NCBI GenBank assembly: GCA_027459745.1
Contig: DAIDHL010000003.1
Span: forward strand, 1,125-65,124
Length of the DNA: 64,000 nucleotides
Direction of reading: 5' to 3'
Source of the DNA: Candidatus Levyibacteriota bacterium
GTDB lineage: Bacteria; Patescibacteriota; Microgenomatia; Levybacterales; UBA12049
In this document: positions 1-64,000 of the stretch, in pieces
Numbering within the stretch: the stretch's first letter is position 1
Layout of the letters: every line of letters begins with the position of its first letter
Notes under the pieces: model-generated
What the model was told of the DNA's origin: nothing
The model's input: only the letters and a program-made list of their open reading frames with translations
Databases searched by the model: none
Program-made: the position numbers and the translations under genes

Positions 1-471
1 TTTACTGAATTAGCTCAATGTTCTTCTATAGATACCTATTTTGATAATATCGTACACAAGAAAAGTCCATTTAATCCAGGGACTGTTGCGAGTAGTGTGA
101 GAATTTTTAATATGAATGAAGATCCTAAATCTGACAATGTAGCATCTGATATGACAGTTGATTATAAACCAGAAATTGAAAAGGATTTATGGTTGTGGGA
201 TGTAAAAAAGAATGATAGGGGAACACTGGTTACTGTTGGCCTTGACTGGAATCTAGCAGTTATCACAGGTTCTGGAAAATCAGTTGAGGAAGCAGTAAGC
301 CGGATGTATAGAAATATTGACGGACTGAGTTTTGTTGGAGCTTATTATCGACCCAAGGATGATTATGTCTCACTTGATTATCAAACCTCTATTATAAACA
401 GGTTAAATTATGGGGTTGAAAGAGGACTTTATCAGCTTCCATTTACTGTTATAGTAGGAGAAATCAAATAA
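1..471 (+). CDS. Hypothetical protein, C-terminal fragment; the reading frame is open from position 1, so the gene starts upstream of the window
   Basis: Frame 1 is open from nt 1 to the stop at 471. No recognisable motif, so no family call. Confidence 0.4.
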   Translation, partial: FTELAQCSSIDTYFDNIVHKKSPFNPGTVASSVRIFNMNEDPKSDNVASDMTVDYKPEIEKDLWLWDVKKNDRGTLVTVGLDWNLAVITGSGKSVEEAVSRMYRNIDGLSFVGAYYRPKDDYVSLDYQTSIINRLNYGVERGLYQLPFTVIVGEIK

Positions 472-591
472 CCCCAAACCCTTTCTTTATTCATCTATCT
501 ATTTCTCATAGATTGTTAAAATACCTTTTACGTTTATCAATCTTCAGGTGATCTACATCACATAATATTTAATCTGATGATATTAGGATAA

Positions 592-2040
592 TTGTATATA
601 CATATGAATAATAAAATATCCACTTGGGGAGGAGTAGAATTGTTAAAACTTATCTGGCTGGAAAATATTCCCTCTTATGCCAATAAAATCTATTACTCAC
701 TAGGTTTTCTCTCAATGATCTGCATGGTTCTGTTAGTTATTTCAGGAATAATTTTAGTTTTTGAAGGAGCTAATTGGTGGCTAACTAATCCGCTTGGTAT
801 ATTTGTGCGAAGTGTTCATTTATGGTCAGTTCAGGCTTTTGTAGTTTTTGTCATTTTTCACGGTCTGATCGTACTAATTACTGGAGGATATCGAAACCCG
901 CGCAGATTTGTCTGGGTAATAGGATCTTTAATGTTTTTTTTAGCCTTAATTGAAGCAGAATTTGGTTATGTCCTACGTGATGACTTTTCTTCACAATGGA
1001 GAAGCCTTCAGGGAGCAGATTTGTATAACGGAAGTGGACTTGGGATATTTATTAACAATTTAAATTATGCCCAGATCTATGGAATTCACATAGTCATCAT
1101 CCCCTTACTTATTTTATTTCTTTTATCTTTGCATTACGCTTTAGTAAGACTAAGAGGTATTGCTATACCATACAAAAAATCTGTTGGATACAAAATTGTG
1201 AAAGCAAATCATTTGTTACTCTTTTCACGGGGTATCGCTTTAGTCTTATTAATCTTTTTGTTAGCAAAAATCTTCCCTTCACCTATGTTAGCACCGGTTA
1301 CTATTAAACAAATTGCGTTACAAGATCCAAAACTTATGGCTGCAACACTCCTAGATGAGCTGATCTCCAATTCAGGTACTGCGACATATCTTGATAATAT
1401 CGATCCGTATCAGTTTGATACTAAAAAAATATATGTTGAACAACCATATTTACTTTGGCTAGGTACTCAGACTGATAAACTTGATATGCTGTATTTTTTT
1501 AATACAGAAAATAATCAAACCCAGGCTTTAAATATAAAGCTGGCAGAAAAATATTTTTCCGCGAATAAACCACTTAATACCATACCCGATACTCTTAATC
1601 CAGTAATTCCCCTAATAAGTACACTTGTTTTAATGGGTCAAAGCGGATTGTATGAATCAGTTTTAAATAATACCTCACTTACTCCAAACAATCCAACCTA
1701 TACATTACGATTTTTATCTGACACTGGAGTATTAGAAGATAAAGCCACTAATCTTGATATTACAACACCCCAATATGGAATGCTTCGCGAGGAAAAGGGA
1801 GTTATCCCTCCAGGCGCCTGGTGGCTGGCCCCATTGGGTTTTATGGATAATACCTTTTTACAAACTGATAACAATCAGGATCAACATGGGGCATATATTC
1901 TAGGCACCTTGATGCTACTGTTTATGGCATTTCCATATATTCCTGTTTTAAACCAGCTGCCTGATAAATTGGGTCTGGCTAAATTTATATGGAAAGATAA
2001 AAATACAGATTCAAAAGAAGATAGAGCAGCTAAAACATAA
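592..2040 (+). CDS. Cytochrome b N-terminal-domain (di-heme) membrane protein with a ~280-aa non-cytochrome C-terminal extension
   Basis: The N-terminal ~190 aa align to cytochrome b helices A-D. Two His pairs, each spaced ~13-14 residues apart, are present (SVHLW...FHGL and GIHIV...SLHYA). The stretch FLALIEAEFGYVLRDDFSSQWRS resembles the cytochrome b segment MATAFMGYVLPWGQMSFWG. Confidence 0.55.
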   Translation: MYIHMNNKISTWGGVELLKLIWLENIPSYANKIYYSLGFLSMICMVLLVISGIILVFEGANWWLTNPLGIFVRSVHLWSVQAFVVFVIFHGLIVLITGGYRNPRRFVWVIGSLMFFLALIEAEFGYVLRDDFSSQWRSLQGADLYNGSGLGIFINNLNYAQIYGIHIVIIPLLILFLLSLHYALVRLRGIAIPYKKSVGYKIVKANHLLLFSRGIALVLLIFLLAKIFPSPMLAPVTIKQIALQDPKLMAATLLDELISNSGTATYLDNIDPYQFDTKKIYVEQPYLLWLGTQTDKLDMLYFFNTENNQTQALNIKLAEKYFSANKPLNTIPDTLNPVIPLISTLVLMGQSGLYESVLNNTSLTPNNPTYTLRFLSDTGVLEDKATNLDITTPQYGMLREEKGVIPPGAWWLAPLGFMDNTFLQTDNNQDQHGAYILGTLMLLFMAFPYIPVLNQLPDKLGLAKFIWKDKNTDSKEDRAAKT

Positions 2041-2046
2041 TAACTA

Positions 2047-2769
2047 TTAACGACTGAGGTGAATGTGAACAAAACTCTCAGCATATTCCACGTTTATTTC
2101 TTTACCGATACGTCGTGCTCTTTCTTCCATAGTAGACCTGAATCCTTTGACATCATCGATTTGACTTTTATGCTCCATCAAAGCTTTAATCTTTAGATCA
2201 AAAGTGTATGTAATGTCTACTACATGATTTGCTCTTTTGCTGTTAAAACTAGTCAAAAGAACGTCATGAACGACATGAGATTTCAAACCCTGCTCCCATA
2301 AATCAGGGAAAGTTCTCGCGTTGCGGGCAAATGGAAAAACACTATCGAGTGCAGCATGTCCGGCCGCACGATGGTCAGGATGATTTATAAAGCCGATTTC
2401 TTCGTTATACAAAACGTCTGGGTCAGTACTAATAACCACCGCAGGTTTTAAAGTACGAATATAACGCACTATCAAATGCCGCACTTCTGAAGAGTTAACC
2501 AGTTCACCGTCCGTGAACCCACCAAAGTAAACGTGTTGAACTCCTAGAACTTTAGCCGCATTTTTTTGCTCTTCTTCCCTCATTGTGACTAACTTCTCAT
2601 CACTAATCGATAAATCTTCAGATCCTTTACTACCATCAGTCAAAATTAAATAGTACACTTTTGCACCTTGTTGAACAAATGCAGCAATTGAGCCGGCACA
2701 ACCAAAATCGATATCATCTGCATGAGCTACAACAGCCAAAATTGTTCTGTCCTTAACTTCTAAGATCAT
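2047..2769 (-). CDS. PIG-L/LmbE family N-acetylglucosaminyl deacetylase
   Basis: AHADDIDFGCAG (an AHPDDE-like zinc motif) and His/Asp-rich core typical of LmbE-like deacetylases. Confidence 0.7.
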   Translation of the reverse strand: MILEVKDRTILAVVAHADDIDFGCAGSIAAFVQQGAKVYYLILTDGSKGSEDLSISDEKLVTMREEEQKNAAKVLGVQHVYFGGFTDGELVNSSEVRHLIVRYIRTLKPAVVISTDPDVLYNEEIGFINHPDHRAAGHAALDSVFPFARNARTFPDLWEQGLKSHVVHDVLLTSFNSKRANHVVDITYTFDLKIKALMEHKSQIDDVKGFRSTMEERARRIGKEINVEYAESFVHIHLSR

Positions 2770-2876
2770 CCTCTAAATATAGCAAACAAGCTTAAGAATT
2801 TTGTAAGAATTACCTCGTTGAGTGTGATTTAGCTCACTGTTGTAGTCCGATTAATATGTTAGAGTGATTTCAGAGT

Positions 2877-2924
2877 GCGCTCCCCTTCAATCGCCCTCTT
2901 TCCAATTGACTTCCAGGGGAGCGC
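2877..2924. other. GC-rich stem-loop (10-bp perfect stem GCGCTCCCCT/AGGGGAGCGC, 28-nt loop) in a divergent intergenic region
   Basis: Perfect inverted repeat read directly from the sequence; it is an isolated GC island in AT-rich DNA between the PIG-L and Fic genes. Confidence 0.4.
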
Positions 2925-3106
2925 GCCTATTTCAATTTCTCCGCTTTCTAATTTTTTTTCTCTTGTATATACTTAATTTAGTAACAATATTATTATATAT
3001 TTACCAATGTATTGACTATTATCTTTACATTTATTCCATTTATCTTGTTTACAATTGTATTTACATATAACTTGACAAATAGCACTATCTTAACTATAAT
3101 CTAAAT

Positions 3107-4159
3107 ATGTTCCAGCCTAAATTCAGCCTGACTTTTCCAATGCTTAATACCCTAAGCACCATTGAGCGGTTATATGGACATTTACTAGGAGAAAAGCTCA
3201 TACCCTCACTGGCGCTAAGGTTAAACCAGGAAAATCAGGTTTTAGCTACCCATTACTCCACCAGTATTGAGGGTAATCCGCTTTCCCCTCAGGACGTGAC
3301 AAATGTAGTACTGGGGGATAAGATACCAACCACTAAATCAGAAAAAGAAGTTAAAAACTATTTTCATACCCTTAATCATTTATTCGTATTAGCCAAAGAA
3401 GATCCTCATATCACAACTGATTTAACTTTAACCATACATAAACAACTTATGGAAGGATTGCTTGATCATGGAGTGGGGGAGTTTCGTGATGGATCGGTTT
3501 TTGTAGGACATAAAGACGGAGTCGAATACGTTGTGAAACATAATCCCCCTTTTCATACAAGCAAGGAAATTAGTCACGCGTTAGAAGAAATTTATGAGTG
3601 GGCTAATAAGAAAGACGAGCTACATCCTCTACTCAAAGCTGGTATTTTGCATCATCAATTTGCCTATATCCATCCTTTTTTTGATGGTAACGGACGTAGT
3701 GCCCGCTTATTAACAACCTTTTATCTTCTTATACAACACTATGAGGTAGTTAAATACTTTATTCTGGATGATTATTATGATATTGACCGTCATCTGTATT
3801 CGGACACTTTACATACGGCAGATAAGGGGGATGAGACAAAGTGGTTGGAATATTTCTTAGAGGGAATTGCTAACTCATTGCAAGGCGCAATATCACGTAT
3901 TGATGAATTGAATAAAGTCAACTTGGAAGAAATAACCGGGGAGAAAAGAGTTTTAGTTTCTCAACGTGAGGAAGAGGCTCTACAAATAGTGATTGATAAA
4001 AAAGCAGTTAAATCCTCAGACCTAGAACAAGCTTTTGATGTTACCCGTCAACAAGCTCACGCATTACTTTCTTCGTTGGTTAAAAAAGGGTTGTTAACCA
4101 AATACGGAAAAACTAAAACAAGTTATTACCGATTACAAGGCAGTCCTGAGGTGAAATAA
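3107..4159 (+). CDS. Fic family protein (class II, auto-inhibited) with C-terminal wHTH-like region
   Basis: Fic motif HPFFDGNGRSARLL. The N-terminal inhibitory motif STSIEGN matches (S/T)xxIE(G/N). Confidence 0.8.
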   Translation: MFQPKFSLTFPMLNTLSTIERLYGHLLGEKLIPSLALRLNQENQVLATHYSTSIEGNPLSPQDVTNVVLGDKIPTTKSEKEVKNYFHTLNHLFVLAKEDPHITTDLTLTIHKQLMEGLLDHGVGEFRDGSVFVGHKDGVEYVVKHNPPFHTSKEISHALEEIYEWANKKDELHPLLKAGILHHQFAYIHPFFDGNGRSARLLTTFYLLIQHYEVVKYFILDDYYDIDRHLYSDTLHTADKGDETKWLEYFLEGIANSLQGAISRIDELNKVNLEEITGEKRVLVSQREEEALQIVIDKKAVKSSDLEQAFDVTRQQAHALLSSLVKKGLLTKYGKTKTSYYRLQGSPEVK

Positions 4160-4163
4160 TTTA

Positions 4164-5714
4164 TTACATTTCAATTGGCTCATTATGACGAGCATGAATA
4201 TCAGCTGCATGCTGTCTATAATCAGCTACAAATAATGCAGAAATTCCACCCGCAAAGGTAATGATAGATGCCCAGAAAAACACTACAGTATAGGCCGATA
4301 CGTTAGCTTGCACTTCCATTAAACTCGCTACAGTTTGTAAGGTGGTTGGAACTGTTGTATTGATCTGGGAGAAATGCATAATATTATACATCTGTGAATA
4401 GACGCTATTTGTCAAAATAGTCGCAAAGATTGCTGTACCAAAAGCTGCAGAAATATTACGTGCTAGGGCTAAAACTGAAGATGCGACACCAACTTCTTCA
4501 ATGGGAACAGTACTAGTAGCGGCTTGGGTCAAAGTAGGCAAGCCGGCACCTAAACCTGCTGCTAATAAAAATAAAAGTCCTGCTATATGCCAGAAACTCC
4601 AACGGATATCCAAGCCAGTAAATTGATACATCACAAATGCAGCCCAAAACATACCAACAGCAGTTAAGTATTTACCAGGCATTACCTGTGATAATCTTGC
4701 ACCCATTTGGGCTGAGATCATCATACCAAAAGCCATTGGTATAAAAACATAACCCGATTTGGTCACTGAATATCCTAAATAAGTCTGAACGAAAAGTGGA
4801 ATAAGAAAAATTCCACCAATCATACCCATGAATGAAATAAAAGAGGTGATAATAGCAGCGGTAAATGAGGGAATTTTAAAAAACTTTAGATCAACCACGG
4901 GTTCTTTTTGTCTTCTTTCATACCAGATAAATAAGTACCCAGATACTGCAGTAACAATGTAGCTCAAAACGCTGGCTTCGCTGCCCCAACCCCAGGTCTG
5001 GCCCTGATCCAGCACCAAAACCATAGTACCCAAACAAATACCTAATAATATAGACCCCTCATAGTCAAAATGATGTAGACCTTTAAATTCCTTGACAGTT
5101 TCTTTTATAAAGCGCATCGCCATAAAAGTACCCAGGGCGCCTAAGGGGACATTGACATAAAAAACAGACCGCCAGCCAAAAGTATCGATCAAAGGACCAC
5201 CTAATAATGGACCAAAAATAATAGCGGCAGCAAAAATGGCAGACCACATGCCCATGGCCATAGCGCGTTGCTTGGGTTGGGGGAAATTATACGCAATGAT
5301 TGATAGTGCAATAGGGTAGTCGATTGAAACTGTTATTGCCTGTAAAACGCGGAAGAAAATAATGGCAGGAAAATTCCAAGCCAGACCAGCAAGCATAGAA
5401 GTCAAAGTAAAACCGATAATACCTGCAAGATATAGTTTTTTACGCCCAATCATGTCACCCAGCTTACCAAATACTGGTACAAAAACTGCGTTAGCGATTA
5501 TATATGCTGTGGAAATCCAGCTAGCTTGTGAAATAGTGATACCAAAATCAGAGATAATTTTGGGCAACGCTAAATTCACAATACTACCATCCAGGCGACC
5601 CAAAAAACTAGAGATCATGACCGTTGCCAAAATCATCCATTGAAGAGAAGTAAAACCTTGTTTGGCTTCTTCTTTGACGGGAACTTGAGTTGTAGGTATT
5701 TTTTTCTTAGCCAT
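4164..5714 (-). CDS. MFS transporter, DHA2 (EmrB/QacA-like, 14 TMS) drug efflux
   Basis: ~14 hydrophobic segments, N-terminal MFS signature around GKLGDMIGRKK, 516 aa. Confidence 0.8.
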   Translation of the reverse strand: MAKKKIPTTQVPVKEEAKQGFTSLQWMILATVMISSFLGRLDGSIVNLALPKIISDFGITISQASWISTAYIIANAVFVPVFGKLGDMIGRKKLYLAGIIGFTLTSMLAGLAWNFPAIIFFRVLQAITVSIDYPIALSIIAYNFPQPKQRAMAMGMWSAIFAAAIIFGPLLGGPLIDTFGWRSVFYVNVPLGALGTFMAMRFIKETVKEFKGLHHFDYEGSILLGICLGTMVLVLDQGQTWGWGSEASVLSYIVTAVSGYLFIWYERRQKEPVVDLKFFKIPSFTAAIITSFISFMGMIGGIFLIPLFVQTYLGYSVTKSGYVFIPMAFGMMISAQMGARLSQVMPGKYLTAVGMFWAAFVMYQFTGLDIRWSFWHIAGLLFLLAAGLGAGLPTLTQAATSTVPIEEVGVASSVLALARNISAAFGTAIFATILTNSVYSQMYNIMHFSQINTTVPTTLQTVASLMEVQANVSAYTVVFFWASIITFAGGISALFVADYRQHAADIHARHNEPIEM

Positions 5715-5797
5715 AGGGAATTTAAGATAAAAGGGGAAGGACTAAAGTTTAAGGGATATTCTTCCTTAAACCCATCTACTTACACCTTATACCTGTC

Positions 5798-6436
5798 TTA
5801 ATGTGTATTTGTAAAGACAGTCAGCTTGGCCGACATTCCATTCTTGATGGCCGTATATGCGGCAGCGTTGAAGCGAGCGTAAACAACAAACTGTTGTGTA
5901 GGACGCTCTGTTGAGATAGAGAACGCTAGCTGAGTTTGTTTAGCTGTTGGAGAAACTTCATCAACATAACCCCAGAAAGTTTTCCCTGGCAACGCATCCA
6001 CTGTGAAAGAAACAACCTGCCCGACTCGAACATCGCTTAATCCTTTATTTTCATCAATAGTACCAGCAACTCTTAGTTCAGAGGGTTGTATCATCTCAAT
6101 AACTGGGTCGGCAGCTGATACGGTACTACCAATCTGGGTATTTGCCATGACTATCTCACCATCAGTCTGAGCTGTTAGAGTCTGAGTTGAAGTAACTGCA
6201 AGTTGATCGCCTTTCTTAACATATTCACCTTCATACACATCAGTCTCTAGTAATTGGGATGGTTGATCAGGGGCAATACTAATTATTGGAGCCTGTATTA
6301 ATGAATTGTCTATAAAGACACGATTGCCAAGAAGTTCATATGCTAACCAACCTCCGACGACAAGAATGACAGCCAGGATAATAAATAGTATTCTTCTGAC
6401 TTTTTTATCTTTTAATTTAGAAAATAGTTTATTCAT
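5798..6436 (-). CDS. HlyD-family membrane fusion protein (short form, no long coiled-coil hairpin)
   Basis: N-terminal TM followed by lipoyl and beta-barrel type segments. It sits directly upstream of the MFS pump in the same operon. Confidence 0.5.
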   Translation of the reverse strand: MNKLFSKLKDKKVRRILFIILAVILVVGGWLAYELLGNRVFIDNSLIQAPIISIAPDQPSQLLETDVYEGEYVKKGDQLAVTSTQTLTAQTDGEIVMANTQIGSTVSAADPVIEMIQPSELRVAGTIDENKGLSDVRVGQVVSFTVDALPGKTFWGYVDEVSPTAKQTQLAFSISTERPTQQFVVYARFNAAAYTAIKNGMSAKLTVFTNTH

Positions 6437-6459
6437 AATATTTCTCCTGAATTTTAGTC

Positions 6460-7572
6460 TTATAATAATTGATATTTTTTACTGGCAATCTGCGCAGGGT
6501 TAATAATCAATTGATCATTACTGTTTAAGCCGTGCAGAATTTCTGTCATAGACCCATGTTGTTTACCAATTACAACTTTTTTTAATACTGTCTGACCACT
6601 TTCTTCTACCCAGACATATTGATTACCCAAGATTGTCCAAGTTGGAACTAACATAACATCACTACTTTCAGAACTAGTAATAGTCGCTACTCCTGTTTGA
6701 TCCATTTTGGCAAGGTTAGGCAAATTATTAACAGTGATATCTACTTGATAAACCGCTTGGCCATTAGACAATGTTTGCTTGTTGGGATAAATTTTGCTCA
6801 CAATTCCTGAAAGAGGGTATGACAAACCTGTAATTTGAATTGAAGCTGGAGATCCAACTGCCACAAAATCAATATCAGTCTCGTTTACATTTGCTCGAAA
6901 TATCAAGGAAGATAAATCTGCGACGGTAAAACCAGTAGCTGGAGTGACATTTTGACCAGCAACATTGACATCTTCATGTGTTATCACACCTGATATGGGT
7001 GTAGTCAGCGTTGACATTTGAAGGGCATAGTTAGCCAGCTGAACTTGGATTACAGAATTGTTAAGATTACTCTGATTTTCATCAACAATTCTTTTAGCTA
7101 CGTCATTTAGATAATTGGTGGCTGAGTTATCCGTATTATATGTGGCTATACCACCACCATAAAAATTATCCTGTCCGGCTGTAGTTCTTTGCGTGACACC
7201 TTTATCAGCATTTTGTTGTGCTTGATCAAATTGATCACGAGTACTTTTATAGTTATTCAAAGCTTGTTGTAGTTGCTGCTGTAATTGATAGGTGTCAAGT
7301 TGGGCAATAGTCTGCCCGGCTGAGACTTTATCTCCTTGCTGGAAGGGAACAGAGACTAATTTACCACCTGTTTGAAAATGCAGAGTAGCTTGGGTTTGTG
7401 CTGTTACTGCACCATTAGCTACTATTTGGGAAGAAACGTTTTTAATAGCCACACTATCAATCTTAGGAGTAGTCATGGCTGCTGTTTGTTGTACCAACGC
7501 CAGCGCTCCTGCTCCACAAAGGATACCAAATACTGCAATTATAATGAGTAATATTGTTTTTTTATTTTTCAT
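6460..7572 (-). CDS. HlyD/EmrA-like periplasmic adaptor (membrane fusion protein) with coiled-coil
   Basis: N-terminal TM, Q-rich coiled coil (QLQQQLQQALNNYKSTRDQFDQAQ) and a C-terminal barrel. Operon context with MarR and the MFS pump. Confidence 0.65.
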   Translation of the reverse strand: MKNKKTILLIIIAVFGILCGAGALALVQQTAAMTTPKIDSVAIKNVSSQIVANGAVTAQTQATLHFQTGGKLVSVPFQQGDKVSAGQTIAQLDTYQLQQQLQQALNNYKSTRDQFDQAQQNADKGVTQRTTAGQDNFYGGGIATYNTDNSATNYLNDVAKRIVDENQSNLNNSVIQVQLANYALQMSTLTTPISGVITHEDVNVAGQNVTPATGFTVADLSSLIFRANVNETDIDFVAVGSPASIQITGLSYPLSGIVSKIYPNKQTLSNGQAVYQVDITVNNLPNLAKMDQTGVATITSSESSDVMLVPTWTILGNQYVWVEESGQTVLKKVVIGKQHGSMTEILHGLNSNDQLIINPAQIASKKYQLL

Positions 7573-7996
7573 ACTCTTTTTCCAATTTAGCCACTAATGT
7601 TTCCATTATGGTGGTAAAATCTTTTCTTTGTTTATCTGATAATAAGCTTAGCATTTCTGACATTTTTTTGCGACGTTTTTCTATCGCTTCCACAACCAAA
7701 TGTTCACCGTCTTTAGTTAATGTTATATATACTAAACGACGATCCTTTTTATCATTTTGACGCTTAACTAGTTTTGATGCAACTAGTTTATCAATCATAC
7801 TGGTAGCTGTGGGAGTTTCAATTTGTAGATAGTCCGCCAAATTCTTCATATGTGTCTCTTTATTCTGAGATAAGTAAAAAAGTACATGCATTTGATGCAT
7901 AGTCAAATCACAAGAGAGCTTTTCATAGCTCAAACGATGCTTCATCAAGCGGAAAAGTCTAAAAAATAGTTCATCTACTGTATTATTAGTATTCAT
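7562..7996 (-). CDS. MarR family transcriptional regulator
   Basis: 144 aa with a winged-HTH core (LTMHQMHVLFYLSQNKETHMKNLADYLQIETPTATSMIDKLVASKLVKRQNDKKDRR). It is the first gene of the efflux operon. Confidence 0.8.
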   Translation of the reverse strand: MNTNNTVDELFFRLFRLMKHRLSYEKLSCDLTMHQMHVLFYLSQNKETHMKNLADYLQIETPTATSMIDKLVASKLVKRQNDKKDRRLVYITLTKDGEHLVVEAIEKRRKKMSEMLSLLSDKQRKDFTTIMETLVAKLEKEYEK

Positions 7997-8014
7997 AATA
8001 GTTAGATTATCTAA

Positions 8015-8038
8015 TGATTAGATTATATAATCTAATCA
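8015..8038. promoter_or_regulatory. 24-bp perfect palindrome TGATTAGATTATATAATCTAATCA overlapping a second 15-bp palindrome (8009..8023); candidate MarR operator
   Basis: The palindrome was checked base by base. It lies immediately upstream of the marR start (7996) in the divergent region with the metalloprotease gene. TTAGATTAT direct repeats at 8002 and 8018. Confidence 0.5.
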
Positions 8039-8141
8039 GTGGTCTGTCAAGTGCTAGACCTAATTAATTTTCATTACCTAAGTTCCCAATTCTGTATTCG
8101 CTCTTCTTGCCTGGTGTTCAAAATTCAGATAGAATTAGCCT

Positions 8142-9068
8142 ATGAAGTGGCTAATTTCTCTCATAATAATTGTAGTTGTTGTAGTAGCCTTATTAATACC
8201 GGGGAGTAGAGATTACTTAAATAATCTAACCTCAGTTTCTCCCTGTGATTCGCCACTAACATATAAAATAGGCAGTATTGACTCACGTTTCGGCCTTTCC
8301 AATACAGAAGTAAGTAACGACATCGATGAGGCGACATCTTTATGGTCCAATGCCGAAGGTAAAAATCTCTTTGAAGAAAGCCCCAAATCTCAAATGACGG
8401 TTAACTTTATCTACGATCAAAGACAACAACTCGATACCCAAATTCAAAATTTACAGTCACAACTTAACAGTAAAAATCAGAACCTTCAACAACAAATAAG
8501 TGCCTATTATCAGCAATCTGCCCAACTAAAACAGCAAATTGCCCAACTCAATGCACAAATCCAATCTTGGAATGATAAAGGAGGCGCTCCAGCAAGTGTT
8601 TATGATCAACTGATCCAGCAACAGAAAAATTTGCAAAATGAGGCTAATCAACTTAATCAAACAGCCAAGCAGCTTAATCTTTCTACCAATGATTACAATT
8701 CCCAAGTTCATAATCTTAATCAGGATGTAAATCAATTTAATGCAACTTTGAGTATAAAACCAGAAGAGGGACTTTACGATCCAAATAACGATACTATTAC
8801 TATCTACTTTGCTTCCAATCACGATGAGCTTATACATACTTTAACTCACGAATTTGGACATTATCTTGGTATGGGTCATGTCCAGGATCCCAATGCCATT
8901 ATGTATGCTTACTCAACATCAAATCTTAAAATTACACAGGATGACATAAATGAATTACACTATGTTTGTAGAAAGCAGGATGTATTTGTTCTGTGGCTTT
9001 ATGATTTTAGAGTATATTTACATCAAACTATTCAAAATCTGCAAAATCAAACTTCCACTACCAATTAA
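8142..9068 (+). CDS. Membrane-anchored zinc metalloprotease (metzincin/matrixin-like) with Q-rich coiled coil
   Basis: HEFGHYLGMGH matches HExxHxxGxxH. N-terminal TM and a Q/N-rich coiled-coil linker. Confidence 0.7.
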   Translation: MKWLISLIIIVVVVVALLIPGSRDYLNNLTSVSPCDSPLTYKIGSIDSRFGLSNTEVSNDIDEATSLWSNAEGKNLFEESPKSQMTVNFIYDQRQQLDTQIQNLQSQLNSKNQNLQQQISAYYQQSAQLKQQIAQLNAQIQSWNDKGGAPASVYDQLIQQQKNLQNEANQLNQTAKQLNLSTNDYNSQVHNLNQDVNQFNATLSIKPEEGLYDPNNDTITIYFASNHDELIHTLTHEFGHYLGMGHVQDPNAIMYAYSTSNLKITQDDINELHYVCRKQDVFVLWLYDFRVYLHQTIQNLQNQTSTTN

Positions 9069-9203
9069 GAATTAATTTTATATTAAAATGATGAATTTAG
9101 TTCTAAATAATTCTTCTCATCTAGGTCTTTTAGTTTTTACTCAAATTAATAAGTGAATTGGCCGCCTGTGCATCAGTATACAGATGTCAGTACGGCCAAA
9201 CTC

Positions 9204-9734
9204 CTAATTCCACAACCATCTTGTATGACTTTTATCACCGCTGGAACAGAATATGCCATGATATGGTTTACCACCTTTGGTGGTACCTTTCTTTTCTGAT
9301 GCTTGAGCACCACAGACTTCACATGTCACTCTTTCTACTTCTGGTGTGATGTCAATTTTAGGAGAATTTGCACGGAACATCTCGTCCGCTGAAGCTATTC
9401 CTTCAATGACCCCATATCCAGCAAATCCCAAAGCTCGACCAACTGCAGAGGTCTCTGCTACCTCATAAGGATTCTCTTTTTCAATTACTCGCGAAGAATC
9501 AAGATTTACTGAACTGATGCCAGTAAAAACTTTACCTCTTATCGTAACTTTGGCTTTAATGACCACTGGATTGTGCGAGAGAACTTCGGTTTCTACACTT
9601 TCCAAAGCTTTTTCCTCATGACCTAATTCAATTCTTTTGGCCACTGTCATATAATCTTTCCCATGTATTTGTACAATTCCACTGTTATTCATACTCTTCA
9701 CCTCCTCTCTGTCCCAAACTATCTCTCTTACCAT
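9204..9734 (-). CDS. Hypothetical protein with C-terminal zinc-ribbon-like Cys cluster
   Basis: Strong SD (GGAGGTGA) upstream. C-terminal CEVCG...CSSGDKSH cluster. No family recognised. Confidence 0.4.
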   Translation of the reverse strand: MVREIVWDREEVKSMNNSGIVQIHGKDYMTVAKRIELGHEEKALESVETEVLSHNPVVIKAKVTIRGKVFTGISSVNLDSSRVIEKENPYEVAETSAVGRALGFAGYGVIEGIASADEMFRANSPKIDITPEVERVTCEVCGAQASEKKGTTKGGKPYHGIFCSSGDKSHTRWLWN

Positions 9735-10186
9735 GTGAGGATTTAAACCTCTTAAGCAAACTAGAATAGTTTGGATCGTCTTCTGTCAAATAAAATCAAT
9801 GCAATTATCGAGATATGAAGCTTGCTTATGGGGAAGAGTAGTTATTTCCAGACCCAATCTACTTATTCTTATCGCAAGAAAAATGTAGTTATACCTTCCC
9901 AATCTGATAGCAAAACTTGCGATATTCGTTAAATTCTTTCCTAAGATATCACTAATTATTTACTATTGCAAGCAGATCATTATAACTATACTATACGGAC
10001 TCCATCAGGCACTTAATTATAATTTTCATATTACATATCGTAGCACTATATTTTTATATAAAAGACTATTTTGTATTAATTACTGTAACTAAAACAAAAA
10101 TTTATCATATTTTGCTAAACTTAATAAACATTTACAACTCTCACACACAAACCCTAATATTTAACCCATATAATCTGCAACGTATT

Positions 10187-10600
10187 ATGGCTGAAAGAAT
10201 TAAACGAAGTATGGGAATATTAACTTTATCCCAAGGTCAAAAATTAAAATACTACGAAGGATATTTTGGCGCAGATCCCAGAACCATTGATTTTAAAATA
10301 CGAATAGATCCACAATATAAAAGAAAATTAACAGCAGAAGTACTGATGGCGCTAAGACATGCGAAAAAGGGAAACTACATTCTTCGTGAACCTTGGATTA
10401 AGAGTGAGAATGATAATTTTAAAGATAATTCAGAATTACATATGGTATTTTATCCCAGAAACTCCGAATATGGGCAAAAAGTACTGGCTAATCGTAGTAG
10501 AAATAATTCAAGTAATTCTGCTCTACTTTATGGAGAAAAACTTTTTTCAAAAGAGGATATAGGTACTTCAGATGAGGCTGATTTGGTCTTCAGAAGATAG
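10187..10600 (+). CDS. Hypothetical protein
   Basis: ORF preceded by TATAAT about 12 nt upstream of the ATG (leaderless-like). No motif recognised. Confidence 0.35.
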   Translation: MAERIKRSMGILTLSQGQKLKYYEGYFGADPRTIDFKIRIDPQYKRKLTAEVLMALRHAKKGNYILREPWIKSENDNFKDNSELHMVFYPRNSEYGQKVLANRSRNNSSNSALLYGEKLFSKEDIGTSDEADLVFRR

Positions 10601-10783
10601 TTATTTTCTTAAATTTCGTAGAATTTTTCAAAATATTCCAAGTCGAGAAAAATGTTTATTTTTGGATCTTTTCTCAATCGAACCTTTGAAAGAGTAACTA
10701 ACAAATTAAGCAAAATCAGGTTGGTTTTGTGTCAAAGATAATATTTTTAATCTAAAATCTATGAATTTACTGTACCAATATTC

Positions 10784-11377
10784 TTAAGGTGTGAGTGATA
10801 CTGTGGTTGAGATAGATTTTCCTTGCTCCATTGGAGCTGATACAACGATTGATTTACTGACTCCACTGCTAATTAACTCAACGTCATAACCTGTTTGATA
10901 ATGATATTGACAGGTATTTAGAGGCTGACCATTATAAATTTCTGGATCAACCGGAAATAGAGTTAAATACTTGGGTAATAAAATACTACATAAGTCCAGC
11001 CCACCAGTCTGAATTTGTTGATTAGAATTTGTTATCTGAGGAGGTAGCTGATGATTAGTATCATAATAAGCTTTAATTGCCTGAGCAATGGTATTCACAT
11101 CTGCTTGTCGCTGTTGAGTACTGGCAGTACTTGAAATGGAATTTTCTTGATTTTGTGTTTGAGAACTTTTGACTACTTTATTAAACAGAAAGCTTCCCAG
11201 CCATATCAGCAAAGCAAAAATTAATAAGACAACTAAGATAATCCCCACTACCTTAGCAGTTTTTTTGCCTACATTATTTATATTAATCCCTTCCGATTTA
11301 TTGACTACCGAAACATTGGGGCTTTGTGTTTGTTGTGTGGGTTCAGCAGTAGGCAAGGGAGGCAGTTGATCGTCCAT
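10784..11377 (-). CDS. Membrane-anchored protein with pilin/GspG-like domain (no class III signal)
   Basis: Single TM, then RQADVNTIAQAIKAYYDTNHQLP, which resembles the pseudopilin core. Confidence 0.45.
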   Translation of the reverse strand: MDDQLPPLPTAEPTQQTQSPNVSVVNKSEGININNVGKKTAKVVGIILVVLLIFALLIWLGSFLFNKVVKSSQTQNQENSISSTASTQQRQADVNTIAQAIKAYYDTNHQLPPQITNSNQQIQTGGLDLCSILLPKYLTLFPVDPEIYNGQPLNTCQYHYQTGYDVELISSGVSKSIVVSAPMEQGKSISTTVSLTP

Positions 11378-11507
11378 ACATCTATGCTAAAGAGGTAAAC
11401 AATAAATGTCAAATAAAATTTATTATTAGTTGATTACTAATAACATTTAGACTTAACTTTTTCTATTAAAAAATGCCTGAACAAATTGAGATAAAAAAAA
11501 TATCGGG

Positions 11508-11580
11508 TGCCGAGACTCAGAGTCGAACTGAGATAGCGTGTTCTTCAGACACGTGCCTTGACCACCTTGGCTACCTCGGC
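11508..11580 (-). tRNA. tRNA-Phe (anticodon GAA), 73 nt, no encoded CCA
   Basis: Manual fold gives acceptor GCCGAGG/TCTCGGC, anticodon stem CGTGT/ACACG with loop CTGAAGA, and T arm CTCAG-TTCGACT-CTGAG. The D stem is only 3 bp. Confidence 0.7.
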
Positions 11581-11698
11581 ATTAAGTATTACAATAACAA
11601 AGTCTATTTTACCATTCATACCGCCTCTGTTCAAGCTAATAAATTAAAAAATTAAGCAAAATATAATTAAGGAGTGATATAATCTCATCTATTATCCT

Positions 11699-12637
11699 AT
11701 GATACTGACAGAATTGCGAGAAAGATCCCGAAGGATAAAATCACCCACAGAAGCAACCCCTCTTCAATTAAGTGCCTCCAAAGCAAAAACATATTTTGCC
11801 CAGGAAAAATTCTTAAACCAAAGTGCAGAAAAATTAGCTGGACTACGAAGATCATACAGCTCGGAATTTACCCAAGAATCTTTCTACCAAGGTTTAAAAG
11901 ATGCTTTGAATGGCAGCTTACCTACTGCTGAATGGGGAGAGCAAGGAGAAGTCATTTTCAGCTTCCTGGCAGCAAATAAGCAAGAAATGCAAGCTCGTGA
12001 AAACAATATCCATAAGAGTGCATATAAAATCAGTGGACCAGAGGCTTATTTCCTAACCAATAAAGTGATTTGGAAAATGCAGCACTCTGATGACTCCGAA
12101 AAGGTTAAGTTATTGGCCTTAAATGGGGGAGAGGACATTAATGTATTTGAGGAAACAAAAAAACTAAATACATCTTTTAAATTGAGTGCAATTGCGAGTC
12201 TGTCTTCACTAGTTTTAAACGCCGTCACAGGTATTGCAGGAGCATTCGGATCTATGGCCAGGGCAGAACCTAAAGAGATGGCCTTATATTTGTCGACAAG
12301 TTATGGTCTTAATTTGTTCTCCAATGTCATTTTGGCCAAATCACATAATGACTTACTAAATCAACCAGATATCGGTACTTGCTCAAATGTTTTTGCTAAA
12401 ATTTTTCACTCAATAAAGAAAGCCAGCTCACCCACGGACATCAAGGGTCTACAAAACGAAGTTATCAAGGGTACATTATATTCCAATATATTTACGGAAA
12501 CATTACCCCTACTGCTGGGAGCATTATCTCCAGCAGCTATATTTACTTCCAATCTAACTCAAACAGGATATAACTTCACATTAACTGGAATCAATAAGTT
12601 ATGGCTACATAAAAGTAGAACGAATCATTACAAATAA
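11699..12637 (+). CDS. Hypothetical protein
   Basis: 312-aa ORF with no recognisable motif. Confidence 0.4.
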   Translation: MILTELRERSRRIKSPTEATPLQLSASKAKTYFAQEKFLNQSAEKLAGLRRSYSSEFTQESFYQGLKDALNGSLPTAEWGEQGEVIFSFLAANKQEMQARENNIHKSAYKISGPEAYFLTNKVIWKMQHSDDSEKVKLLALNGGEDINVFEETKKLNTSFKLSAIASLSSLVLNAVTGIAGAFGSMARAEPKEMALYLSTSYGLNLFSNVILAKSHNDLLNQPDIGTCSNVFAKIFHSIKKASSPTDIKGLQNEVIKGTLYSNIFTETLPLLLGALSPAAIFTSNLTQTGYNFTLTGINKLWLHKSRTNHYK

Positions 12638-12664
12638 CCTTATAAATTTAACATACGACCATAA

Positions 12665-15028
12665 ATGTTGTATTATAAATATGAGATGTATGTTGGTTTA
12701 ACTTCTTCCGAAGTAGAAAAACTTCTAAAAGCAAACGGATTTAACGAAATACCAGAAAAGCATGTCAGCATTATTACGAAAGTATTAAAAAATATATTTT
12801 CTCCTATTGGCATAATGCTGATTTTAGCCTCGACACTGTCTTTTTTTCTTAACAAAACTTTTGACGGCTATTTTATTTTGATATTACTAGCCATCAATAT
12901 CGTCATCACACTTTGGCAGGAAAATAAAGCCGACAATGCAATAAAAAAACTAAATGAGAATCTGCAACAAAAGATTAAAACTTTTCGAGATAATAAATGG
13001 TCATATATTCAGTCTAGAGAACTAGTACCTGGAGATATTATTCAATTAGCATCAGGAGAAATAATACCTTCAGATGGCGTAACAATCGAAGCACAGCATG
13101 TTAGTGTAAATGAATCTGCACTAACTGGAGAATCATTACCAAAAGATAAAAAAGAGAATGATAAAGTATTTTCCGGATCATTTATCGCCAATGGAATTAT
13201 AGTTATTAAAGTAACAGCTACTGGAGCTAAAACAAATTTTGGCAAAACTATTTTTTCAGTTGAGAAAGTTAAGAAAAAAAGCTTATTAGAAAAGGATATA
13301 ATCAACATTTCCAAATTCTTGACGATATTAAGTCTATTAGCGGTTGTAATACTATCTATTATTTTCATATTTAAAAGAACCTCTATTCTCGAACTATTAA
13401 CCTTGGACTTAAGCTTAATTATCGCTGGGGTACCAATAAGTCTACCCACAGTTATGACTTTAATTATTGAGTTTGGGGTTTTGAATTTAGCTCAAAAAAA
13501 CGTGATTGTCAGAAGGCTGTCAGCTCTTGAAGATTTAGCCAATGTAAATTTTTTACTTACAGATAAAACCGGCACTTTGACACAAAATAAGATAACGGTT
13601 CAAGATATCTATGCATATGATGGTTTTACGCATAATGATGTTCTGACATTTGCTTCAATTATTGCTAGATTCGAAAGTGATAATCCCATAGACCAAGCAA
13701 TATTGGAAAGATATCACAATCTAAAACTCACAACACCCATTATTCAAAAAACAGATTTTATACCCGCCGACTCAAAACGTAAACGAAGTACCCTTTTCTC
13801 GAAACAAGAAGGGCATGATTTGGTATTTTGTTTAGGAGCTCCACAGGTAGTGGCAAGTTTTTGTAGATTAGATGCTAACACGTCTGAGAAATTTAACAGA
13901 GAAGTTCAAACTCTTGCTAATAATGGATATCGCACTTTAGCATTAGCTAAAGGTCAAGGGACAACCGAAGAAAATCTGCAATTAGTAGGCTTAATTGCAC
14001 TCTCTGATACACTCAGAGATGATGCGAAATCTGTGGTAAACTTCCTGAAAAAGAACGGCATTGGTGTGGCAATGGTGACCGGAGATAATAGAGCAATTGC
14101 CTCCCAAATAGCCAAAGAACTTGATCTGTCGGAAAATGGCATAATTACCAAAGAATATCTTACTAAAAATAAATGGGGGAATTTAAACGCGAAATTCTTT
14201 CAAAATACATCAGCGTTCGCAGAAATATTACCTGAGGATAAATTCCATCTGGTACAAAAAGCTAAAGAGTTTTTTACCGTTGCGTCAAATGGTGATGGAG
14301 TAAATGATTTACCAGCAGTGAAGGCAGCAAACGTAGGAATAGCGGTAAAAAATGCTGTAACAGCATTAAAATCTACAGCTGATATTGTTTTATTATCCAA
14401 TGGAATAAGCGTTATCAAAGATGCAATTATTGAAAGTCGCAAAATTTTTGAGAGAATCTACACTTATTCTCTCTATAGGATTTCTGAAAGTCTAAGATTA
14501 ATCCTAACAATTGCAATCCTTGGGATAATATTCGGTGCTTATCCTATGACAGCATTGCAAATAATACTATTAGCATTACTTAACGACATTCCGATCATTT
14601 CCCTTGCTTCAGATAGAGTCCAAATTACATTAAGTCCAGCTAAAATTAATATTAAACTTCGCTATCTTCTCAGCTCAACCTATGGCTTCATTGGAGTAGT
14701 TGAAAGTTTGATATTATTTTTAGTGATGAATAATCTCCTACATTTACCATGGTCGGTGATACAAACTATGTATTTTCTAAAACTTACAGTATCGGGACAT
14801 ATGTTAATATATGTGGCCCATACTAAAGAAAGATGGTGGAAATTTTTACCCAGCAAGCAGGTAATTTGGGCCACTTCATTGACCCAGCTATTTGCGACTA
14901 TATTAACTTTCATAGGCTTTTTGATGCCAAGTAAATTAATGTTATGGGAAATTGCGTTGGTTTGGGGATGGGCGTTTATCTGGACCCAATTTAATGAAAT
15001 CGCCAAGGCCATTATTCTAAAAAAATAG
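12665..15028 (+). CDS. Cation-transporting P-type ATPase (P3/Mg2+-H+ like)
   Basis: DKTGTLT phosphorylation motif, TGDN, GDGVNDLPA, and 10 TM segments. Confidence 0.85.
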   Translation: MLYYKYEMYVGLTSSEVEKLLKANGFNEIPEKHVSIITKVLKNIFSPIGIMLILASTLSFFLNKTFDGYFILILLAINIVITLWQENKADNAIKKLNENLQQKIKTFRDNKWSYIQSRELVPGDIIQLASGEIIPSDGVTIEAQHVSVNESALTGESLPKDKKENDKVFSGSFIANGIIVIKVTATGAKTNFGKTIFSVEKVKKKSLLEKDIINISKFLTILSLLAVVILSIIFIFKRTSILELLTLDLSLIIAGVPISLPTVMTLIIEFGVLNLAQKNVIVRRLSALEDLANVNFLLTDKTGTLTQNKITVQDIYAYDGFTHNDVLTFASIIARFESDNPIDQAILERYHNLKLTTPIIQKTDFIPADSKRKRSTLFSKQEGHDLVFCLGAPQVVASFCRLDANTSEKFNREVQTLANNGYRTLALAKGQGTTEENLQLVGLIALSDTLRDDAKSVVNFLKKNGIGVAMVTGDNRAIASQIAKELDLSENGIITKEYLTKNKWGNLNAKFFQNTSAFAEILPEDKFHLVQKAKEFFTVASNGDGVNDLPAVKAANVGIAVKNAVTALKSTADIVLLSNGISVIKDAIIESRKIFERIYTYSLYRISESLRLILTIAILGIIFGAYPMTALQIILLALLNDIPIISLASDRVQITLSPAKINIKLRYLLSSTYGFIGVVESLILFLVMNNLLHLPWSVIQTMYFLKLTVSGHMLIYVAHTKERWWKFLPSKQVIWATSLTQLFATILTFIGFLMPSKLMLWEIALVWGWAFIWTQFNEIAKAIILKK

Positions 15029-15066
15029 TATAAAATTGAATAATAATCAGTAATACCTGATTTTTT

Positions 15067-16251
15067 TTATTCCTTGTGAGTCAGATCCGCTATCATTAAG
15101 ATAAGCGTAGCCATTAAAGCTGCAGCAAATGCATAAAAATAGGAGTAAAACTGGCTAAAAGAAAATAGTAATCCCATGATAAGATTGGATAAAAATTGCC
15201 CTATACTCCTTGAAACAGATAACCAACCCATACCTGAGGATAGATTAGTAGAACGAACCAGCTGGGATGTAGCTGTTGGCTCATAGGTTTCCACTGCACC
15301 CATTCCTAGCCCTAATCCAGCGATAAAAATATAGAATGCAAATGTCGTATAGTGAAATAGTATACTTAAGCCAATCAGAAGTGATGCTAAGGCTGAGGGA
15401 ACATAACCCAACGACCAAAGCGCACGAATTGGTGTCAAATTTTGCGCTCCTAGCACATATCCGCTTATCGCTGATACACCCAGATAAATGCCATAAGTTA
15501 GAATTCCTAGAACATAATTGTAGTTATGTGACAAGGCAGCTGTCAAAATCGGGAAACCGAGATTATAGAAGCTAAAACCATAGAATGTAGCAGAAACTAA
15601 TAGTGCGATAAACAAGACATTATTCCGTTTCTCTTTTTGAACTGAAGCTTTAACCTTCTCTTTTGCAACAGTAATATAGTTTTTATTTCGCTTAACTAGA
15701 ATTAATAATAGAGTTGAGATTAACAATGGAATAGCAGAAAGTAAAATTATTAAACTAATTGAAAAATGGAAAACGATGACTAAAAGTAGTGCTATCGCAA
15801 TAGATATCATTCCTCCTCCTATATCCAAAGCATGTAACAAACCAAAAACATTCGAACGGTAATTTGGATCAGAAACGTTAACCAGTAAAGCCCGACGAGC
15901 TGGAGAACGAAAATATCTAGCCCACCAACCCAGAATAAATAAAATACCACTTAACCACAAAATATGAGTAAGCGCACTTAAAGACATAAGAGGAATAAAA
16001 ATATTGCCCATGATAGCAATGGTTTTTTTATCGATCCTATCTCCTAGCTTTCCTCCCAAATAAGCGAAAAATGAACCTATGCCAAAACTAAGCGCAGTAA
16101 TGATGCCATACACAAATACTGGTTGATGAAGTTGAATCACCAGAAAAAGAGGAAATAAGGCTGTAACACCTTGATATCCCATATCCGCAAAAAAAGCGGA
16201 GAAACAAATCAACAGTATATCTTTAGTAATAAATGTTTTTTTCATATCCAT
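15067..16251 (-). CDS. MFS transporter
   Basis: 12 hydrophobic segments; GGKLGDRIDKK loop motif between TM2 and TM3. Confidence 0.7.
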   Translation of the reverse strand: MDMKKTFITKDILLICFSAFFADMGYQGVTALFPLFLVIQLHQPVFVYGIITALSFGIGSFFAYLGGKLGDRIDKKTIAIMGNIFIPLMSLSALTHILWLSGILFILGWWARYFRSPARRALLVNVSDPNYRSNVFGLLHALDIGGGMISIAIALLLVIVFHFSISLIILLSAIPLLISTLLLILVKRNKNYITVAKEKVKASVQKEKRNNVLFIALLVSATFYGFSFYNLGFPILTAALSHNYNYVLGILTYGIYLGVSAISGYVLGAQNLTPIRALWSLGYVPSALASLLIGLSILFHYTTFAFYIFIAGLGLGMGAVETYEPTATSQLVRSTNLSSGMGWLSVSRSIGQFLSNLIMGLLFSFSQFYSYFYAFAAALMATLILMIADLTHKE

Positions 16252-16390
16252 AAATAGACGATTTCTCTAGTATATCAATAAATTTTATAGTAAAGTATGA
16301 TTTTTGAATGAATTTATTAATAAAATCCTCAAAAAATATCATATTTTGTTATACCTCAATGTTACCCTCGCTTTCTGATATAATTTCTTA

Positions 16391-17368
16391 ATGGATCTGG
16401 ATAGAAACATAATAAACCAGAATAGAGAGAAAGTTGCAAATTTACTCAAAATTTATGGGGAGGATACCTTATCATATTTTCACCTTCAGGAAGATAGGAA
16501 CTATTTCTTTTCCCCATCAGGTAAATCATTTTTGTCATTTAAAACTTTAAATGGAGTAGCTATAGTTGCATCTGATCCAGTAGGTGAAGTATCTGAGTTT
16601 AGTACATTAATTTCTTCGTTTTTAGCTTATACAAGGAGTTGGAAAATAAAGCCTTGTTTTATTAGTTTAAGCTCCAATTACCTTAAAATATTACAAACAC
16701 ACGGTTTCAAAACCTCTAAAATCGGTGAGGAAGCAATTATTAATTTAGATACATTTGAGCTACAGTCATTAAAGAAAAAAGTAAGACGGGCAGTTAAACA
16801 TATTGAGTCATTAGATATAGAAATATTCTTTTATTCTCCTAAAAACCTTCCTAACTTTATAAAATTACAGATTGAAGACATATCGAACAATTGGCTCAAA
16901 AAAAACGGCCGTAAAGAAAGAGGATTTTCGATGACGCTAAGAAGGTTGCCCAATGAATTTGATACAGATTGTGTGTTTGCCGTAGCAGTTAATGATGCCA
17001 AAGTTGAAGGATATCTTTGTTTTGTACCAGTATATAAATACTCTATGCTATCTTTAGATCATGCTAGAAGAAAAGATAATGCACCAAATGGACTTAATGA
17101 ATTTTTGATCATTAAATCTGCCGAATATTTTAAATCTAAAGGTATAAAAAAGATAAGTCTTAATTTTGCAATCTTTTCAAATATTTTAGCAGAGAAGTCT
17201 ATTCTCTTAGCCAATCTTAATAGTATTCTAGAAAGATTATATAAAAGTCACACCCTCAGAACTTTTAACGAAAAATTTGCTCCTACTTGGGAAACAAGAT
17301 ACGTAGCATTCGCGAGTCTAAGACATATGCCACTTTATTTATTAGCTATTTTGCGGGCAGAAAGATAA
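16391..17368 (+). CDS. DUF2156 / MprF C-terminal-like aminoacyl-phosphatidylglycerol synthase domain protein (stand-alone)
   Basis: Resemblance to the lysyl-PG synthase catalytic domain; the domain is soluble, with no TM region. Confidence 0.55.
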   Translation: MDLDRNIINQNREKVANLLKIYGEDTLSYFHLQEDRNYFFSPSGKSFLSFKTLNGVAIVASDPVGEVSEFSTLISSFLAYTRSWKIKPCFISLSSNYLKILQTHGFKTSKIGEEAIINLDTFELQSLKKKVRRAVKHIESLDIEIFFYSPKNLPNFIKLQIEDISNNWLKKNGRKERGFSMTLRRLPNEFDTDCVFAVAVNDAKVEGYLCFVPVYKYSMLSLDHARRKDNAPNGLNEFLIIKSAEYFKSKGIKKISLNFAIFSNILAEKSILLANLNSILERLYKSHTLRTFNEKFAPTWETRYVAFASLRHMPLYLLAILRAER

Positions 17369-17414
17369 ACAAACCAAAAACCAAGAAGTATACTACTCAA
17401 TAAGTCCAGATATG

Positions 17415-17487
17415 TGGACGATAAGGGACTCGAACCCCTGACATCTTCAGTGTAAATGAAGCGCTCTACCAACTGAGCTAATCGTCC
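17415..17487 (-). tRNA. tRNA-Val (anticodon TAC), no encoded CCA
   Basis: Manual fold gives acceptor GGACGAT/ATCGTCC, D arm GCTC-AGTTGGTA-GAGC, anticodon loop TTTACAC, and T loop TTCGAGT. Confidence 0.8.
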
Positions 17488-17536
17488 GCTCTTATGAATT
17501 ATAGATTATTTACCACGCACGATCAAGAAGTCGAAA

Positions 17537-18667
17537 CTACTGGTAGTAAATTGTCTGAGGATAAAAGGCTGACCAGGAATACCAATAAGCTGATTCATAT
17601 GCAGGAGTAGATAAATGAGCACCTTGCATCGACCCACTGATAGCCAAGCCGGTTAAATCCCAGGTGGAGCCAGTTTGCTTATCGTGGAGATACTGTCCAT
17701 CAAAACTAAAACTCAAATCTCTACCATTTAAATAACTACGAAACATTCTCTGATCACCAAAAAAAGGATCATTAACAATGATTAAATGCCAACCGGCTAC
17801 ATCATCAGCAATCAAACCATGTTTGACAACTTCATCAGAGGGATAGAATTTGGCTACATTATGAATAAAAACTCCATAACCAAATCGACCAGGTGCAAAA
17901 CGTGAATCAGGCTTTTGCTGCATCATCGATGTCAAACCAATATTCACCCGGACATCCTGGTTATTCTCACCCTCATTTTGCCGATATACTCCCACATCCT
18001 CTACGGGTTTGAGCACCTTTAAATTACTGAGATTTTTAATTTTGTTCCAGGTAGTATTCTCTACCACCATGACCTGATGTAAACGTTGACCTTTTAATTT
18101 TCCTGCGAAAGATACACCTGTCAACTCATTCCAGTAGGAATTAGTCAATTTGTCATACATTACCTGATTGCCGTACATCAAAGGTCCTAGTGACTGAAAA
18201 GAATCCACTTGTCCCTGCAATTTTCGCTCATAGGCTAGGGGGGTATTAGATAAAATACAATAAGTGATAGCAACTGGCTGTCCATTAATCACCTGATTCA
18301 CTACTTCATGAAATCTCACTATCATTTGGGGATAGACAAAAATAGTCTGCTTAGTACGAATAAAATAAACTAAATCTGTGGACTTAAGGAACTTATCAGC
18401 CTGTTCCGGCAAAACAAATTCAGGATTTGAAATATCCATGAACATTTCTTTATCGATACTTCCCCAAAGCTGGCTCAAAGGCCTTATTTCGCTTGAGGAT
18501 GAGATAAACTGTGGCTCATTTTCCAAACTGATTAACTTATATTCTTGATATAAAACATAAATACCGGTAAGAACCAGTACCAGAGCAAAAAGGAAGACAA
18601 AGCTCCAAATATAATTAAAACGAAGCTTAACCGATTTAATTCGCTTCTTTTTTTGGCTATTCATCAA
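17537..18667 (-). CDS. DUF3179 family protein (N-terminal TM)
   Basis: Repeated motif of the form YxD..TGS.W....G.A..G...G..L that is typical of DUF3179. Confidence 0.5.
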   Translation of the reverse strand: MMNSQKKKRIKSVKLRFNYIWSFVFLFALVLVLTGIYVLYQEYKLISLENEPQFISSSSEIRPLSQLWGSIDKEMFMDISNPEFVLPEQADKFLKSTDLVYFIRTKQTIFVYPQMIVRFHEVVNQVINGQPVAITYCILSNTPLAYERKLQGQVDSFQSLGPLMYGNQVMYDKLTNSYWNELTGVSFAGKLKGQRLHQVMVVENTTWNKIKNLSNLKVLKPVEDVGVYRQNEGENNQDVRVNIGLTSMMQQKPDSRFAPGRFGYGVFIHNVAKFYPSDEVVKHGLIADDVAGWHLIIVNDPFFGDQRMFRSYLNGRDLSFSFDGQYLHDKQTGSTWDLTGLAISGSMQGAHLSTPAYESAYWYSWSAFYPQTIYYQ

Positions 18668-18882
18668 TTAATATTGTAATCGTCTTTTAGTCGAAGAAGT
18701 GTGATCTAGATTACAGTTAAATAAAACAATAAATTCTTTTTCTTTCAGGCTAATTCCGGGTTGTTAGAGACTTCATATTATATGAGTTCTGAAAATTTGC
18801 AATTACAATGCATTTAAAACACCCGATCAAGAAATAACCCTAGATTCACCTCACGTTATTCTTCTAACCTTGACAAAATAGT

Positions 18883-19029
18883 TGAAATGGGCATCATGCA
18901 AAGTCCTGTGCTGGCTGTGAATGGCAAACCTGTAATGGTTGGATTTACACCCGATAAAGAAACAGTGAAGGCAAAATTACTGGAAGCGATACATATTAGC
19001 CATAGGAATAATATTCACCGGATATCTAT
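18883..19029 (+). pseudogene. Glutaredoxin-like C-terminal fragment (remnant of a thioredoxin-fold gene)
   Basis: It translates to MGIMQSPVLAVNGKPVMVGFTPDKETVKAKLLEAIH. This resembles the C-terminal glutaredoxin-like domain of the 21147..21773 protein, but there is no CxxC-bearing N-terminal part. Confidence 0.3.
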
Positions 19030-19154
19030 TTAATATGATATTAAACTGACCACTTTTAAACTCTATTAAATTTGCTTGAAAGAAAATAGACCCCTTGTCT
19101 GTATTACTAGTAGATACCAACTATTACACATAAATTGAAAGGAGGTGAATACAT

Positions 19155-19526
19155 ATGAACAAAACATCTATACTTCTTGGATTGTCTGCTCTCGTTATCG
19201 GAGGAGCAGCATTTATTCCACAAAGCGTACTTGCCTATAGAGGTGACCCAACTGTTAAAGGTCCCAACTATACCCAAGAACGACATACAGCGATGGAAAA
19301 AGCATTTGAGAATAAAGATTACAATGCCTGGAAAACGCTTATGGCAGGACGAGGTAGAGTATCTCAAGTTATTAATGAGCAAAACTTTGCCCAATTTTCC
19401 CAAGCCCACGTTTTAATGGAGCAAGGCAAAACTGCTGAGGCAAATAAAATACTTGCACAACTCGGACTAGGTCTGCACGATGGGAGCGGAATGAATCAGG
19501 TGGGTTATGGAAGAATGAACCATTAA
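19155..19526 (+). CDS. Small secreted protein (signal peptide), hypothetical
   Basis: Strong SD AAAGGAGGTGA upstream. Signal-peptide-like N-terminus ILLGLSALVIGGAAF. Confidence 0.5.
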   Translation: MNKTSILLGLSALVIGGAAFIPQSVLAYRGDPTVKGPNYTQERHTAMEKAFENKDYNAWKTLMAGRGRVSQVINEQNFAQFSQAHVLMEQGKTAEANKILAQLGLGLHDGSGMNQVGYGRMNH

Positions 19527-19643
19527 CCTTTTTTATATACATAAGCTGATACCTCACTTATATACCATGAGTGGGGTTTCAGCAGTTTATAATGTATGCA
19601 TATATGTACCATCATGCAACCATATATACTAAATTAAATAGTT

Positions 19644-20186
19644 ATGAACGATATATCCAACTTGTCAGACGAAGAAGTGATCGCCATAGTCAGAAGTCAA
19701 GACAAGGAAGCATATGCTGAAATTATCAGACGATATCAGGCAAAACTTATACGGTATGCTCATTACATACTTGGAGATGAACAAATGGGAGCAGATGCAG
19801 TACAGGAAGGATTTATCAAAGCCTATATCAATCTCCAGGGATTTGATACAAAAAAGAAATTTTCCAGTTGGATCTATCGCATCGTCCATAATGAAGCGAT
19901 GAACGTACTGAGCAAACATAAGAAACAACGACCCATGGATAATCAGGTTGAGTTGGCTAGCGGAGTCAATTTAGAGGATGAATTTATTAAAAACGAACTC
20001 GTTAATCATGCACATCAGTGTCTTGAGCAAATGCCGATCATTTATAAAGAGCCGTTGTCACTTTTTTATTTAGAAGAAAAATCATATGAAGAGATTAGCG
20101 ATATATTACGAATACCTATAGGTACGGTTGGCACACGAATCAACCGAGCTCGGGGAATCATGAAAAAACTATGTCAAAAACACTAA
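19644..20186 (+). CDS. RNA polymerase sigma factor, ECF (sigma-70 family group 4)
   Basis: Region 2 (AYAEIIRRYQAKLIRYAHYIL...FSSWIYRIVHNEAMN) and region 4 HTH (SYEEISDILRIPIGTVGTRINRAR). Confidence 0.8.
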   Translation: MNDISNLSDEEVIAIVRSQDKEAYAEIIRRYQAKLIRYAHYILGDEQMGADAVQEGFIKAYINLQGFDTKKKFSSWIYRIVHNEAMNVLSKHKKQRPMDNQVELASGVNLEDEFIKNELVNHAHQCLEQMPIIYKEPLSLFYLEEKSYEEISDILRIPIGTVGTRINRARGIMKKLCQKH

Positions 20187-20701
20187 AAACATCAACTGAT
20201 TTGGAAAAGATTATCATGGCTAAAGTAAAATCTAATGAGATTGCCATGAAACCAAAGTGGTATTTTGTTGTAGGGTCACTAATCGCAATTGCTGGACTGG
20301 TAGGTTTGAGCATCTTAGCGGTTTTCTTAACCAACTTAACATTTTTTTTACTCTTCAGACACGGACCAATGGTGCAGTGGAGATTGCAACAATTAGTAAC
20401 TAGTTTTCCCTTGTGGATTCCGATTCTTGCGGTGTTGGGTATCGTAATGGGAATATGGATACTGCGAAAATACGAATTCTCTTACAAGAAAAACTTTGGG
20501 CTTATTATTATTGGGTTTATCTTCTCAGTGATCATTGCAGCTATCGTTATTGACCAACTCGGTTTAAATGATATTTGGTCTCATCAAGGCCCAATGAGAC
20601 AGTTCTATCAACAAGTTGAAGGCAAAAATCCAACTTTGCAACGAGGAGCAGGACAGGGGAAAGGACAATTACAAAATAGGTTTTACCAACAAGGTCAATA
20701 A
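20171..20701 (+). CDS. Membrane protein, putative anti-sigma factor partner
   Basis: Overlaps the sigma gene by 16 nt. Multiple TM segments. Confidence 0.45.
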   Translation: MSKTLKTSTDLEKIIMAKVKSNEIAMKPKWYFVVGSLIAIAGLVGLSILAVFLTNLTFFLLFRHGPMVQWRLQQLVTSFPLWIPILAVLGIVMGIWILRKYEFSYKKNFGLIIIGFIFSVIIAAIVIDQLGLNDIWSHQGPMRQFYQQVEGKNPTLQRGAGQGKGQLQNRFYQQGQ

Positions 20702-20739
20702 TTTCAAATTACGTAACCGCCCAGGAGTTTCCAAAGAAA

Positions 20740-20829
20740 ACGTCATTGCGAGCAAAGTCTCGCTGAGCGGGACGTAGCGAAGCAATCTACTGCAAAAGAT
20801 CGCCACGCCTTTCGGACTCGCGATGACGT
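20740..20829. repeat. Palindromic MITE/REP-like element (terminal inverted repeats ACGTCATTGCGAGC / ACTCGCGATGACGT)
   Basis: Its termini share the GTCAT(T/C)(G/C)CGAGC motif and an ACGTAG box with the two elements flanking pheS. Confidence 0.4.
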
Positions 20830-20857
20830 GGTTTTACCAAATTGACCCCTTGACAAC

Positions 20858-20877
20858 ATATTAGCATATGCTAATAT
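20858..20877. promoter_or_regulatory. 20-bp perfect palindrome ATATTAGCATATGCTAATAT overlapping the arsR promoter; candidate ArsR/SmtB operator
   Basis: Perfect dyad 7 nt upstream of the arsR ATG. TTGACC and TTGACA hexamers lie at 20842-20855. Confidence 0.5.
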
Positions 20878-20883
20878 ATCTTT

Positions 20884-21150
20884 ATGACATACGATATTTA
20901 TTCAGCATTAGGAAATCAAATCAGAGCCAAACTAATTCTCTGTTTGGCCAAACAATCGAAAAATGTGACCGAGATGATCAATACTTGCGGTCTTTCTCAG
21001 TCGGCTGTATCACAACATTTAAGCAAATTAAAACAGTCAGGTATTGTCGAAGCGAAGAAAGAAGGCAAAGAAGTAATATACACGTTAAAGTACAAAAAAG
21101 CCGCAGACATCAGTAACTTATTATTATCACTAGAACAAGAAGTATTATGA
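20884..21150 (+). CDS. ArsR/SmtB family transcriptional regulator
   Basis: 88 aa with an HTH (SQSAVSQHLSKLKQSGIV). Confidence 0.75.
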   Translation: MTYDIYSALGNQIRAKLILCLAKQSKNVTEMINTCGLSQSAVSQHLSKLKQSGIVEAKKEGKEVIYTLKYKKAADISNLLLSLEQEVL

Positions 21151-21773
21151 ATTTAGCTTATTTTAGAAAAAGTACATTTGATCAACATAAAACAGTTTAT
21201 AACGTAAAAAAGGAAGCAAAGAAACTTGGTTTATCCATTATGGGAACTACCGAGTTGCCAAACAATAAAGGAACTATCCTTCAAGTATGTAATCCTTTAT
21301 GGATAGGCAATCTTATAGCAACAGATATGAACTTAATTGGACTTTTACCTTGCACTATTGCTGTTATTTCGAAAAAAGATGACGTGTTAGTCGGTGTTGG
21401 CAGCCCTGCAATATTAGGTAATATTTCACAAAGTCCGGCAATTTTACAACTTGCCATCCAAGTTGAAAAAAAATTAAAAGAACTTATTCATACATCAGCT
21501 GGAGTTGGCCCATTAAAACCGTCAGGCATCACACTTTACTCAACCACAACTTGTCCTTACTGCAAAATGGAAGCAGCCTGGCTTGATCAACGAAAAATCA
21601 AATATGAAGAAATTCATGTTGACCTAGATCAAAAAGCCGCTGAGGAGATGGTCCAAAAAACCGGTCAAATGGGTGTACCCGTTACTGCAATACAATACGC
21701 TGGCGGAGAAGAAGAATATATCGTGGGATTTGATAGACCACAATTAGCACAAATCTTGGGGGTATCACAATGA
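21147..21773 (+). CDS. DUF302 domain fused to a glutaredoxin-like (CPYC) domain
   Basis: N-terminal DUF302-like region. C-terminal part reads TTTCPYCKMEAAWLDQRKIKYEEIHVD...GVPVT...IVGFD. It overlaps arsR by 4 nt. Confidence 0.55.
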   Translation: MNLAYFRKSTFDQHKTVYNVKKEAKKLGLSIMGTTELPNNKGTILQVCNPLWIGNLIATDMNLIGLLPCTIAVISKKDDVLVGVGSPAILGNISQSPAILQLAIQVEKKLKELIHTSAGVGPLKPSGITLYSTTTCPYCKMEAAWLDQRKIKYEEIHVDLDQKAAEEMVQKTGQMGVPVTAIQYAGGEEEYIVGFDRPQLAQILGVSQ

Positions 21774-22003
21774 GTTTTGTTTGTCCTTTAATGAAACGCA
21801 ATGAAGGAACACTTGACCGCATATTACGTATTGGTGTAGGGTTCATGGCTCTATCACTCGGTTTTGCATTCTTTACTGGCATTGCTCAAATCATAGCTTA
21901 TGCCGTTGCCATTGTAGCGCTTGCTACCGGCACGGTCGGCTTTTGTGGTTTGTATGCAATTTTAGGTATTTCCACACGTCATAGTAAACAAGAAAATAAA
22001 TAA
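21770..22003 (+). CDS. DUF2892 (YgaP-like) small membrane protein
   Basis: DRILRIGVGFMALSLG...GFCGLYAILGI pattern. Overlaps the upstream gene by 4 nt. Confidence 0.5.
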   Translation: MSFVCPLMKRNEGTLDRILRIGVGFMALSLGFAFFTGIAQIIAYAVAIVALATGTVGFCGLYAILGISTRHSKQENK

Positions 22004-22004
22004 T

Positions 22005-22331
22005 ATGTTTCCGAATTTACCAAACATTTCAGCCGAAAAAGTTAAAATGGCCATTGATGCCAAAACGGATGTCCTTTTGCTTGATGTCCGAACGACCAGT
22101 GAATATGCACGAGGTAAAATTGCAGGGGCAATTAATGTACCAGTTGATGAAGTTGCAAATAAAATTGCATCCGTGCTTCCAGATAAAACGAAAACTATTT
22201 ATGTGTATTGTTTAAGTGGTTCACGAAGTGTCTTTGCAGTAGATGCAATGTTAAAACTTGGGTACAAAAATGTTTTTAATATGACAAGCGGACTTCTGGC
22301 CTGGCGCGTTAAAGGTTATACTACACAATAG
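22005..22331 (+). CDS. Single-domain rhodanese (sulfurtransferase)
   Basis: LLDVRTTSEYARGKIAGAINVP... and the active-site loop YCLSGSRS (CxxGxR). Confidence 0.8.
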   Translation: MFPNLPNISAEKVKMAIDAKTDVLLLDVRTTSEYARGKIAGAINVPVDEVANKIASVLPDKTKTIYVYCLSGSRSVFAVDAMLKLGYKNVFNMTSGLLAWRVKGYTTQ

Positions 22332-22428
22332 TTGCCTTTAAATTTCTTTAACCCAATAAAGAAAGAAAAATATTCTATATAAGATTGCTAGATTCAGTCG
22401 TAGAACGAGCATACTAAATAATGTATAA

Positions 22429-22695
22429 TCAATAACTAGTCATGCCACAACACAGAGCTGTTTTTAATGCTGCAATAAGTCTTCTTATAATAAAATGCAA
22501 TAAAAATTTTTCTCTCCTTAATGCTAATTCTTTACGATAATATGCTTCGTAGTAGATAAGTTCTAAAGGTCTGCGGTTTCTTGTTGATACTACTTCACCA
22601 TCTTGATGCTGCGATAATCTTTGCTTTAAATTAGAAGAATAACCTGTATATAGTTTCTTATCAAGATGACTACGTAGGATATATACGAAGTACAT
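22429..22695 (-). CDS. GIY-YIG nuclease family protein (small, UPF0213-like)
   Basis: YFVYILRS...KLYTGYSSNLKQRLSQH matches the GIY-YIG core. Confidence 0.6.
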   Translation of the reverse strand: MYFVYILRSHLDKKLYTGYSSNLKQRLSQHQDGEVVSTRNRRPLELIYYEAYYRKELALRREKFLLHFIIRRLIAALKTALCCGMTSY

Positions 22696-22856
22696 AGCGT
22701 TATCTTGTCATATTATTCGCTTCCTTTGACTCATTCATTTCGTCAAAGAGTGCTCCAATATGACCAATATTCGTTTACACGTACAGACTACTCAGTGCTT
22801 GCAACGAAGAAGTGCACCTTAGCGAACTGAAAGAAGCCAAGGTAAACGACTATTGG

Positions 22857-22937
22857 TGCGGATGAGAGGACTTGAACCTCCACGCCTTACGGCACAGCCA
22901 CCTCAAGACTGCGTGTATACCATTTCACCACATCCGC
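22857..22937 (-). tRNA. tRNA-Leu (anticodon GAG), type II with long variable arm
   Basis: Acceptor GCGGATG/CATCCGC, anticodon stem-loop CAGTC-TTGAGGT-GGCTG, variable arm TGCCGTAAGGCGT, T loop TTCAAGT. Confidence 0.8.
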
Positions 22938-23094
22938 GTTTAACGAATAACTAACTCTAAACTAAAGCTATGGCTATTATACGAAAAAAAACTATCAAAA
23001 GGAATATTCGAGAATATTGGGGAATTTATATGTTTTTATCTTCTAATTTTTCATTCCCATTAACCTACTTGAGCAATTTGCTATACTTTAGCTA

Positions 23095-24855
23095 ATGAAT
23101 AAAGAGTTTAAAGAGATCCTGGTAGGCATAAAACGTGCAGTTCAGTTACTGGATAAACGTGAAAAAAATAGTCTTTATCTGGCCACCGTGATTATGCTTA
23201 TGATAGGTATTCTTACTAATCTCCCTGCGGTAATTCTGGGAAAATTAGTTGATACACTTACCAATACAAAATCAATTCAGTTTAGTCAAGTAACGCCTTT
23301 CGTTATTCTAATTATTGCCATAATTATTTTCAGAGAAGCGCTCAATGTAATCAGAAAATACTTAATCGAGAATATCGCGACGCAAATTGATAAAGAACAG
23401 ACAATTAATCTCATAAGCAGGCTCCTCAAAACAGATATTAAAGACTTTTTACAACACCAACAGATAGGATCATTACATGGAAGAATTTTTCGCTCGATGC
23501 AGGGACTTATCTGGATTATTAAACTTACTTTCAATGACTTTGCACCTATCTTCTTTAGCGCGATTGCCGCAATTGTGATCGCTTTATATCAGAAACCTCT
23601 TATCGCCACCATCATGGTGTTGGTCATCCCTAGCGGACTATACCTTATAGTCAAACAGGTATCTTCACAAAAAGGTATCAGAGTTGCGCTATTACGCGGG
23701 AAAGAAAAAGTTGATGGCAAGGTAGTAGAAATGCTGTCTGGAATAGAAACTATTCGAGTTTTAGATACAGTAGATTATGAAATGCAAAAAGTTGAGACAA
23801 TTGCAGAGAATCAAAGAAGAATTGAAATAAAGCACCATATTTATATGGCCTTATTTGATGCAGCAAAATATTTAAATGAAGGTTTTTTCTACATAGTTGT
23901 AGTTGTGCTATCAATTTATCTTGCATCTATAGGCATTATCACCAAAGGTGACATTCTAGTTTATTCAATTTTATTCTTAAGTATTACGAGTCCTCTACGT
24001 GAAATACATCGTATTCTGGATCAAACTCATGAAAATTCCATTCGTGTAAATGACCTCTACGCCTTACTTCATGAACCACTTGACATAGCTTACCAAACAG
24101 AAAGTACTAAGCATTTAAAAGAAATTTCATCAATTGTAAAAACAAAAGATCTGTCCTTCTCTTATGGGAACAATACCTGTGGCCTGCTGGATAAAATAAA
24201 CATTAACTTTGAGAAGGGACAACGAATTGGTATCGCAGGAGCATCCGGCTGCGGAAAAACTACTTTTATTCATATTCTACTCAAGCTTATACATGGATAT
24301 CAGGGTGAAGTTTGGTTGTTGGGAGAAAACTTAACTGAGATAGGAAGAAAACAGATTGCTGAAAAAGTTGCATACGTACCTCAGAGTCCTTTTATTTTCT
24401 CTGGTACGATTAGAGAGAATTTAACATACGGCATCGAAAGAAAATTAACTGACGAAGAAATTATTTATGCTGCCAAACAAGCTCATATTTACGATGAAAT
24501 TGTAAATAACCTCGATGGTCTCTCCGGCAAAGTCAGTGAGGCGGGAGGCAATTTGAGTGGGGGACAACGCCAGAGACTGGCTATTGCTAGAGTAATGCTT
24601 TCTCAAGCCGATTTGTTAATTTTTGATGAAGCCACTTCAGCTTTGGATAATACCAATGAAGCAATTATCCAACAAAATATTGAAAAGGAATTCAAAGGAA
24701 AAACTATTATAACTATTGCGCACAGACTAACCACTTTAAAAAATTCGGATAATATATTGGTTTTTGACAAAGGAAAAATTGTTCAAGAAGGAACTTTTAA
24801 AACACTTTCACAAACAAAAGGTCTATTCCAAGACTTCTTAGAACAGAAAACTTAG
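23095..24855 (+). CDS. ABC transporter, fused permease/ATP-binding exporter (type I exporter)
   Basis: 6 TM, Walker A GASGCGKTT, signature LSGGQRQRLAIARV, Walker B LLIFDEATSALD. Confidence 0.85.
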   Translation: MNKEFKEILVGIKRAVQLLDKREKNSLYLATVIMLMIGILTNLPAVILGKLVDTLTNTKSIQFSQVTPFVILIIAIIIFREALNVIRKYLIENIATQIDKEQTINLISRLLKTDIKDFLQHQQIGSLHGRIFRSMQGLIWIIKLTFNDFAPIFFSAIAAIVIALYQKPLIATIMVLVIPSGLYLIVKQVSSQKGIRVALLRGKEKVDGKVVEMLSGIETIRVLDTVDYEMQKVETIAENQRRIEIKHHIYMALFDAAKYLNEGFFYIVVVVLSIYLASIGIITKGDILVYSILFLSITSPLREIHRILDQTHENSIRVNDLYALLHEPLDIAYQTESTKHLKEISSIVKTKDLSFSYGNNTCGLLDKININFEKGQRIGIAGASGCGKTTFIHILLKLIHGYQGEVWLLGENLTEIGRKQIAEKVAYVPQSPFIFSGTIRENLTYGIERKLTDEEIIYAAKQAHIYDEIVNNLDGLSGKVSEAGGNLSGGQRQRLAIARVMLSQADLLIFDEATSALDNTNEAIIQQNIEKEFKGKTIITIAHRLTTLKNSDNILVFDKGKIVQEGTFKTLSQTKGLFQDFLEQKT

Positions 24856-24968
24856 AGCGTAAGATAAGGTTTAATCTCACCTTTATTTATCTCAAAAGTT
24901 TTAACAATACCATTGTAATCACATTTTTTATAAGAATTTAATATTACATTCCTATTCTGACAAGGCAT

Positions 24969-24997
24969 TTGACACATTTAGCGTCTTATAGTATAAT
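24969..24997 (+). promoter_or_regulatory. Consensus sigma-70 promoter TTGACA-17-TATAAT, 6 nt before the ATG (leaderless transcript)
   Basis: TTGACA at 24969-74 and TATAAT at 24992-97; the start codon is at 25004. Confidence 0.5.
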
Positions 24998-25003
24998 TTT
25001 CGA

Positions 25004-25972
25004 ATGACTGAAGTAAATTTTCAAATGCAACTATCTCCGGCAGATCTACAATGGCAAGCGTTACACAAGGTTGCAGATATTGTAGGAATTACAACTGAAC
25101 AATTTAAAAGGCAATATCCTCCTCAACGCCTTAGAAATCTTCATCGGGCCTCTCATACACCAAATGATCAGACACTAGGAGATTACACCGCTATCATTCC
25201 TACTTCAGCAACCGCTCGTGAAAAAGCTGAAAAAAACCAAACCCTAGGCCAACGACTGGATGGAGTAGTACCTGATGCTTATGGGCAATTTGCATCTTTT
25301 GGTATCCATTTTCCTACAATATTAGATGCAGTAGCCAACTATAGTAAAATCATACCTGAACAAAAGGATAACCCTGATGTACTCGTTGCCGGAGCCTTGA
25401 CGGCTGACACAGTATCTGAAGCTTATGCGATAGCTCAACATTGTTATCCTAAATTAAATTTTAACGTTGTAGACAAAAGTGGCATAATGACTAAAGAACG
25501 CGCTAATTTAGTCGGCAAATTCCATGAAGGAGACTTATTAGACCTGCCATTTGAGGCTAGTTCTTATGATATCGTTATGGGAGATTTTATTTTATCCCAA
25601 TTAAGATCAGCAAATCGCTCTGTTTCTCTGCAGCAAAGAATCTATAGATTCTTTATTAATATCTCAAGAATTTTACGACCTGGTGGAGCTATAATTCTAA
25701 CTGAGGAGGCTATTCCATTAGAAATAATTGAATCTTTTTTAAACGAAGATCGAAGTATAGGAGCAGATATATATCGCGAATTAGTACATCTTTATCATCA
25801 AAAAATTAAAGATTTAATTCAGCCTTTTGGTTTAAGACTATTTATTGGAAAAGGTAAGTCAATACGAAGACAACACTTAGCAGACGTAATGGTAGGAAAT
25901 TCTTGGAATATTCCAAAAGATCGAATAAAAACTGAAGACCAACAAATTGGTTTACTGGCAATCAAGGGCTAA
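25004..25972 (+). CDS. Class I SAM-dependent methyltransferase-fold protein (degenerate Gly loop)
   Basis: VLVAGALTADT (motif I-like), VVDKS, GDLLDLPFEASSYDIVMG (motif II-like), LRPGGAIIL (motif III). Confidence 0.45.
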   Translation: MTEVNFQMQLSPADLQWQALHKVADIVGITTEQFKRQYPPQRLRNLHRASHTPNDQTLGDYTAIIPTSATAREKAEKNQTLGQRLDGVVPDAYGQFASFGIHFPTILDAVANYSKIIPEQKDNPDVLVAGALTADTVSEAYAIAQHCYPKLNFNVVDKSGIMTKERANLVGKFHEGDLLDLPFEASSYDIVMGDFILSQLRSANRSVSLQQRIYRFFINISRILRPGGAIILTEEAIPLEIIESFLNEDRSIGADIYRELVHLYHQKIKDLIQPFGLRLFIGKGKSIRRQHLADVMVGNSWNIPKDRIKTEDQQIGLLAIKG

Positions 25973-26013
25973 TTCATTACTATAGAAAAAGAACTAAAAC
26001 CTAACTTCTCTAG

Positions 26014-26094
26014 TGCGGATGAGAGGACTTGAACCTCCATGCCTTACGGCACAGCGTCCTGAACACTGCGTGTATACCATTTCACCACATCCGC
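26014..26094 (-). tRNA. tRNA-Leu (anticodon CAG), type II
   Basis: Near-identical backbone to tRNA-Leu(GAG); anticodon loop TTCAGGA. Confidence 0.8.
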
Positions 26095-26211
26095 CTGTTG
26101 TCTACTGTCATCAATTATACCATCGTATTCAGTCGAATGAAACCTGATTCATGCCTGTCAACTTGACAACAGTTGCTCCAGTTCTACATAATGAAAGATA
26201 GCGCATACATG

Positions 26212-26790
26212 AATAAACTGTCCCTGGTTTTCAGCTATTTCATCATTACCCCCGCTATCATTTTTTTGGCGCTGATTTTTACTCTCTTTATTGACTATCA
26301 ACATGGCCCCAAAGCTACCACCTTTCCCGTGACACCCCAATCTACCGCTTATGCAGCTCTGCCAGCTACCGACAATTCGGATAATATTCAAACCAGCATT
26401 GCTACTGCCGACGGCAGGGTAGAAATTATTCGAGAATTCCTGGCTCAATATAACTCGCCACTTGAGCCTTATGCAAGCGACATAGTTGCCGCCTCTGATG
26501 CCTATAAAATAGACTACCGCTTAATTCCAGCTATAGCCATGCAAGAATCTCATCTTTGTAAGATTATTCCCGTCGACTCCTACAATTGCTACGGCTATGG
26601 CATCTACACTGGGCATGTGACTAGATTTCCAGATTATCCAACTGGCATCTGGCAGGTAGCCAAGACCCTTGGCACTAAATATAAAGACGATGGCTTGACT
26701 ACACCTACAGAAATTATGACTCATTGGACACCTTCAAGTAACGGTAGCTGGGCTCACGGTGTACAAACATTCATGGACAAGCTGCAATAG
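26212..26790 (+). CDS. Secreted/membrane-anchored protein with lysozyme-like (Rpf/transglycosylase-like) motif; paralog 1
   Basis: AMQESHLC...NCYGYGIY resembles the Rpf/SLT pattern (C/Q)ES...N.YGG. It is a paralog of the 27047 gene. Promoter TTGACA(26163)-18-CATAAT. Confidence 0.4.
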   Translation, partial: NKLSLVFSYFIITPAIIFLALIFTLFIDYQHGPKATTFPVTPQSTAYAALPATDNSDNIQTSIATADGRVEIIREFLAQYNSPLEPYASDIVAASDAYKIDYRLIPAIAMQESHLCKIIPVDSYNCYGYGIYTGHVTRFPDYPTGIWQVAKTLGTKYKDDGLTTPTEIMTHWTPSSNGSWAHGVQTFMDKLQ

Positions 26791-26953
26791 TAGAGAGGTG
26801 AGGATAAGATAAGCATAAAATCCTCAGTTTTCTTGTTTTTTAACCACATTTTAAGCCCACAAACACCAGCATTAAAAACTTCTAATACGCCACGCATGTT
26901 TATGGGATGAGTAATATTAGCCTTAAATTAACCCTTTACCTATAGTAAAACCC

Positions 26954-26982
26954 TTGACAAACCTATAGTGACATGATAATAT
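26954..26982 (+). promoter_or_regulatory. Sigma-70 promoter TTGACA-17-(TGn)TAATAT
   Basis: TTGACA at 26954-59 and an extended -10 TGATAATAT ending at 26982, followed by a hairpin GGGACTT..AAGTCCC in the 5'UTR. Confidence 0.45.
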
Positions 26983-27046
26983 CCCCCATAGTAGGGAAGG
27001 GCTGGGACTTCCAAGTCCCGGCTCGCCCTAACTTTGCTTCCCAATT

Positions 27047-27607
27047 ATGAGAAACAAGGTAAGTGTGTTTCTCATCGCAACCTTCCTCCTGGCGATGAGA
27101 TTCCCTCTAGAAGCATTCGCTTCAAATGACGCATCAGGCTCTTCTGCAACCCTCGCAATCGCAACTGTTTCAGCACAACAGGTTGTGGATTATCGTGGTC
27201 AAGCCCTAAAAAGCTATCTTGAGCTTAAAAACTCTCCTTTAGCCAGTGAGGCTGATTACATCATTCAGGAAGCTGACAAATATAATTTGGACTGGAAATT
27301 AGTCCCTTCTATTGCTGGTTTGGAATCAAGCTATTGTTTGGCAATCCCGATAAACTCATACAATTGCTACGGTTATGGCATCTATGGAAACAACGTGCGC
27401 TACTTCAATTCTTGGGAAGATGGTATTGCCACAGTTTCCGCTGCCTTAAAAACCAACTATATAGATAAAGGCGCCATAACGGTAGCTCAGATCGGCAGTA
27501 TATATGCTGCCTCACCTACCTGGGCAGTAAGAGTGGAAGCCAATATGAAAAATCTTCAGGACTACTCAACGACGTTTGAGACAGAATCCCTTCCAATTTC
27601 CCTCTAA
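27047..27607 (+). CDS. Secreted protein with lysozyme-like (Rpf/transglycosylase-like) motif; paralog 2
   Basis: AGLESSYC...NCYGYGIY. Signal peptide MRNKVSVFLIATFLLAM. Confidence 0.4.
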   Translation: MRNKVSVFLIATFLLAMRFPLEAFASNDASGSSATLAIATVSAQQVVDYRGQALKSYLELKNSPLASEADYIIQEADKYNLDWKLVPSIAGLESSYCLAIPINSYNCYGYGIYGNNVRYFNSWEDGIATVSAALKTNYIDKGAITVAQIGSIYAASPTWAVRVEANMKNLQDYSTTFETESLPISL

Positions 27608-27647
27608 TCATAGTATAATTCACCTATAAATAAGTGCGGCAGGCCAA

Positions 27648-27728
27648 GCGGACGTGGTGGAATGGTAGACACGCAAGGTTTAGGACCTTGTGCCGTAAGG
27701 CGTGGGGGTTCAACTCCCTTCGTCCGCA
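27648..27728 (+). tRNA. tRNA-Leu (anticodon TAG), type II
   Basis: Acceptor GCGGACG/CGTCCGC, anticodon stem-loop CAAGG-TTTAGGA-CCTTG, variable arm TGCCGTAAGGCGT. Confidence 0.8.
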
Positions 27729-27763
27729 CAAAACTTAAAAAGTAAACGCGTTTATATATATTT

Positions 27764-28612
27764 ATGGCTAATACAAAGACAGAAAAGAAATCAATTATTA
27801 AAAGAGAGGACAATGGTAATATAGTTCTAACAGTAGAAATCCCCTGGGAGACTGTCCAGAAGGCCCAGGATGCTGTAGTAGAGGGTTTGGTAAAGCATGC
27901 CAATATCCAAGGCTTTCGACCTGGCAAAGCACCTAAAAAGGTGGTATTAGAGCACACAGACTCTCAGAAGCTGCAAGAAGAAACTTTAAGAGAACTTTTA
28001 CCAGCTGCATATAGTGAAGCTATACGTGAACACGAGGTGCGTCCTATGTCCAATCCCCAAATCCATGTGGATAAACTAGAACATGGTAAAGCATGGATCT
28101 TTACAGCCACTACTTGTGAAATGCCTGAAGTTAAATTGGGCGACTATAAAGACAAAGTTAAAAGTCTAACTGCTAAAAGCAAAATAGCCGTGCCTGGTAA
28201 AGAGCAAAAAGAACCATCTTTTGATGAAATGATGGAAATAGTCACACAGACAGCAGAAGTCAAAATACCACAAATGCTAGTCGAACAAGAAGTAGATCGT
28301 TTTTTGGCTCAAACTTTGGATGAAATTAAGCGTTTGGGATTAACCTTAGAGCAATATCTATCTTCTACCAAAAAGACGCCTGAGCTGCTTAAACAGGAAT
28401 ATACAGCTAAGGCTACAAACGATATAAAGGTGGAATTGGTGCTACAAAAGATTTCGGAAGATGAGAACATCACGGTAGATGACAAAGAAATCGAAGAGGC
28501 AGTTAACAAGGCTAAATCCCCAGAAGAAAAGGCTTATTTGGAGCAAAATCGCTATATGCTAGCGAGTATCCTAAGACAACAAAAGACGCTTGATTTTTTG
28601 AAGAATCTATGA
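27764..28612 (+). CDS. tig: Trigger factor, short form lacking a PPIase domain
   Basis: N-terminal ribosome-binding domain with the GFRPGKAP signature. At 282 aa it is consistent with a minimal trigger factor. Confidence 0.65.
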   Translation: MANTKTEKKSIIKREDNGNIVLTVEIPWETVQKAQDAVVEGLVKHANIQGFRPGKAPKKVVLEHTDSQKLQEETLRELLPAAYSEAIREHEVRPMSNPQIHVDKLEHGKAWIFTATTCEMPEVKLGDYKDKVKSLTAKSKIAVPGKEQKEPSFDEMMEIVTQTAEVKIPQMLVEQEVDRFLAQTLDEIKRLGLTLEQYLSSTKKTPELLKQEYTAKATNDIKVELVLQKISEDENITVDDKEIEEAVNKAKSPEEKAYLEQNRYMLASILRQQKTLDFLKNL

Positions 28613-28628
28613 TACTCTCGGCCTTATC

Positions 28629-29312
28629 ATGGCTTCCAAGAAGAACAAACATCAAGTAAAGAATCCTCTGGAATTGGAAGAAAGCTCTTCTGATTCGATA
28701 TTACGCGGTTTAAGTGAAGAAACTAAACAATGGAGTAAGGGTTTTCTAGAACAGATTATAGGCTCAGAGGAAATTACTTCTCATCCCAAATCGGGTGATT
28801 TACAACCAGGTCAAGAATTGCACCTTGGCAAGAGTAAAGCTACCATCAAACAAGAAAATTCATGGACTGACTTTTTGTTTGGCAATGGCGGCGAACAATC
28901 AGCCAAAGAAGCAAAACATAAGAAAGAAGCTGCTCCTGGGATGGATTATCATCGCGAAATTGCGACTGTAGAGTCACGCATGCATGCCAAAGAAAAAGGA
29001 GAGCTCAAGCAAGCTATTCAGGAAATCCAGATGGAACTACAAAAGTTAGTTGCATCATCCAGTATGCTGCAAGTTGAATTTAGCCAAGTCAGTATGTCAC
29101 AAGCACCTAAAGACCCGGGTAAATACCACGTTAATTTCTTCCAGTGGGTATTGACTGTTATTAGACAGGCTCGCATGAAAGTAGAAGATGCTGGCGCATG
29201 GCAGGCAGCTATCAAAGGTAAAAAGAAAAACGGATTCTGGCAAAGAGCCAAAAACGAAGGTACAACTTTCTTATTGCATCATGACCGCAATGTGGCCACA
29301 CAGGCTGGATAA
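28629..29312 (+). CDS. Hypothetical protein
   Basis: 227-aa ORF with no recognisable motif. Confidence 0.4.
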   Translation: MASKKNKHQVKNPLELEESSSDSILRGLSEETKQWSKGFLEQIIGSEEITSHPKSGDLQPGQELHLGKSKATIKQENSWTDFLFGNGGEQSAKEAKHKKEAAPGMDYHREIATVESRMHAKEKGELKQAIQEIQMELQKLVASSSMLQVEFSQVSMSQAPKDPGKYHVNFFQWVLTVIRQARMKVEDAGAWQAAIKGKKKNGFWQRAKNEGTTFLLHHDRNVATQAG

Positions 29313-29326
29313 AATTAATTTAGTTC

Positions 29327-29356
29327 TTGCATTTTCAAATAAAATACGACTATAAT
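29327..29356 (+). promoter_or_regulatory. Promoter TTGCAT-18-TATAAT driving the ilv leader (leaderless)
   Basis: TATAAT at 29351-56 lies 6 nt before the leader ATG at 29363. Confidence 0.45.
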
Positions 29357-29362
29357 AATCAC

Positions 29363-29410
29363 ATGATAAGAAATCAAAACGTTATTATTGCTCTCATTAT
29401 TACCCGTTAA
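29363..29410 (+). CDS. ilv leader peptide MIRNQNVIIALIITR (15 aa; Ile/Val/Leu-rich)
   Basis: The run of cognate codons is GTT ATT ATT GCT CTC ATT ATT, and the stop sits 31 nt before an intrinsic terminator. Confidence 0.55.
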   Translation: MIRNQNVIIALIITR

Positions 29411-29441
29411 CGCGGTGTATTTGTGTTGAGCAAAACAAGTA

Positions 29442-29463
29442 CCCCGCCAAGCGGGGTTTTTTT
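29442..29463 (+). terminator. Attenuator terminator CCCCGC-CAA-GCGGGG + T7
   Basis: Perfect 6-bp GC stem followed by seven T residues, 12 nt upstream of the ilvB ATG. Confidence 0.6.
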
Positions 29464-29474
29464 ATGACAAAAAT

Positions 29475-31166
29475 ATGAAAAGCAAAAATATAAGCGGAGC
29501 CAAAGCAGTAATGGAATCTTTAATAGCCGAGCAGGTTGATACGATCTTTGGTTATCCAGGGGGAGCGATCATGCCAATTTATGATGCTTTATATGATTAT
29601 AAAGATCAGATCAAACATATTTTGGTCAGACATGAACAAGGTGCTGCCCATGCAGCTGAAGGATATGCCAGAACTAGTGGCAAAACAGGCGTATGCTTTG
29701 CCACATCTGGACCTGGAGCAACTAATCTCATTACCGGAATTGCCGACGCCATGCTCGATTCAGTTCCACTCGTGTGTATAACTGGTCAAGTTGCATCTCA
29801 TCTGGTAGGCACTGATGCGTTTCAGGAAGTTGACGTCATTGGTATAACCTCTTCTATAACCAAATGGAACTACCAAATTACCAAAAGGGAAGAAATTGAC
29901 TCGATCATCCACCAGGCCTTTAACATAGCTCAAAGCGGAAGGCCTGGACCGGTAGTAATCGACGTTACTAAAGATGCGCAGCTTAATTTGTTCTCCTATC
30001 AGGAAAAAAGGACAAAAAAATTTAATCACTCTAAAAAACGATTAAATAAAAGCACTTTGGACTCAATTGCGAGATTGATAAATCAAGCAGAGCGACCATT
30101 AATTCTGGCGGGTCATGGAATTTTAATTGCTAACGCGGAAACTGAACTAAAAAAATTTGTCGAAAAAACAGATATCCCTGTTGCTTGTACTTTACATGGT
30201 TTAACATCTATACCAGTTGATCATCCGAATTATGTGGGTATGCTGGGTATGCACGGCAATTATGCGCCCAATGTCTTAACCAATCAGGCAGATGTGATTA
30301 TAGCTATTGGCATGCGCTTTGATGATAGAGTCACTAGTGATACCCAAACTTACGCCAAACAAGCCAAAATTATACATATAGACATCGATGCCAGCGAATT
30401 TGATAAAAATGTAAAAACTAAACTAACTCTCCAAGCAGATGCTAAAGAGGCTCTAACAAACTTATTTCCGCTGATAAATAAAGCACAACACAGTGCTTGG
30501 TTGGAAAAATTTCGTCAACTTTATGACCAAGAGCACCTACAAGTTATAACTTCTGATATCAATCGACCGGATACCCAAACTGTCTCCATGGCTGAGGTTA
30601 TTCACCAACTGTCAGAAATTACCCAAGGTAATGCTATTATTGTGGCTGACGTGGGGCAGCATCAAATGGTCACTGCTAGATATTTTAAGCATACATACCC
30701 TAATCACTACTTAACATCAGGCGGTGCTGGCACAATGGGTTTTGCTTTACCGGCAGCAATAGGCGCGAAAGTAGCCAATCCTGACAAAGAAGTTATTGCA
30801 GTCATCGGAGATGGAAGTTTTCAAATGACACTACAGGAATTGGGAACGATTATGCAAGAAAATATTCCGGTAAAAATTATTATTCTTAACAATCATTACC
30901 TGGGTATGGTACGTCAGTGGCAGGAGTTATTCTTCACCAAACGTTATTCTTTTGTAAATATTGACAGTCCCGATTTCGTTGCTCTGGCGAAATCATATGG
31001 CATCATGGGCAATACAGTAATACACAAGTCTGATCTGAAAAAGTCACTGCAACTTCTATGGAAAAGTAAACAAGCTTATTTGCTAGAGGTAAAAGTGGTC
31101 AAAGAAACCAATGTTTTTCCTATGATACCAACAGGAGCAGCTGTCGATGAAATGCGTCTTGAATAA
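29475..31166 (+). CDS. ilvB: Acetolactate synthase large subunit (TPP enzyme)
   Basis: 563 aa with a TPP-binding fold. GDGSFQMTLQELGT near the C-terminus matches the GDG(x)24-27N region. Confidence 0.85.
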   Translation: MKSKNISGAKAVMESLIAEQVDTIFGYPGGAIMPIYDALYDYKDQIKHILVRHEQGAAHAAEGYARTSGKTGVCFATSGPGATNLITGIADAMLDSVPLVCITGQVASHLVGTDAFQEVDVIGITSSITKWNYQITKREEIDSIIHQAFNIAQSGRPGPVVIDVTKDAQLNLFSYQEKRTKKFNHSKKRLNKSTLDSIARLINQAERPLILAGHGILIANAETELKKFVEKTDIPVACTLHGLTSIPVDHPNYVGMLGMHGNYAPNVLTNQADVIIAIGMRFDDRVTSDTQTYAKQAKIIHIDIDASEFDKNVKTKLTLQADAKEALTNLFPLINKAQHSAWLEKFRQLYDQEHLQVITSDINRPDTQTVSMAEVIHQLSEITQGNAIIVADVGQHQMVTARYFKHTYPNHYLTSGGAGTMGFALPAAIGAKVANPDKEVIAVIGDGSFQMTLQELGTIMQENIPVKIIILNNHYLGMVRQWQELFFTKRYSFVNIDSPDFVALAKSYGIMGNTVIHKSDLKKSLQLLWKSKQAYLLEVKVVKETNVFPMIPTGAAVDEMRLE

Positions 31167-31169
31167 TCT

Positions 31170-31409
31170 ATGGAGAAAAAAATATTTACTATTACTATTG
31201 TTTCCCAAAATACACCTGGCGTTTTATACCGCATAGCGGGTATGTTTTTACGACGAAAAATTAATATCGAGTCATTGCATGTTAAAGCAACCTCACTTAA
31301 AACAAAAGCTAAATTTATTATAAAAGTCACTTCAAAGTTGGATATCGTAAAGGTTATGTGCAAACAAATGGAGAAAATCGTGGAAGTAGAGGAGGTTGTT
31401 TTGAAATGA
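31170..31409 (+). CDS. ilvN: Acetolactate synthase small subunit, minimal ACT-domain form
   Basis: IVSQNTPGVLYRIAGMFLRRKINIESLHV is an ACT domain. The ATGA overlap with ilvA suggests translational coupling. Confidence 0.65.
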   Translation: MEKKIFTITIVSQNTPGVLYRIAGMFLRRKINIESLHVKATSLKTKAKFIIKVTSKLDIVKVMCKQMEKIVEVEEVVLK

Positions 31410-32650
31410 CAATAACTATTCAACAAATCGACCAGGCAGCGAAAACTTTGGAGAAAGTTGTACAGCAAACACCATTACTGTATTCGAAACGTTTGTCTAA
31501 GCAGTATAAAGCCAATATCTACCTCAAGCGTGAAGACTTACAGGAGGTGCGCTCGTTTAAAATTCGCGGTGCATATAATAAGATCGCATCATTAACTGCT
31601 GATGAGAAGAGACGAGGAGTTGTTTGTGCCAGTGCAGGAAATCATGCGCAAGGTGTGGCTCTGGGATGTTTTCTGCAGAAAATAAAAGGGGTTATTTTTA
31701 TGCCCCGCGTTACGCCAAATCAAAAAATTGAAAAAGTAAAACAATTTGGCCAGAAGTATGTGGAGGTCAAATTGGTAGGCCAGACTTTTGATGATGCAAG
31801 TGCAGAATCGAAAATTTACACCCAACAGAATAATATGGTATACGTTCATCCTTTCGATGATCCTCTGGTTATTGCCGGACAGGGAACTGTAGGTAAAGAA
31901 ATTTTCGAACAATCCGCAGGTAATGTAGACATAGTTATTTCTCCTATCGGTGGGGGTGGTTTGACCTCGGGGATTTCCAGCTATCTAAAACAGAAAAATT
32001 CAAAAATAACAATCATCGGAACCGAACCCCAGGGGGCAGCCGGCATGCACTCTTCAGTAAGTAATGGCTCAGTGACATCATTGGAAACAATTGATACTTT
32101 TGTGGATGGCGCAGCAGTAAAAACTGTCGGGAATATGACTTTTGCCATATGCCAAAAATACGTTTCTAAAATCGTGACTATTCCTGAAGGTATGGACTGT
32201 ACGACCATGATAGAACTTTATCAAAAAGACGGCATCATCGCTGAACCCGCAGGAGCGTTAAGTATCTCGACTTTAGAAAAAATTAAAGATGAAATAAGAG
32301 GAAAAACTGTGGTTTGTGTGCTAAGTGGGGGAAACAATGATTTACTGCGCTATCCAGAAATTTTAGAACGAAGTCTGATCTATCTAGGCAGGAAGCATTA
32401 TTTCATCATCGAATTTGCCCAAAAGCCAGGTCAGTTACGTCAATTTGTAGACCAGGCGCTTGGCCCTACTGATGATATTGTGAGGTTTGAATATATTAAA
32501 AAAACAAACAAGGAAAAAGGTCCAGCTCTAGTGGGAGTAGAGTTACAAAACGCTAAAGATTACAATTCATTACTCAAACGTATGGATAAGATTGGTTTAC
32601 AATATAGAATTTTACAACAGGATGATTTACTGTATCAATATTTGGTATAA
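31406..32650 (+). CDS. ilvA: Threonine ammonia-lyase (biosynthetic-type, one C-terminal regulatory domain)
   Basis: PLP motif FKIRGAYNK. GNHAQGVA. A Gly-rich GGGG loop. SD GGAGG 10 nt upstream of the ATG at 31406. Confidence 0.8.
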   Translation: MTITIQQIDQAAKTLEKVVQQTPLLYSKRLSKQYKANIYLKREDLQEVRSFKIRGAYNKIASLTADEKRRGVVCASAGNHAQGVALGCFLQKIKGVIFMPRVTPNQKIEKVKQFGQKYVEVKLVGQTFDDASAESKIYTQQNNMVYVHPFDDPLVIAGQGTVGKEIFEQSAGNVDIVISPIGGGGLTSGISSYLKQKNSKITIIGTEPQGAAGMHSSVSNGSVTSLETIDTFVDGAAVKTVGNMTFAICQKYVSKIVTIPEGMDCTTMIELYQKDGIIAEPAGALSISTLEKIKDEIRGKTVVCVLSGGNNDLLRYPEILERSLIYLGRKHYFIIEFAQKPGQLRQFVDQALGPTDDIVRFEYIKKTNKEKGPALVGVELQNAKDYNSLLKRMDKIGLQYRILQQDDLLYQYLV

Positions 32651-32657
32651 ATAAGAT

Positions 32658-33038
32658 ATGCAACAGATTCAAACCAAGAAAGCACCTCAAGCCATTGGCC
32701 CTTACTCACAAGCTATCATGTTGGAAAATGGAACCATATATTGCTCAGGACAAATAGGGTTGAACCCACAAACCGGAGAATTAGCTTCGGGAATAGAGGC
32801 ACAAACCAAACAAATTATGCAAAATATTCAAGCTCTACTGGAAGAGTTAGGTTATTCACTGGAAAATATCTGCAAAACCACTATCTTCTTGACTGATATG
32901 AACGACTTTACAAAAGTGAATGAAATTTATGGCTCATTTTTCTCTACACACAAACCTGCCCGGTCAACCGTAGGGGTGGCTCAGTTACCAAAACATGCAT
33001 TAGTAGAAATCGAAGTGATTGCCTATAATAAAATTTGA
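32658..33038 (+). CDS. ridA: RidA (YjgF/TdcF) enamine/imine deaminase
   Basis: 126 aa. It begins APQAIGPYSQA and ends ARSTVGVAQLPKHALVEIEVIA. Confidence 0.75.
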   Translation: MQQIQTKKAPQAIGPYSQAIMLENGTIYCSGQIGLNPQTGELASGIEAQTKQIMQNIQALLEELGYSLENICKTTIFLTDMNDFTKVNEIYGSFFSTHKPARSTVGVAQLPKHALVEIEVIAYNKI

Positions 33039-33064
33039 CAGTATGGTATATATTTTTGTAAAAT
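33035..33064 (+). promoter_or_regulatory. Promoter TTGACA-18-TAAAAT driving second leader peptide (leaderless)
   Basis: TTGACA at 33035-40. The -10 element ends 7 nt before the leader ATG at 33072. Confidence 0.4.
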
Positions 33065-33071
33065 ACAAAAT

Positions 33072-33122
33072 ATGATAAATAGAACTCAAGTTGTTGTTGC
33101 TCTCCTTCTTATCCGTTCTTAG
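33072..33122 (+). CDS. Branched-chain-type leader peptide MINRTQVVVALLLIRS (16 aa)
   Basis: Codon run GTT GTT GTT GCT CTC CTT CTT ATC. The stop TAG overlaps a GCGGG element. Confidence 0.5.
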   Translation: MINRTQVVVALLLIRS

Positions 33123-33160
33123 CGGGTTAGATTTGGTGCAATAAACACACAAAATCATAT

Positions 33161-33181
33161 CCCGCGAAAGCGGGTTTTTTT
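33161..33181 (+). terminator. Attenuator terminator CCCGC-GAAA-GCGGG + T7
   Basis: GNRA-type loop. An upstream GCGGG copy at 33122-26 could form an antiterminator with CCCGC. Confidence 0.55.
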
Positions 33182-33826
33182 ATGGTAAATTTAGCAGAGA
33201 TAGAACCATCAATAAGATCATTTTCTACACCTTCAATAACTGAAGGAGGATTAGTAGTACCTCAAGCATTACCTATTCATGCTAGAGATAGATCGTTCTC
33301 AGATTTACGCAGAGTCCGATTTATAGACGCTGTAGATGAGGATCGTGGATACCCAATCTTAAAATACCTACCTCATTCTTCACAGCCAGTAATGTTTGGG
33401 ATACCACGAGGAGATCAACCAATCTATGGTGGAATATTGCGTAACATGGATCGTCATAATGTTGCATTATATGCACTAAACAAACAAATGGGTGGAGCAG
33501 AAAGAATAAGAACATATCTACGAGGATATTATGAAGTTAATAGACAAAAAAATGACCATTCGCGTCACATGGTTATCTTTGAAATGCATCCAGATGAGAA
33601 AGGCAAATTTGATCCAAAGGACTTACAGCCGGAAGAGTGGGGTTTTTTTGACCCTAACCAATATTTAACACAACAAAATATTCAAAGTATTATGTCTGCT
33701 GCAGCTGCTGATACATTAAGAGTTCAATATAGTAGAATATCTACGACAGCGTTTGAACAAAAAGCTCTTCAAGCCGAAAGAGCAGCTCGCAAGAAACATT
33801 CTTATTATGATCATCAAAGTGACTAA
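33182..33826 (+). CDS. Hypothetical protein (start uncertain; the ATG immediately follows the terminator T-run)
   Basis: 214-aa ORF with no recognisable motif. Confidence 0.4.
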   Translation: MVNLAEIEPSIRSFSTPSITEGGLVVPQALPIHARDRSFSDLRRVRFIDAVDEDRGYPILKYLPHSSQPVMFGIPRGDQPIYGGILRNMDRHNVALYALNKQMGGAERIRTYLRGYYEVNRQKNDHSRHMVIFEMHPDEKGKFDPKDLQPEEWGFFDPNQYLTQQNIQSIMSAAAADTLRVQYSRISTTAFEQKALQAERAARKKHSYYDHQSD

Positions 33827-34075
33827 AGATCTGTGCAGGAATTTTAGTTTTGTATTATAATCTGCCCATGGAAAGAAGACCTTTCTCAGTTTATATACAC
33901 TCCACTCCCAAGACGGAAGTGTTGAGTAGCAGTTTGGAATATGCTGATAAGCAACCAGATCCTCATTCATCTATCAGTATTTTTGTCAAAGAAAGAAGAT
34001 TAAATAGCCAACCAAGAGGACTCCGAGCAGCTGTACTTAGAAGAAGATTAAAAACACAAAATAAAAAGTAGAGTG

Positions 34076-34149
34076 TGGGCCCTACAGGGCTCGAACCTGT
34101 GACCTTTACAATGTCAATGTAACGCTCTAGCCAACTGAGCTAAGAGCCC
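34076..34149 (-). tRNA. tRNA-Val (anticodon GAC)
   Basis: Acceptor GGGCTCT/AGGGCCC, D arm GCTC-AGTTGGCTA-GAGC, anticodon stem-loop TTACA-TTGACAT-TGTAA, T loop TTCGAGC. Confidence 0.8.
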
Positions 34150-34194
34150 AAACTGACTCCAATTATAGCATAAAATTTCTCACACTCAGTAGAA

Positions 34195-35400
34195 CTATTT
34201 ATTTACAAATAAAATAGCATTGGGAATATTGCGGCCAGGTCCTAATTTATAACCTCCATACCAAAGAGCAGTAGATCCACCTTCGTCTAAATTAAGTGCA
34301 TTATTCATACCCATCGCTTTCATTACATTCGCACTATCTTGCATCGTCGCGCCTAAGACATCGCCGATATAAATGGTACTACCAATATTTGCGATAAAAC
34401 CCCGTGTACCAACGCTATTATACTTTCCATCCCCGCTGCCTCCATAGACAATTTGATTATTTAGAACTAACAACGGCTGCATCGCCAAGACCATATCTGG
34501 ACTAGTATCACGACCCCATTGCTCAGAAGCGGATACAAAACGCACATTAGTTCCGGAAATAATTACAGCAGGGACTATGCTATATACATTATTAGCAGAG
34601 TTGAAATAAGTTTTATTTTTATTCATTAATAAAGTATCAAATGATCCTGTTTTACCTGCACAGCTGGGATAATCTGCTGGACAAAAAAATGTACCATTTA
34701 TGCCCGCCCATGCACCGTTACGCGAAACATAATCTGACAGAGGTAGTACAGGACAATTATTACCACAATCAGAGCCAGAAGCAGTATCGACAATTATGCG
34801 GGTCGAATTTAAATCAGCAGCAATAATATCGACTAAAAAAATTCCATTGCTAGTGCTAACATACTGCTGATTAAAACCATTCTTGGGAGGTATGTTTGAT
34901 GTGGTCGCATTGGCAGGTGCTAAACTACCTCCTGGTGTGCTCATTGCTGCAATCGTGTCTTGTGCTTGGGTAATTTGTGATTTTAAGACGCTTAAACTTG
35001 CCGATGCTGATGCGTAGTTCATTTCTCCCAAATCACTCACAGTCGTAACATACAGTGGAATCAATTTATCAATTTTTTGATTTTGATCCTGTAGATCCAG
35101 CATATCTTGATAAGCACTGATTGAAGATTTATAAGTTGATTGAATATTTTTTTCTAGATTCTCTAACGCTTGATTACGTTTATATTGATCCTGGTTTTTT
35201 AATGCTAAATAATTTTTATCAAGTATAGCTAAATTAATTGACAAAGCTGAAGTCTGTTGTTGTTGAGAAACTAAAGAATCATCAGTAAAAAAAATATAGA
35301 TCAAAAGAGCAATACATGATAATAACAGAATTACAATTATTATCCCTTCTTCGACCGGCAACCAAGTGATAAATTTTTTATAAATCCTTTTTATGTACAT
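34195..35400 (-). CDS. Phosphodiester glycosidase family protein (DUF2233/NAGPA-like), membrane-anchored with coiled coil
   Basis: C-terminal NALNLDEGGSTALWYGG resembles the NAGPA-domain signature. N-terminal TM and a Q-rich coiled coil. Confidence 0.5.
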   Translation of the reverse strand: MYIKRIYKKFITWLPVEEGIIIVILLLSCIALLIYIFFTDDSLVSQQQQTSALSINLAILDKNYLALKNQDQYKRNQALENLEKNIQSTYKSSISAYQDMLDLQDQNQKIDKLIPLYVTTVSDLGEMNYASASASLSVLKSQITQAQDTIAAMSTPGGSLAPANATTSNIPPKNGFNQQYVSTSNGIFLVDIIAADLNSTRIIVDTASGSDCGNNCPVLPLSDYVSRNGAWAGINGTFFCPADYPSCAGKTGSFDTLLMNKNKTYFNSANNVYSIVPAVIISGTNVRFVSASEQWGRDTSPDMVLAMQPLLVLNNQIVYGGSGDGKYNSVGTRGFIANIGSTIYIGDVLGATMQDSANVMKAMGMNNALNLDEGGSTALWYGGYKLGPGRNIPNAILFVNK

Positions 35401-35461
35401 AAAATAATGTTAGCATGAAGACTCTTGCAATTAAAAGCTTTATTATCTAAAATTTTATCTC

Positions 35462-35863
35462 ATGTCCAAAGCGTTTGTTGATAATCTAATCCACAATATG
35501 AAACTCGCCGGAGTTATAACCAAAGTCACACCTTGGTCAGTTGAGGGATTCGGAGATAAAGCTCTCAATGTCCGATATCTGGGAATTAAACTCCCCGAAG
35601 ACTGGCAGGAAATTTTTTCCGATAAAAATAATTTGTTATTAAAATTTGTGATTGATCGCTCAACTGCGGTGGTTGAATTTTATCTGGCCAACAAACCACC
35701 CTTTGTAAAAATAATTACACGTGATTTTAATGACGGCGATAAATGGGAGAATGTCTTGGGTGAAGTGAAGAATAGATTAAAACGTGACAAAGCAGATTTT
35801 CAAAATCACAATGAACAAGTAGGAAATATTTATAGCCGAATAAATGCTGCGCTCAAGAAGTAA
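35462..35863 (+). CDS. Hypothetical protein
   Basis: 133-aa ORF. Confidence 0.4.
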   Translation: MSKAFVDNLIHNMKLAGVITKVTPWSVEGFGDKALNVRYLGIKLPEDWQEIFSDKNNLLLKFVIDRSTAVVEFYLANKPPFVKIITRDFNDGDKWENVLGEVKNRLKRDKADFQNHNEQVGNIYSRINAALKK

Positions 35864-35888
35864 GAATTATATTTAGTTTTAAATAGAC

Positions 35889-36185
35889 TTAGTCACTATT
35901 TACCACACCTACGTAATCAATTTTTGGGAAGCGCATCCTAATTTCTTTCCAAAAATTTTCAGATAGACTCTGTGAGAATTTACCATATTTACCTGACTCA
36001 GTTTTGGAGCATAGCATATTTTCCCAGCGTTGAATGATACGCACGGCTTTTTGTCCAATTTGATTAAATTCTTCTTGAAATACCTGTGGTTCATCGACGT
36101 ATTTAGCGTGAATCAGCGAGAAGGATTCAAATAATTCCTTGTTCGCCTCAAGCATGTCCAAAACTTGTTGTTTGTACTTAACCAT
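35889..36185 (-). CDS. Hypothetical protein
   Basis: 98-aa ORF. Confidence 0.35.
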   Translation of the reverse strand: MVKYKQQVLDMLEANKELFESFSLIHAKYVDEPQVFQEEFNQIGQKAVRIIQRWENMLCSKTESGKYGKFSQSLSENFWKEIRMRFPKIDYVGVVNSD

Positions 36186-36249
36186 AAAGATCTATGCTAA
36201 TAAAATAAACACTTTTCGTCAAGATATATTTGGTGTTATACTATTTTCC

Positions 36250-36840
36250 ATGACTCACGAACAGGCATATATACTACTGACTAAATATTTAAAAAACAAG
36301 AATCTAATCAAGCATTGCCGATCTTGTGAAGTCGCCATGCAAGCTTTGTGCAAACACTTACACCCCGATGCAACAGAAGAAGAAATACAAACCTGGGGCA
36401 TCACTGGACTATTACATGATGTTGATTATGAGATAGCCCAAGAAAAAAATATGTTGGATAAACACGGCTTGTTAATTTTTGATAAAACCCTCATCGGTAT
36501 TGAAGAGACTACTTTTCCTGAGAGAATTAAACATGCTATTCAAGCCCACAATTATGAGCATACGCAAGTTATGCCAGCCAGTGATTTAGATTGGGGAATA
36601 GCCTGTATAGATCAGCTAACTGGCCTAATCATTGCTGCTGCTTTGGTACGACCTGATAAACAACTAAGTTCGGTAGACACAACAACCGTTTTAAAAAGAT
36701 TTAAAGAAAAAAGTTTTGCCAAAGGTGCGAGTAGAGAGTCTATCCAAAATTGTGAAGAAAAACTCGGCATTCCACTTGATCAGTTTATTACTATTACTCT
36801 GCAAGCCATGCAGGAAATCCACCAAGAATTAGGTTTATAA
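36250..36840 (+). CDS. HD-domain phosphohydrolase family protein
   Basis: H...HD pattern (CKHLH ... GLLHDVDYE). TGTTATACT extended -10 lies 7 nt before the ATG at 36250 (leaderless). Confidence 0.5.
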   Translation: MTHEQAYILLTKYLKNKNLIKHCRSCEVAMQALCKHLHPDATEEEIQTWGITGLLHDVDYEIAQEKNMLDKHGLLIFDKTLIGIEETTFPERIKHAIQAHNYEHTQVMPASDLDWGIACIDQLTGLIIAAALVRPDKQLSSVDTTTVLKRFKEKSFAKGASRESIQNCEEKLGIPLDQFITITLQAMQEIHQELGL

Positions 36841-36955
36841 GCTCCAAAGTTTAAATTATATATCTCAGAAAACTTGGAAAACTCAGTTAATCAGTCTGAT
36901 AACCTTACTGGGCTGATTCTCTGAGTGTCCTGAAAATTGTGATTAATTTGAGGAT

Positions 36956-37447
36956 CTATGGTCTTACAATGTGCCAGACGCCACCGACGCCATCACCATT
37001 TATATCACCAGGTTTTTTATCCTGAATATAGTAGTACAAAGGCATACCTTTCCAAGCAAATTGTTTGGAACCATCACTGCGTGTAATCACGGAGATGTTG
37101 GCAGGAAAAGTCTTCTGCGCGGTCGCGCCCGATGTATAAATCGGCCAGACAGCCAAACATTGTCCTGCACAATTACTTACACCATTATTATCCTTACTAT
37201 AGGTATAAAGTGTATTCCCAGCAAAATCAGTCAAATATTGTCCTTTGGTTTTGTCTGTTTTAATCAAATAAATGTTGTCCGAAGGAACCATGGCAGTAGT
37301 TGTTTTATTTGAAGTCACCGTAGTATTCATCATAACCGGAGTGGGCTGGGACATACCCAACATAGCTTTAAGCTGATGTCTCTCGAAATAACCACCAATT
37401 GCAGCTAATACAATTATTACTATTACTATCCACAACCATGTTTTCAT
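36956..37447 (-). CDS. Secreted lipoprotein-like protein with COG4315 (PF03640) repeats
   Basis: Two copies of the pattern Y..D..G.TLY.Y..D...S.C.G.C...WP and G.PLYYY..D..PGD..GDGV..VWH.V. Confidence 0.5.
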   Translation of the reverse strand: MKTWLWIVIVIIVLAAIGGYFERHQLKAMLGMSQPTPVMMNTTVTSNKTTTAMVPSDNIYLIKTDKTKGQYLTDFAGNTLYTYSKDNNGVSNCAGQCLAVWPIYTSGATAQKTFPANISVITRSDGSKQFAWKGMPLYYYIQDKKPGDINGDGVGGVWHIVRP

Positions 37448-37504
37448 ATACTAATGTGAGAATAATCACTTTTTAATTCGTTGTCAATATCTAAATAACA
37501 AATA

Positions 37505-38023
37505 CTAAAATTTCCTACTATCATAGGCCCAGTGCAATAGGGCTTGTCTTTGAACAGGACGGCACAAGAGATCCTCTGGACGGCAATTTTTATTTATTTG
37601 TGCAATATGTCGTCGCATATTCTTCCATCTTTTAACTTGCCTAAGATCTTCACTTGGGATACGTCTACCCATGTAATAGCGACAATACCACTGAAACCAA
37701 CCCCTAGGATCATCCCTATAAATCCATCCCTTATTTTGCCAAATCTTTAGTGGCTGACTGGCATTTACTTTAAAATAATTCAATTGTGCATCATGAAACT
37801 CGTGATTTAACTTAGCGTATTCAAACCAATCAGAAGGAAATTCTGTAAGACAATCTGTCATGTATTTACCACCAAAGACACCCATTCGTAGCATCTCTTT
37901 AGGAGTAAGATCAGGTTTAAATTCAGAAGCAAAGTTTTTACCAACTGGCTCAATCAGAAAGTAGGTATAGTTTTTCTGCATTAAGTCATTTACCACTACT
38001 TTTCTCATCGATTCATCACCCAC
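37505..38023 (-). CDS. Hypothetical protein
   Basis: 172-aa Trp/Arg-rich ORF (RGWFQWYCRYYMGRR). No family assigned. Confidence 0.4.
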   Translation of the reverse strand: MGDESMRKVVVNDLMQKNYTYFLIEPVGKNFASEFKPDLTPKEMLRMGVFGGKYMTDCLTEFPSDWFEYAKLNHEFHDAQLNYFKVNASQPLKIWQNKGWIYRDDPRGWFQWYCRYYMGRRIPSEDLRQVKRWKNMRRHIAQINKNCRPEDLLCRPVQRQALLHWAYDSRKF

Positions 38024-38499
38024 ACACTATAGTTTAAATAACCAGCAAACGTCACCCATAACAAGTACGGTATTAAGATATAACCCGCAGCTTTTGAAAT
38101 TCTAGCAAATATTAACATGCACGCCAAGATAGTCATCCATAAAACACCCATTTCCCATAAAGCAAAAAATGGCTGTTGCCAACCAAAAAAAATCACCGAC
38201 CAAAAGAAATTTAACACTAATTGCAGAACGAACATTTGTATACCCAGTAATTTGGTCACTGCTAACCTGCCCTGATTTTTTTTATTCCACACCAAAAATA
38301 GTGCAATTCCCATTAGAAAATATAACGTTGTCCACACGGGTCCAAATACCCACGCTGGGGGATTTAAACTGGCTTTATGTAATCCTGCATACCAAGTAGG
38401 GATAGCTGTAAGTGTAAACGGGATGCTTAACAATCCAACTGACTCACAAATAACAATAGCACCAAGTACTTTGCTTATAAACTTGAAATTTAACTTCAT
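38005..38499 (-). CDS. TspO/MBR (tryptophan-rich sensory protein) family
   Basis: NPPAWVFGPVWTTLYFLMGIALFLVW, with 5 TM segments. Confidence 0.7.
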   Translation of the reverse strand: MKLNFKFISKVLGAIVICESVGLLSIPFTLTAIPTWYAGLHKASLNPPAWVFGPVWTTLYFLMGIALFLVWNKKNQGRLAVTKLLGIQMFVLQLVLNFFWSVIFFGWQQPFFALWEMGVLWMTILACMLIFARISKAAGYILIPYLLWVTFAGYLNYSVWVMNR

Positions 38500-38582
38500 T
38501 ATTTTCAGTATGTATCAGTACATTAAGTATGTCAATAAATAATAAAACAGATTAAGAGAGCGACTTTTTAAGTTTACAAAAC

Positions 38583-38650
38583 AATATCTGGCAACATTTG
38601 GCAATATCTGGTAATATTCGGTAATATCTGGCAATCTTTCGACAATTTCA
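38583..38650. repeat. Tandem array of ~6 degenerate 10-11-bp units (consensus ATATCTGGCA) in the promoter region of the second Fic gene
   Basis: The units read aatatctggca / acatttggca / atatctggta / atattcggta / atatctggca / atctttcgaca, i.e. helical phasing at about 10.5 bp. Confidence 0.5.
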
Positions 38651-38672
38651 GGACTATAGTTTAAATAATAAT

Positions 38673-39671
38673 ATGGATATACCTCCACTATTTCAAATCA
38701 CCAACAACATGTTAACCACTATTGCCCAAATAGAAGGATTGCGATCCTCATTGGAGATTACTCGAGTTCCTGATCTTATATTATCCCATTTACGTTCTGA
38801 AAGTTTGCTCAAAAGTTCTGTTTTTTCAGCTCAGATCGAAGGCAATACATTATCCGTTCAAGATATTCAAAATAGAGAATCAGAAAAAAATGAAACTGAT
38901 TACCAGCATCAAGAAGTTGAAAATATTATTAATGCTTTATCACTAATGCGAGAAAATGAACTTCCGCAAATTATTGATTTGGACTTCATATTAACATTAC
39001 ATAAACAAGTCATGCATAACTTGGTACATTCATCTCAAGCCGGAAAATTAAGACGGGAACCTAGTGCTATTTTTGATCAATCAGGCAATGTCGTTTATAT
39101 GACACCTCCTCCTTCACAATTAGAACCGCTGCTTTCAGATCTACTGCGTTTGATTAATCAATCTGATAATATCTTTCCTCTGATTAAAATTGCGCTTGTG
39201 CATCTCTGTTTTGAAAAAATTCATCCTTTCTTAGATGGCAATGGTAGGGTAGGTAGATTGATTATTCAAGCTTTGCTCGCCAAACATAATTATCATTTTC
39301 AGTGGTTACTTTCCATTGAAGAAGGCTTACAAGAGAAAAAACAAACCTATTATGTTTTGCTTGATAGAAATGATGCCAGTGAATTTATCGAATTCTTTTT
39401 GTCTGTGATTTTAGATGAAGCGGAAAAGTTAAAAGCTAATTTAAGTAATATTAACAATCCACAACCGCAAGATTTTCTTTTACCTCGGAGGAAAGAGATT
39501 TTAAATATTATTACAGAGCAAAATATAGTGTCTTTTGATCAATTACACCGTAGATTTTTAAAAATTCCTGATCGTACTCTGCGTTATGATCTACAACAGT
39601 TAGAAAAGGCTGGCTTTATACAAAAAGTCGGCACGACCAGAGGAGCAATGTATCAAGTTATCAAACATTAA
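38673..39671 (+). CDS. Fic family protein (class II) with C-terminal wHTH
   Basis: HPFLDGNGRVGRLI Fic motif. The N-terminal inhibitory motif is SAQIEGN. Confidence 0.8.
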   Translation: MDIPPLFQITNNMLTTIAQIEGLRSSLEITRVPDLILSHLRSESLLKSSVFSAQIEGNTLSVQDIQNRESEKNETDYQHQEVENIINALSLMRENELPQIIDLDFILTLHKQVMHNLVHSSQAGKLRREPSAIFDQSGNVVYMTPPPSQLEPLLSDLLRLINQSDNIFPLIKIALVHLCFEKIHPFLDGNGRVGRLIIQALLAKHNYHFQWLLSIEEGLQEKKQTYYVLLDRNDASEFIEFFLSVILDEAEKLKANLSNINNPQPQDFLLPRRKEILNIITEQNIVSFDQLHRRFLKIPDRTLRYDLQQLEKAGFIQKVGTTRGAMYQVIKH

Positions 39672-39740
39672 GTATTATTTGACAAAGCTATTATGTTTTG
39701 TTAGCATAAACCAACTATGTGCAAACTACTTAATATTTTT

Positions 39741-39767
39741 ATGACCGGTACAACTACCTCTGTTTAG
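39741..39767 (+). CDS. Thr-rich leader peptide MTGTTTSV (8 aa)
   Basis: ATG ACC GGT ACA ACT ACC TCT GTT TAG. The stop overlaps GCGGGG (39767-72). A TTGACA hexamer lies at 39678. Confidence 0.45.
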   Translation: MTGTTTSV

Positions 39768-39794
39768 CGGGGTTGTATTGATGTGCAATAGATA

Positions 39795-39816
39795 CCCCGC
39801 AAAGCGGGGTTTTTTT
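39795..39816 (+). terminator. Attenuator terminator CCCCGC-AAA-GCGGGG + T7
   Basis: Perfect 6-bp stem and a T7 run. The upstream GCGGGG copy supports an antiterminator alternative. Confidence 0.55.
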
Positions 39817-39847
39817 ATGGTTTGATACCTAAAGAAAGGAGGAAAAA

Positions 39848-40087
39848 ATGGCAAAAGAAATAAAACTTGATGATTTTCATTTTGTCTCACCAGATGTGAG
39901 AGGACAGATTGTACCTGATTTTTATGAAAGACTAATTATCAGACAACCTGATCCACGTTTCAATCTTGATAGCCAAAATTATTTTGGAGCTCAAAGAAAA
40001 GATAAATTACCCAAAGCTTGTTTGGCAAAAGATAGGGCAAGAATCGATTCTATAAGAGCTCAACTAAAAATAGTTGCTAGACAATAA
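39848..40087 (+). CDS. Hypothetical small protein (strong SD)
   Basis: AAAGGAGGAAAAAATG. 79 aa. Confidence 0.45.
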   Translation: MAKEIKLDDFHFVSPDVRGQIVPDFYERLIIRQPDPRFNLDSQNYFGAQRKDKLPKACLAKDRARIDSIRAQLKIVARQ

Positions 40088-40166
40088 TGATGAAAGCAGT
40101 AGAATGGTGGACGCTAGCTACCATTGTCTGCTTTATAAAAGCTCGAGTTTTTGCTATATTACAAAC

Positions 40167-41924
40167 ATGAACACATCAGATAATTTACAAAATCTACGTC
40201 ACACCAGTGCACATCTATTAGCTGCTGCTGTGCAAAAGCTTTATCCCGATGCTAAAAGAGCGATTGGTCCAGCCATTGAATCTGGTTTTTATTACGATTT
40301 TGAGTTTAATAAACCACTTACGGAAGAAGATTTACCCAAAATTGAGGAAGAGATGAAAACGATTCTCAAGACTTGGACAAAAACTGACCATCGAGAAGTA
40401 ACAAACAATGAAGCAATGAAACAATTTAACAATGAGCCTTATAAACTTGAACTAATTGAGGAATTTGCTAAAGAAGGAAAAACATTAACGATCTATAAAA
40501 ATGGCGAGTACGAAGACTTATGCAAAGGCGGCCATGCAGAGAATCCTGCCAAAGAAATTGGCGCTTTCAAACTTTTATCTCTGGCCGGCGCCTATTGGCG
40601 AGGCAGTGAAAAAAATAAAATGTTGACCAGAATTTATGGTACAGCTTTTTCTACTCAAGCTCAACTTGATGAATATTTATTGATGCAAGAAGAAGCCAAA
40701 AAAAGAGATCACAAAAAACTTGCTTCACAACTTGAACTATTCTTCTTTGATGATACTGCTCCTGGTATGGCTTATTGGTTACCCAAAGGGCTAACTCTAT
40801 ATAACACCTTGTATTCTTTTGCTCGAGAAATGTATAGAAAATATGGCTATCAGGAAGTTGCAACTCCTCAGCTCAATAAAAAAGAATTGTATGAAACTTC
40901 TGGTCATTGGGCACATTATCGAGATGATATGTTTTTATCACCCATGAGTTATTTGAGAGATGAATCAGACAATCCCATGGAGGGCAGCGAAGTATTTGGT
41001 GTAAAACCTATGAACTGTCCCAATCACATGCGTATATTTGCACATAAAACACGTTCATATCATGATTTGCCTTTGCGCTTAGCAGAAACGACGAGCCTAC
41101 ATAGATTTGAACTCTCTGGCACATTAAATGGTTTGTTTAGAATCAGACAATTTCGCCAGGATGATGCCCACATCTTTATTTATCCTGAGCAGGCTAAACA
41201 AGAATTTGAGAGTTTACTAAAAATGATTGAAGAAATGTATTCGCCATTTAATTTAACTTACCGCTTCAGATTTGGTACCAGACCAGACAGTCATTTGGGA
41301 GAAGCTTCTGACTGGGATATTGCAGAGGATGTATTACGAAAAGTTCTGAACGCGTCAGGTAAAGAATATTTTGAATTAGCGGGAGAAGGAGCATTTTATG
41401 GCCCTAAAGTCGATATTTTAATGAAAGATTCACTAGGTCGTGAATGGCAGACAGGCACAATTCAGTTGGATATTCAACAACCCAAACGCTTTGGGCTGCA
41501 CTATATAGACAGTGAAGGAAGTGAAAAAATGCCATTTGTCTTTCACAGAGCTATAGTAGGATCATTTGAACGCTTCTTAGGTATCTTAATTGAACACTTC
41601 GCCGGAGTGTTTCCATTATGGATGGCACCTATCCAAGTTGCGCTTCTTCCGATAGCAGATAGGCACGTCGAATACGCGCAGAAAGTCAAGAAGCAGCTTG
41701 AGCAACATGATATCCGAGTAGAAGTATCCGATAATGCTGATACCCTCCAGGCCAAGATACGCAACGCTACTTTACAAAAAGTACCACTTATGGGTATAAT
41801 AGGGGATAAGGAAATAGCTGCAGAAGCTATTTCTGTCCGTTCAAGAGCCGGAGAAAACTTGGGTAGCCAAGCAATCAACGACTTTTTGCAGAAAGTTAAA
41901 CAAGACATTGATAAAAAGATTTAA
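40167..41924 (+). CDS. thrS: Threonine--tRNA ligase lacking the N1 (TGS) domain
   Basis: The editing-domain HxxxH motif (HTSAHLLAAA) is near the N-terminus. Class II core and anticodon-binding domain follow. Start chosen at MNTSDN. Confidence 0.85.
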   Translation: MNTSDNLQNLRHTSAHLLAAAVQKLYPDAKRAIGPAIESGFYYDFEFNKPLTEEDLPKIEEEMKTILKTWTKTDHREVTNNEAMKQFNNEPYKLELIEEFAKEGKTLTIYKNGEYEDLCKGGHAENPAKEIGAFKLLSLAGAYWRGSEKNKMLTRIYGTAFSTQAQLDEYLLMQEEAKKRDHKKLASQLELFFFDDTAPGMAYWLPKGLTLYNTLYSFAREMYRKYGYQEVATPQLNKKELYETSGHWAHYRDDMFLSPMSYLRDESDNPMEGSEVFGVKPMNCPNHMRIFAHKTRSYHDLPLRLAETTSLHRFELSGTLNGLFRIRQFRQDDAHIFIYPEQAKQEFESLLKMIEEMYSPFNLTYRFRFGTRPDSHLGEASDWDIAEDVLRKVLNASGKEYFELAGEGAFYGPKVDILMKDSLGREWQTGTIQLDIQQPKRFGLHYIDSEGSEKMPFVFHRAIVGSFERFLGILIEHFAGVFPLWMAPIQVALLPIADRHVEYAQKVKKQLEQHDIRVEVSDNADTLQAKIRNATLQKVPLMGIIGDKEIAAEAISVRSRAGENLGSQAINDFLQKVKQDIDKKI

Positions 41925-42498
41925 TCGAAATCAAGATCAAAGAAAGCAATACCATATCAATGACCGCATTTATTCGGTAACATTGAGGGTACTTGATGCC
42001 GAAGGTAAACAGATCGGTATCATGGGGAAACATGAAGCACTGAGACTGGCAGCAGAACAAAATGTTGATGTAGTCGAAATTGTACCTAATGCAAATCCGC
42101 CCGTAGCCAAACTGATTGATTTCCAGAAATTTTTGTATCAAGAACAGAAAAAGAAGCAAGAGGAAAAACGCAAAGCTAAGACAACTGAGACAAAAGAAGT
42201 AAGATTGGGACCTTTTATGTCTGATAATGACTTACAAGTCATGATGAGACGAGCAAGAGAGTTCCTAAATAACGGTGATAAAGTAAGAATGGTTTTGAGA
42301 TTTCGCGGCCGTCAGATTACTCATCCAGAATTTGGATACAAGATGATGAGTAAAATGATTGAAGGCTTAGATGACATTTCAAAAGTAGACCGTGAACCTC
42401 ACTTAGAGGGTCACCAAATGGTTGGATTATTATCTGTAGAAAGGAATAAAAAAAATGAAAAAGAAGAAAATAAGCAAAGCAGCGGCCAGACGGTTTAA
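41908..42498 (+). CDS. infC: Translation initiation factor IF-3 (non-ATG start likely)
   Basis: YSVTLRVLDAEGKQIGIM...EIVPNANPPVAKLIDFQKF. The frame begins with TTG and overlaps the thrS end. Confidence 0.8.
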   Translation: MIKRFNRNQDQRKQYHINDRIYSVTLRVLDAEGKQIGIMGKHEALRLAAEQNVDVVEIVPNANPPVAKLIDFQKFLYQEQKKKQEEKRKAKTTETKEVRLGPFMSDNDLQVMMRRAREFLNNGDKVRMVLRFRGRQITHPEFGYKMMSKMIEGLDDISKVDREPHLEGHQMVGLLSVERNKKNEKEENKQSSGQTV

Positions 42499-42652
42499 AA
42501 TTACCAAAACAGGTAAGGTCATGTTTGCCCACCAATATGGCAGTCACAAAAAGTTAACTAAATCTAAACGTAGAATTCGTCGCCAAAAAGAACCAGCCCA
42601 GTTGCACGGAAGATTTGCATTTAAGATTAAAAAGATTTTAGGAGCAGCATAA
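42455..42652 (+). CDS. rpmI: 50S ribosomal protein L35
   Basis: MKKKKISKAAARRFKITKTGKV. 65 aa. Confidence 0.75.
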   Translation: MKKKKISKAAARRFKITKTGKVMFAHQYGSHKKLTKSKRRIRRQKEPAQLHGRFAFKIKKILGAA

Positions 42653-42653
42653 T

Positions 42654-43004
42654 ATGGCAAGAGTAAAACGCGGGATGGTCTCCCGAAGAAAACATAATAA
42701 ATTACTTAAATTAGCTAAAGGCTATACGGGTACTAAGGGTCGTTTGGTCAGAACAGCAAAGCAAGCTGTTTTGCATGCAGGAGCTTATGCCTTCCATGGC
42801 CGCAAACTTCGCAAAAGAGATTTCCGTTCATTATGGATCACTCGCATCAGTGGTGCAGTCAAACAACAAGGTCTTTCTTATAGTGTTTTTATGAATAAGT
42901 TACAAAAGTCTAATATCGTTCTTGACCGCAAGATTTTGAGTGATTTGGTCGTCAATGATCCAGCTGCCTTCAAACATATAGTTGACACAGTTAAAGCAAA
43001 ATAA
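42654..43004 (+). CDS. rplT: 50S ribosomal protein L20
   Basis: MARVKRGMVSRRKHNKLLKLAKGYTG... is a canonical L20. Confidence 0.9.
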   Translation: MARVKRGMVSRRKHNKLLKLAKGYTGTKGRLVRTAKQAVLHAGAYAFHGRKLRKRDFRSLWITRISGAVKQQGLSYSVFMNKLQKSNIVLDRKILSDLVVNDPAAFKHIVDTVKAK

Positions 43005-43010
43005 TATTAT
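42982..43010 (+). promoter_or_regulatory. Promoter TTGACA-17-TATTAT inside the rplT 3' end, driving a leaderless pheM-like leader
   Basis: The -10 ends at 43010; the leader ATG is at 43017. Confidence 0.45.
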
Positions 43011-43016
43011 AAATGC

Positions 43017-43088
43017 ATGAACTCACGTATTAACAATTCTTTTTGGTTTTACTTTACTTCCCCAACCGGGAGGCTTGTTAGTGCTTAA
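43017..43088 (+). CDS. Aromatic/Phe-rich leader peptide MNSRINNSFWFYFTSPTGRLVSA (pheM-like)
   Basis: FWFYF codon run. It contains GGGAGG (43068-73), which matches the terminator 3' half. Its position after rplT is the same as E. coli pheM. Confidence 0.5.
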   Translation: MNSRINNSFWFYFTSPTGRLVSA

Positions 43089-43117
43089 GCACTAACATTG
43101 GAGTAATCCAACTTAGA

Positions 43118-43140
43118 CCTCCCGAAAGGGAGGTTTTTTT
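43118..43140 (+). terminator. Attenuator terminator CCTCCC-GAAA-GGGAGG + T7
   Basis: Perfect 6-bp stem, GNRA loop and seven T residues. Confidence 0.55.
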
Positions 43141-43191
43141 GTACTTATTTTTCAAAACATATTAACAAATATGAGAAAGGAGGTGAAATAC

Positions 43192-43473
43192 ATGTCAGTT
43201 GAAATAAACTCGAGTAAAGGATTAGATGTTGTACGCAAAATTGCAGCAAAAAGAAGGAGTGGCTTTATTATTAGTAATGATTCACTATCTCAAGCAGAAG
43301 TTACATTAGGCCAACGACATTCAAATGCAAACAGAAGAACTCGTTATGATGCTAGTTTACTACAACAAGCATCTGAACACGTTCCAGCTAGTTTGATGAC
43401 CGATGTTGTTAACAATGGATTAGCCATTTTGGTTGATTATACTGGAAATCTCTCGTTAAGAAGAGAACAGTAG
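43192..43473 (+). CDS. Hypothetical small protein (very strong SD AAAGGAGGTGA)
   Basis: 93-aa ORF. Confidence 0.45.
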   Translation: MSVEINSSKGLDVVRKIAAKRRSGFIISNDSLSQAEVTLGQRHSNANRRTRYDASLLQQASEHVPASLMTDVVNNGLAILVDYTGNLSLRREQ

Positions 43474-43506
43474 AGAGAAATAAATAAGAAAGGAGGTGAG
43501 AATATT

Positions 43507-43923
43507 ATGTCACCAGAAATAAAAAAAGATGGAATTATAATTGCGAATGTTCCTGACAAAACAGGAACCTACGTAACTATAAACGGAATCAGCTTATATG
43601 TGAACACCGATCAAATCGATGCTCATAATAACAAACAACAAATCGCTCTTGATTGTGCTGAAATAGGGGGTAAACGCGTTATTGGCTTAACTCAAGAGGG
43701 TAAAGGGAAAAGTTCTGATCTTAAACGAGGAGATGGTAAACTACCGGAGATTGATGTGGTTTTAAACGACCGGCCAATTCGTGTGTCATATACTAGAGTT
43801 CAGCATGAAAGATATAGACCGCATGGATGGGGACTTTGGGGAGAACCGAGCCGAACTATAAAAACAGTACGAAAAGAGACTTACCGTAATCCAAATTGGC
43901 GAAATGGATACAGGGGTAGGTAA
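43507..43923 (+). CDS. Hypothetical protein (very strong SD AAAGGAGGTGA)
   Basis: 138-aa ORF. Confidence 0.45.
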   Translation: MSPEIKKDGIIIANVPDKTGTYVTINGISLYVNTDQIDAHNNKQQIALDCAEIGGKRVIGLTQEGKGKSSDLKRGDGKLPEIDVVLNDRPIRVSYTRVQHERYRPHGWGLWGEPSRTIKTVRKETYRNPNWRNGYRGR

Positions 43924-44011
43924 AACTGTTATACTGGGGTTAATTAATAGCGCACCCCAGCCTAAACAGTGAAAAATGTGTTAAATTATGTTACTCTTTT
44001 AGCTGAAACGT

Positions 44012-45160
44012 ATGTATTTTAAAACCGCCAAACGCTTAGAATTATTTTCAGAATATGTCTTTGCTAAAATTGGCAGGGAAGTGGCCAAAATCGAGAAAGA
44101 GGCTGGTAAAAAGGTACTCAATTTCGGCATTGGTTCTCCTGACGTGCCGACCAGTGAAATTTATTTAGACAAATTGGAAGAATATTTGCATGATGGCAAA
44201 ATGCATTTGTATCCGGGTTTTCGTGCATGTAAGGAATTGTCTGAAGCCTTAATCAGTTGGTATCAACAAAGATTTAATGTTGATTTAAATTCAGATGAAT
44301 TATTGCCATTGTTGGGCGCTAAAGAAGGAATCGCCCATTTGCCTTTGGCTTTATTAAATGAAGGAGATGAGATATTAATTCCCAATCCAGGTTATCCAGC
44401 CTACACCGATCCGGCCTTAATGATCGGGGCTAAACCGATTTATTATGATTTAACGGATAACGAAACAAATCCGATTGATTTAACATCCCTATCAAAATTA
44501 ATAACACCTAAAACTAAATGTATGTGGGTAAATTTTCCGTCTAACCCGACTGGAAAAATAATAACTCTATCAGCTTTGGAGGAATTAGTAGAGTTTGCTA
44601 AAAAGCACAATTTAATAATTCTTTATGACAATGCTTATGCCGAAATTACCTTTGATGGGAATAAAGCACCCAGTATTTTACAAATTAAAGGAGCCAAAGA
44701 CATTGCCATTGAGATAGGTTCATTTTCTAAAACGTATTCGTTCGCTGGTTTACGTATGGGTTGGATTGTGGGGAATAAACAAATTGTCGATGCTCTGGCC
44801 AAAGTAAAATCACAAGTTGATTCAGGCATGTGGTTACCTTTACAAAAACTTGGTGCTTATGCACTGACTAATCCTGATCTGGTTTGGCAGAAACAAATGT
44901 TAGAAAGTTATCAACTCAGAAGAGATATTATAGCTAAAAAGCTTAAAACACTTGGTCTGATATTTGAATTACCACGCGGAGCTTTATATATTTGGGCCAA
45001 AATTCCGGATACATATAAAAATTCAGAAGAATATTCCATGCACATTCTACACGAGAAAAAAATTCTTTTGACACCAGGTACCGCCTTCGGTTCCAATGGA
45101 GAACGCTTTGTCAGAGTAAGTTATTGTGTAAATATAGAGGGGATAGAGAGGTATTTTTAA
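44012..45160 (+). CDS. Class I/II PLP-dependent aminotransferase (LL-DAP/aromatic aminotransferase-like)
   Basis: NPGYPAYTDPA... and the PLP-lysine motif SFSKTYSFAGLRMGW. Confidence 0.75.
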   Translation: MYFKTAKRLELFSEYVFAKIGREVAKIEKEAGKKVLNFGIGSPDVPTSEIYLDKLEEYLHDGKMHLYPGFRACKELSEALISWYQQRFNVDLNSDELLPLLGAKEGIAHLPLALLNEGDEILIPNPGYPAYTDPALMIGAKPIYYDLTDNETNPIDLTSLSKLITPKTKCMWVNFPSNPTGKIITLSALEELVEFAKKHNLIILYDNAYAEITFDGNKAPSILQIKGAKDIAIEIGSFSKTYSFAGLRMGWIVGNKQIVDALAKVKSQVDSGMWLPLQKLGAYALTNPDLVWQKQMLESYQLRRDIIAKKLKTLGLIFELPRGALYIWAKIPDTYKNSEEYSMHILHEKKILLTPGTAFGSNGERFVRVSYCVNIEGIERYF

Positions 45161-45166
45161 TAGTTA

Positions 45167-45283
45167 TTGTCATCCCGAGCGAACGTAGTGAGTCGAGGGA
45201 TCTCTCGTGGATGCGAGAAACTTCACACATAAAATGTGAGATTCCTCCACTCCTTCACTTTGCTCAGTAGGTCGGAATGACAA
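45167..45283. repeat. 117-bp imperfect-palindromic MITE/REP-like element (copy A) between the aminotransferase and pheS
   Basis: Termini TTGTCATCCCGAGCGAAC...GTCGGAATGACAA. The core carries two small hairpins (TCTCG-TGGATG-CGAGA and TCACA-TAAAA-TGTGA). Confidence 0.5.
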
Positions 45284-45338
45284 TTTATCAAAATTAAAAA
45301 TTGGAAATTATTCAATATAGTATTATAATTAACACATT

Positions 45339-46373
45339 ATGGAAGAGGAATTATTGAGAATTAAAAACAACGCCATTTCACTCATCCTGGAAGCTAAAAG
45401 CAAACAAGAATTAAATGAAATCAAACTTCAATTTGTCGGACGTAGTGGTGAACTAACTAAAATATTTAAAGAAATAACCAAACTCTCTCCAGATAAGAAA
45501 GCTGAAGTAGGTAAAAAAATCAACGAAACCAAACAAATTGTCGAAAATTTAATCAACCAAACCGAGGCCAAACTTGGTGAAAAAGCCAGACAGCGAGTCG
45601 CCCATAATATTGACGTTACTGATCCGGCCGTCCTTCCTCCACTTGGACATTTACATCCAGTCACTCAGGTCATCGAAGAGATAACCAACATTTTCGAGCG
45701 TATCGGTTTTACCCGTGAACGTTATCCTGAAATTGATTTTGATTGGTTTGCATTTGAAGCACTAAATTTTCCCCAAGATCATCCAGCAAGAGATGACTGG
45801 GAAACGTTTTTTATAAGACAACAACCTGATCCCAAACATGGACCGGTTGTATTAATACCGCATACTTCAAACGGACAAATCCGAGAAATGTTAAATAAAG
45901 AACTACCTATCAAAATGTTAAATATTGCCAAGACTTATCGACGACAATCTGATGTTTCACACGCTGCGATGTTCCATCAGTTTGAAACTCTAGTCGTAGG
46001 CAAGAATATCTCCATAGTCCATTTAAAAGGTACTTTGGATTATTTTGTAAAATCATATTTCGGTGCCGATAGAAAAACTAGAATTAGACCATATCATTTT
46101 CAATTTACCGAACCTTCATTTGAAGTTGATATTTCTTGTGGAGTGTGTGATGGAAAGGGCTGTAAACTTTGCAAAGCTGGTTGGCTCGAATTGGGTGGGG
46201 CAGGGATGGTCCATCCAAATGTTCTAAAAGCATGTAATATCGATCCCAACGAATATTCAGGTTTTGCCTCAGGATTTGGTGTGGAACGAGTTCTAATGAT
46301 GCGTGAGGGTTTGCAGATAGATGATCTACGAACGTTGTATGGAAATAAGCTAGAGTTTCTAGAACAGTTTTAA
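45339..46373 (+). CDS. pheS: Phenylalanine--tRNA ligase alpha subunit
   Basis: Class II core motifs (FQFTEPSFEVD, GAGMVHPNVL). Confidence 0.9.
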   Translation: MEEELLRIKNNAISLILEAKSKQELNEIKLQFVGRSGELTKIFKEITKLSPDKKAEVGKKINETKQIVENLINQTEAKLGEKARQRVAHNIDVTDPAVLPPLGHLHPVTQVIEEITNIFERIGFTRERYPEIDFDWFAFEALNFPQDHPARDDWETFFIRQQPDPKHGPVVLIPHTSNGQIREMLNKELPIKMLNIAKTYRRQSDVSHAAMFHQFETLVVGKNISIVHLKGTLDYFVKSYFGADRKTRIRPYHFQFTEPSFEVDISCGVCDGKGCKLCKAGWLELGGAGMVHPNVLKACNIDPNEYSGFASGFGVERVLMMREGLQIDDLRTLYGNKLEFLEQF

Positions 46374-46377
46374 CGCA

Positions 46378-46494
46378 TTGTGATCCCGACCGACTGAGCA
46401 AAGTGAAGGAGTGGAGGAATCTCTCGCGAATGCGAGAAAAATTGCACATAAAGTGCGAAATCCCTCGGCTCACTCCGTTCGCTCGAGATGACAG
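46378..46494. repeat. 117-bp MITE/REP-like element (copy B) between pheS and pheT
   Basis: Its arms are about 90% identical to the opposite arms of copy A. The core is in the same orientation, with compensatory hairpin changes. Confidence 0.5.
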
Positions 46495-46511
46495 ATCAAC
46501 AAATAAAACAT

Positions 46512-48503
46512 ATGAACATAAAAATACTTGATTCTTGGTTAAGAGAATATTTACAAACAGATGCTACTGCATACGAAGTGGCCAAGCAGATCTCGCTGAC
46601 AAGTGTCTCAATTGAAAGAGTAGAGAAGCACAAAGATGACTTTATTTACGATATTGAAGTAACGACCAATCGTCCCGACTTGGCTAGCGTTAACGGCTTG
46701 GCACGAGAAGCGGGAACTGTATTACCACAGAATGGGATAAGAGCCATTTATAAACCCCTTGTCCTTATGCACGAAGAGAAACAATCTAGTACAAACAATG
46801 AGATTGCTTCGTCGTCTTTAACTCCTGTCCATGACTTATTAAAAATTGAACTTGCTATCAAAGCCGTCAACCGTGTATGTGCGGTTGTAATGGACGTAAA
46901 AATTGACAAATCGCCTGAGCAAGTTATTGAAAGACTCGAGACTAGTGGGATTCGAAGTTTAAATAACTTGATAGATATTACCAACTATGTCATGCGGGTA
47001 ACCGGACAACCAACGCATGTGTTTGACTACGACCGCTTAGGGGGAACAGAACTAACTATTCGAGAAGCCAAAACCGGAGAAGAAATCACCACACTTGATA
47101 ATAAAACATACACACTTAATGGGGGAGAAGTAATAGCAGAAAACGAAAAGGGCGAAATAGTTGATTTATTAGCTATCATGGGTCTAAAAAACAGTGTAGT
47201 GACCGAACAAACCAAGCGTATCGTTTTCTTTGTCAATAATATTGACTCAAACAAAATTAGAAAAGCTTCCATGAATCTAGGTATCCGAACTGAAGCAGCT
47301 CAATTAAATGAAAAACATTTAGATCCCAACCTTTGTGAAGTAGCACTACAATATGGAATTCAACTTTATCAAGAATTAGCCGAGGGTAAAGTTGTCAGTC
47401 CTATCATAGACCTTTATCCGCATGCATCTGAAGAAAAACAGGTCGTCGTCAGTTTGGCTAAGATAAACAGCGTAATCGGCATCGACATATCCGCAGAAAA
47501 ATCGATTGATATTTTGACTAAATTAGGTTTCCAGGTCCAGCAAGAAGAAGACAACTTATATGTAACTGTGCCTACTATTCGCGCTTATGATGTTACTCTT
47601 CCCGAAGATATTATCGAAGAAATCGCTCGTGTCTATGGCTATCACAATTTACCAGTAGAGCTTCCTTCACTAAATACACAACAAGCTATACAACAGGAAA
47701 AAAATCCTTTTTACTGGGAACAAAGAATCAAAAATACCTTAAAATATTGGGGATTTACCGAAACTTACACCTATTCCATGATACCCGAGAACCTCTATGA
47801 AGGTCCTCTGAATGAAGCGGTTACCATTTCCAACCCCCTCAATGAAGAGTTCGTTTATATGCGCAATACCTTGATACCAAGCTTATTGCGTGTAGTTAGT
47901 GAGAACAAAAGTTATGAACAAGTCAAGATTTTTGAGATTGCCAACGTTTATCAGAAAAGACAAAATAAATTGCCGGAAGAAATCAGAATGCTAGCGGGAG
48001 TAATTAAGCAAAAACAAATCTCATTTTTTGTAGTTAAAGGTTACTTACAACAGCTATTTAATGATCTGGGAGTTAATAATTATGAGTTTAAACCGTCAGA
48101 TCAAGGCGGAGATGGCACAAAAATCTATGTTGCGGAAAAATATCTTGGAGATATAGAAATTTTAGATGAAAATTTAATTGACTTCGAACTTAATTTTGAA
48201 TTGTTAATAGCCCATGCCTCCCTGAGAAAAACCTATATTCCTGCCAGTAAATTCCCTCCTGTCCTTGAAGATATTTCTTTGGTGATCCCGGCAGATATTT
48301 TGACTCAGGAGGTTATAGATTTAATTAAAAAACAAAGTTCTTTAATCGTTAATGTTGAATTAATAGACCGCTATGAAAATAACCGAACTTTCCATGTTAT
48401 ATATAGGGATAATGAAAAGAATTTAACACAAGATGAAATAAAGACTCTGCATGAAAAAATCCTTTCTTCCCTCAAAAAGAAATGGCAAATTAAGGAAGAG
48501 TAA
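46512..48503 (+). CDS. pheT: Phenylalanine--tRNA ligase beta subunit (short form)
   Basis: MNIKILDSWLREYL is a canonical PheT N-terminus, and the C-terminal ferredoxin-fold domain is present. Start placed after the repeat. Confidence 0.85.
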   Translation: MNIKILDSWLREYLQTDATAYEVAKQISLTSVSIERVEKHKDDFIYDIEVTTNRPDLASVNGLAREAGTVLPQNGIRAIYKPLVLMHEEKQSSTNNEIASSSLTPVHDLLKIELAIKAVNRVCAVVMDVKIDKSPEQVIERLETSGIRSLNNLIDITNYVMRVTGQPTHVFDYDRLGGTELTIREAKTGEEITTLDNKTYTLNGGEVIAENEKGEIVDLLAIMGLKNSVVTEQTKRIVFFVNNIDSNKIRKASMNLGIRTEAAQLNEKHLDPNLCEVALQYGIQLYQELAEGKVVSPIIDLYPHASEEKQVVVSLAKINSVIGIDISAEKSIDILTKLGFQVQQEEDNLYVTVPTIRAYDVTLPEDIIEEIARVYGYHNLPVELPSLNTQQAIQQEKNPFYWEQRIKNTLKYWGFTETYTYSMIPENLYEGPLNEAVTISNPLNEEFVYMRNTLIPSLLRVVSENKSYEQVKIFEIANVYQKRQNKLPEEIRMLAGVIKQKQISFFVVKGYLQQLFNDLGVNNYEFKPSDQGGDGTKIYVAEKYLGDIEILDENLIDFELNFELLIAHASLRKTYIPASKFPPVLEDISLVIPADILTQEVIDLIKKQSSLIVNVELIDRYENNRTFHVIYRDNEKNLTQDEIKTLHEKILSSLKKKWQIKEE

Positions 48504-48605
48504 ATGTTAGAAAAAGATATTTGTATTCTGGAGCCTGACTGCTACTAAACAACTAGTTAACCGTTAAAGTCATTAACTTCTTAACCCCTTTCTACTGACT
48601 ACTAA

Positions 48606-51149
48606 CTAGTGTGGAGTTGGCGTTGGAGTATCTGTCGGTTGAGGAGTAGGAGTAGCTCCATTAGGTGTAGGCGTAGGAGTTCCGGGTGCGGAGGTAATCT
48701 GATTTGCATTTTGACTAGCAGGAGCCCAAGTAGTAGTATCAGCCGTAGAATTGACTAAATCTGCTGGCGGATTCCACAATTGATCGGTTTTATGATTTTG
48801 CTGTATCCATGCATTTATGCCATCCTGCCAGCGATTCTTACCATCGGTAGAAATTGGGTCAGATTCTTTGAAAACTACATAATCTTTTCCATCTTTAGAT
48901 TCATAAACAGGCGATTGAGCTTTAGGTTCAGTCCCTTTTATAAAGTATTCAACTCTGGTGGGTTGGCCTGGATGAGGTAACCCTCCAGCAAATGCATCAA
49001 TGGTCATTGCAATAACGTCATCTGGCTTTTGTGGAGGTTCATCAGCTTTACCTTTAAGAATTTGTGACATAATATCATTCCAAATTGGAGCAGCACCGGT
49101 AATACCGGAAGCAATGGCTTGATTCATAGGAGAATCGTCATTGTTGCCTACCCATACACCTACAACATAAGACGGTGTATAACCCATGGTCCAATTATCA
49201 CGCTTATCGTCAGTGGTACCTGTCTTGACTGAGACTGTTTTGCCAGGAACAACTAATTTTGAATACGCACCAAATTCCATAATTCTTGCGTTATTATCAA
49301 GCAAAATATGAGAAATCAAGAAACTAACATCAGCGGGGAGTACACGCTGACCACTGTTAGTTTGATGCTGATATAAAACATTGCCTTTATCATCAGTTAC
49401 TTTCTCAATAGCATATGGGTCAATCTTCACCCCAGCATTCGCAAATACTCCATAAGCAGTCACTTCTTGTAACAAGGTAGTCTCACGACCCCCTAGGACT
49501 AGAGAATAACCTACACTATTTAAATTGGCTGTCGTTGGCTGCCAATTGGTAATGCCCATATTGTAGGCTTGCTGCATCACTGGCTGAATACCGACTCTGG
49601 CCAACATCTTTACAGCCGGCACATTTATGGAGTTACCAAGAGCAAAACGAAGCTGAATTGGGCCACGATACTTACCATCATAATTAACAGGAATATAATC
49701 AGGCTCAGAATCATCTTGTTTGAAATTAGTAGCCACGTCCATTACAGTAGTAGCAGGGGTGTACCCATGTTCAAAGGCAACTGAGTACATAATTGGCTTT
49801 AACGATGATCCAGGTTGACGATAGGCTAAAGCAGCGTTGAAATTACCGTCGTTTGCACTATCAAAATAATCCTTACTCCCATCCATAGCTAGAATCGCCC
49901 CAGTTTTAGGATCAGTTACAATCGCTGCCCCATTAGTCACATGATAGCCATTCAATTTATCTAATTCAGTTGAGATATCACTTTCAACTTCTTTCTCAAC
50001 GTTGTAGTCCAGGGTGGTAGTAACCTGTAATCCTCCCGTCTCTACAGCCTGTTCTCCAAACTGATTAGCCAACAATTGCTTTACATACATCACAAAATGA
50101 GGTGCTTTAATTCCTCCTTCATGCTGAGTAAATTGATAACTAGCAATCTCTTTCTCACCAGCTGTCATCTGACTTTGCGTAATATACCCATCATCATACA
50201 TTTGGGTTAAAACAGCATTAGTACGGTCAATATAATATTTATTGCCGCTAAATGGGGAATAGACAGACGGACTTTGCGGCAAACCTGAAATGAACGCACT
50301 CTGGGCAATATCCAGATCTTTAGCATCTTTACCAAAATATTGCTGTGCAGCTGCTTCTACACCTATAGCTGTACCTCCATAAGGAATATTGTTTAAGTAC
50401 ATTTCCAATATCTGGTCTTTAGTGTACATCTGATTGACCTGAATAGACAAAATAAGCTCTTTAATCTTACGTGTCAAAGTCCTTTGATTGTTTAATAAAA
50501 CATTTTTAACTAACTGTTGGGTAATAGTGGAAGCACCGCCTAAACCATCTCCTTTGACATAGTGATATAACGCACGCACATAACCAATAGGAGAAAAGCC
50601 AGAGTTGTTATAAAAATTCTTATCTTCTATGGCAATCGTTCCCTCTCTAATGTATTTAGAAATTTCTGGTAAACTTACATATGTACGATTCTCATTTTGA
50701 TATACCGAATAAAGCAAAGTACCATTGCGGTCATAAATACGAGTTGCGTCTCCATATTTTGCATTTACCAATGTGCCGGGCGAAGGTAAATCACGGCTAA
50801 AATACCAGAAAGTAAGAGGCACAACAATAATCATCAGTAATAGTCCAATAAAAATCAGTCTGACTACTACACTCCAAAAATTTAAATTGGAAAATGAAAG
50901 AAAACCTGGAATGTGGAATAAAGGTTTGACCCGTCGATGCCGGCGGGGAGCAAAATCGACCATATTTAGTGTATTATACCATTTGGAAAATTTTCCTGCT
51001 GAAAAACCGTGACTATTTATCGACCTTCTGAACCTGTTTTTCAGCCAGTCCTTAATTTCCCTTCCTTTCCACCTGATAAACTTCATAACATACAAAACAC
51101 CTTTTTCTCTAGGTTGATTAAATTCAATATGTTTTATTTCATTTTCCAT
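48606..51149 (-). CDS. Penicillin-binding protein 1A (bifunctional GT51 transglycosylase/transpeptidase) with Pro/Thr-rich C-terminal tail
   Basis: GT51 motif EDKNFYNNSGFSPIG. Transpeptidase motifs SSLKP and KTGTT. Tail TPTPTPNGATPTPQPTDTPTPTPH. Confidence 0.85.
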   Translation of the reverse strand: MENEIKHIEFNQPREKGVLYVMKFIRWKGREIKDWLKNRFRRSINSHGFSAGKFSKWYNTLNMVDFAPRRHRRVKPLFHIPGFLSFSNLNFWSVVVRLIFIGLLLMIIVVPLTFWYFSRDLPSPGTLVNAKYGDATRIYDRNGTLLYSVYQNENRTYVSLPEISKYIREGTIAIEDKNFYNNSGFSPIGYVRALYHYVKGDGLGGASTITQQLVKNVLLNNQRTLTRKIKELILSIQVNQMYTKDQILEMYLNNIPYGGTAIGVEAAAQQYFGKDAKDLDIAQSAFISGLPQSPSVYSPFSGNKYYIDRTNAVLTQMYDDGYITQSQMTAGEKEIASYQFTQHEGGIKAPHFVMYVKQLLANQFGEQAVETGGLQVTTTLDYNVEKEVESDISTELDKLNGYHVTNGAAIVTDPKTGAILAMDGSKDYFDSANDGNFNAALAYRQPGSSLKPIMYSVAFEHGYTPATTVMDVATNFKQDDSEPDYIPVNYDGKYRGPIQLRFALGNSINVPAVKMLARVGIQPVMQQAYNMGITNWQPTTANLNSVGYSLVLGGRETTLLQEVTAYGVFANAGVKIDPYAIEKVTDDKGNVLYQHQTNSGQRVLPADVSFLISHILLDNNARIMEFGAYSKLVVPGKTVSVKTGTTDDKRDNWTMGYTPSYVVGVWVGNNDDSPMNQAIASGITGAAPIWNDIMSQILKGKADEPPQKPDDVIAMTIDAFAGGLPHPGQPTRVEYFIKGTEPKAQSPVYESKDGKDYVVFKESDPISTDGKNRWQDGINAWIQQNHKTDQLWNPPADLVNSTADTTTWAPASQNANQITSAPGTPTPTPNGATPTPQPTDTPTPTPH

Positions 51150-51252
51150 ATTTATACATTGCTTTATTTTTTGTTTATTTAATTATTGTGGTTTATTTCC
51201 CTTATCTCACTCTACTCTTTACCCTTCATCATAATTATTATATACTCAGCAT

Positions 51253-52458
51253 ATGGAAATTATCGAAGACATATTAACTCGTGGTGTTGTTAATATTATA
51301 CCAAATAAAGATATTCTGGCACAAAAACTTACTAGCGGGGAAAAGATAAATATTTATCTTGGAATCGATCCTACCGCTACTCATATCCACCTTGGCCATG
51401 CCGTAGCACTACGCAAGCTAGAACAATTTGCCAAATTAGGACATCATGTAACTTTCCTTATAGGCGATTTTACTGCATTAATTGGAGACACTTCTGACAA
51501 AGACGGTGAGAGACCAATATTAACTAGCGAAGAAATTACCAACAATTTTAAGACATACCAACAACAAGCCGAAAAAGTGCTAGATTTTTCCAAAATTAAA
51601 GTTCGTCTTAATTCAGAGTGGTTAAAAAAATTGTCTTTTGAAGAGATAGTTAAACTTGCTCAAAATTTTTCTGCTAACGATTTTCTCTCACGTGAATTAA
51701 TTGCCAAACGTCTTAAAGAAGGAAAACGAATTGGCCTACATGAACTGCTATATCCAGTTATGCAAGGATATGACAGTTATTTCATGGACACTGACATTCA
51801 AATTGGTGGAGCAGATCAAACTTTTAACATGCAAGCAGGAAGAACGTTACAGAAAATTTTACGCAACAAAGAATCGTTCGTGATTTCTCTTGATTATTTA
51901 TTGGGGACAGATGGCCGAAAAATGAGTAAAAGCTGGAGTAATGCAATTTGGCTCGATGATACACCCGAAGATATCTATGCCAAAGTAATGGCCATCAACG
52001 ATGATTTAATTTCCCAATACTATCGTCTTGCCACAAGCATACCTTTAAAGGATATACAAGCTATTGAAAATGAGTTACAAAGTGGGGCTCACCCTATGAA
52101 TATGAAGAAAAATCTCGCCCGCCAAATTGTCTTGGAATTATATAATTTATCTATGGCTGAGCATGCTGAACAAGCATTTTCAAGTCGTGTACAGAAAAAA
52201 GAGACTCCAGACGAGATCCCCACTATTACTATGTCACGTAGTGAGTTACAAACTTTACCTGTTACCGAAGTTTTAATAAAATTAGATTTATCAACCAGCA
52301 TTTCTGAAGCTAAGAGATTGATTCAGCAGGGTGGAGTTAGAATTAATACACAAGTCGTTAATAACCCACATCAGACACTAGTAGATCCTACTACTGGAAA
52401 AGAAATTTTTATCCAAGTGGGTAAATTTACATTTCGCAAAATTATAATTATAGACTAG
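51253..52458 (+). CDS. tyrS: Tyrosine--tRNA ligase
   Basis: HIGH motif (HIHLGH), KMSKS, and a C-terminal S4-like domain. Confidence 0.9.
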   Translation: MEIIEDILTRGVVNIIPNKDILAQKLTSGEKINIYLGIDPTATHIHLGHAVALRKLEQFAKLGHHVTFLIGDFTALIGDTSDKDGERPILTSEEITNNFKTYQQQAEKVLDFSKIKVRLNSEWLKKLSFEEIVKLAQNFSANDFLSRELIAKRLKEGKRIGLHELLYPVMQGYDSYFMDTDIQIGGADQTFNMQAGRTLQKILRNKESFVISLDYLLGTDGRKMSKSWSNAIWLDDTPEDIYAKVMAINDDLISQYYRLATSIPLKDIQAIENELQSGAHPMNMKKNLARQIVLELYNLSMAEHAEQAFSSRVQKKETPDEIPTITMSRSELQTLPVTEVLIKLDLSTSISEAKRLIQQGGVRINTQVVNNPHQTLVDPTTGKEIFIQVGKFTFRKIIIID

Positions 52459-52707
52459 ATTATTAAATATTTTCCTGTCTTTACTATATTTTTGTGTTTT
52501 AGATTGTAAAATAAAATATGAACTTTGTCGAAAAACATAAAAAACTTTGGACCATTATCATCATAATAGCTTCTTTAGCATTAATTTTGATGTCATTTTT
52601 GCCATACATTTCACTCTTATAGCATCTATACTCGTATTTAAATCATATCAACCAATCTAATGAGAATTCTGGACAACCCAGAATGACTAGAGTAGAATCA
52701 CTACAGC

Positions 52708-54792
52708 ATGCAGCTTCAACAGTCTATTGTCACCGCCGGAGGAATATATAAACGGTACTCTGCACTTCTAGAAAAGTTAGGTATAAATACCTTTCAAGAC
52801 TTCCTTTATCACTTTCCTCATCGCTATGATGACTTTTCACAAATTAAAATGATTTCCGCCCTAATACCCGGAGAAACTATAACTGTAAAAGGAACTGTCT
52901 TAAGTATAAAAAATTCTTATACCAAGTCTCACAAGACCTTACAAAAAGCCGTAGTAACAGACGGTACCGGGACGTTGGAGGTAACATGGTTTAATCAACC
53001 TTATCTAACTAAATCCATAAAAACTAATACAGAAATTGTCTTAGCGGGACAAACTGAAAGGAGTGGTAGTAGAACAACCATGCTTTCACCTGAGTATGAA
53101 GTTTTAAGTTCTTCCAACACTGAGACTCTTCATACCGGACGACTGGTGCCAGTTTATCCGGAAACCAGAGGTATCTCATCTAAATGGCTACGTCGACAAA
53201 TTTTTAAATTACTGGAGCAATATAAATTCATCTTGTCAGATACTCTACCCTCTGAAATCAAACAACAATATAATTTCTTGCATCTAGCAGATGCACTAAA
53301 CCTCATTCATTTCCCTAATAATTATGAGGACGTAGAACAGGCTCGAAAAAGGCTTGCTTTTGATGAGCTATTTTATTTACAACTAAAAGCCTTACATCGT
53401 AAACAGATGTGGAAACAGCGAAAATTAACCTCACCGTTGAAAGTAGATGAATACAGAACCAAAATCAATACCTTAATAAATTCTCTTCCTTTTCCTCTCA
53501 CTAAAGCTCAAAGTAGGGAATTGAATAGTATTTTTTCCGACTTACAAAGTGATCAGCCCATGAATAGATTACTCCAGGGTGATGTGGGTAGCGGAAAAAC
53601 CATTGTGGCTGCTCTTTCTATTTACGTCGCTATATTAAATGGGAAACAGGGAGTTATCATGGCCCCAACCGAAATTCTAGCTGAACAACATCATAAATCT
53701 CTAACAGAACTTTTCTCACCTCTAGGAATTCAAGTCGATTTAATTACCGGCTCAACTAAAAGTATTAAGAATAAAGAACTAAGATTAAAGAATATAGAAG
53801 GGGAAAGTGCTAAATCATTAATCCTAAATCCTAAATCTAATATTCTCGTCGGTACCCATGCCTTGCTCTATGACAAAGCTGATTTCTCCAATGCTGGAGT
53901 GGTAGTAATCGATGAGCAACATCGTTTTGGCGTCGAACAACGTGCTTTGATGCGCGAAAAAGGCAATAATCCACATGTTTTAACTATGACTGCCACGCCA
54001 ATTCCTAGAACTATGGCCTTAACTGTCTATGCAGACTTAGATGTCTCATATCTGGATGAAATGCCCGTGGGTAGAAAGCCGATTAAGACCTGGCTTGTTC
54101 CTACCGAAAAAAGGAAAGGAGCTTATCAGTGGATTGAAAAACAAATAAAAGACACCAGATCCCAGGCCTTTATAATCTGTCCTTTCATTGAGGAATCAGA
54201 AAATATGCAATCGGTTAAGGCAGCCAGTGTAGAATTTACCAGATTAAAAACGGAAGTTTTCCCTAATTTAAAACTGGGTTTATTACATGGACGTATGAAA
54301 GCCAAAGAAAAAGACCAGGTATTGCGGGATTTTAAAGATAAAAAATTTGATATTTTAGTTGCGACACCGGTAGTAGAAGTGGGCATAGATATTCCCAATG
54401 CAACGATTATAGTCATCGAAGCCAGTGAAAGATTCGGCCTCAGCCAGTTACATCAACTTAGAGGCAGAGTGGGCAGGGGAGACAAACAATCTTATTGTTT
54501 GCTTTTTGCACAAGCCAAAAATGAACAAACCACCACTCGTTTAAAAGCCATGGAAATAACTCATTCGGGATCTAAATTAGCAGAACTTGATTTACAGCTT
54601 AGAGGTTCTGGGGATCTATATGGAACCAGACAAAGTGGATATAAAATGCTAAAAATTGCTTCTTTTTCCGATAAAGATCTACTCATGAAGGCTAGAACTG
54701 CTGCAAAAATGATCTATTCTAAGATTGAGAATTATCCACAACTTAGCGCACAACTGCTGGAGCTAAACGCACAGAAGATCTCCCAGGATTAA
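52708..54792 (+). CDS. recG: ATP-dependent DNA helicase RecG
   Basis: Wedge domain followed by an SF2 helicase: GDVGSGKT, DEQHRFG, QLRGRVGRG. Confidence 0.85.
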   Translation: MQLQQSIVTAGGIYKRYSALLEKLGINTFQDFLYHFPHRYDDFSQIKMISALIPGETITVKGTVLSIKNSYTKSHKTLQKAVVTDGTGTLEVTWFNQPYLTKSIKTNTEIVLAGQTERSGSRTTMLSPEYEVLSSSNTETLHTGRLVPVYPETRGISSKWLRRQIFKLLEQYKFILSDTLPSEIKQQYNFLHLADALNLIHFPNNYEDVEQARKRLAFDELFYLQLKALHRKQMWKQRKLTSPLKVDEYRTKINTLINSLPFPLTKAQSRELNSIFSDLQSDQPMNRLLQGDVGSGKTIVAALSIYVAILNGKQGVIMAPTEILAEQHHKSLTELFSPLGIQVDLITGSTKSIKNKELRLKNIEGESAKSLILNPKSNILVGTHALLYDKADFSNAGVVVIDEQHRFGVEQRALMREKGNNPHVLTMTATPIPRTMALTVYADLDVSYLDEMPVGRKPIKTWLVPTEKRKGAYQWIEKQIKDTRSQAFIICPFIEESENMQSVKAASVEFTRLKTEVFPNLKLGLLHGRMKAKEKDQVLRDFKDKKFDILVATPVVEVGIDIPNATIIVIEASERFGLSQLHQLRGRVGRGDKQSYCLLFAQAKNEQTTTRLKAMEITHSGSKLAELDLQLRGSGDLYGTRQSGYKMLKIASFSDKDLLMKARTAAKMIYSKIENYPQLSAQLLELNAQKISQD

Positions 54793-54809
54793 AGATCCAA
54801 ATTAATAAT

Positions 54810-55310
54810 CTAATCATAAATCACCTCCTTCAATCCGTTTGAACTGAGTATAAAATTAGTTAATTCTATACTTTTTTCTAAGGCAGGTTCAACAAAATTT
54901 CGCTCTTCCCAGGCTATATCTATAATAATATGAAATGTACCCAACGGCTCTTCTTTCCAGTTCCAATTTGTAACCCCCTTAAAAGTCGCATCAGAATAGC
55001 CCTTATTTAATTTTTCCATACATAAATACTCCAACAAAATATGCTCAAATAAATGTCCAATTTCTGTATTCTTGACTTCATCTACAAAAGAATTATTATT
55101 ATCATTAAAGCAAGTAGAAGAAAAAATTGAGGGCAGTAGTTTTTGTAATATGTCTGATGTGTGAGGCAAAGAAGAGGTGTGTAAAACCTTGGTAGACATG
55201 CTCATAATCAAATCTATGCTCTTCTCTGACGGCATTAAAGCCAAACTAAAATAAGGATTAAGGGAATTTATTTCCTGATATAATAAAGCTACATTTCTCA
55301 TTGATCTCAT
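54810..55310 (-). CDS. Hypothetical protein
   Basis: 166-aa ORF. Confidence 0.35.
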   Translation of the reverse strand: MRSMRNVALLYQEINSLNPYFSLALMPSEKSIDLIMSMSTKVLHTSSLPHTSDILQKLLPSIFSSTCFNDNNNSFVDEVKNTEIGHLFEHILLEYLCMEKLNKGYSDATFKGVTNWNWKEEPLGTFHIIIDIAWEERNFVEPALEKSIELTNFILSSNGLKEVIYD

Positions 55311-55433
55311 ACCTCTTACATTTGTCTTACTAAAAGCTTACATATTGTAAGCGAGGGCTGTCAAGCTGATCATCCTTTCCCACATAGGCACTAGTTGCAG
55401 AAAACGGCTAAATAAAGTAAAATATAAGCTAAT

Positions 55434-55640
55434 ATGTCACACGAACCAAAGAAACGTCATTCCAGACAACGTCAGGGTAAAAGGAGAGCTAGCATTAAAC
55501 TTGGCTTAGCTAAGTTTGCTATCTGTCCAAATTGCCAAGCTAAGCATGCTCCTCACATTGTTTGTCCAGAATGTGGATACTATAAAGGTAGTCAAGTAGT
55601 GGTTAAAAAATCTAAGACCTCTTTGACTCAAACTGCATGA
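55434..55640 (+). CDS. rpmF: 50S ribosomal protein L32
   Basis: Zinc-ribbon CPNC...CPEC with a basic N-terminus. Confidence 0.75.
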   Translation: MSHEPKKRHSRQRQGKRRASIKLGLAKFAICPNCQAKHAPHIVCPECGYYKGSQVVVKKSKTSLTQTA

Positions 55641-55996
55641 GAACAGCACTCGATCCTAGACATAAAAAACGCCAGGATCTACTAAAAGAACTATTTAAAA
55701 TCGATTTTCACCAACAAAAAATCAGTCCCGAAGCTCAGGAAATTATGAGTCATCAGTCTGATCTTGACGCTAATATTCAAGAAGCTGCCAAAGAATTTCC
55801 CATAGAAAAAATTAACAAGGTTGATTTGGCCATTTTACGCCTAGCAATTTATGAGCTTAATTTCGTGAAAAAGGAACCAACAAATGTTATTATAGATGAA
55901 GCTATTGAATTAGCCAAAGAATTTTCTGGCCCTACTAGTCCAGGCTTTATAAACGGTGTACTGGGCAATATTCTTAAAAAAGAGACCCATGAATAA
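55637..55996 (+). CDS. nusB: NusB-family transcription antitermination protein
   Basis: C-terminal VIIDEAIELAKEFSGPTSPGFINGVLGNI matches the NusB signature. Confidence 0.6.
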   Translation: MRTALDPRHKKRQDLLKELFKIDFHQQKISPEAQEIMSHQSDLDANIQEAAKEFPIEKINKVDLAILRLAIYELNFVKKEPTNVIIDEAIELAKEFSGPTSPGFINGVLGNILKKETHE

Positions 55997-56663
55997 TAAA
56001 CTTACTTATCCACCATATAAAAATCCCGAATTATTTGAACAAGCATTCACTCATCGTTCTTATCTAAATGAATCAAAGAAAAAGATTGAATCCAATGAAC
56101 GTTTAGAATTTTTGGGGGATAGTATATTATCTTTCGTAATTTCAGAGTATCTGTACAAAAACTACCCTGAGTATAATGAAGGTATATTAACTAATCTCAG
56201 ATCACTGGTTGTTAATACTAAAAGTTTAGCTCAACAAGCTAAAGAATTACAATTCGGCCAATTATTAAAGCTGTCACATGGGGAAGAAGAGTCAGGAGGA
56301 AGGGATAATGAATCACTGCTAGCCAATTGTTTTGAGGCATATATTGGCGGTTTATTCTTAGATCAGGACATTGAAGTGGTCAAAACCTTCATCGGAGAGC
56401 AATTATTCCCTAAAATTGCCTATTTTGTATCAAGAAGGGCTTTCAAAGACCCTAAAAGCCTTCTGCAAGAGCACGTTCAGGCCAAGAAGTATAATTCGCC
56501 AATTTATAAGGTATTACATGATGAAGGACCTCCTCACGCCAAGATTTTCACCATAGGTGTATTTGTAAACGAAGAATTACTGGCTGAAGGGACAGGGAAG
56601 TCCAAGCAAGAGGCAGAAGAAGCAGCAGCTAAAGCTGCTCTTGAGAAAATACAGGAAAAATGA
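55956..56663 (+). CDS. rnc: Ribonuclease III
   Basis: ERLEFLGDSILSFVISEYLY signature and a C-terminal dsRBD. Confidence 0.85.
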   Translation: MYWAIFLKKRPMNNKLTYPPYKNPELFEQAFTHRSYLNESKKKIESNERLEFLGDSILSFVISEYLYKNYPEYNEGILTNLRSLVVNTKSLAQQAKELQFGQLLKLSHGEEESGGRDNESLLANCFEAYIGGLFLDQDIEVVKTFIGEQLFPKIAYFVSRRAFKDPKSLLQEHVQAKKYNSPIYKVLHDEGPPHAKIFTIGVFVNEELLAEGTGKSKQEAEEAAAKAALEKIQEK

Positions 56664-56786
56664 TAAAATTGTCTTTGCTTGTTACAATAATAAACAAGTA
56701 AAGTTATCCTAAGCAACTGATTTATATGTAACAGTTAAAGGATATCGTTTTTTCTGAATTAAACCAGAATCAAAAAAATAAACATT

Positions 56787-57011
56787 ATGTCACTAGTTAT
56801 TAGATTATCAAGAACAGGCAAAAAAGGAGAAAGAAAATTCCGTATTGTCGTAAAAGAGAAGCGTAGCCGACGTGATGGCGATAATGTTGAAGTCCTGGGT
56901 TGGTACGAAAAAGGTAAAGAAAATCAAAAACAACTTAACGTAGAGCGATATGAATATTGGCTTAGCAAAGGTGCACAACCAAGTTTAACCGTTTCTCAAA
57001 TCGCTAAATAA
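56787..57011 (+). CDS. rpsP: 30S ribosomal protein S16
   Basis: MSLVIRLSRTGKKGERKFRIVV. Confidence 0.85.
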   Translation: MSLVIRLSRTGKKGERKFRIVVKEKRSRRDGDNVEVLGWYEKGKENQKQLNVERYEYWLSKGAQPSLTVSQIAK

Positions 57012-57013
57012 TC

Positions 57014-57250
57014 ATGAAAAATACACTCGAATTTGTTGTTACCGCCATCGTAGATAATCCTCAAGATGTAGTAATTGAAGAACAAGAGGCAGAAGGAATC
57101 GACAATTTAACCATACATGTGCATAAAGATGATATGGGTAAAATCATTGGTAAGGAAGGCAAAATAATCAGAGCTATCCGTAATATTATGAAAATAGTCG
57201 CTATGAAGAATAACCGCCGCATAAACGTAATTATTGCTGACAACAAATAG
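57014..57250 (+). CDS. KH-domain RNA-binding protein (YlqC-like)
   Basis: GKIIGKEGKIIRAIRNIM carries the GxxG KH motif. Confidence 0.65.
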   Translation: MKNTLEFVVTAIVDNPQDVVIEEQEAEGIDNLTIHVHKDDMGKIIGKEGKIIRAIRNIMKIVAMKNNRRINVIIADNK

Positions 57251-57313
57251 TTTATATCGAAGTCTCTAAATCCCTGACTTTATTCTGTTAATTTTCCTGT
57301 CTATACTAATTGT

Positions 57314-58009
57314 ATGCTTATTTCTATACTTACTCTTTTCCCAGAAATGTTCCTGGGTCCTTTTGATCATTCAATTATCAAACAGGCACAAATTAAAAAC
57401 CTTGTTAATATCGAGTTTGTAAACCTTCGTAAGTTTGGAGTTGGTAAACACCATCAAGTTGACGACACCCCTTATGGCGGAGGAATAGGTATGGTTATGA
57501 GAGTTGATGTGGTTAACTCCGCCATTCAAAGCACCATTCGACCTGATCTTACACAACGTAAAATAATTCTCACTAGCGCAAAAGGTAAGTTATACAAACA
57601 AGCAAAAGCCCGAGAATATTCAAAACTGGAGCACTTAATTATAATCTGTGGACACTATGAAGGAATTGATGAACGAATATTAAACTACATTGATGAAGAA
57701 GTTTCAATCGGAGAGTTCGTGTTAACCGGAGGAGAAATCCCGGCCATGTTGATTGCAGACAGCGTGACCAGATTATTAGACGGTGTGTTAAAAAAAGATG
57801 CCACAGAGCTAGAATCTTTTTCTTTGTGTGAAAAAGATTCGAATCAAATGCTGCTTGAGTATCCCCATTACACAAGACCTGCTATTTATGAAGGCCTTGA
57901 AGTACCTAAAATCCTCACGGAAGGTAATCACAAAAAAATTAAGAGCTGGAGAATGATACAGGCCAAGATAAATTCCTCAAAACACCACCCTGATAAAGAT
58001 ATTAATTAG
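57314..58009 (+). CDS. trmD: tRNA (guanine37-N1)-methyltransferase
   Basis: MLISILTLFPEMF..., SPOUT fold, GGGIGMVM. Confidence 0.85.
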   Translation: MLISILTLFPEMFLGPFDHSIIKQAQIKNLVNIEFVNLRKFGVGKHHQVDDTPYGGGIGMVMRVDVVNSAIQSTIRPDLTQRKIILTSAKGKLYKQAKAREYSKLEHLIIICGHYEGIDERILNYIDEEVSIGEFVLTGGEIPAMLIADSVTRLLDGVLKKDATELESFSLCEKDSNQMLLEYPHYTRPAIYEGLEVPKILTEGNHKKIKSWRMIQAKINSSKHHPDKDIN

Positions 58010-58724
58010 ATGGAAAAGTAGGCAAATTTCCCGTAGTAGTGGTATTTACTAAGGGAGACAAGTTACTGGTGTTCCAACTTGCTAATTGATTTAAAGTCGA
58101 TTGATCTGTAGGATTTAAAGACAAATTATAAGTGGTCAAATCTACAGTGTGTTGTTGATACGGCACATAATAAACTTGAAGGGCAATCGTTGCTTGGGCT
58201 TGGGAAATAGAAATACTTTCTACACTCATTAGGGGAAGACTATTTTTAATTTTTGTTAGAAAATTTACAATTCCGGAAGGACTACCGTCAATGTCGATAT
58301 CCAGAGTAAAGTCTTGTGTAGAAGACGATCCAGGCGTATTAGATTTAGAAGCATAATCACCGACTTTCACTGTAAAATCATTAAGTATGACATTAGATTG
58401 AATCGCCACTGATGAAATATCTTGAATCGCTCCCGAAAAATCTTTATCTACCGGCACAGCGTTATTGACTAAATTGAAGTTAGTCTGCAAGTCACTGTCG
58501 TTAAGTCCGCTAATATTGTTTATGTTATTCTGCAAGGTAGAGATTTGAGTCTTTAATTGAGTAACCTGTGCATCAATATTGAGAAAGTTTTGTATTTCAG
58601 GATAAATTACAAACATAATCAATAAAATACAAGCCACGATAATCGTGGAGTAAACGGTTGGCAAGTAGTACTTGGAATCTTTGAACAAGAATAAGTAATA
58701 TTTATAAGGATGTCTTAGTTTCAT
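58002..58724 (-). CDS. pilO: Type IV pilus assembly protein PilO-like
   Basis: Single TM and coiled coil, located downstream of pilN. Confidence 0.5.
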   Translation of the reverse strand: MKLRHPYKYYLFLFKDSKYYLPTVYSTIIVACILLIMFVIYPEIQNFLNIDAQVTQLKTQISTLQNNINNISGLNDSDLQTNFNLVNNAVPVDKDFSGAIQDISSVAIQSNVILNDFTVKVGDYASKSNTPGSSSTQDFTLDIDIDGSPSGIVNFLTKIKNSLPLMSVESISISQAQATIALQVYYVPYQQHTVDLTTYNLSLNPTDQSTLNQLASWNTSNLSPLVNTTTTGNLPTFPSN

Positions 58725-59257
58725 TGTATTTTGGCATCTATATTCAAACTATAATTACCATTAGTACCCGCATTAGATAATGAAGTAGTTTTAAAATTCG
58801 TTAAATGTACCACTGTAATATTCTTTAAATTAGCCTCAAAATCTTGTAATGACAAAAGAGAAGAACTCCCAGCCTGTATAATTATATTATTATCCTTAAT
58901 ACTTAAACTAATGATATTCACATCAGAGGTGGTTTGGGCATATATACTTTGAATTATCTTGTCATACACATTCCTCTGTGCGATAAATTTAGTTGCATTT
59001 CTAGTTCTATCAATGATAAATTGCATTTTGGCTATTTTATTAGATAGTCCCTGAGACGATGCAATCAAATTTTTTTCCGTATTTTGATACTGAGTTAGCG
59101 GAGAAAAAAAAGTAAGTAAAAAGAAAATTATAGATACTACCGGCACAATAAATACAAAAAAAAGAGCCAATATTCTTAGCCATTTAACACTTTTGGATAA
59201 ATTATCTTGCCTAACTAATTGTTTAGGGAGAAAATTAATTTCATTTTTCATAATCAA
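58721..59257 (-). CDS. pilN: Type IV pilus assembly protein PilN-like
   Basis: INFLP motif, TM, 178 aa; overlaps pilM. Confidence 0.55.
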   Translation of the reverse strand: MIMKNEINFLPKQLVRQDNLSKSVKWLRILALFFVFIVPVVSIIFFLLTFFSPLTQYQNTEKNLIASSQGLSNKIAKMQFIIDRTRNATKFIAQRNVYDKIIQSIYAQTTSDVNIISLSIKDNNIIIQAGSSSLLSLQDFEANLKNITVVHLTNFKTTSLSNAGTNGNYSLNIDAKIQ

Positions 59258-60272
59258 CCAATGCTAGTCCTACCGCAGTGGCATAATCTGTATCGGTGTC
59301 TAGAATCTGTTTAGGCACTTTTTCAATAGCATGCATCTTCCATGGATTGGCAATCACTGTTTCCATACCCAAATTTTTAACAAAAAATACATCTATACCC
59401 GATAATGAACTTAGCTGTCCTGAAAGAATAATTTGGCCTACCGTTGAAGCTTGTTTGTTTTTTTCCGAATAATATGCGAGTGCTTTCCTGACTTCCGTTA
59501 ATAGGGACTGTAGAATAGGCTGGATAACATTGGCAATCTTTTCACCAGTTTGTTGATTGGAGACACCATACACTTTTATATATTGATCAGCCTGCTCTTC
59601 AGCTAAATTAAATTGTGTCATCACCGCTCTTGAAATCGCCACACTACCCAAAGGAATGGAGTATATAAAACTAATAATTCCTTGTTCTACAACAACAATA
59701 CTGGTATTAAATCTCCCTACATTCATTATTAAAGTAGTTGGGGATTTAGAAGTCAGATTTATCCCTCTAATAACAGAAATTATTTCTGTTTCCAGTGTCT
59801 GAGGCTTCAAACCGGCCATTTCAAGCACATTACGATACTTTTTTACCATGGACGACTGAGCTCCTACTATTAACACTTCTAACATAGTATCTCCATTTAC
59901 TTCACGTTTCCTTAATTGTTGGTAAGAGAGATTAAGAGTGGCCAGTGGAGCAGGAATATTTTGCTCAGCTTCCCAATATATAGCATTACTTAAATCTTTA
60001 GTTGACATTTCAGGAATAAATACAACTTTACTATAGACTGCACTATCGGGTAGAGCAGCATTAACAATGCTAGTTGATATATTGGCATCTTTCACTAGCT
60101 GCCTTATAGTTTCTGCTATCTCTTCCAAATCAAAAGAAGATTCCGATAACATACCAGGACCTGGCATATCAACAGACATGCAGGATTTTAGAGACTGCCG
60201 GTTTTGGTCACCCTGCAGCATTACCACTTTAATTTTTTTTGTACCTATATCAATCCCAAATGAACTGGCCAT
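59241..60272 (-). CDS. pilM: Type IV pilus assembly ATPase-fold protein PilM
   Basis: Actin-like fold (FGIDIGTKKIKVV). Start placed at MASSFG. Confidence 0.75.
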   Translation of the reverse strand: MASSFGIDIGTKKIKVVMLQGDQNRQSLKSCMSVDMPGPGMLSESSFDLEEIAETIRQLVKDANISTSIVNAALPDSAVYSKVVFIPEMSTKDLSNAIYWEAEQNIPAPLATLNLSYQQLRKREVNGDTMLEVLIVGAQSSMVKKYRNVLEMAGLKPQTLETEIISVIRGINLTSKSPTTLIMNVGRFNTSIVVVEQGIISFIYSIPLGSVAISRAVMTQFNLAEEQADQYIKVYGVSNQQTGEKIANVIQPILQSLLTEVRKALAYYSEKNKQASTVGQIILSGQLSSLSGIDVFFVKNLGMETVIANPWKMHAIEKVPKQILDTDTDYATAVGLALVDYEK

Positions 60273-60285
60273 AGTAAATTCCTTA

Positions 60286-61260
60286 TTATCTTGAATATAA
60301 TGAGTAAACCATTGGTAGCTGAGGGAAGCCATGAAAGTAGCTAATTGTGCGTTGGGTATCCCCAGAGGTACCCGTTGAAATATATAAGTCTCCTTGCGAG
60401 GGTAAAGTAGATGTTGAATGACTTTCAACACCCATAATCGAAGAATTAAATAATGGGATAAACTCAATTAAATAAGTCTTATAAGTTGGGTTTGAACTAT
60501 CTGTAGTAGAAATCGTCACACTATAATTGAATTTCAAATTTTGATATTGAGTTATATAACTATCATTGAAGTAAGATTGACTGGCATCAGTTATACCAGT
60601 GGAGGTTGCCGGATTACCTGAAATTCTACTACAAGGATCAAACACATAGCGATGAGACAGAGCAGAAGTAATTTTATTCTTAGCATCTTTGGTATTACCC
60701 ATATAAGTTATTATCTCTAAAGCTGGTACTATTGCACCCGAACTGCAACTATAATTTGTGGGGTTACCACTTAAATCATTTAAAGGAGCCCAATAAACTG
60801 TCAAATTGCCCGAATAAGGAGTTTTAGTAAAATCAGGGGCATTATTAGTATGATCTACCAACCAAATATCTGCACCCTGATCAGCTACTACAGAATTACC
60901 ACCGCTTATAAGAAATTCAGGATTGATAGGACAACTAGATGAACAAGAACTACCACCGACGCTATATTTATTGACGTTTTGAATGTTACCTGATTGAAAA
61001 GTTTGAGAAGAAATACTCTTATTCTGATTAATAGCCAGCTGTACACCTGCCTCTGCCGCTGCTAAAGCCTGTTGGGAATTTTGTTGTGCCACTGCCGCCC
61101 TAGAATCTGTTATGCTGCGTGAGACGAAAGCTAAGCCAACAGATAAAGCTATAACTCCAACTAGAATTATCAACAAAGATATTTGTCCTTTTTCAGATAT
61201 AAAATTGATTCTTTTTCTCATCCGCAATTTTATCGTAGCAAGGGGACCACCATCTGTCAA
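60286..61260 (-). CDS. PilX-like pilus-associated protein (N-terminal hydrophobic anchor, no canonical prepilin motif)
   Basis: MRKRINFISEKGQISLLIILVGV. Position between the pseudopilins and pilM. Confidence 0.4.
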   Translation of the reverse strand: MTDGGPLATIKLRMRKRINFISEKGQISLLIILVGVIALSVGLAFVSRSITDSRAAVAQQNSQQALAAAEAGVQLAINQNKSISSQTFQSGNIQNVNKYSVGGSSCSSSCPINPEFLISGGNSVVADQGADIWLVDHTNNAPDFTKTPYSGNLTVYWAPLNDLSGNPTNYSCSSGAIVPALEIITYMGNTKDAKNKITSALSHRYVFDPCSRISGNPATSTGITDASQSYFNDSYITQYQNLKFNYSVTISTTDSSNPTYKTYLIEFIPLFNSSIMGVESHSTSTLPSQGDLYISTGTSGDTQRTISYFHGFPQLPMVYSLYSR

Positions 61261-61268
61261 TGGAAGTT

Positions 61269-61910
61269 TTAGTTGCGCATCAGCACATTAGTTTGAAAAG
61301 TCTGAGCGCTCTGTTGATTTTCAGTAGCTCCTGTACTATTGGCAGACCCTAATGTGAAAGAAATACCTATAACTGGTGGTTGATTAGCAGCTAATTGTGA
61401 GCAAGTAATCTTACAACTTTTTACACCAACAGCTGAACTTACCCAAGGCTGGATAGTTGGGGTAGCTGGGATCGGACTTGTGTCAAAAGTTAAAAAATTA
61501 GGAGTGGGAGGAGTACCAGAACATGATATGGCTGATACATTACCACTGGTATCTACATACTCTACCATAGCATATCCAGCCGTACTACTACACAAATTAC
61601 CAGATAGATCTCCATCGGAATATATACATCCCGCTACCTTCTGATTTCCAGATTGTTCGCGACAATCGCTGGAGGGATTAACAGACACCGCAATAAAGCT
61701 TTGCGCATTTCTAACGGAATTAGAAAATTGAGTGATGATATAGTCTCCTGTTTTTTGCACTTGAGCAGAGATAGATGATTTGTTATCTGCTCGGAGTACA
61801 ATACTTATGATGTTACCGGCAACTCCGCTTACCAACCCAATCAATACTAATACGATCAATAACTCAACTAAAGTAAATCCTCCCATGTAACTAATCTTTT
61901 TCATAGACAT
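61269..61910 (-). CDS. Prepilin-type N-terminal cleavage/methylation domain protein (pseudopilin)
   Basis: GGFTLVELLIVLVLIG class III signal. Confidence 0.65.
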   Translation of the reverse strand: MSMKKISYMGGFTLVELLIVLVLIGLVSGVAGNIISIVLRADNKSSISAQVQKTGDYIITQFSNSVRNAQSFIAVSVNPSSDCREQSGNQKVAGCIYSDGDLSGNLCSSTAGYAMVEYVDTSGNVSAISCSGTPPTPNFLTFDTSPIPATPTIQPWVSSAVGVKSCKITCSQLAANQPPVIGISFTLGSANSTGATENQQSAQTFQTNVLMRN

Positions 61911-61912
61911 CT

Positions 61913-62497
61913 TTAAAAGCCTGCAGTTGGCAAAGCATCAGTATTTGAAATACAGGTATCCAACTTAGTTAACCGACAGAAGTAACTTGAGGAGGAAGAA
62001 GAGGAAGAAGAACACTTATTATCATGCCAGCCAACAGTTACTTCGATCAAATAATTTGTATACGATGACCCTGAAAGACAGGGATTTCCTCCTGTCGTAA
62101 CATTAACTTGTCTTAGGTATAATTGACCTATTGAATCAACCAACAAATATGCAGAAGGAATAGAGTTGGAAGCACATTGTTGCAGGGGATTTATACTTCC
62201 ATTAGAGTCAGGGGTGGGAGTTGGGCCATGAGTACTTTCTGTTGTGGAGGTCGACCCCAAACAGAAGTTTGCCCCTTGAGTAACTAAATTATTTAAAAAA
62301 GTCGGGTTTTGTTGTGCTTGGGTTTTGATATATTCCATACCAGTCTGAGCAAATTGTAATGCTGTAGAACCATTTTGGTTATTGTTAATGTTTGTAAAAG
62401 TAGCCAGAATTATTGACGTTATCGCTACCAGTAAAAAAGAAGCCACTACAATAGCCAAAAGCATTTCAATTAAAGTTTGTCCTCCTTGATATTTCAT
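61913..62497 (-). CDS. Prepilin-type pseudopilin
   Basis: GGQTLIEMLLAIVV class III signal. Confidence 0.6.
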   Translation of the reverse strand: MKYQGGQTLIEMLLAIVVASFLLVAITSIILATFTNINNNQNGSTALQFAQTGMEYIKTQAQQNPTFLNNLVTQGANFCLGSTSTTESTHGPTPTPDSNGSINPLQQCASNSIPSAYLLVDSIGQLYLRQVNVTTGGNPCLSGSSYTNYLIEVTVGWHDNKCSSSSSSSSSYFCRLTKLDTCISNTDALPTAGF

Positions 62498-62500
62498 AGA

Positions 62501-63085
62501 CTAATTCATACTTATTACTCCAGCTGCTGAAACTGAAATTGTTTTTGTTAGCGGGGGAGTTTGGTTATTTTGTAAAGTTATAGTACCCGAAAGTGGGGTT
62601 TTATTTAAAAATGGGAAAAATATATGTGATGAAGAACCAGTAGTAAAGGAGATATTTTGTCCAGAAGGTAAAGATTTTACCCATTTAATATTATCTACTG
62701 GGTAATATTGATAACTGCCTCCACCATTAGGGCAGGTAAAAACAATATCTAAAGAGTATGTCGTATTACCAGAGGATCCGTTTGAAGCAGGTATCGAAAC
62801 TCCATATCCGACAAAATCGGCCGTTTGAGATAGACATCCAGCCGAATTAAGTTCTCTTTGAGCGGCAGGGTTTGTAGGATCAACATTGGATGCAGCATAA
62901 TTACGAGCTACACTTAGTGTTTCTTCTACATCCATAGCCGCCTGGTCAAAAGTCTGCGAGGAACGATAATTTTGAAACGCCGGCACTGCGATGCCAAAAA
63001 CCAGTCCTATAATTACTATGACAATCAAAAGTTCTATAAGCGTAAATCCGCGCATATTCATTGAAGCTTTAAGGGTTTTGTACAA
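62501..63085 (-). CDS. Prepilin-type pseudopilin
   Basis: RGFTLIELLIVIVIIG class III signal. Confidence 0.65.
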   Translation of the reverse strand: MYKTLKASMNMRGFTLIELLIVIVIIGLVFGIAVPAFQNYRSSQTFDQAAMDVEETLSVARNYAASNVDPTNPAAQRELNSAGCLSQTADFVGYGVSIPASNGSSGNTTYSLDIVFTCPNGGGSYQYYPVDNIKWVKSLPSGQNISFTTGSSSHIFFPFLNKTPLSGTITLQNNQTPPLTKTISVSAAGVISMN

Positions 63086-63677
63086 TATAATATCTACCTG
63101 ACGTACATTTTGGATTAGTGTTTACAATATTTGCACTAATATCAGGGAAATTTGTACTTAAATCAGTGCTACTGTACGTATTTATTCCAGTATCTGAAGA
63201 ATTTTCAAGACAAGCAATCAAACCATAACTGAGACAAGGTGTAGTGGAATTGTCGCAACTATAAGACGGAGAGTTGGATGAATTATATGAAAGGTAAAGA
63301 TACTCACCTCCATTAAATACAGAACTTGCAGATAAGCCAAGAGGGTCACAAGGAATAGCTTGTAAATAAGTAACCGTTCCACTACTGGTAGTGCCCTGAA
63401 AAGCATCACTTGTACAATTAGTCATAGAAGATGGGTAAAGACCTGTAGAGATGGGGTAGTAACCAAAATCATGCCTATATAGCTCAAGCGCGGATTGTAT
63501 GCTGGCGAAATTTGATTTACGCTGTGTATCACGGCCTCTCTGTATCTGAGCAACAGGGTTTATAGCTATAATTAACACTGAGGACAAGATTCCCAACATA
63601 GCTATAACTATAAGAAGCTCTACAAGCGTAAAACCCGACTGTAATTTATGTAGCATAATTCTACTATAGCATGCCAA
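63069..63677 (-). CDS. Type IV pilin / GspG-like prepilin (candidate major pilin)
   Basis: SGFTLVELLIVIAMLG, plus a GspG-like RDTQRKSNFASIQSALELY segment. Adjacent to pilD. Confidence 0.65.
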   Translation of the reverse strand: MACYSRIMLHKLQSGFTLVELLIVIAMLGILSSVLIIAINPVAQIQRGRDTQRKSNFASIQSALELYRHDFGYYPISTGLYPSSMTNCTSDAFQGTTSSGTVTYLQAIPCDPLGLSASSVFNGGEYLYLSYNSSNSPSYSCDNSTTPCLSYGLIACLENSSDTGINTYSSTDLSTNFPDISANIVNTNPKCTSGRYYIVQNP

Positions 63678-64000
63678 GCAAGTAATTCAAATGTGTGTAA
63701 TAAAAAATCAGATAAATGAAGTGCATTGGTAAACTAAGAGCTATGTAAGTCCCTAAAACGAGAAATGGACCGAAAGGAATGGCTGATCCTCTTAGTTGTT
63801 TCTTTTTAATGAATATGTATATTAAGCCTATTACTGCTCCCAAAACAAATGATATATATAATCCTATTATAATTCTGGGAAAACCAAGCAGGCTACCCAT
63901 AAAAAATGCAAACACTACATCGCCAAAACCCAGGCCCTTTCCCCGTGTTACAAGAAATAAAACCAGAAAAAATACTGCAGCCCCCAAAGCTGCAAATAAA
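63664..64000 (-). CDS. pilD: Prepilin peptidase (A24 family), C-terminal part; the gene continues beyond the window end
   Basis: GLGFGDVVFAFFMGSLLGF and multiple TM segments. The frame stays open to nt 64000. Confidence 0.6.
   Translation of the reverse strand, partial: LFAALGAAVFFLVLFLVTRGKGLGFGDVVFAFFMGSLLGFPRIIIGLYISFVLGAVIGLIYIFIKKKQLRGSAIPFGPFLVLGTYIALSLPMHFIYLIFYYTHLNYLLGML

Follow-up and report, generated by a model that had tools for sequence, protein, structure and literature searches.

The stretch of DNA analyzed here, 64,000 nt from a Candidatus Levyibacteriota bacterium of the CPR (in the following, the window), carries the threonyl-tRNA synthetase gene thrS followed by infC, rpmI and rplT. 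All coordinates refer to the window (Table 1). For thrS we use the start codon ATG 40167; the mechanical ORF list has TTG 40074. Upstream of thrS we find a promoter (P1), a short open reading frame with several threonine codons, a hairpin followed by a run of T residues and an open reading frame of 79 codons (ORF79) with a strong Shine–Dalgarno sequence. ORF79 and its position before thrS are as the original prediction from this sequence had described them. That prediction also saw in the short reading frame the leader peptide of an attenuator which controls thrS.

Table 1. Features of the thrS upstream region with their predicted roles (window coordinates).
Feature	Position	Strand	Description
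Promoter P1	39679..39707	+	-35 TTGACA (39679-84), 17-nt spacer, extended -10 TGtTAGCAT (39699-39707)
Leader peptide ORF	39717..39767	+	16 codons and TAG: MCKLLNIFMTGTTTSV
Putative regulatory Thr codons	39744..39758	+	ACC (39744-46), codon 10; ACA ACT ACC (39750-58), codons 12-14
Region 1	39746..39761	+	5′ strand of helix 1:2; holds the Thr codons
Region 2	39766..39780	+	AGCGGGGUUGUAUUG; begins inside the stop codon; pairs with region 1 or region 3
Region 3	39792..39800	+	A.ACCCCGC; pairs with region 2 (antiterminator 2:3, as 3′ strand) or region 4 (terminator 3:4, as 5′ strand)
Region 4 and U7	39804..39816	+	GCGGGG (39804-09) and T7 (39810-16); intrinsic terminator with region 3
Shine–Dalgarno and ORF79	39836..40087	+	AAGGAGG (39836-42); ORF79 (39848-40087), 79 codons; first ORF on the read-through transcript
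Long hairpin	40093..40134	+	between ORF79 and thrS; no real U tract
Promoter P2 of thrS	40132..40160	+	TTTATA-17-TGcTATATT; ends 6 nt before the thrS ATG
thrS	40167..41924	+	threonyl-tRNA synthetase, 585 aa; editing domain, class II core and anticodon-binding domain (Pfam)
infC, rpmI, rplT	41908-43004	+	3′ of thrS

In a consensus scan P1 has 10 of 12 consensus matches, and the upstream TG is present. Since P1 ends 9 nt before ATG 39717, the leader mRNA should be leaderless or nearly so. The same layout, TTGAC[AG]-17-(-10)-6..9 nt-ATG, recurs at the homologous leaders of the loci L044, L045, L046, L048, L049 and L018, and within the window at the ilv, Val/Leu and Phe leaders described below. 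The short reading frame lacks a Shine–Dalgarno sequence, which is acceptable only if initiation is leaderless or independent of such a sequence, as is common in this genome. The leader peptide had originally been read as MTGTTTSV, with four threonines in eight codons. These codons are all there (ATG 39741-43, ACC GGT ACA ACT ACC TCT GTT, TAG 39765-67), but they probably form only the in-frame C-terminal half of a 16-residue peptide which starts at the in-frame ATG 39717 of a leaderless transcript. The closest relative, L001, shares this upstream ATG and the frame in its leader (MSKLHIIVMTGSTSV), and the members of the thrS-leader family are 13-16 codons long. The threonine codons of the window align with the ACA ACA ACC ACT run of L046 and the ACC ACC ACT run of L045.

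The GCGGGG motif at 39767-39772 overlaps the stop codon, as predicted, its first G being the last base of TAG. Equally correct was the perfect terminator of CCCCGC (39795-39800, 28 nt after this motif), AAA, GCGGGG and T7 up to 39816. The prediction had described a pairing of the motif with the CCCCGC half of this terminator; the leader is rather a four-region attenuator with the helices 1:2, 2:3 and 3:4. Helix 1:2 (CGGUACAACU.CC.CU with AG.GGGGUUGUAUUG, -13.4 kcal/mol) includes the codons ACA ACU ACC and leaves the stop codon partly in the loop; this arrangement is repeated in L044, L045, L046, L048, L049 and L018. Helix 2:3 (39767-39800) encloses a hairpin at 39776-39790 and has -16.9 kcal/mol, and helix 3:4 -12.5 kcal/mol. 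The duplex between region 2 and the 5′ arm of the terminator amounts to -14.0 kcal/mol, which is exceptional in comparison with 9083 other 24-nt windows of the sequence (p = 0.0017). The terminator itself (39794-39816) was recognized in the consensus scan with seven pairs, six of them G-C, a loop of three and U7. The sequence elements of classical leader-peptide attenuators are found: the reading frame with the cognate codons, the terminator, a mutually exclusive antiterminator 2:3 and a helix 1:2 which carries the codons.

Constrained folding suggests how a ribosome on the leader could act on these helices. The terminator disappears only when the ribosomal A site is placed on codons 11-14 (Gly-Thr-Thr-Thr), more precisely on codons 12-14, 11-13 and 11-12 for masks of 11, 13 and 15 nt. 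The same mask rule gives the same result for the leaders of L044 and L045 and for the Val/Leu leader in the window. Several other family members show the terminator at every ribosome position in minimum-free-energy folding, and because the terminator wins there, antitermination in these members would have to be kinetic, as in the trp attenuator.

Homologous or analogous reading frames with threonine runs and terminators are found upstream of thrS at eight further places, in relatives with about 70% identity of the threonyl-tRNA synthetase (ThrRS) and in distant Patescibacteria with 46-49% identity. L046 has two leaders in tandem, MKKLFIACCTTTTL and MKFVEIMTTTMTP; L045 has MKRYYIMFVKTTTS, L044 MKRYYIMSVKTTAS, L048 MTMNMSSTITMTSTTS and L049 MKCYYVMSLTNIPS. 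MTTTMTP occurs among the Thr leaders of the 70% relatives. In the three distant cases, L018/L019 (MSQGITITTTTIL), L005 (MSKYVIATTTTTTFPVGE) and L036 (MRKISLKLTTTTTTSF), the leader with its terminator lies directly before thrS, and the threonine runs read TITTTT, TTTTTT and TTTTTT. L036 stems from a metagenome scan with ThrRS; all relatives found there are below 50% identity, without a further close genome among them. Threonine-run reading frames before thrS recur in at least four lineages. The U tract starts 41-49 nt past the stop codon in the relatives with about 70% identity and 41-54 nt past it across the family, and the window leader has the features common to the family: the promoter layout, a reading frame of 13-16 codons, a stop codon followed by CGG(A/G)GG..UUGU, and a terminator. 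It can be aligned to the leaders of the relatives with MAFFT; since the alignment contains a one-column register shift in the terminator, helices were scored for each sequence separately. For most of the 11 Thr leaders, all three helices (1:2, 2:3 and 3:4) are possible and similar in energy; the weak cases are L001 and L005. The helix sequences vary (GCGGGG/CCCCGC, GGAGG/CCUCC, GAGGGG/CCCCGA) while the pairing is retained, and the complementarity between the stretch next to the stop codon and the 5′ arm of the terminator reaches p = 0.001-0.09 per member. A point against the attenuator reading is L049, where the helices are kept with a single threonine codon. We also scanned both strands of 49 loci and the window (326,898 nt) for pairs of a threonine-rich reading frame and a terminator. 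All pairs but one are upstream of thrS on the same strand, and the lone exception is the N-terminus of a Phe leader in L048. At the level of sequence, the comparison thus demonstrates the elements of the leader, shows that they are conserved and covary, and links them specifically to thrS.

Within the window, the leader is the sole reading frame with at least four threonines in at most 15 codons among 974 ATG-started reading frames of 5-25 codons on both strands. Folding of the entire leader is more favorable than that of its shuffled versions (z = -3.0). Allowing for the choice of gene and amino acid, the window sequence alone gives roughly p = 0.01, which is suggestive; with the comparative data the case for a Thr leader becomes, as far as sequences can tell, convincing. 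We also considered a repeated element, and rejected this idea: the conserved core CTACCTCTGTTTAGCGGGGTTGTATT has a single copy in the window, even when up to three mismatches are allowed, and none in viral contigs.

We therefore suggest, with a probability of about 0.7, that the element is a classical ribosome-mediated transcription attenuator which senses charged tRNA-Thr through a leader peptide. The attenuation linked to thrS that was originally proposed gains support from the recurring reading frames, the kept helices, the constrained folding and the sister leaders. From the arrangement of these elements we infer translation of the leader, ribosome stalling and read-through as far as thrS, in the following steps. 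Transcription would start from P1 at or just before ATG 39717, and a ribosome following the polymerase closely would translate the 16-codon leader from a leaderless mRNA. With ample Thr-tRNA, the ribosome would reach the stop codon and cover region 2, the 3:4 terminator could form and transcription would end near 39816. Without translation, 1:2 and 3:4 or one long hairpin abutting the U tract would lead to termination as well. When Thr-tRNA is scarce, the ribosome would stall on ACA/ACT (codons 12-13) and mask region 1, so that region 2 is free. The more stable 2:3 helix would then form first and leave region 4 unpaired, and the polymerase could proceed into ORF79 and presumably into thrS-infC-rpmI-rplT. 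A basal level of leaderless thrS mRNA would come from a second promoter, P2, to which the attenuator would add an inducible component without being the sole control.

Control of thrS by the attenuator we infer, because ORF79 and a conserved hairpin intervene, at which read-through could end. ORF79 has the strongest Shine–Dalgarno sequence of the region and thrS has none. No homologue of ORF79 was found in protein libraries of 5.8 billion and 1.84 billion entries, and there is no Pfam match. Compared with L001, in which it is frameshifted, ORF79 has a dN/dS of about 1.06, and the differences at the three codon positions number 16/13/17 (versus 86/32/259 for thrS). On all these grounds it is doubtful that ORF79 is a conserved protein, and it was dropped as a clue to function. 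The 83-nt stretch with the hairpin folds at -22.7 kcal/mol (z = -2.7); the hairpin has an 11-nt GGACGCUAGCU loop, is 81% identical in L001 and shows two compensatory base-pair changes there. It may be a weak terminator, a processing element or a stability element. P2 is 97% identical in L001, and TTTAT[AT]..TG[CA]TATAGT is found upstream of thrS in L043, L044, L045, L048 and L049. In the window, -10 boxes often lie 6 nt ahead of the start codon; because of this distance thrS mRNA from P2 should be leaderless. With P2, thrS does not need P1. An own promoter of thrS, without read-through from P1, had been named as a finding that would refute the attenuator; such a promoter exists and is conserved, but P2 is compatible with read-through from P1. 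The thrS promoters of the relatives at first suggested to us that thrS is transcribed from its own promoter only and that the leader is unrelated, a view overturned by the scan of all loci for Thr leaders.

These features make it conceivable that a functional, threonine-responsive attenuator controls only the ORF79 transcript, with thrS expressed solely from P2 and the P1 transcript ending at the conserved hairpin. The position and conservation of P2, the compensatory changes in the hairpin and the strength of the ORF79 Shine–Dalgarno sequence all fit this scheme. The hairpin, however, is followed by just UUU and then AUAAAA and is not a proper intrinsic terminator, and a reading frame without homologues and without protein-level selection is an unlikely object of threonine-specific control. 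Moreover, the intervening reading frames change among relatives (ORF79, ORF105, ORF115 plus HAD, HAD, ORF146) while attenuator and thrS are constant, and in the three distant lineages the leader abuts thrS. We regard this alternative as improbable, though it is the strongest competitor.

Still less probable, in our judgment, is that the leader is a relic: it would have regulated thrS in an ancestor but no longer be under selection for regulation here, P2 having taken over. This idea draws on L001. There the reading frame is present with only two threonine codons, the 3:4 hairpin is degraded (UUCUGC-AAU-GCGAG) and the spacing of P1 is off. Judged by its sequence, the module in L001 looks eroded, which speaks against the main reading too, and the almost neutral evolution of ORF79 fits a relic. 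Conservation of the reading frame in relatives had been proposed as a check on the original prediction; the reading frame recurs at the eight further places and is kept in L001. The parts of the window element, on the other hand, are intact: a consensus -35, an extended -10, four threonine codons, a terminator of seven perfect base pairs with U7, and three helices in balance. Furthermore the window and L001 share 80-88% identity in the leader core, above the third codon positions of thrS (about 56%) and above ORF79 (61-70%), which argues that the leader is still constrained.

It could also be that the short reading frame is fortuitous and that hairpin and T run simply terminate the Fic gene located upstream (38673-39671) or finish a small non-coding RNA transcribed from P1. 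On the same strand, 123 nt separate the Fic stop codon from the terminator; short reading frames are abundant in AT-rich DNA, as their number in the window illustrates, and this one has no Shine–Dalgarno sequence. Yet L001 has no Fic gene, its upstream gene being TspO in divergent orientation, and the leader is there nonetheless. The two sequences agree in frame, start and stop of the leader; their differences include an indel of 3 nt that preserves the frame and a synonymous change from ACC to ACT. Given in addition the recurrence of threonine runs before thrS and a stop codon that is always at the start of region 2, such a coincidence is very improbable.

The Rfam search, at the gathering score and at permissive thresholds (E up to 10), assigned no family to the thr leader; weak matches to GcvB and ylbH only reflect the terminator. 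Thr_leader (RF00506) gave no match at the gathering score, at E up to 10 (39500-40400) or at E up to 1 (29200-43300). The T-box model (RF00230) matched neither here nor in any Patescibacteria locus searched; before the thrS genes of our positive controls L003 and L004 (Lachnospiraceae) it scored 112 and 103 bits. By inspection, we did not find a 5′ UTR of the ThrRS operator type, as the -10 of P2 ends 6 nt before the ATG without a Shine–Dalgarno sequence, and the GGACGCUAGCU loop of the hairpin is unlike the tRNA-Thr anticodon loop and has no NGU anticodon mimic. Least credible of all is thus a ribosome-free sensing by a T-box-like element, a riboswitch or a ThrRS operator, in which the A/C-rich "Thr codons" would only complement the G/U-rich region 2: ACAAC/ACCAC do pair with GUUGU of region 2, so that conservation is partly structural, but besides these negative searches the leader is only about 100 nt long without specifier loop or T-box bulge, the A/C-rich stretch is in every lineage the ACN frame of an ATG-started reading frame ending at region 2, the codons of the sister elements (Phe or Ile/Val/Leu) correspond to the genes that they precede, and an operator would have no 5′ UTR of thrS to act on.

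How does the proposed ribosome-mediated attenuator compare with known systems? In Escherichia coli the Phe-rich leader peptide PheM controls the phenylalanyl-tRNA synthetase operon downstream of thrS-infC-rpmI-rplT. Common to pheM-pheST and the window element are the ribosome-mediated attenuation of a synthetase gene, a short reading frame with cognate codons, overlapping antiterminator and terminator, and even the gene neighborhood, for the window has its own Phe leader after rplT. Here, however, the pair is Thr/thrS, there is no sequence homology, the transcript is apparently leaderless, and an orphan reading frame and a second promoter precede the synthetase gene. The gammaproteobacterial thrL (RF00506) likewise uses a leader with threonine codons, senses Thr-tRNA via 1:2, 2:3 and 3:4 and ends in an intrinsic terminator. 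It controls threonine biosynthesis (thrABC), and has isoleucine codons too and many more regulatory codons. The window leader, in contrast, has only four threonine codons and precedes a synthetase gene. The T-box of Firmicutes thrS/thrZ shares with our element the gene, the signal (tRNA-Thr charging) and the output (antitermination versus an intrinsic terminator), but it binds uncharged tRNA directly, needs no translation, and comprises more than 200 nt with a specifier loop and a T-box bulge. The E. coli ThrRS translational operator also regulates this gene at the RNA level. It requires a 5′ UTR with anticodon-like hairpins beside the ribosome binding site, whereas the proximal thrS mRNA here is leaderless.

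The original prediction had contrasted the attenuator with the T-box or operator control that normally serves a threonyl-tRNA synthetase gene. Neither was found here, but leader peptides before synthetase genes have precedents, and such control is already known for pheST and for Streptomyces leuS, trpS, alaS and thrS. The pheST leader peptide is cited as a precedent in PMC1262725, where attenuators are predicted for leuS and trpS2 in Streptomyces. In Streptomyces lividans thrL (MKRVRPFLETTPGFVPAR) lies upstream of thrS, and the pairs leuL/leuS, trpL/trpS and alaL/alaS are found too; this thrL has two threonine codons and, according to the authors, no clear U-rich terminator (PMC8079986). In bacilli a His leader precedes hisS paralogues (PMC2965389). 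The likeness to our element is in short leaderless leader reading frames upstream of the cognate synthetase gene, thrS included. Our family differs from the Streptomyces thrL in threonine runs of 3-6 codons in most members, clear terminators, the three-helix architecture, the occurrence in several lineages and the different phylum (Patescibacteria/CPR). We found no report of amino-acid-sensing leader-peptide attenuation for this bacterial group.

Three more attenuators with the same backbone are present in the window, each with its cognate codons, and served us as internal positive controls: an Ile/Val leader ahead of the genes for acetolactate synthase and threonine dehydratase (ilvB-ilvA), a Val/Leu leader, and the Phe leader after rplT and before pheS-pheT. 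The last is conserved in eight genomes and has a sub-threshold match to the Rfam Phe_leader. This is reminiscent of the "Cys ribulon" of leaderless polycysteine short reading frames in mycobacteria (bioRxiv 10.1101/834739), where leaderless sensory reading frames with single-codon runs at several loci per genome share one design and answer together to one amino acid. The window element differs in that its output platform is an intrinsic terminator. It is tempting to see one modular paralogous family of leaderless attenuators, a "ribulon", as the general amino-acid-sensing system of Levyibacteria and other Patescibacteria; taken as a whole this reading is tentative, and we lean against it. If it were true, the backbone of promoter, reading frame of 13-23 codons, stop codon fused to region 2 and CCCGC/GCGGG-type terminator would be retargeted by codon swap (Thr/thrS, Phe/pheST, Ile/Val/Leu/ilv genes). 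Each attenuator would stand beside a constitutive leaderless promoter at its target, and region 4 would in some members double as the Shine–Dalgarno sequence of the next gene. Fast-evolving reading frames with strong Shine–Dalgarno sequences such as ORF79 would mainly load ribosomes on read-through transcripts, and tight coupling of transcription and translation would be central to regulation in these reduced, uncultivated bacteria.

In summary, gene regulation in the CPR is almost unknown since these bacteria are rarely cultivated, and the thrS leader, together with its sister leaders for Phe and branched-chain amino acids, suggests that classical ribosome-mediated attenuation, and hence a close coupling of transcription and translation, probably operates in them. 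Next to the T-box and the ThrRS operator, thrS would have a third documented mode of regulation at the RNA level. The proposal makes predictions which can be tested in metatranscriptomes and in vitro coupled systems. The combination of a leaderless short reading frame, a codon run, a stop codon fused to region 2 and a terminator may further serve as a template to search thousands of CPR genomes for regulatory small reading frames.

The original prediction for this stretch was a leader peptide rich in Thr codons, MTGTTTSV, with an attenuator in front of thrS. All of the sequence elements are present. ATG 39741 is followed by ACC GGT ACA ACT ACC TCT GTT TAG, and the final G of the stop codon is also the first G of GCGGGG (39767-39772). 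The terminator begins 28 nt further on with CCCCGC (39795-39800), then AAA, GCGGGG (39804-39809) and T7 (39810-39816). As had also been claimed, a 79-codon ORF (ORF79) behind an AAGGAGG site and then thrS follow. The thrS product has the tRNA_SAD, class II core and anticodon-binding domains (Pfam). Of the 974 ORFs in the window that start with ATG and span 5-25 codons, only the leader ORF has at least four Thr in 15 codons or less, and the leader folds better than its shuffled versions (z = -3.0). It has no Rfam match even at E up to 10; membership of the Rfam Thr_leader and T-box families was tested with negative outcome. The leader can also be read in frame from ATG 39717. Promoter position and family length favour this upstream ATG as the putative start, and an internal Met 7-8 codons ahead of the stop recurs in six family members. 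The attenuation logic is the same with either ATG because the Thr codons lie downstream of both.

Most Thr leaders are able to form three alternative helices, the weak cases being L001 (the closest relative) and L005. In helix 1:2 the Thr codons and last sense codons pair with sequence just 3' of the stop codon, and that codon itself lies in or at the loop; helix 2:3 is the antiterminator and helix 3:4 the terminator. In the window their energies are -13.4, -16.9 and -12.5 kcal/mol, respectively. Pairing is kept while the helix sequences vary, regions 2/3/4 being GCGGGG/CCCCGC/GCGGGG in the window, GGAGG/CCUCC/GGGAGG in L044 and GAGGGG/CCCCGA/UCGGGG in L018. The sequence near the stop codon is complementary to the 5' arm of the terminator, significantly so when compared with other windows of each locus (p = 0.0017 here and 0.001-0.09 elsewhere). 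We folded the leader with the RNA held single-stranded up to 11, 13 or 15 nt past the start of the A-site codon. The terminator of the window leader is lost only with the A site on codons 12-14, 11-13 or 11-12, respectively, and these positions read Gly-Thr-Thr-Thr. Without a ribosome the RNA folds into 1:2 and 3:4 or, on thermodynamic grounds, into a single long hairpin (39756-39810) that also ends against the U tract, so termination is expected of an untranslated leader as well. The trp, thr, his and pheST attenuators follow the same classical logic. Minimum free energy folding of several relatives gives the terminator at every ribosome position, so that their antitermination would have to rely on kinetics, as it does for trp.

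The conserved promoter directly before thrS (P2) had made a link between leader and synthetase doubtful, and we considered that the leader is unrelated to thrS. This reading was overturned when all fetched thrS loci were scanned for short Thr-run ORFs with a terminator and the sequences then read. Leaders alignable with that of the window precede thrS in genomes with about 70% ThrRS identity, and three distant Patescibacteria (46-49%) carry a Thr-run leader and terminator directly 5' of thrS. The ~70% leaders have 13-16 codons, start 1-9 nt past the -10 of a TTGAC[AG]-17 promoter (L048 has an in-frame ATG 7 nt past the -10), carry CGG(A/G)GG..UUGU directly after the stop codon and have a U tract that begins 41-49 nt past it. 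Elsewhere than upstream of thrS only one Thr-rich uORF with terminator was found in 326,898 nt on both strands, and it was the N-terminal part of a Phe leader in L048. A T-box was found before thrS in the two Lachnospiraceae control loci only. In the relatives the slot of ORF79 is filled by unrelated ORFs or a HAD hydrolase; since this slot varies, the gene consistently paired with the Thr leader would be thrS.

Leaders, their coordinates and neighbouring features in the window and in other thrS loci
Leader	Peptide	Unit	Promoter	uORF	Terminator	Neighbouring features
Thr, window	MTGTTTSV; longer version MCKLLNIFMTGTTTSV		P1, 39679-39707, TTGACA-17-TAGCAT with upstream TG (consensus scan)		39794-39816 region, 7 pairs, 6 G-C, loop 3 (consensus scan)	ORF79 39848-40087; thrS true start ATG 40167
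Ile/Val-rich, leaderless, window	MIRNQNVIIALIITR	29326-29464		29363-29410	29441-29464	acetolactate synthase 29475-31166; threonine dehydratase 31358-32650; RidA 32658-33038
Val/Leu-rich, window	MINRTQVVVALLLIRS	33035-33181		33072-33122	33161-33181	214-aa ORF 33182-33826
Phe/aromatic, window	MNSRINNSFWFYFTSPTGRLVSA		42982-43010	43017-43088	43115-43142	directly 3' of rplT; two small ORFs; aminotransferase 44012-45160; pheS 45339-46373; pheT 46488-48503
Thr, L001 (87% ThrRS identity)	MSKLHIIVMTGSTSV
Thr, L046 (~70%)	MKKLFIACCTTTTL, then MKFVEIMTTTMTP in tandem	935-1131			one each	ORF105, thrS
Thr, L045 (~70%)	MKRYYIMFVKTTTS
Thr, L044 (~70%)	MKRYYIMSVKTTAS
Thr, L048 (~70%)	MTMNMSSTITMTSTTS
Thr, L049 (~70%)	MKCYYVMSLTNIPS (single Thr)
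Thr, L018/L019 (distant)	MSQGITITTTTIL					extended -10-like element TGTTATAAT, L018 2960-2992, between U tract and thrS ATG
Thr, L005 (distant)	MSKYVIATTTTTTFPVGE					same type of element TGTTAAAAT, 2963-2998
Thr, L036 (distant)	MRKISLKLTTTTTTSF					same type of element TGTGATATAAT, 2444-2494

The closest genome record is the Candidatus Levyibacteriota MAG L001; beyond it ThrRS identity is at most 72% among 5.8 billion proteins. L001 is 80% identical to the window in the leader ORF, 88% between regions 2 and 3 and 97% in the thrS-proximal 35 nt. Conservation of the uORF in relatives had been proposed as a check. In L001 both ATGs are kept. The ORF differs from that of the window in three ways: one ACC is replaced synonymously by ACT, 3 nt are deleted in frame and one Thr gives way to Ser. 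Only two Thr codons are present, and the small terminator hairpin is degraded (UUCUGC-AAU-GCGAG). The spacing of -35 and -10 in its P1 is poor. Judging by this erosion and by L049, whose leader has one Thr codon, the presumed Thr-sensing function is maintained unequally across genomes. Between TspO and the Thr leader the window encodes a Fic/DOC-domain protein with a C-terminal winged-helix/HTH domain (38673-39671); the gene is absent at this position in L001 and is therefore a lineage-specific insertion. ORF79 has the strongest Shine-Dalgarno sequence of the region. It is frameshifted in L001, has no homologue in protein libraries of 5.8 billion and 1.84 billion entries and evolves with dN/dS of about 1.06; its differences from L001 show no bias by codon position, at 16/13/17, versus 86/32/259 for thrS. 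Small ORFs with strong Shine-Dalgarno sites, unrelated to ORF79 in sequence, follow the attenuators in L046 and the Phe leaders. Such ORFs may encode real proteins or may only serve to load ribosomes.

P2 reads TTTATA-17-TGcTATATT in the window and ends 6 nt from the thrS ATG; the ~70% relatives have a conserved TTTAT[AT]-17-TG[CA]TATAGT directly before thrS. The thrS mRNA is thus probably leaderless and made from its own promoter. In many window genes (for example at 23095, 3107, 16391, 25004, 51253, 57314 and 40167) the ATG lies about 6 nt past the end of a TATAAT-like box and a Shine-Dalgarno sequence is missing; any SD-like motif is found in only 19 of 52 long ORFs. Leaderless and SD-independent initiation therefore seems normal here, and by its sequence the genome appears to rely heavily on leaderless mRNAs. 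Transcription of thrS from its own promoter alone had been named as grounds against attenuation. Such a promoter is present, but leaves room for the attenuator, which behind P1 would only add a regulated read-through component to thrS expression. Judged from the -10-like elements of the distant loci, the design may generally include a basal promoter 3' of the attenuator. A long hairpin (40093-40134) between ORF79 and P2 is retained in L001, where two base pairs differ by compensatory changes. It has no real U tract and overlaps the -35 of P2 with its 3' end. It might lower read-through into thrS.

Three further units of the same build lie within the window, and in each the enriched codons agree with the downstream genes. 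The Ile/Val-rich unit is an ilv-type attenuator, and this CPR genome evidently retains some branched-chain amino acid genes. The 214-aa ORF has no Pfam match; from the Val/Leu codons of its leader the protein is predicted to be tied to branched-chain amino acid supply. The Phe leader stands in the same gene order as E. coli rplT-pheM-pheST, is also kept after rplT in seven loci (L001, L043-L046, L048 and L049) and matches Rfam Phe_leader below threshold (31.3 bits, E 0.066). Aligned, the four leaders have a mean column identity of 62%, the Thr and Val/Leu leaders being most clearly alike. This suggests that they are paralogous; convergence could also account for the likeness. An ATG directly follows the U tract in the Val/Leu unit (33168-33184, GCGGG-U7-AUG, ATG 33182), where it opens the 214-aa ORF, in L044 (1780-1801, GGGAGG-U7-AUG), where it opens the HAD gene, and in the ilv unit (29452-29467), where it opens only a short ORF. 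Region 4 might thus also act as Shine-Dalgarno sequence for the gene that follows, and transcriptional and translational control would then be coupled.

E. coli pheST is an established example of synthetase genes controlled by leader-peptide attenuation (cited in PMC1262725). Such control is predicted or supported by RNA-seq for Streptomyces leuS and trpS2 (PMC1262725), hisS paralogues of bacilli (PMC2965389) and leuS, trpS, alaS and thrS of S. lividans (PMC8079986). The thrL ORF before S. lividans thrS (MKRVRPFLETTPGFVPAR) is leaderless, contains two Thr codons and lacks a clear terminator (PMC8079986). Mycobacteria also have leaderless short ORFs with a sensory role (bioRxiv 10.1101/834739). 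The window element is unlike the E. coli ThrRS operator. A full-text literature search for leader peptides or attenuators in Patescibacteria or the candidate phyla radiation returned nothing relevant by title and abstract.

In summary, the sequence elements are confirmed, and attenuation by a Thr leader linked to thrS is supported, with corrections. The mechanism itself would not surprise a specialist. The window leader is a new member of a known regulator type and founds a conserved family, in a phylum for which we found no report of this kind of control. With the leader family, its paralogues in one genome and their leaderless layout, regulation in CPR bacteria becomes open to direct tests.

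Follow-up and report, generated by a model that had tools for sequence, protein, structure and literature searches.

Organization of the locus

The window, i.e. the whole stretch of 64,000 nucleotides analysed, comes from an ultra-small CPR bacterium of the Levybacteria and contains the genes thrS-infC-rpmI-rplT followed by a short leader and, further downstream, pheS-pheT. The ORFs, their Pfam matches and the comparison with E. coli K-12 (thrS-infC-rpmI-rplT-pheM-pheS-pheT) confirm that the gene order is that of E. coli, as a reading of the sequence alone (hereafter the sequence-only reading) had stated. The leader, the terminator, two small genes and an aminotransferase gene were all found where that reading had placed them (Table 1). 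The ATG of the leader is 13 nt 3' of the stop codon of rplT, and thus immediately downstream of this gene, and the gap of 2.2 kb between the leader and pheS holds three genes and a MITE-like element.

Table 1. Features of the rplT-pheT region, in coordinates of the window (SD, Shine-Dalgarno sequence).
Feature	Position	Strand	Remarks
rplT (ribosomal protein L20), last gene of thrS-infC-rpmI-rplT	42654..43004	+	ORF; 79% identical relatives in Levybacteria genomes; 3' end contains the -35 box of the leader promoter
Leader promoter-like site, TTGACA-17 nt-TATTAT	42982..43010	+	11/12 matches; putative function
Leader ORF, MNSRINNSFWFYFTSPTGRLVSA, 23 codons and stop, without SD	43017..43088	+	ORF
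Regulatory codons TTT TGG TTT TAC TTT (F W F Y F)	43041..43055	+	proposed ribosome stalling site
Hairpin 1:2, anti-antiterminator, CTTCCC (43057-62) x GGGAGG (43068-73)	43057..43073	+	
Antiterminator 2:3, CGGGAGG (43067-73) x CCTCCCG (43118-24)	43067..43124	+	
Intrinsic terminator 3:4, AGACCTCCC-GAAA-GGGAGGTTT, then 7 T	43115..43140	+	
Small gene 1, 93 aa, 1 Phe	43192..43473	+	SD GGAGG at 43179-43183
Small gene 2, 138 aa, 0 Phe	43507..43923	+	SD GGAGG at 43492-43496
Class I/II PLP aminotransferase, 382 aa	44012..45160	+	Pfam Aminotran_1_2, E = 7e-63
MITE-like element of ~125 nt, terminal inverted repeats TGTCATCCCGA...TCGGAATGACA	45168..45293	.	between aminotransferase and pheS
pheS promoter-like site, TTGGAA-17 nt-TATAAT	45301..45329	+	ends 9 nt 5' of pheS ATG
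pheS; pheT	45339..46373; 46488..48503	+	Pfam tRNA-synt_2d, Phe_tRNA-synt_N, B3_4, B5, FDX-ACB
Second MITE-like copy, opposite orientation	46368..46493		between pheS and pheT

The leader and its alternative RNA structures

The promoter-like site of the leader ends 6 nt 5' of the leader ATG, and therefore the mRNA of the leader ORF would be leaderless or nearly so. Since the ORF has no SD, its translation would depend on this putative leaderless start. In relatives, an extended -10 box (TGATAnnnT) overlaps the rplT stop codon, 7–12 nt 5' of the leader ATG.

The 134-nt leader is predicted to fold with -42.6 kcal/mol (z = -5.1), and none of 200 shuffled sequences is as stable. Hairpin 1:2 (-8.2 kcal/mol) has its 5' arm within the codons of the leader. 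The antiterminator 2:3 (-29.8 kcal/mol in a transcript that does not yet include segment 4) encloses hairpins at 43077-43096 and 43098-43111, and is mutually exclusive with the terminator. The terminator stem consists of 9 pairs (43115-43136; -14 to -15 kcal/mol), with seven T at 43134-43140, which bears out the earlier claim of a terminator after the leader, and it probably also ends the transcript of the rplT operon.

At the gathering thresholds, the window has no match to the Rfam Phe_leader family (RF01859) and no T-box (RF00230). The Phe_leader model aligns over its full length with 31.3 bits (E = 0.033), below its gathering score of 55, and in the interval 39600-46600 no T-box is found at E ≤ 10 either.

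Conservation and covariation

Among the 38 closest loci of Levybacteria, 24 contain the leader element, usually directly after rplT, and the other 14 have rplT-pheS without any leader; 30 leaders were found altogether. The same element occurs in 26 of 28 metagenome stretches. The peptide pattern x(5-15)-F[WY]F[YF]FTS or FFFTFA is shared by 29 further genome leaders and 26 metagenome leaders, and the aromatic codons (43041..43055) are the most conserved columns in the alignments A1 and A2. The window and its closest relative (L121) share a nearly identical RNA core but have diverged in the N-terminal codons and in the spacer. A covariance model of the Levybacteria leaders (R1) scores 86.6 bits on the window, whose sequence is itself in the building set.

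The strong covariation figures come from an alignment of 62 attenuators (A3), which is fitted to the model and includes leaders for other amino acids. In this alignment, pairing in hairpin 1:2 and the terminator reaches 91.6%, and compensatory changes are seen in 13 of 14 pairs (6/6 in hairpin 1:2 and 7/8 in the terminator), values that none of 500 shuffles reaches. In the Phe leaders taken alone, the four segments hardly vary, so that their covariation is modest. For the antiterminator, 78% of the cells are paired in the 62 sequences, against at most 62% when the helix is slid, and its covariation score lies above those of all 500 shuffles.

An intrinsic terminator is present in all 30 leaders. 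When a ribosome at the stop codon is modelled by masking, the terminator is in the minimum-energy fold of all 30, and segment 3 stays largely unpaired as long as segment 4 is absent; a ribosome placed on the aromatic codons gives segment 3 a pairing probability of 0.4–1.0 (0.85 in the window). In no modelled state of the window's leader does the antiterminator exceed the terminator form in equilibrium stability (about -29.8 vs -32.7 to -39.8 kcal/mol), and thus the switch requires, as is usually assumed on kinetic grounds, that the antiterminator be the first to form. When no ribosome is present, the antiterminator is already favoured in the truncated transcript of the window (0.84 paired), and the model suggests that basal read-through could be high, given the weak hairpin 1:2. 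The conserved aromatic codons, terminator, antiterminator and anti-antiterminator together sustain the claim of the sequence-only reading that a genuine, pheM-like attenuator leader is present here.

Proposed mechanism

It is very probable that the region 42982-43140 is a ribosome-mediated leader-peptide transcription attenuator, which senses charged tRNA-Phe and whose read-through expresses the inserted genes. Transcription would start at the promoter overlapping the end of rplT, a few bases 5' of the ATG, and a ribosome would translate the leaderless 23-codon ORF. When Phe is plentiful, the ribosome would reach the TAA at 43086 and cover segment 2 (GGGAGG, 43068-73); segment 3 (CCTCCC, 43118-23) would then be free to pair with segment 4 (GGGAGG, 43128-33), forming the terminator, and transcription would stop at the T-run. 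When Phe-tRNA is scarce, the ribosome would stall on F-W-F-Y-F (43041-55), melting or blocking segment 1 (CTTCCC, 43057-62), so that segments 2 and 3 could pair ahead of the synthesis of segment 4, and the RNA polymerase would continue. If the leader is free of ribosomes, segment 2 would be sequestered in hairpin 1:2 and the terminator would form again. Read-through would lead into the two SD-bearing small genes and probably into the aminotransferase gene as well, and pheST would be served mainly by its own promoter. Codons for Trp and Tyr are interspersed with those for Phe in the run, which blurs the specificity, and the attenuator probably senses the supply of tRNA-Tyr and tRNA-Trp too. Leader-peptide attenuators responding to Phe or aromatic amino acids are a known kind; none was found described in this phylum.

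It may be argued that the element is a plain intrinsic terminator of the thrS-infC-rpmI-rplT operon and that the short ORF occurs by chance. The terminator, 111 nt 3' of the rplT stop codon, would indeed end the transcript of that operon, and loci that lack the leader element, e.g. L001 and L016, have a plain terminator there. The comparative data, however, contradict this reading, as the aromatic codons, the frame, the position of the stop codon and the two alternative helices are kept in 56 sequences, and the promoter-like site placed on the leader ATG and the fold z-score also count against it. It is accordingly considered extremely improbable.

Genes between the leader and pheS

As the sequence-only reading had noted, two small genes with strong SD sites and an aminotransferase gene lie between the attenuator and pheS. 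Each of the small genes carries AAAGGAGGTGA, with GGAGG 8 and 10 nt 5' of the ATG. A GGAGG-type SD is found in 3 of the 63 window ORFs of at least 90 aa, against 29 of 63 with a -10-like box directly before the ATG, and the contrast drawn earlier between these two genes and most genes here is thus correct. The conclusion that strong SD sites mark foreign or highly expressed genes did not stand, for small genes behind other attenuators have the same SD. The mRNAs of this genome are mostly leaderless, and a gene that is preceded by a transcribed 5' leader therefore requires an SD. The G+C content, checked as a sign of foreign origin, is unremarkable (0.35–0.41 here vs 0.36–0.42 in the neighbours). 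The proposed insertion of cargo genes is therefore upheld in part: the order in L121 is rplT - leader - 93-aa homolog - pheS, without the 138-aa gene and the aminotransferase gene, but neither the SD sites nor the G+C content give any foreign sign.

The 93-aa protein has no family match, and no homolog was found in a search of 5.8 billion proteins. Its homolog in L121 (43% identical, E = 6e-25) is in the same place behind the same leader. The 138-aa protein belongs to a family of 24 proteins at E ≤ 0.001, including that of the window, with a mean column identity of 51%; the family is rare, with 44 representatives among 1.84 billion proteins. The protein is predicted to be all-beta (AF2 pLDDT 85.8) and has no match in the PDB by fold or by sequence.

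Phe is nearly absent from the 138-aa family (3 in 2897 residues, 0.10% vs 4.3% in the background), and Tyr and Trp are normal. In seven of eight other contexts, a T-box is directly upstream of the 138-aa homologs (63–92 bits, just under the gathering score of 93; E ≤ 1.6e-11), with UUC (Phe) aligned at the specifier position; several of these T-boxes have a very short stem I. Low Phe content is also seen in the 19 small ORFs behind Phe leaders (1.25% vs 4.22%, P = 1e-13), compared with 2.0–3.5% in small ORFs behind other leaders; Tyr is likewise low in the former (ratio 0.47). The argument from Phe avoidance is weakened by the tendency of small hydrophilic proteins to be poor in aromatic residues anyway. 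With an essentially Phe-free family whose homologs stand behind Phe T-boxes, the attenuator most likely regulates the genes before pheS, which agrees with the sequence-only reading.

The aminotransferase gene has neither a -10 box nor an SD of its own, and it is perhaps under the control of the leader. Its product is 63% identical over 379 residues to the product of L021 8052-9203, a gene flanked by CM_2 and PDH_N+PDT genes in the cluster Phe leader - DAHP synthase - chorismate mutase - aminotransferase - prephenate dehydrogenase/dehydratase. This context supports the earlier guess of an aromatic aminotransferase, and the enzyme probably acts on Phe/Tyr. Its neighbours in the PDB are mixed (aromatic aminotransferase 1dju, 1e-54; prephenate aminotransferase 5wmh, 4e-36). 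The NCBIfam models of LL-diaminopimelate aminotransferase (DapL) match it below their cut-offs, with 382 bits where NF006756 requires 507 and 375 where TIGR03540 requires 593.

In relatives, the cargo of the leader is DAHP synthase with aro genes, or chorismate mutase - aminotransferase - prephenate dehydratase; other relatives have small ORFs behind the leader and then pheS. DAHP synthase-like genes follow the leader in 11 loci from genomes and in 15 metagenome stretches.

Comparison with known systems

The leader occupies the same slot as E. coli pheM, directly after rplT and before pheS-pheT. Both are short ORFs with an aromatic run (FFFYFST in PheM and ...NSFWFYFTS... in the window), and both are accompanied by alternative hairpins and then by a CCTCC/GGAGG terminator with a T-run. 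The covariance model R1 matches pheM end to end (38.8 bits, E = 1.2e-5), although the GGAGG/CCTCC arms also occur in other leaders of the lineage. Unlike pheM, the leader of the window is not adjacent to pheS, has no SD and is apparently leaderless, mixes Trp and Tyr codons with those of Phe, and in relatives is often followed by genes of aromatic biosynthesis. Its terminator is not directly before pheS, which has a promoter-like site of its own.

The leader peptide of E. coli pheL/pheA (RF01859) ends in ...FFFTFP-stop and resembles the FFFTFA-stop class of L002, L004, L023 and L025, in which the last codons likewise form the 5' arm of a hairpin. As pheL does in E. coli, the window-type leader would control Phe biosynthesis in relatives. 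Unlike in RF01859, the long 1:2 helix is missing, and in the window the leader is not followed by a pheA-type gene.

Phe-specific T-box riboswitches (RF00230) control pheST in Firmicutes. The logic is the same, uncharged tRNA-Phe leading to antitermination, but the T-box binds the tRNA directly, whereas the leader of the window would sense it through the translating ribosome. A Phe T-box takes the same rplT-pheS slot in L081 and L084, with the same first cargo, the 138-aa family. In mycobacteria, leaderless cysteine-rich regulatory short ORFs sense the supply of one amino acid. These are likewise regulatory short ORFs on leaderless mRNA, in another organism and for another amino acid; unlike for them, a canonical terminator/antiterminator switch is evident in the window.

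Origin of the leader and control of pheST

The pheS gene has a -10 box near its ATG in the window and, 5–9 nt before the ATG and often as TGnTAnnnT, in most relatives, including those with cargo. Therefore, pheST probably does not rely on the leader for its expression. The stretch from 43140 to pheS contains no predicted intrinsic terminator, and this agrees with a different reading, in which the element is the ancestral pheM-type attenuator of pheST; genes would have been inserted between it and pheS, and it would still govern pheST by read-through over the whole of 43017-48503. The position and the peptide shared with E. coli pheM, together with the model match, point the same way, as do the loci in which a Phe leader is directly before pheS (L044 and L013), those in which a Phe T-box, a 138-aa homolog and pheST follow in close succession (L081 and L084), and the smaller cargo of L121. 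The -10 box of pheS does not fit this reading, nor does the MITE-like palindromic element between the aminotransferase gene and pheS. Moreover, the first cargo is DAHP synthase or an aro operon in about half of the leaders, and the leader is absent from the 14 rplT-pheS loci. GGGAGG/CCTCCC segments also occur in the Ile, Thr and Leu leaders of the lineage, and this part of the likeness to E. coli pheM is thus probably convergent. The ancestral pheM-pheST unit of the sequence-only reading is possible as an origin, but about half of the relatives' leaders drive aromatic biosynthesis genes instead, and the reading as a whole, with continued control of pheST, is somewhat unlikely.

The same biosynthetic cargo suggests that the leader could originally have belonged to the aro/phe operon that fills the rplT-pheS gap in many Levybacteria; most of this operon would have been lost in the lineage of the window, leaving the leader, a remnant aminotransferase and small ORFs with hardly any function or none. 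The DAHP synthase-like genes behind the leader in genomes and metagenomes favour such a history; the mixed F/W/Y codons would be suited to regulating the common aromatic pathway, the aminotransferase has an ortholog within such a cluster, no other aro genes are found in the 64-kb window, and the 93-aa ORF lacks homologs in the large protein search. The absence of aro genes, however, is known for the 64-kb window alone. Near loss of function is hard to reconcile with the conservation and confident fold of the 138-aa family, which has its own Phe T-box in other lineages, or with the 93-aa gene kept in L121. Both small genes retain optimal SD sites, and Phe avoidance indicates selection on translation under Phe shortage. 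This history is judged rather improbable, less probable than the ancestral pheM-type unit, and a Phe-sensing attenuator expressing the genes before pheS remains the preferred reading.

A wider, tentative reading, for which the chances appear somewhat below even, is that Levybacteria and related Microgenomates run amino-acid-specific starvation regulons. A sensor, which may be a leader-peptide attenuator on leaderless mRNA or a T-box, would drive small, fast-evolving proteins that avoid the sensed amino acid, and the neighbouring tRNA synthetase gene would keep its own promoter. If this is true, the Phe-free, all-beta 138-aa family, for which no relative with a known fold or function was detected, would act as a novel effector when phenylalanine is limiting. 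Homologs of the 138-aa protein have an MFS transporter as neighbour in two cases, and uptake or scavenging from the host is therefore offered as an example of its role.

Three further attenuators are present within the same window, for Ile/Val, Val/Leu and Thr. The Thr leader is followed by a 79-aa ORF without Thr and then by thrS with its own -10 box, an arrangement that repeats the pattern of the proposed starvation regulons.

The Phe leader and its conservation

The window carries thrS, infC, rpmI, rplT, the Phe leader, two small ORFs, a class I/II aminotransferase gene, pheS and pheT, and the flanking genes confirm the sequence-only reading that the thrS-infC-rpmI-rplT-(leader)-pheS-pheT order is that of E. 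coli. The pheM-like aromatic leader attenuator proposed behind rplT is likewise real: its ORF, hairpins and terminator are all present (see the table below), and the element is conserved in relatives. The 134-nt leader stretch folds at -42.6 kcal/mol, with z = -5.1 relative to shuffled sequences.

Features of the Phe leader region and of the other attenuators (positions in the window)
Feature	Position	Strand	Details
Ile/Val attenuator	29363-29463		Leader ORF 29363-29410, peptide MIRNQNVIIALIITR; upstream of 29475-31166
Val/Leu attenuator	33072-33181		Leader ORF 33072-33122, peptide MINRTQVVVALLLIRS; T-run abuts ATG of 33182-33826
Thr attenuator	39679-39817		Leader ORF 39717-39767, peptide MCKLLNIFMTGTTTSV; terminator 39794-39817
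Promoter-like site of Phe leader	42982-43010		TTGACA-17-TATTAT; 3' end 6 nt before leader ATG
Phe leader ORF	43017-43088	+	Product MNSRINNSFWFYFTSPTGRLVSA
F-W-F-Y-F codons	43041-43055		Within leader ORF
Hairpin CTTCCC/GGGAGG	43057-43073		3' of F-W-F-Y-F codons
Two small hairpins	43077-43096, 43098-43111		Between CTTCCC/GGGAGG hairpin and terminator
Terminator	43115-43140		AGACCTCCC-GAAA-GGGAGGTTT and seven T
MITE-like element	45168-45293		About 125 nt, terminal inverted repeats; between aminotransferase gene and pheS
pheS -10 box	45324-45329		TATAAT
MITE-like element, second copy	46368-46493		Opposite orientation; between pheS and pheT, the two copies bracketing pheS

By RplT (60-79% identity), most of the nearest relatives carry the label Candidatus Levybacteria/Levyibacteriota or Patescibacteria, which places them in the Microgenomates of the CPR. 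Searches for the exact sequences of the window's RplT and 138-aa protein returned no recorded contig. An aromatic-rich short ORF with a terminator is present in 24 of the 38 closest loci, usually directly 3' of rplT, and second copies together with two more distant Microgenomates bring the number of leaders to 30. The peptides are of two classes, ...F[WY]F[YF]FTS, which either stops there or runs on through the codons of the first hairpin, and ...FFFTFA-stop. An exact-pattern scan of metagenomes yielded 28 stretches, 26 of them with the same leader and mostly with rplT upstream. In the nearest relative (locus L121, 82% identity over the region), the aromatic codons, the T-run and the RNA core that they delimit are near-identical, while the N-terminal codons and the spacer diverge. 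A covariance model (R1) built on 23 Levybacteria Phe leaders, the window's among them, scores the window at 86.6 bits.

An SD is absent from every Phe leader ORF, and in the relatives the rplT stop codon TGA lies within an extended -10 box (TGATAAGAT, TGATATAAT, TGATAGAAT and similar) 7-12 nt 5' of the leader ATG. This arrangement suggests that the leader peptide is translated from a leaderless mRNA. The leader terminator probably also serves the rplT operon.

Alternative pairing of the leader RNA

The leader RNA contains four pairing segments, of which segment 1 (CTTCCC) lies inside the leader codons and segments 2, 3 and 4 read GGGAGG, CCTCCC and GGGAGG, the last followed by the T-run. Segment 2 may pair with 1 or 3, and segment 3 with 2 (the antiterminator) or 4 (the terminator), as alternatives. 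When only Phe leaders are aligned, pairing reaches 87% and 81% in the helices and compensatory changes are scarce, the arms being near-invariant. In an alignment that combines 62 attenuators for several amino acids, which was fitted to the model and therefore leans towards it, hairpin 1:2 and the terminator are 91.6% paired and 13 of the 14 pairs are changed on both sides, values of pairing and covariation that were reached by none of 500 shuffles. The antiterminator, which is outside the model, is 78% paired; sliding it gives 62% at most, and none of the shuffles equals its covariation score.

The ribosome was modelled as a mask that covers the mRNA as far as 12 nt beyond the A-site codon's first base. 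All 30 leaders have the terminator in their minimum-energy fold when the ribosome sits at the stop codon, and segment 3 is then largely unpaired while segment 4 is still absent; a ribosome placed on the aromatic codons gives segment 3 a probability of 0.4-1.0 (0.85 in the window) of pairing with segment 2. For the window transcript up to 43127, the antiterminated fold has an energy of -29.8 kcal/mol, and a ribosome at the stop codon leaves only a -3.9 kcal/mol structure with segment 3 free. At full length and equilibrium, the terminator form in the window is never less stable than the alternative, and the switch must therefore be kinetic, as in classical cases. The Phe leader has the defining anatomy of a leader-peptide attenuator and would work like one.

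Comparison with known systems

Leader-peptide attenuation is a textbook mechanism, known from Proteobacteria. In the literature searched, no description of it from Patescibacteria/CPR was found. The closest known system is the E. coli pheM-pheST attenuator (order thrS-infC-rpmI-rplT-pheM-pheS-pheT in K-12, PheM being 14 residues long), which resembles the window's element in position, peptide and terminator, and which R1 matches at 38.8 bits (E = 1.2e-5). Unlike pheM, however, the window's element is not directly before pheS, and pheS in the window has its own promoter-like site. An alignment of the window's element with the Rfam family Phe_leader, which is of the pheA leader type, scores 31.3 bits where the threshold is 55, and the element is therefore not filed under that family; at gathering thresholds, only tRNAs are found by Rfam in the whole window.

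The GGGAGG/CCTCCC arms are common to E. coli pheM and to the Ile, Thr and Leu leaders of this lineage, and in many relatives the terminator 3' arm GGGAGG with its T-run is placed 7-8 nt 5' of the next gene's ATG and can serve there as an SD. The likeness to pheM may therefore reflect lineage-specific constraints and convergence more than common ancestry.

Genes probably governed by the Phe leader

The relatives share the constant backbone thrS-infC-rpmI-rplT-gap-pheS-pheT-(PBP1, opposite strand) and differ in what fills the gap from rplT to pheS. In one arrangement, aromatic biosynthesis genes stand behind the leader: L006 has a DAHP synthase with Pfam DAHP_synth_1, BLAST clustering places dehydroquinate-synthase-like and further shikimate-pathway-like genes after the DAHP synthase, and the order in L021 is DAHP synthase - chorismate mutase - aminotransferase - fused prephenate dehydrogenase/dehydratase - pheS. 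In another, one to three small ORFs without assigned function, with strong SD sites, precede pheS (the window, L002, L009, L010, L019, L023, L025, L027, L036, L037 and L062). In L013 and L044, pheS is directly behind the leader. In the metagenome set, a DAHP-synthase-like gene is found within 2.5 kb in 15 of the 26 stretches and pheS at 0.25-0.6 kb in seven; about half of these DAHP-synthase-like genes are of a divergent subtype without a Pfam hit of its own. The rplT-pheS slot appears to be a general site for Phe-regulated cargo in the lineage.

In most loci, whether cargo is present or absent, a -10 box (often TGnTAnnnT) lies 5-9 nt before the pheS ATG, and the window has one as well. Dependence of pheST on the leader is therefore improbable, since pheST probably has its own promoter. 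The suggestion that the attenuator regulates the inserted genes fares better: it most likely governs the genes between the leader and pheS, given the Phe-poor cargo and the Phe T-boxes before homologs of the 138-aa protein (see below). The earlier reading was largely right; it is corrected on the meaning of the strong SDs, on the probable promoter of pheST and on the general role of the rplT-pheS slot.

An intrinsic terminator is not predicted anywhere from 43140 to pheS, and neither a -10 box nor an SD is seen before the aminotransferase gene (44012-45160), which makes its co-transcription with the small genes plausible. The best NCBIfam models for the aminotransferase are LL-diaminopimelate aminotransferases, with scores far below the cut-offs, and its PDB neighbours are mixed (uncharacterised, aspartate, aromatic (1dju), prephenate and LL-DAP). 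The sole basis for a putative Phe/Tyr specificity is its 63% identity, over the full length, to the aminotransferase in the Phe/Tyr cluster of L021. A tblastn search of the 64-kb window with the relatives' aro/phe enzymes gave no other aromatic pathway genes.

Elements similar to the two MITE-like copies ('GTCATCC...GGAATGAC') are found in the rplT-pheS gap of L014 and L018. PheT (46488-48503) is short, with 671 aa. Its Pfam matches are limited to B1 (weak), B3_4, B5, FDX-ACB and the core domain, and none was obtained to the tRNA-binding domain (B2/tRNA_bind) that PheT proteins of bacteria usually have.

Phe-poor small proteins

The 138-aa protein (43507-43923) contains no Phe. Its family is well conserved but small: a search of 5.8 billion clusters matched 24 proteins, the window's own included, and one of 1.84 billion proteins gave 44 representatives. 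P0054, P0055, P0057 and P0064, from the weak tail of the representative search, were judged spurious, being unrelated repetitive beta-rich surface proteins. The family has three Phe in 2897 residues (0.10%), compared with 4.3% in the long ORFs of the window, while Tyr and Trp are normal. In the 19 small ORFs that follow Phe leaders, no residue is as depleted as Phe (1.25% versus 4.22%, P = 1e-13), and Tyr is also low; where the leader is for Thr, Ile or Leu, the small ORFs contain 2.0-3.5% Phe. A general rule that such ORFs lack the cognate amino acid is true for Phe, Leu and two of four Thr cases, but is only a hypothesis because it fails for Ile, L024 and L005.

The homologs of the 138-aa protein whose genomic context was examined belong to Microgenomates that are more remote from the window (RplT about 60% identical). 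Directly upstream of the homolog, a T-box leader is present in seven of eight contexts, at 63-92 bits (E <= 1.6e-11), just under the Rfam threshold of 93 bits, with UUC (Phe) aligned at the specifier position. GGGAAGTTCCC was rejected as the specifier, since the Rfam alignment places it in stem IIA/B and the specifier UUC in the stem I loop. The partners of T-box and homolog are pheST (L081, L084), an MFS transporter (L085, L090) and an amino-acid kinase (L093). Two unrelated Phe sensors before one family are strong evidence that the 138-aa family belongs to the Phe-limitation response. On the contig of the L085 homolog, a second T-box leader (3511-3791) precedes a 110-aa ORF and a prephenate-dehydrogenase-like gene.

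The AF2 model of the 138-aa protein is confident and all-beta (pLDDT 85.8); Foldseek against PDB gave nothing better than E = 1.5, and the family profile had no match among PDB sequences. This conserved, Phe-free family without a matched fold is a candidate starvation effector in an episymbiotic lineage. Genes behind a Phe leader or a Phe T-box may be regarded as a Phe-limitation response, which provides a handle on genes of unassigned function.

Strong Shine-Dalgarno sites and the origin of the inserted genes

Both small genes have the SD AAAGGAGGTGA, which had been taken as a sign of foreign or highly expressed genes. Of the window's 63 ORFs with 90 aa or more, three have a strong (GGAGG-type) SD and 29 have a -10-like box no more than about 15 nt before the ATG. 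The genome therefore appears to rely largely on leaderless mRNAs, and the strong SD sites are a consequence of the position behind the leader in such a genome. A composition check gave no sign of foreign DNA, and the two small proteins and a 79-aa ORF near thrS have no matches in Pfam, NCBIfam, PHROGs or PADLOC, so that a phage or defence origin is not supported.

The view of these genes as insertions nevertheless stands in part. No homolog of the 93-aa ORF (43192-43473) was found in the protein database, but one is located at the same place in L121 (43% identity, E = 6e-25), and the ORF is therefore a real gene. L121 lacks both the 138-aa gene and the aminotransferase gene, and the 138-aa family was found in none of the other 37 Levybacteria loci; these two genes look like later additions in the window's lineage, even if foreign origin does not explain the strong SDs.

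GGAGG-type SD ORFs in the window also start at 19155 and 31406. The former (19155-19526) encodes a 123-aa product whose N-terminal segment resembles a signal peptide; a look upstream showed no attenuator, and the ORF was rejected as another attenuator case, being a signal-peptide protein behind a long untranslated region.

Other attenuators in the lineage

Weaker matches to R1, all on the coding strand, proved on inspection to be leader-peptide attenuators for other amino acids. The window holds four attenuators (Ile/Val, Val/Leu, Thr and Phe) and the relatives dozens. CPR bacteria are usually viewed as metabolically minimal and regulation-poor; these numbers indicate that individual amino acids are sensed through translation, on leaderless mRNAs. 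The attenuators may also be used to annotate the amino-acid metabolism kept by some Levybacteria (aro, ilv and thr genes).

The Ile/Val attenuator has a TTGCAT/TATAAT promoter on its ATG and segments GCGG/CCCCGC/GCGGGG followed by a T-run, and lies directly 5' of a TPP enzyme of acetolactate-synthase type; a threonine dehydratase gene (31406-32650) and a RidA-like gene (32658-33038) follow. The 214-aa protein behind the Val/Leu attenuator has no match in Pfam, PHROG or PADLOC. The Thr attenuator is followed by the 79-aa orphan ORF (39848-40087), which has a strong SD and no Thr, and then by thrS, which probably starts at ATG 40167 and has an extended -10 box of its own (TGCTATATT) 6 nt before that codon. 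This layout is the same as that at pheS.

In the relatives, leaders rich in Ile, Thr or Leu, and perhaps in Cys or Met, precede threonine dehydratase, threonine synthase, aspartokinase-like, cysteine synthase-like or thrS genes, most of these names being read from N-terminal sequences, or small ORFs without assigned function. In many attenuators the terminator 3' arm (GGGAGG or GCGGGG) and T-run stand 7-8 nt before the ATG (for example L006 6455-6472, L015 6470-6488 and L002 918-935; in the window, 29451-29466 and 33166-33185). This arm, sequestered in the terminator, could also serve the downstream gene as its SD, which would couple transcriptional and translational control. The leaders of relatives that look specific for other amino acids (L037 2944-2988, L031 1083-1133, L036 55-117 and others) include MIITTNVMMQMKAS (perhaps Met), MRKSHVIICTCTTIPS before a cysteine-synthase-like gene (perhaps Cys/Thr), and Leu-rich leaders (MNRNFLLITLSLLLIEER) before 73-80-aa ORFs poor in Leu (2.6% versus 9.5%).

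Follow-up and report, generated by a model that had tools for sequence, protein, structure and literature searches.

The pheS gene in the DNA studied here is bracketed by two copies of a 117-bp imperfect palindrome, and this arrangement raises the question of whether the copies are mobile repeats, RNA signals in a transcript, or random spacer. The window, by which we mean the whole 64-kb stretch of DNA that was analysed, contains an aminotransferase gene at 44012–45160, element A at 45167..45283, pheS on the plus strand at 45339..46373, element B at 46378..46494, and pheT, again on the plus strand, at 46512..48503 as counted from its conserved start. All three genes were assigned using Pfam (PF01409 and PF02912 in the case of pheS), and the protein encoded by pheS is 100% identical to P0001. 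Element A is located between the aminotransferase gene and pheS, and element B between pheS and pheT. The first-pass annotation of this sequence had described two 117-bp copies filling both spacers around pheS, and the coordinates and sequences of both hold up.

Each element is composed of two arms, one per strand, which are read inward from a TGTCAT terminus and surround a short centre specific to the lineage. The type-1 arm is 38 nt long and the type-2 arm is 46 nt long. The order in A is type-1 arm (45167..45204, plus strand), two-hairpin centre (45203..45239, plus strand) and inverted type-2 arm (45238..45283, minus strand), and in B it is type-2 arm (46378..46423, plus strand), a centre in the same orientation as in A (46422..46458, plus strand) and inverted type-1 arm (46457..46494, minus strand). 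The type-1 arm of A begins with TTGTCAT and has a stem ATCCC/GGGAT, with its two halves at 45172–45176 and 45197–45201 enclosing the loop GAGCGAACGTAGTGAGTCGA, followed by a C at 45202. The type-2 arm of A, which reads TTGTCATTCCGACCTACTGAGCAAAGTGAAGGAGTGGAGGAATCTC on the minus strand, has the stem ATTCC/GGAAT and is likewise followed by C. In the type-2 arm of B, GTG replaces GTC and the stem is ATCCC/GGAAT, with a C.A mismatch; the type-1 arm of B reads CTGTCATCTCGAGCGAACGGAGTGAGCCGAGGGATTTC on the minus strand and has a T.G pair in its stem and T instead of C immediately after the palindrome. The centre is made up of two small hairpins, at 45203–45218 and 45223–45239 in A and at 46422–46437 and 46442–46458 in B. 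Element A is richer in GC than the window (48% compared to 36.8%), and within the elements the arms (48–58%) are richer than the centre (39–42%).

When the arms of the two copies are compared crosswise, the complementarity is 88% over 56 nt for the left arm of B with the right of A, and 89% over 37 nt for the right arm of B with the left of A, which bears out the figure of about 90% in the first-pass annotation; the centres are identical at 30 of 39 nt and in the same orientation, as it also reported. The terminal inverted repeat TTGTCAT...ATGACAA that it gave for both copies is correct for A, while in B it is imperfect (TTGTGAT...ATGACAG). Because the arms are complementary crosswise while the central 39 nt keep the same orientation, the arms are swapped relative to the centre, and B can be described as a ‘flop’ version of A. 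The 36-nt arm core gave no matches in 100 shuffles, and a chance origin is therefore not expected. We also considered a mobile unit of about 133 bp instead of 117 bp. This is unsupported: A and B are each followed on the right by an A-rich tail, and the likeness of the two tails lacks significance, being equalled in 215 of 2000 shuffles and by 1.6% of genomic 17-mers.

The history of the two sites can be read from three relatives, L065, L066 and L068, in which pheS is respectively 90%, 85% and 79% identical to that in the window. The distance from the pheS stop to the pheT start is 138 nt in the window, compared to 4 nt in both L065 and L066, and is occupied by 84 nt of unrelated sequence in L068. 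The spacer between the aminotransferase gene and pheS is 178 nt in the window and 46 nt in L065 (L066 and L068 are not comparable at this site). The net gain in the window lineage is 134 nt at the B site and 132 nt at the A site. Since the orthologous sites of the closest relatives are empty, namely in L065 and L066 at the B site and in L065 at the A site, A and B are lineage-specific gains, and both are recent insertions. The check for insertion polymorphism that the first-pass annotation had proposed has thus come out in favour of insertion.

There are no further copies of the element in the 64-kb window beyond A and B. Public collections were queried with the arm core GAGCGAACGNAGTGAGNNGAGGGAT or with a degenerate version of this sequence, which gave 48 loci, comprising 3 from genomes (Uhrbacteria, Falkowbacteria and a Rhodohalobacter) and 45 from metagenomes. 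The loci range from 30 to 66% GC. The 25-nt core of the type-1 arm of A recurs at these 48 loci, preceded by GTCATCCC and followed by C. Both of these flanks lay outside the search pattern, and they are nevertheless widely present among the 43 distinct arm copies counted over the 48 public loci plus the window: (T)GTCATCCC is found upstream in 31–41 of the 43 (the bases G, T, C, A and T occurring in 33, 35, 31, 34 and 40 copies, respectively), and C is found downstream in 34. The type-2 arm (GATTCCTCCAC...GGTCGGAATGACA) is present in L017, L022, L023, L025, L029, L033 and L036, and also downstream of the GIY-YIG genes described below in L073 and L083. Viral contigs, scanned twice with arm patterns, yielded no match or chance hits within purine-rich coding sequence. 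The ORF that runs through element B, used as a query against the protein database, led to no candidate for a further copy, and literature searches on the arm sequence, or on GIY-YIG combined with MITE or UPF0213, brought up nothing of relevance. The sequence matches indicate that the elements are copies of a widely dispersed palindromic repeat family.

The arms are accompanied by a small gene. Using a local profile, we identified a GIY-YIG ORF of about 95 amino acids beside or between arms in L019, L026, L033/L040 and L037/L049. The ORF in L019 is 96 amino acids long, and PF01541 was confirmed as its sole Pfam domain. The layouts vary: L026 has a type-1 arm, the ORF and an inverted arm; L019 and L033/L040 have a doublet, the ORF and then the second arm repeated; and in L037 and L049 an arm plus ORF is inserted after a tRNA gene, with duplication of the tRNA 3′ end. 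Further loci (L070, L071, L073–L082 and L083–L090) were retrieved by protein similarity alone. Among these, L070 has an arm doublet upstream of the GIY-YIG gene, and L073–L082 and L083–L090 have a type-1 arm, the gene and an inverted type-2 arm. Two genes of Patescibacteria type retrieved in this way, P0128 and P0186, each have this layout, with the type-1 arm on the upstream side and the inverted type-2 arm on the downstream side. Element A has the same arm order as the P0128 and P0186 loci, with the centre of 33–39 nt in the place of the gene.

Among the best 120 of at least 7,900 protein matches (E ≤ 1e-10), almost every protein has PF01541 and no other Pfam domain, and the length is mostly 85–100 residues. 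We note that some proteins of the GIY-YIG family are over-extended in the database, and that their N-termini are peptides derived from the arms, such as VIPS, CHPE and SSRA. A search of the PDB gave weak matches to UPF0213 only, and no Ssn structure. Neither A nor B adjoins a cognate nuclease gene, both window copies being gene-less, and there is no GIY-YIG gene of the GFTxKY type within the 64-kb window. The only small GIY-YIG ORF in the window, on the minus strand at 22429..22695, is 88 amino acids long (PF01541, E = 1.7e-15) and is 29% identical to the L019 protein; its sequence places it in a different subfamily from the arm-adjacent GFTxKY-type genes. A palindrome, GTCATATT...AATATGACAAG, is found on the minus strand at 22704..22764, 8 nt upstream of the start of this ORF. 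It lies downstream of a tRNA at 22857–22937.

The combination of a hairpin repeat and a small GIY-YIG gene has a close counterpart in the system described by Chenal et al. (Nat Commun 2025, PMC11893778). Ssn proteins are small single-domain GIY-YIG proteins (cd10448), 94 residues long in Neisseria meningitidis, and their genes are flanked by hairpin repeats named NTS or SRM, with the NTS having the sequence CGTCATTCCCGCGMAVGCGGGAATCYRG (PMC11893778). Ssn binds the NTS solely as single-stranded DNA and on one strand, does not bind RNA, and cuts a few nucleotides upstream; the C after the palindrome is needed for binding, and the three bases before the palindrome are needed for cutting (PMC11893778). 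In the window, the arms have the signature TGTCAT, then a stem half ATYCC, a loop, the second half GGRAT, and C. The NTS feature GTC(W)(Y) directly on the 5′ side of the palindrome takes the form TGTCAT in all but one of the four arms, the exception being the type-2 arm of B with TGTGAT, and the C after the palindrome is also present in three of four, with T in the type-1 arm of B. Beyond these details, the arms resemble NTS/SRM in having GTCAT on the 5′ side of an imperfect palindrome, with a stem that is pyrimidine-rich on one side and purine-rich on the other, followed by C, and in being directional. They also resemble them in occurring as inverted copies on both sides of small single-domain GIY-YIG genes, as found for the arm family in L019, L026, L033, L073–L082 and L083–L090, and in being dispersed in intergenic positions, where they can bracket genes in an NTS-gene-NTS arrangement. 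In L071 the link is direct, in that the GIY-YIG gene is flanked on both sides by the canonical, strict NTS itself, CGTCATTCCCGCGAAGGCGGGAATCCAG, and its protein is 40% identical to that of L019. These similarities identify the arms, on sequence grounds, as NTS/SRM-like hairpin motifs tied to the genes of small GIY-YIG nucleases of Ssn type.

There are also differences. The published SRM search sequence, HGTCWYN(0-2)YYVSBRHN(0-5)WNVSBRGN(0-2)RNCYNB (PMC11893778), has no matches in the 64-kb window. The arms in the window miss this pattern because their loop is 20–30 nt long, compared to 0–5 nt in NTS/SRM, and because two stem positions differ. Strict matches do occur in the related loci L040, L068 and L071, and that in L040 shares its contig with long-loop arms. 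A further difference from NTS/SRM is that the elements in the window consist of two distinct arm types in a fixed hetero-doublet. The genera rich in SRM include Rickettsia (PMC11893778). The host here belongs to the Patescibacteria, a group not mentioned in that paper. In all, the SRM-like content of the 64-kb window amounts to four arms and one solo hairpin. The solo hairpin is short and lies on the minus strand at 52666..52688, with the sequence GTCAT-TCTGG-GTTGT-CCAGA-ATT; it is 20 nt upstream of a recG-like gene. The elements are real and no random spacer, and we conclude that they appear to belong to the NTS/SRM-Ssn repeats described in 2025, as a form with long loops and a hetero-doublet build. 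Element A looks intact, and B may be decaying, because four positions that are critical in Neisseria are altered in it: GTC is replaced by GTG and the C after the palindrome by T, and each stem has one mismatch.

Folding predictions provide further information on which part of the element matters. The whole element is predicted to form a long imperfect hairpin with a forked tip, with z scores of −3.7 to −5.1 as RNA and −2.0 to −2.9 as DNA, and the two central hairpins are significant by themselves (DNA folding, z = −3.5 in A and −4.0 in B). The first-pass annotation had seen compensatory changes between the central hairpins of A and B, and took them as a sign of conserved RNA or DNA secondary structure. 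The changes were overstated: hairpin 1 shows a single one-sided change (T.G to C-G), and in hairpin 2 one pair is truly changed on both sides (A-T to G-C), one is changed on one side only, and one pair is gained. Covariation of this extent, taken from two sequences, is equalled in 262 of 500 shuffles and so carries no statistical weight. The arms show clear covariation across loci. We collected 71 candidates of the form GTCAT-YYY...RRR-AT over all loci, and found that 45 have complementary stems; permuting the partners 2000 times gave 12.6 on average and never more than 24. The complementary pairs include CCC/GGG, TCC/GGA, CCT/AGG and TTC/GAA. The same is seen on a small scale in the window, where the type-1 arm (ATCCC...GGGAT) and the type-2 arm (ATTCC...GGAAT) differ in a way that is compensated inside each arm and not between arms, implying that each arm's own hairpin would be the unit under selection. 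The structure under selection is thus most likely to be the single-stranded DNA hairpin of each arm, and not RNA or the central hairpins; the latter are not favoured because the centre is not conserved in other members of the family, and because their covariation amounts to one base pair. When calculated with nearest-neighbour DNA parameters, single arms are no more stable than shuffled sequences, the stem being the 5-bp ATYCC/GGRAT. We propose that this stem would be extended by tandem G.A pairs and closed by a C-GNA-G triloop. The free base of CG-N-AG, at the centre of the proposed triloop, is represented by all four bases across the copies.

These results bear on the alternative that the elements act at the RNA level, stabilising or attenuating an aminotransferase-pheS-pheT transcript or serving as a site of its processing, with the central hairpins as the functional part. 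The good folding of the whole element as RNA fits this reading, as does the observation that every stem difference in the centre preserves or adds pairs. The orientation of the centre relative to transcription is also equal in both copies, although for two copies this would occur by chance in 50% of cases. However, the centre is not conserved elsewhere in the family, the loops between the arms ranging from 8 to about 60 nt, and the parts that are conserved are the arms, which track GIY-YIG genes rather than transcription units. Moreover, pheS-pheT is expressed in close relatives that lack the elements, and RNA is not bound by Ssn (PMC11893778). There is no intrinsic terminator (a GC-rich stem with a T-run) inside A or B, and Rfam gave no match at gathering thresholds for the whole window and only noise (E up to 10) at this locus, so that nothing supports the processing or termination signal offered as one option in the first-pass annotation. 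We therefore regard a function in the transcript as unlikely. The same annotation also suggested a ‘MITE- or REP-like’ element, and this was right in kind, given the empty orthologous sites and the dispersed family; NTS/SRM is the more precise name.

The two systems named in that suggestion nevertheless need to be considered as mechanisms. Classical MITEs are internal-deletion derivatives of an insertion sequence with a DDE transposase, and move by cut and paste. The terminal inverted repeats TTGTCAT/ATGACAA, the size of about 117 bp, the intergenic location and the presence or absence among relatives would all be typical of MITEs. However, we looked for a target-site duplication at A and at B and found none at either, the full-length relatives carry just the GIY-YIG ORF of about 95 residues between or beside the arms and no transposase, and the termini are conserved together with the GIY-YIG gene across genomes of 30–66% GC; a MITE origin is in our judgement extremely improbable. 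The other possibility is that these are hairpin repeats of REP/REPIN or IS200/IS605 type, mobilised by a Y1 (HUH) transposase (RAYT/TnpA), with the link to GIY-YIG genes being incidental. There are resemblances: REP/BIME, REPIN with RAYT, and IS200/IS605 with their PATE derivatives are likewise non-autonomous inverted hairpin doublets that derive from, or are served by, one small gene with the same hairpins on its two sides, with single-stranded DNA recognition likely here too, and IS200/IS605 elements are indeed known to recognise single-stranded DNA hairpins, as discussed in the Ssn paper (PMC11893778). The difference is in the enzyme, which in those systems is a Y1/HUH transposase and here a GIY-YIG nuclease without a known covalent strand-transfer mechanism. 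In each locus with an ORF between or next to the arms, this ORF is GIY-YIG (the loci were not systematically screened for Y1), and strict NTS motifs flank the same GIY-YIG protein family, making mobilisation by a Y1 enzyme very unlikely.

Three further systems are similar in form to the elements in the window. The intergenic mosaic elements of Neisseria (NIMEs), composed as dRS3-RS-dRS3 units, similarly have a short spacer of lower GC within two inverted hairpin repeats of higher GC, and are found near genes and vary between strains (PMC1797815). NIMEs are specific to Neisseria and form long arrays, whereas here there are two isolated units with differing arms and a centre composed of two mini-hairpins. 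Rickettsia palindromic elements (RPE) are repeats, also palindromic, that may enter coding sequence without disturbing the reading frame, comparable to L068, where three SRM-like hairpins, one of them a strict match to the published pattern, form an in-frame insertion of 41 amino acids within pheT. The RPE sequences are unrelated as far as tested, and the copies in the window are intergenic. The inverted terminal repeats of parvoviruses such as AAV also consist of a long palindrome around two small palindromes, giving a T- or Y-shaped fold, and have two configurations, flip and flop, with the inner part turned one way or the other relative to the arms. The likeness ends with the form: the elements in the window are part of a chromosome and do not terminate a replicon, there is no Rep/HUH nickase, and there is no evidence for hairpin-primed replication of the elements in the window.

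The explanation that we prefer is that each 117-bp element is a copy of a ‘hairpin - ssn gene - hairpin’ Ssn/NTS cassette that lacks the gene, and we consider this to be probable. Each arm would fold into its own hairpin when replication, repair or DNA uptake leaves the DNA single-stranded. An Ssn-type nuclease would then bind the arm hairpin and cut a few nucleotides on the 5′ side of GTCAT, a position at the element's outer edge on both strands. As selfish, non-autonomous units, the elements would spread. In Neisseria, transformation is lowered by the NTS-gene-NTS arrangement (PMC11893778), and recombination or transformation of the bracketed pheS may be modulated in a similar way. For the swap of arms and centre, the best explanation is that the centre was inverted, which could have happened by recombination or template switching between the inverted arms. 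Mobility and function are in this sense what we infer for the elements, and there is no known strand-transfer chemistry to account for their movement. Because only two copies are visible, the copy number, the flip/flop arrangement and any function are anecdotal.

A stronger version of this proposal is that the hetero-doublets are true non-autonomous mobile elements moved in trans by small GIY-YIG Ssn nucleases, being nicked at their outer edge on both strands and passing through a fold-back single-stranded intermediate. Such an intermediate would account for the flip/flop of the centre. We regard this version as speculative and rather doubtful. If it were true, bacteria would have a GIY-YIG-based mode of DNA transposition or homing, and the autonomous unit would be ‘type-1 arm, gene, type-2 arm’.

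The results also have consequences for annotation. The first-pass annotation had noticed an ATG at 46488–46490 in frame with pheT, and this is confirmed: it lies inside the type-1 arm of element B, 8 codons upstream of the pheT start at 46512. It is the latter ATG that is conserved in relatives, giving a protein that begins MNIKILDSWL, and the pheT start should be corrected to 46512. More generally, the arms explain spurious N-terminal extensions and small ORFs, which contain peptides such as VIPSE.., CHPE.. and SSRA...

The empty sites in relatives whose pheS is 85–90% identical provide clean evidence that hairpin doublets are gained as discrete units. This idea was raised, in terms of an IS-like architecture, and not demonstrated, in the Ssn paper (PMC11893778). 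The elements around pheS extend the Ssn/NTS system to an ultra-small genome of the Patescibacteria, and to a long-loop variant of the motif. Since this variant is missed by the published pattern, current counts of SRM are likely to be underestimates.

Within the window, a GIY-YIG ORF and a palindrome lie at 22429-22764 on the minus strand and adjoin a tRNA gene (22857-22937, minus strand), which is located just upstream of both. The ORF is 88 amino acids long and belongs to PF01541; its C-terminus differs from that of relatives. The palindrome, GTCATATT...AATATGACAAG, is upstream of the ORF and ends 8 nt before the ATG, and the stretch between it and the tRNA gene looks like decayed sequence of the long-loop, SRM-like arms found around pheS. 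In two other public loci, L037 (850-1400) and L049 (250-800), a tRNA gene is directly followed by an inserted GIY-YIG gene that has an arm upstream of it, and the tRNA 3' end is repeated (ctcccaccttccgca) after the inserted gene, in the manner of an integration site. The GIY-YIG type here is GKGxKYT (UPF0213-like), not GFTxKY.

A motif in the public locus L040 (5179-5206), TGTCATTCCCGCGCAAGCGGGAATCCAC, is identical to the Neisseria NTS consensus; the contig that bears it also has long-loop arms and a GIY-YIG gene of the GFTxKY type. At this GIY-YIG locus (L033/L040), the gene in L033 is flanked on both sides by direct repeats consisting of a type-2 arm, 21 nt and GTCGGAATGACAA.

The tRNA gene at 22857-22937 is one of three long-arm tRNA genes in the window, the others being at 26014-26094 (minus strand) and 27648-27728 (plus strand). 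All lie within 5 kb, two in direct and one in inverted orientation, with mutual similarity of 80-94%. A terminator-like repeat, TACCCCGC(C/A)AAGCGGGGTTTTTTTATG, is present in three plus-strand copies (29440-29466, 33158-33184 and 39793-39819) of 81-96% identity.

Between rplT and pheS, the window and its relative L065 contain an aromatic-amino-acid gene block and an aminotransferase gene; in a second relative, L066, with 85% identity in pheS, the interval to the downstream pheS is 635 nt without a called gene (2191-2825). A solo short hairpin, GTCAT-TCTGG-GTTGT-CCAGA-ATT (window 52666-52688, minus strand), precedes the recG-like gene (52708-54792) by 20 nt, and a degenerate version is present at the orthologous site in L066 (10141-10176).

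In a third relative, L068, with 79% identity in pheS, three clustered SRM-like hairpins (9566-9660) form an in-frame insertion of about 41 amino acids (PRHAELVSASAVIPAQAGIQKRKSWILNQVQDDKLSVQN) inside pheT. One of the three, TGTCATTCCAGCGCAAGCTGGAATCCAG, fits the published SRM pattern in its strict form (PMC11893778). The cluster recalls the Rickettsia palindromic elements, which can likewise insert in frame.
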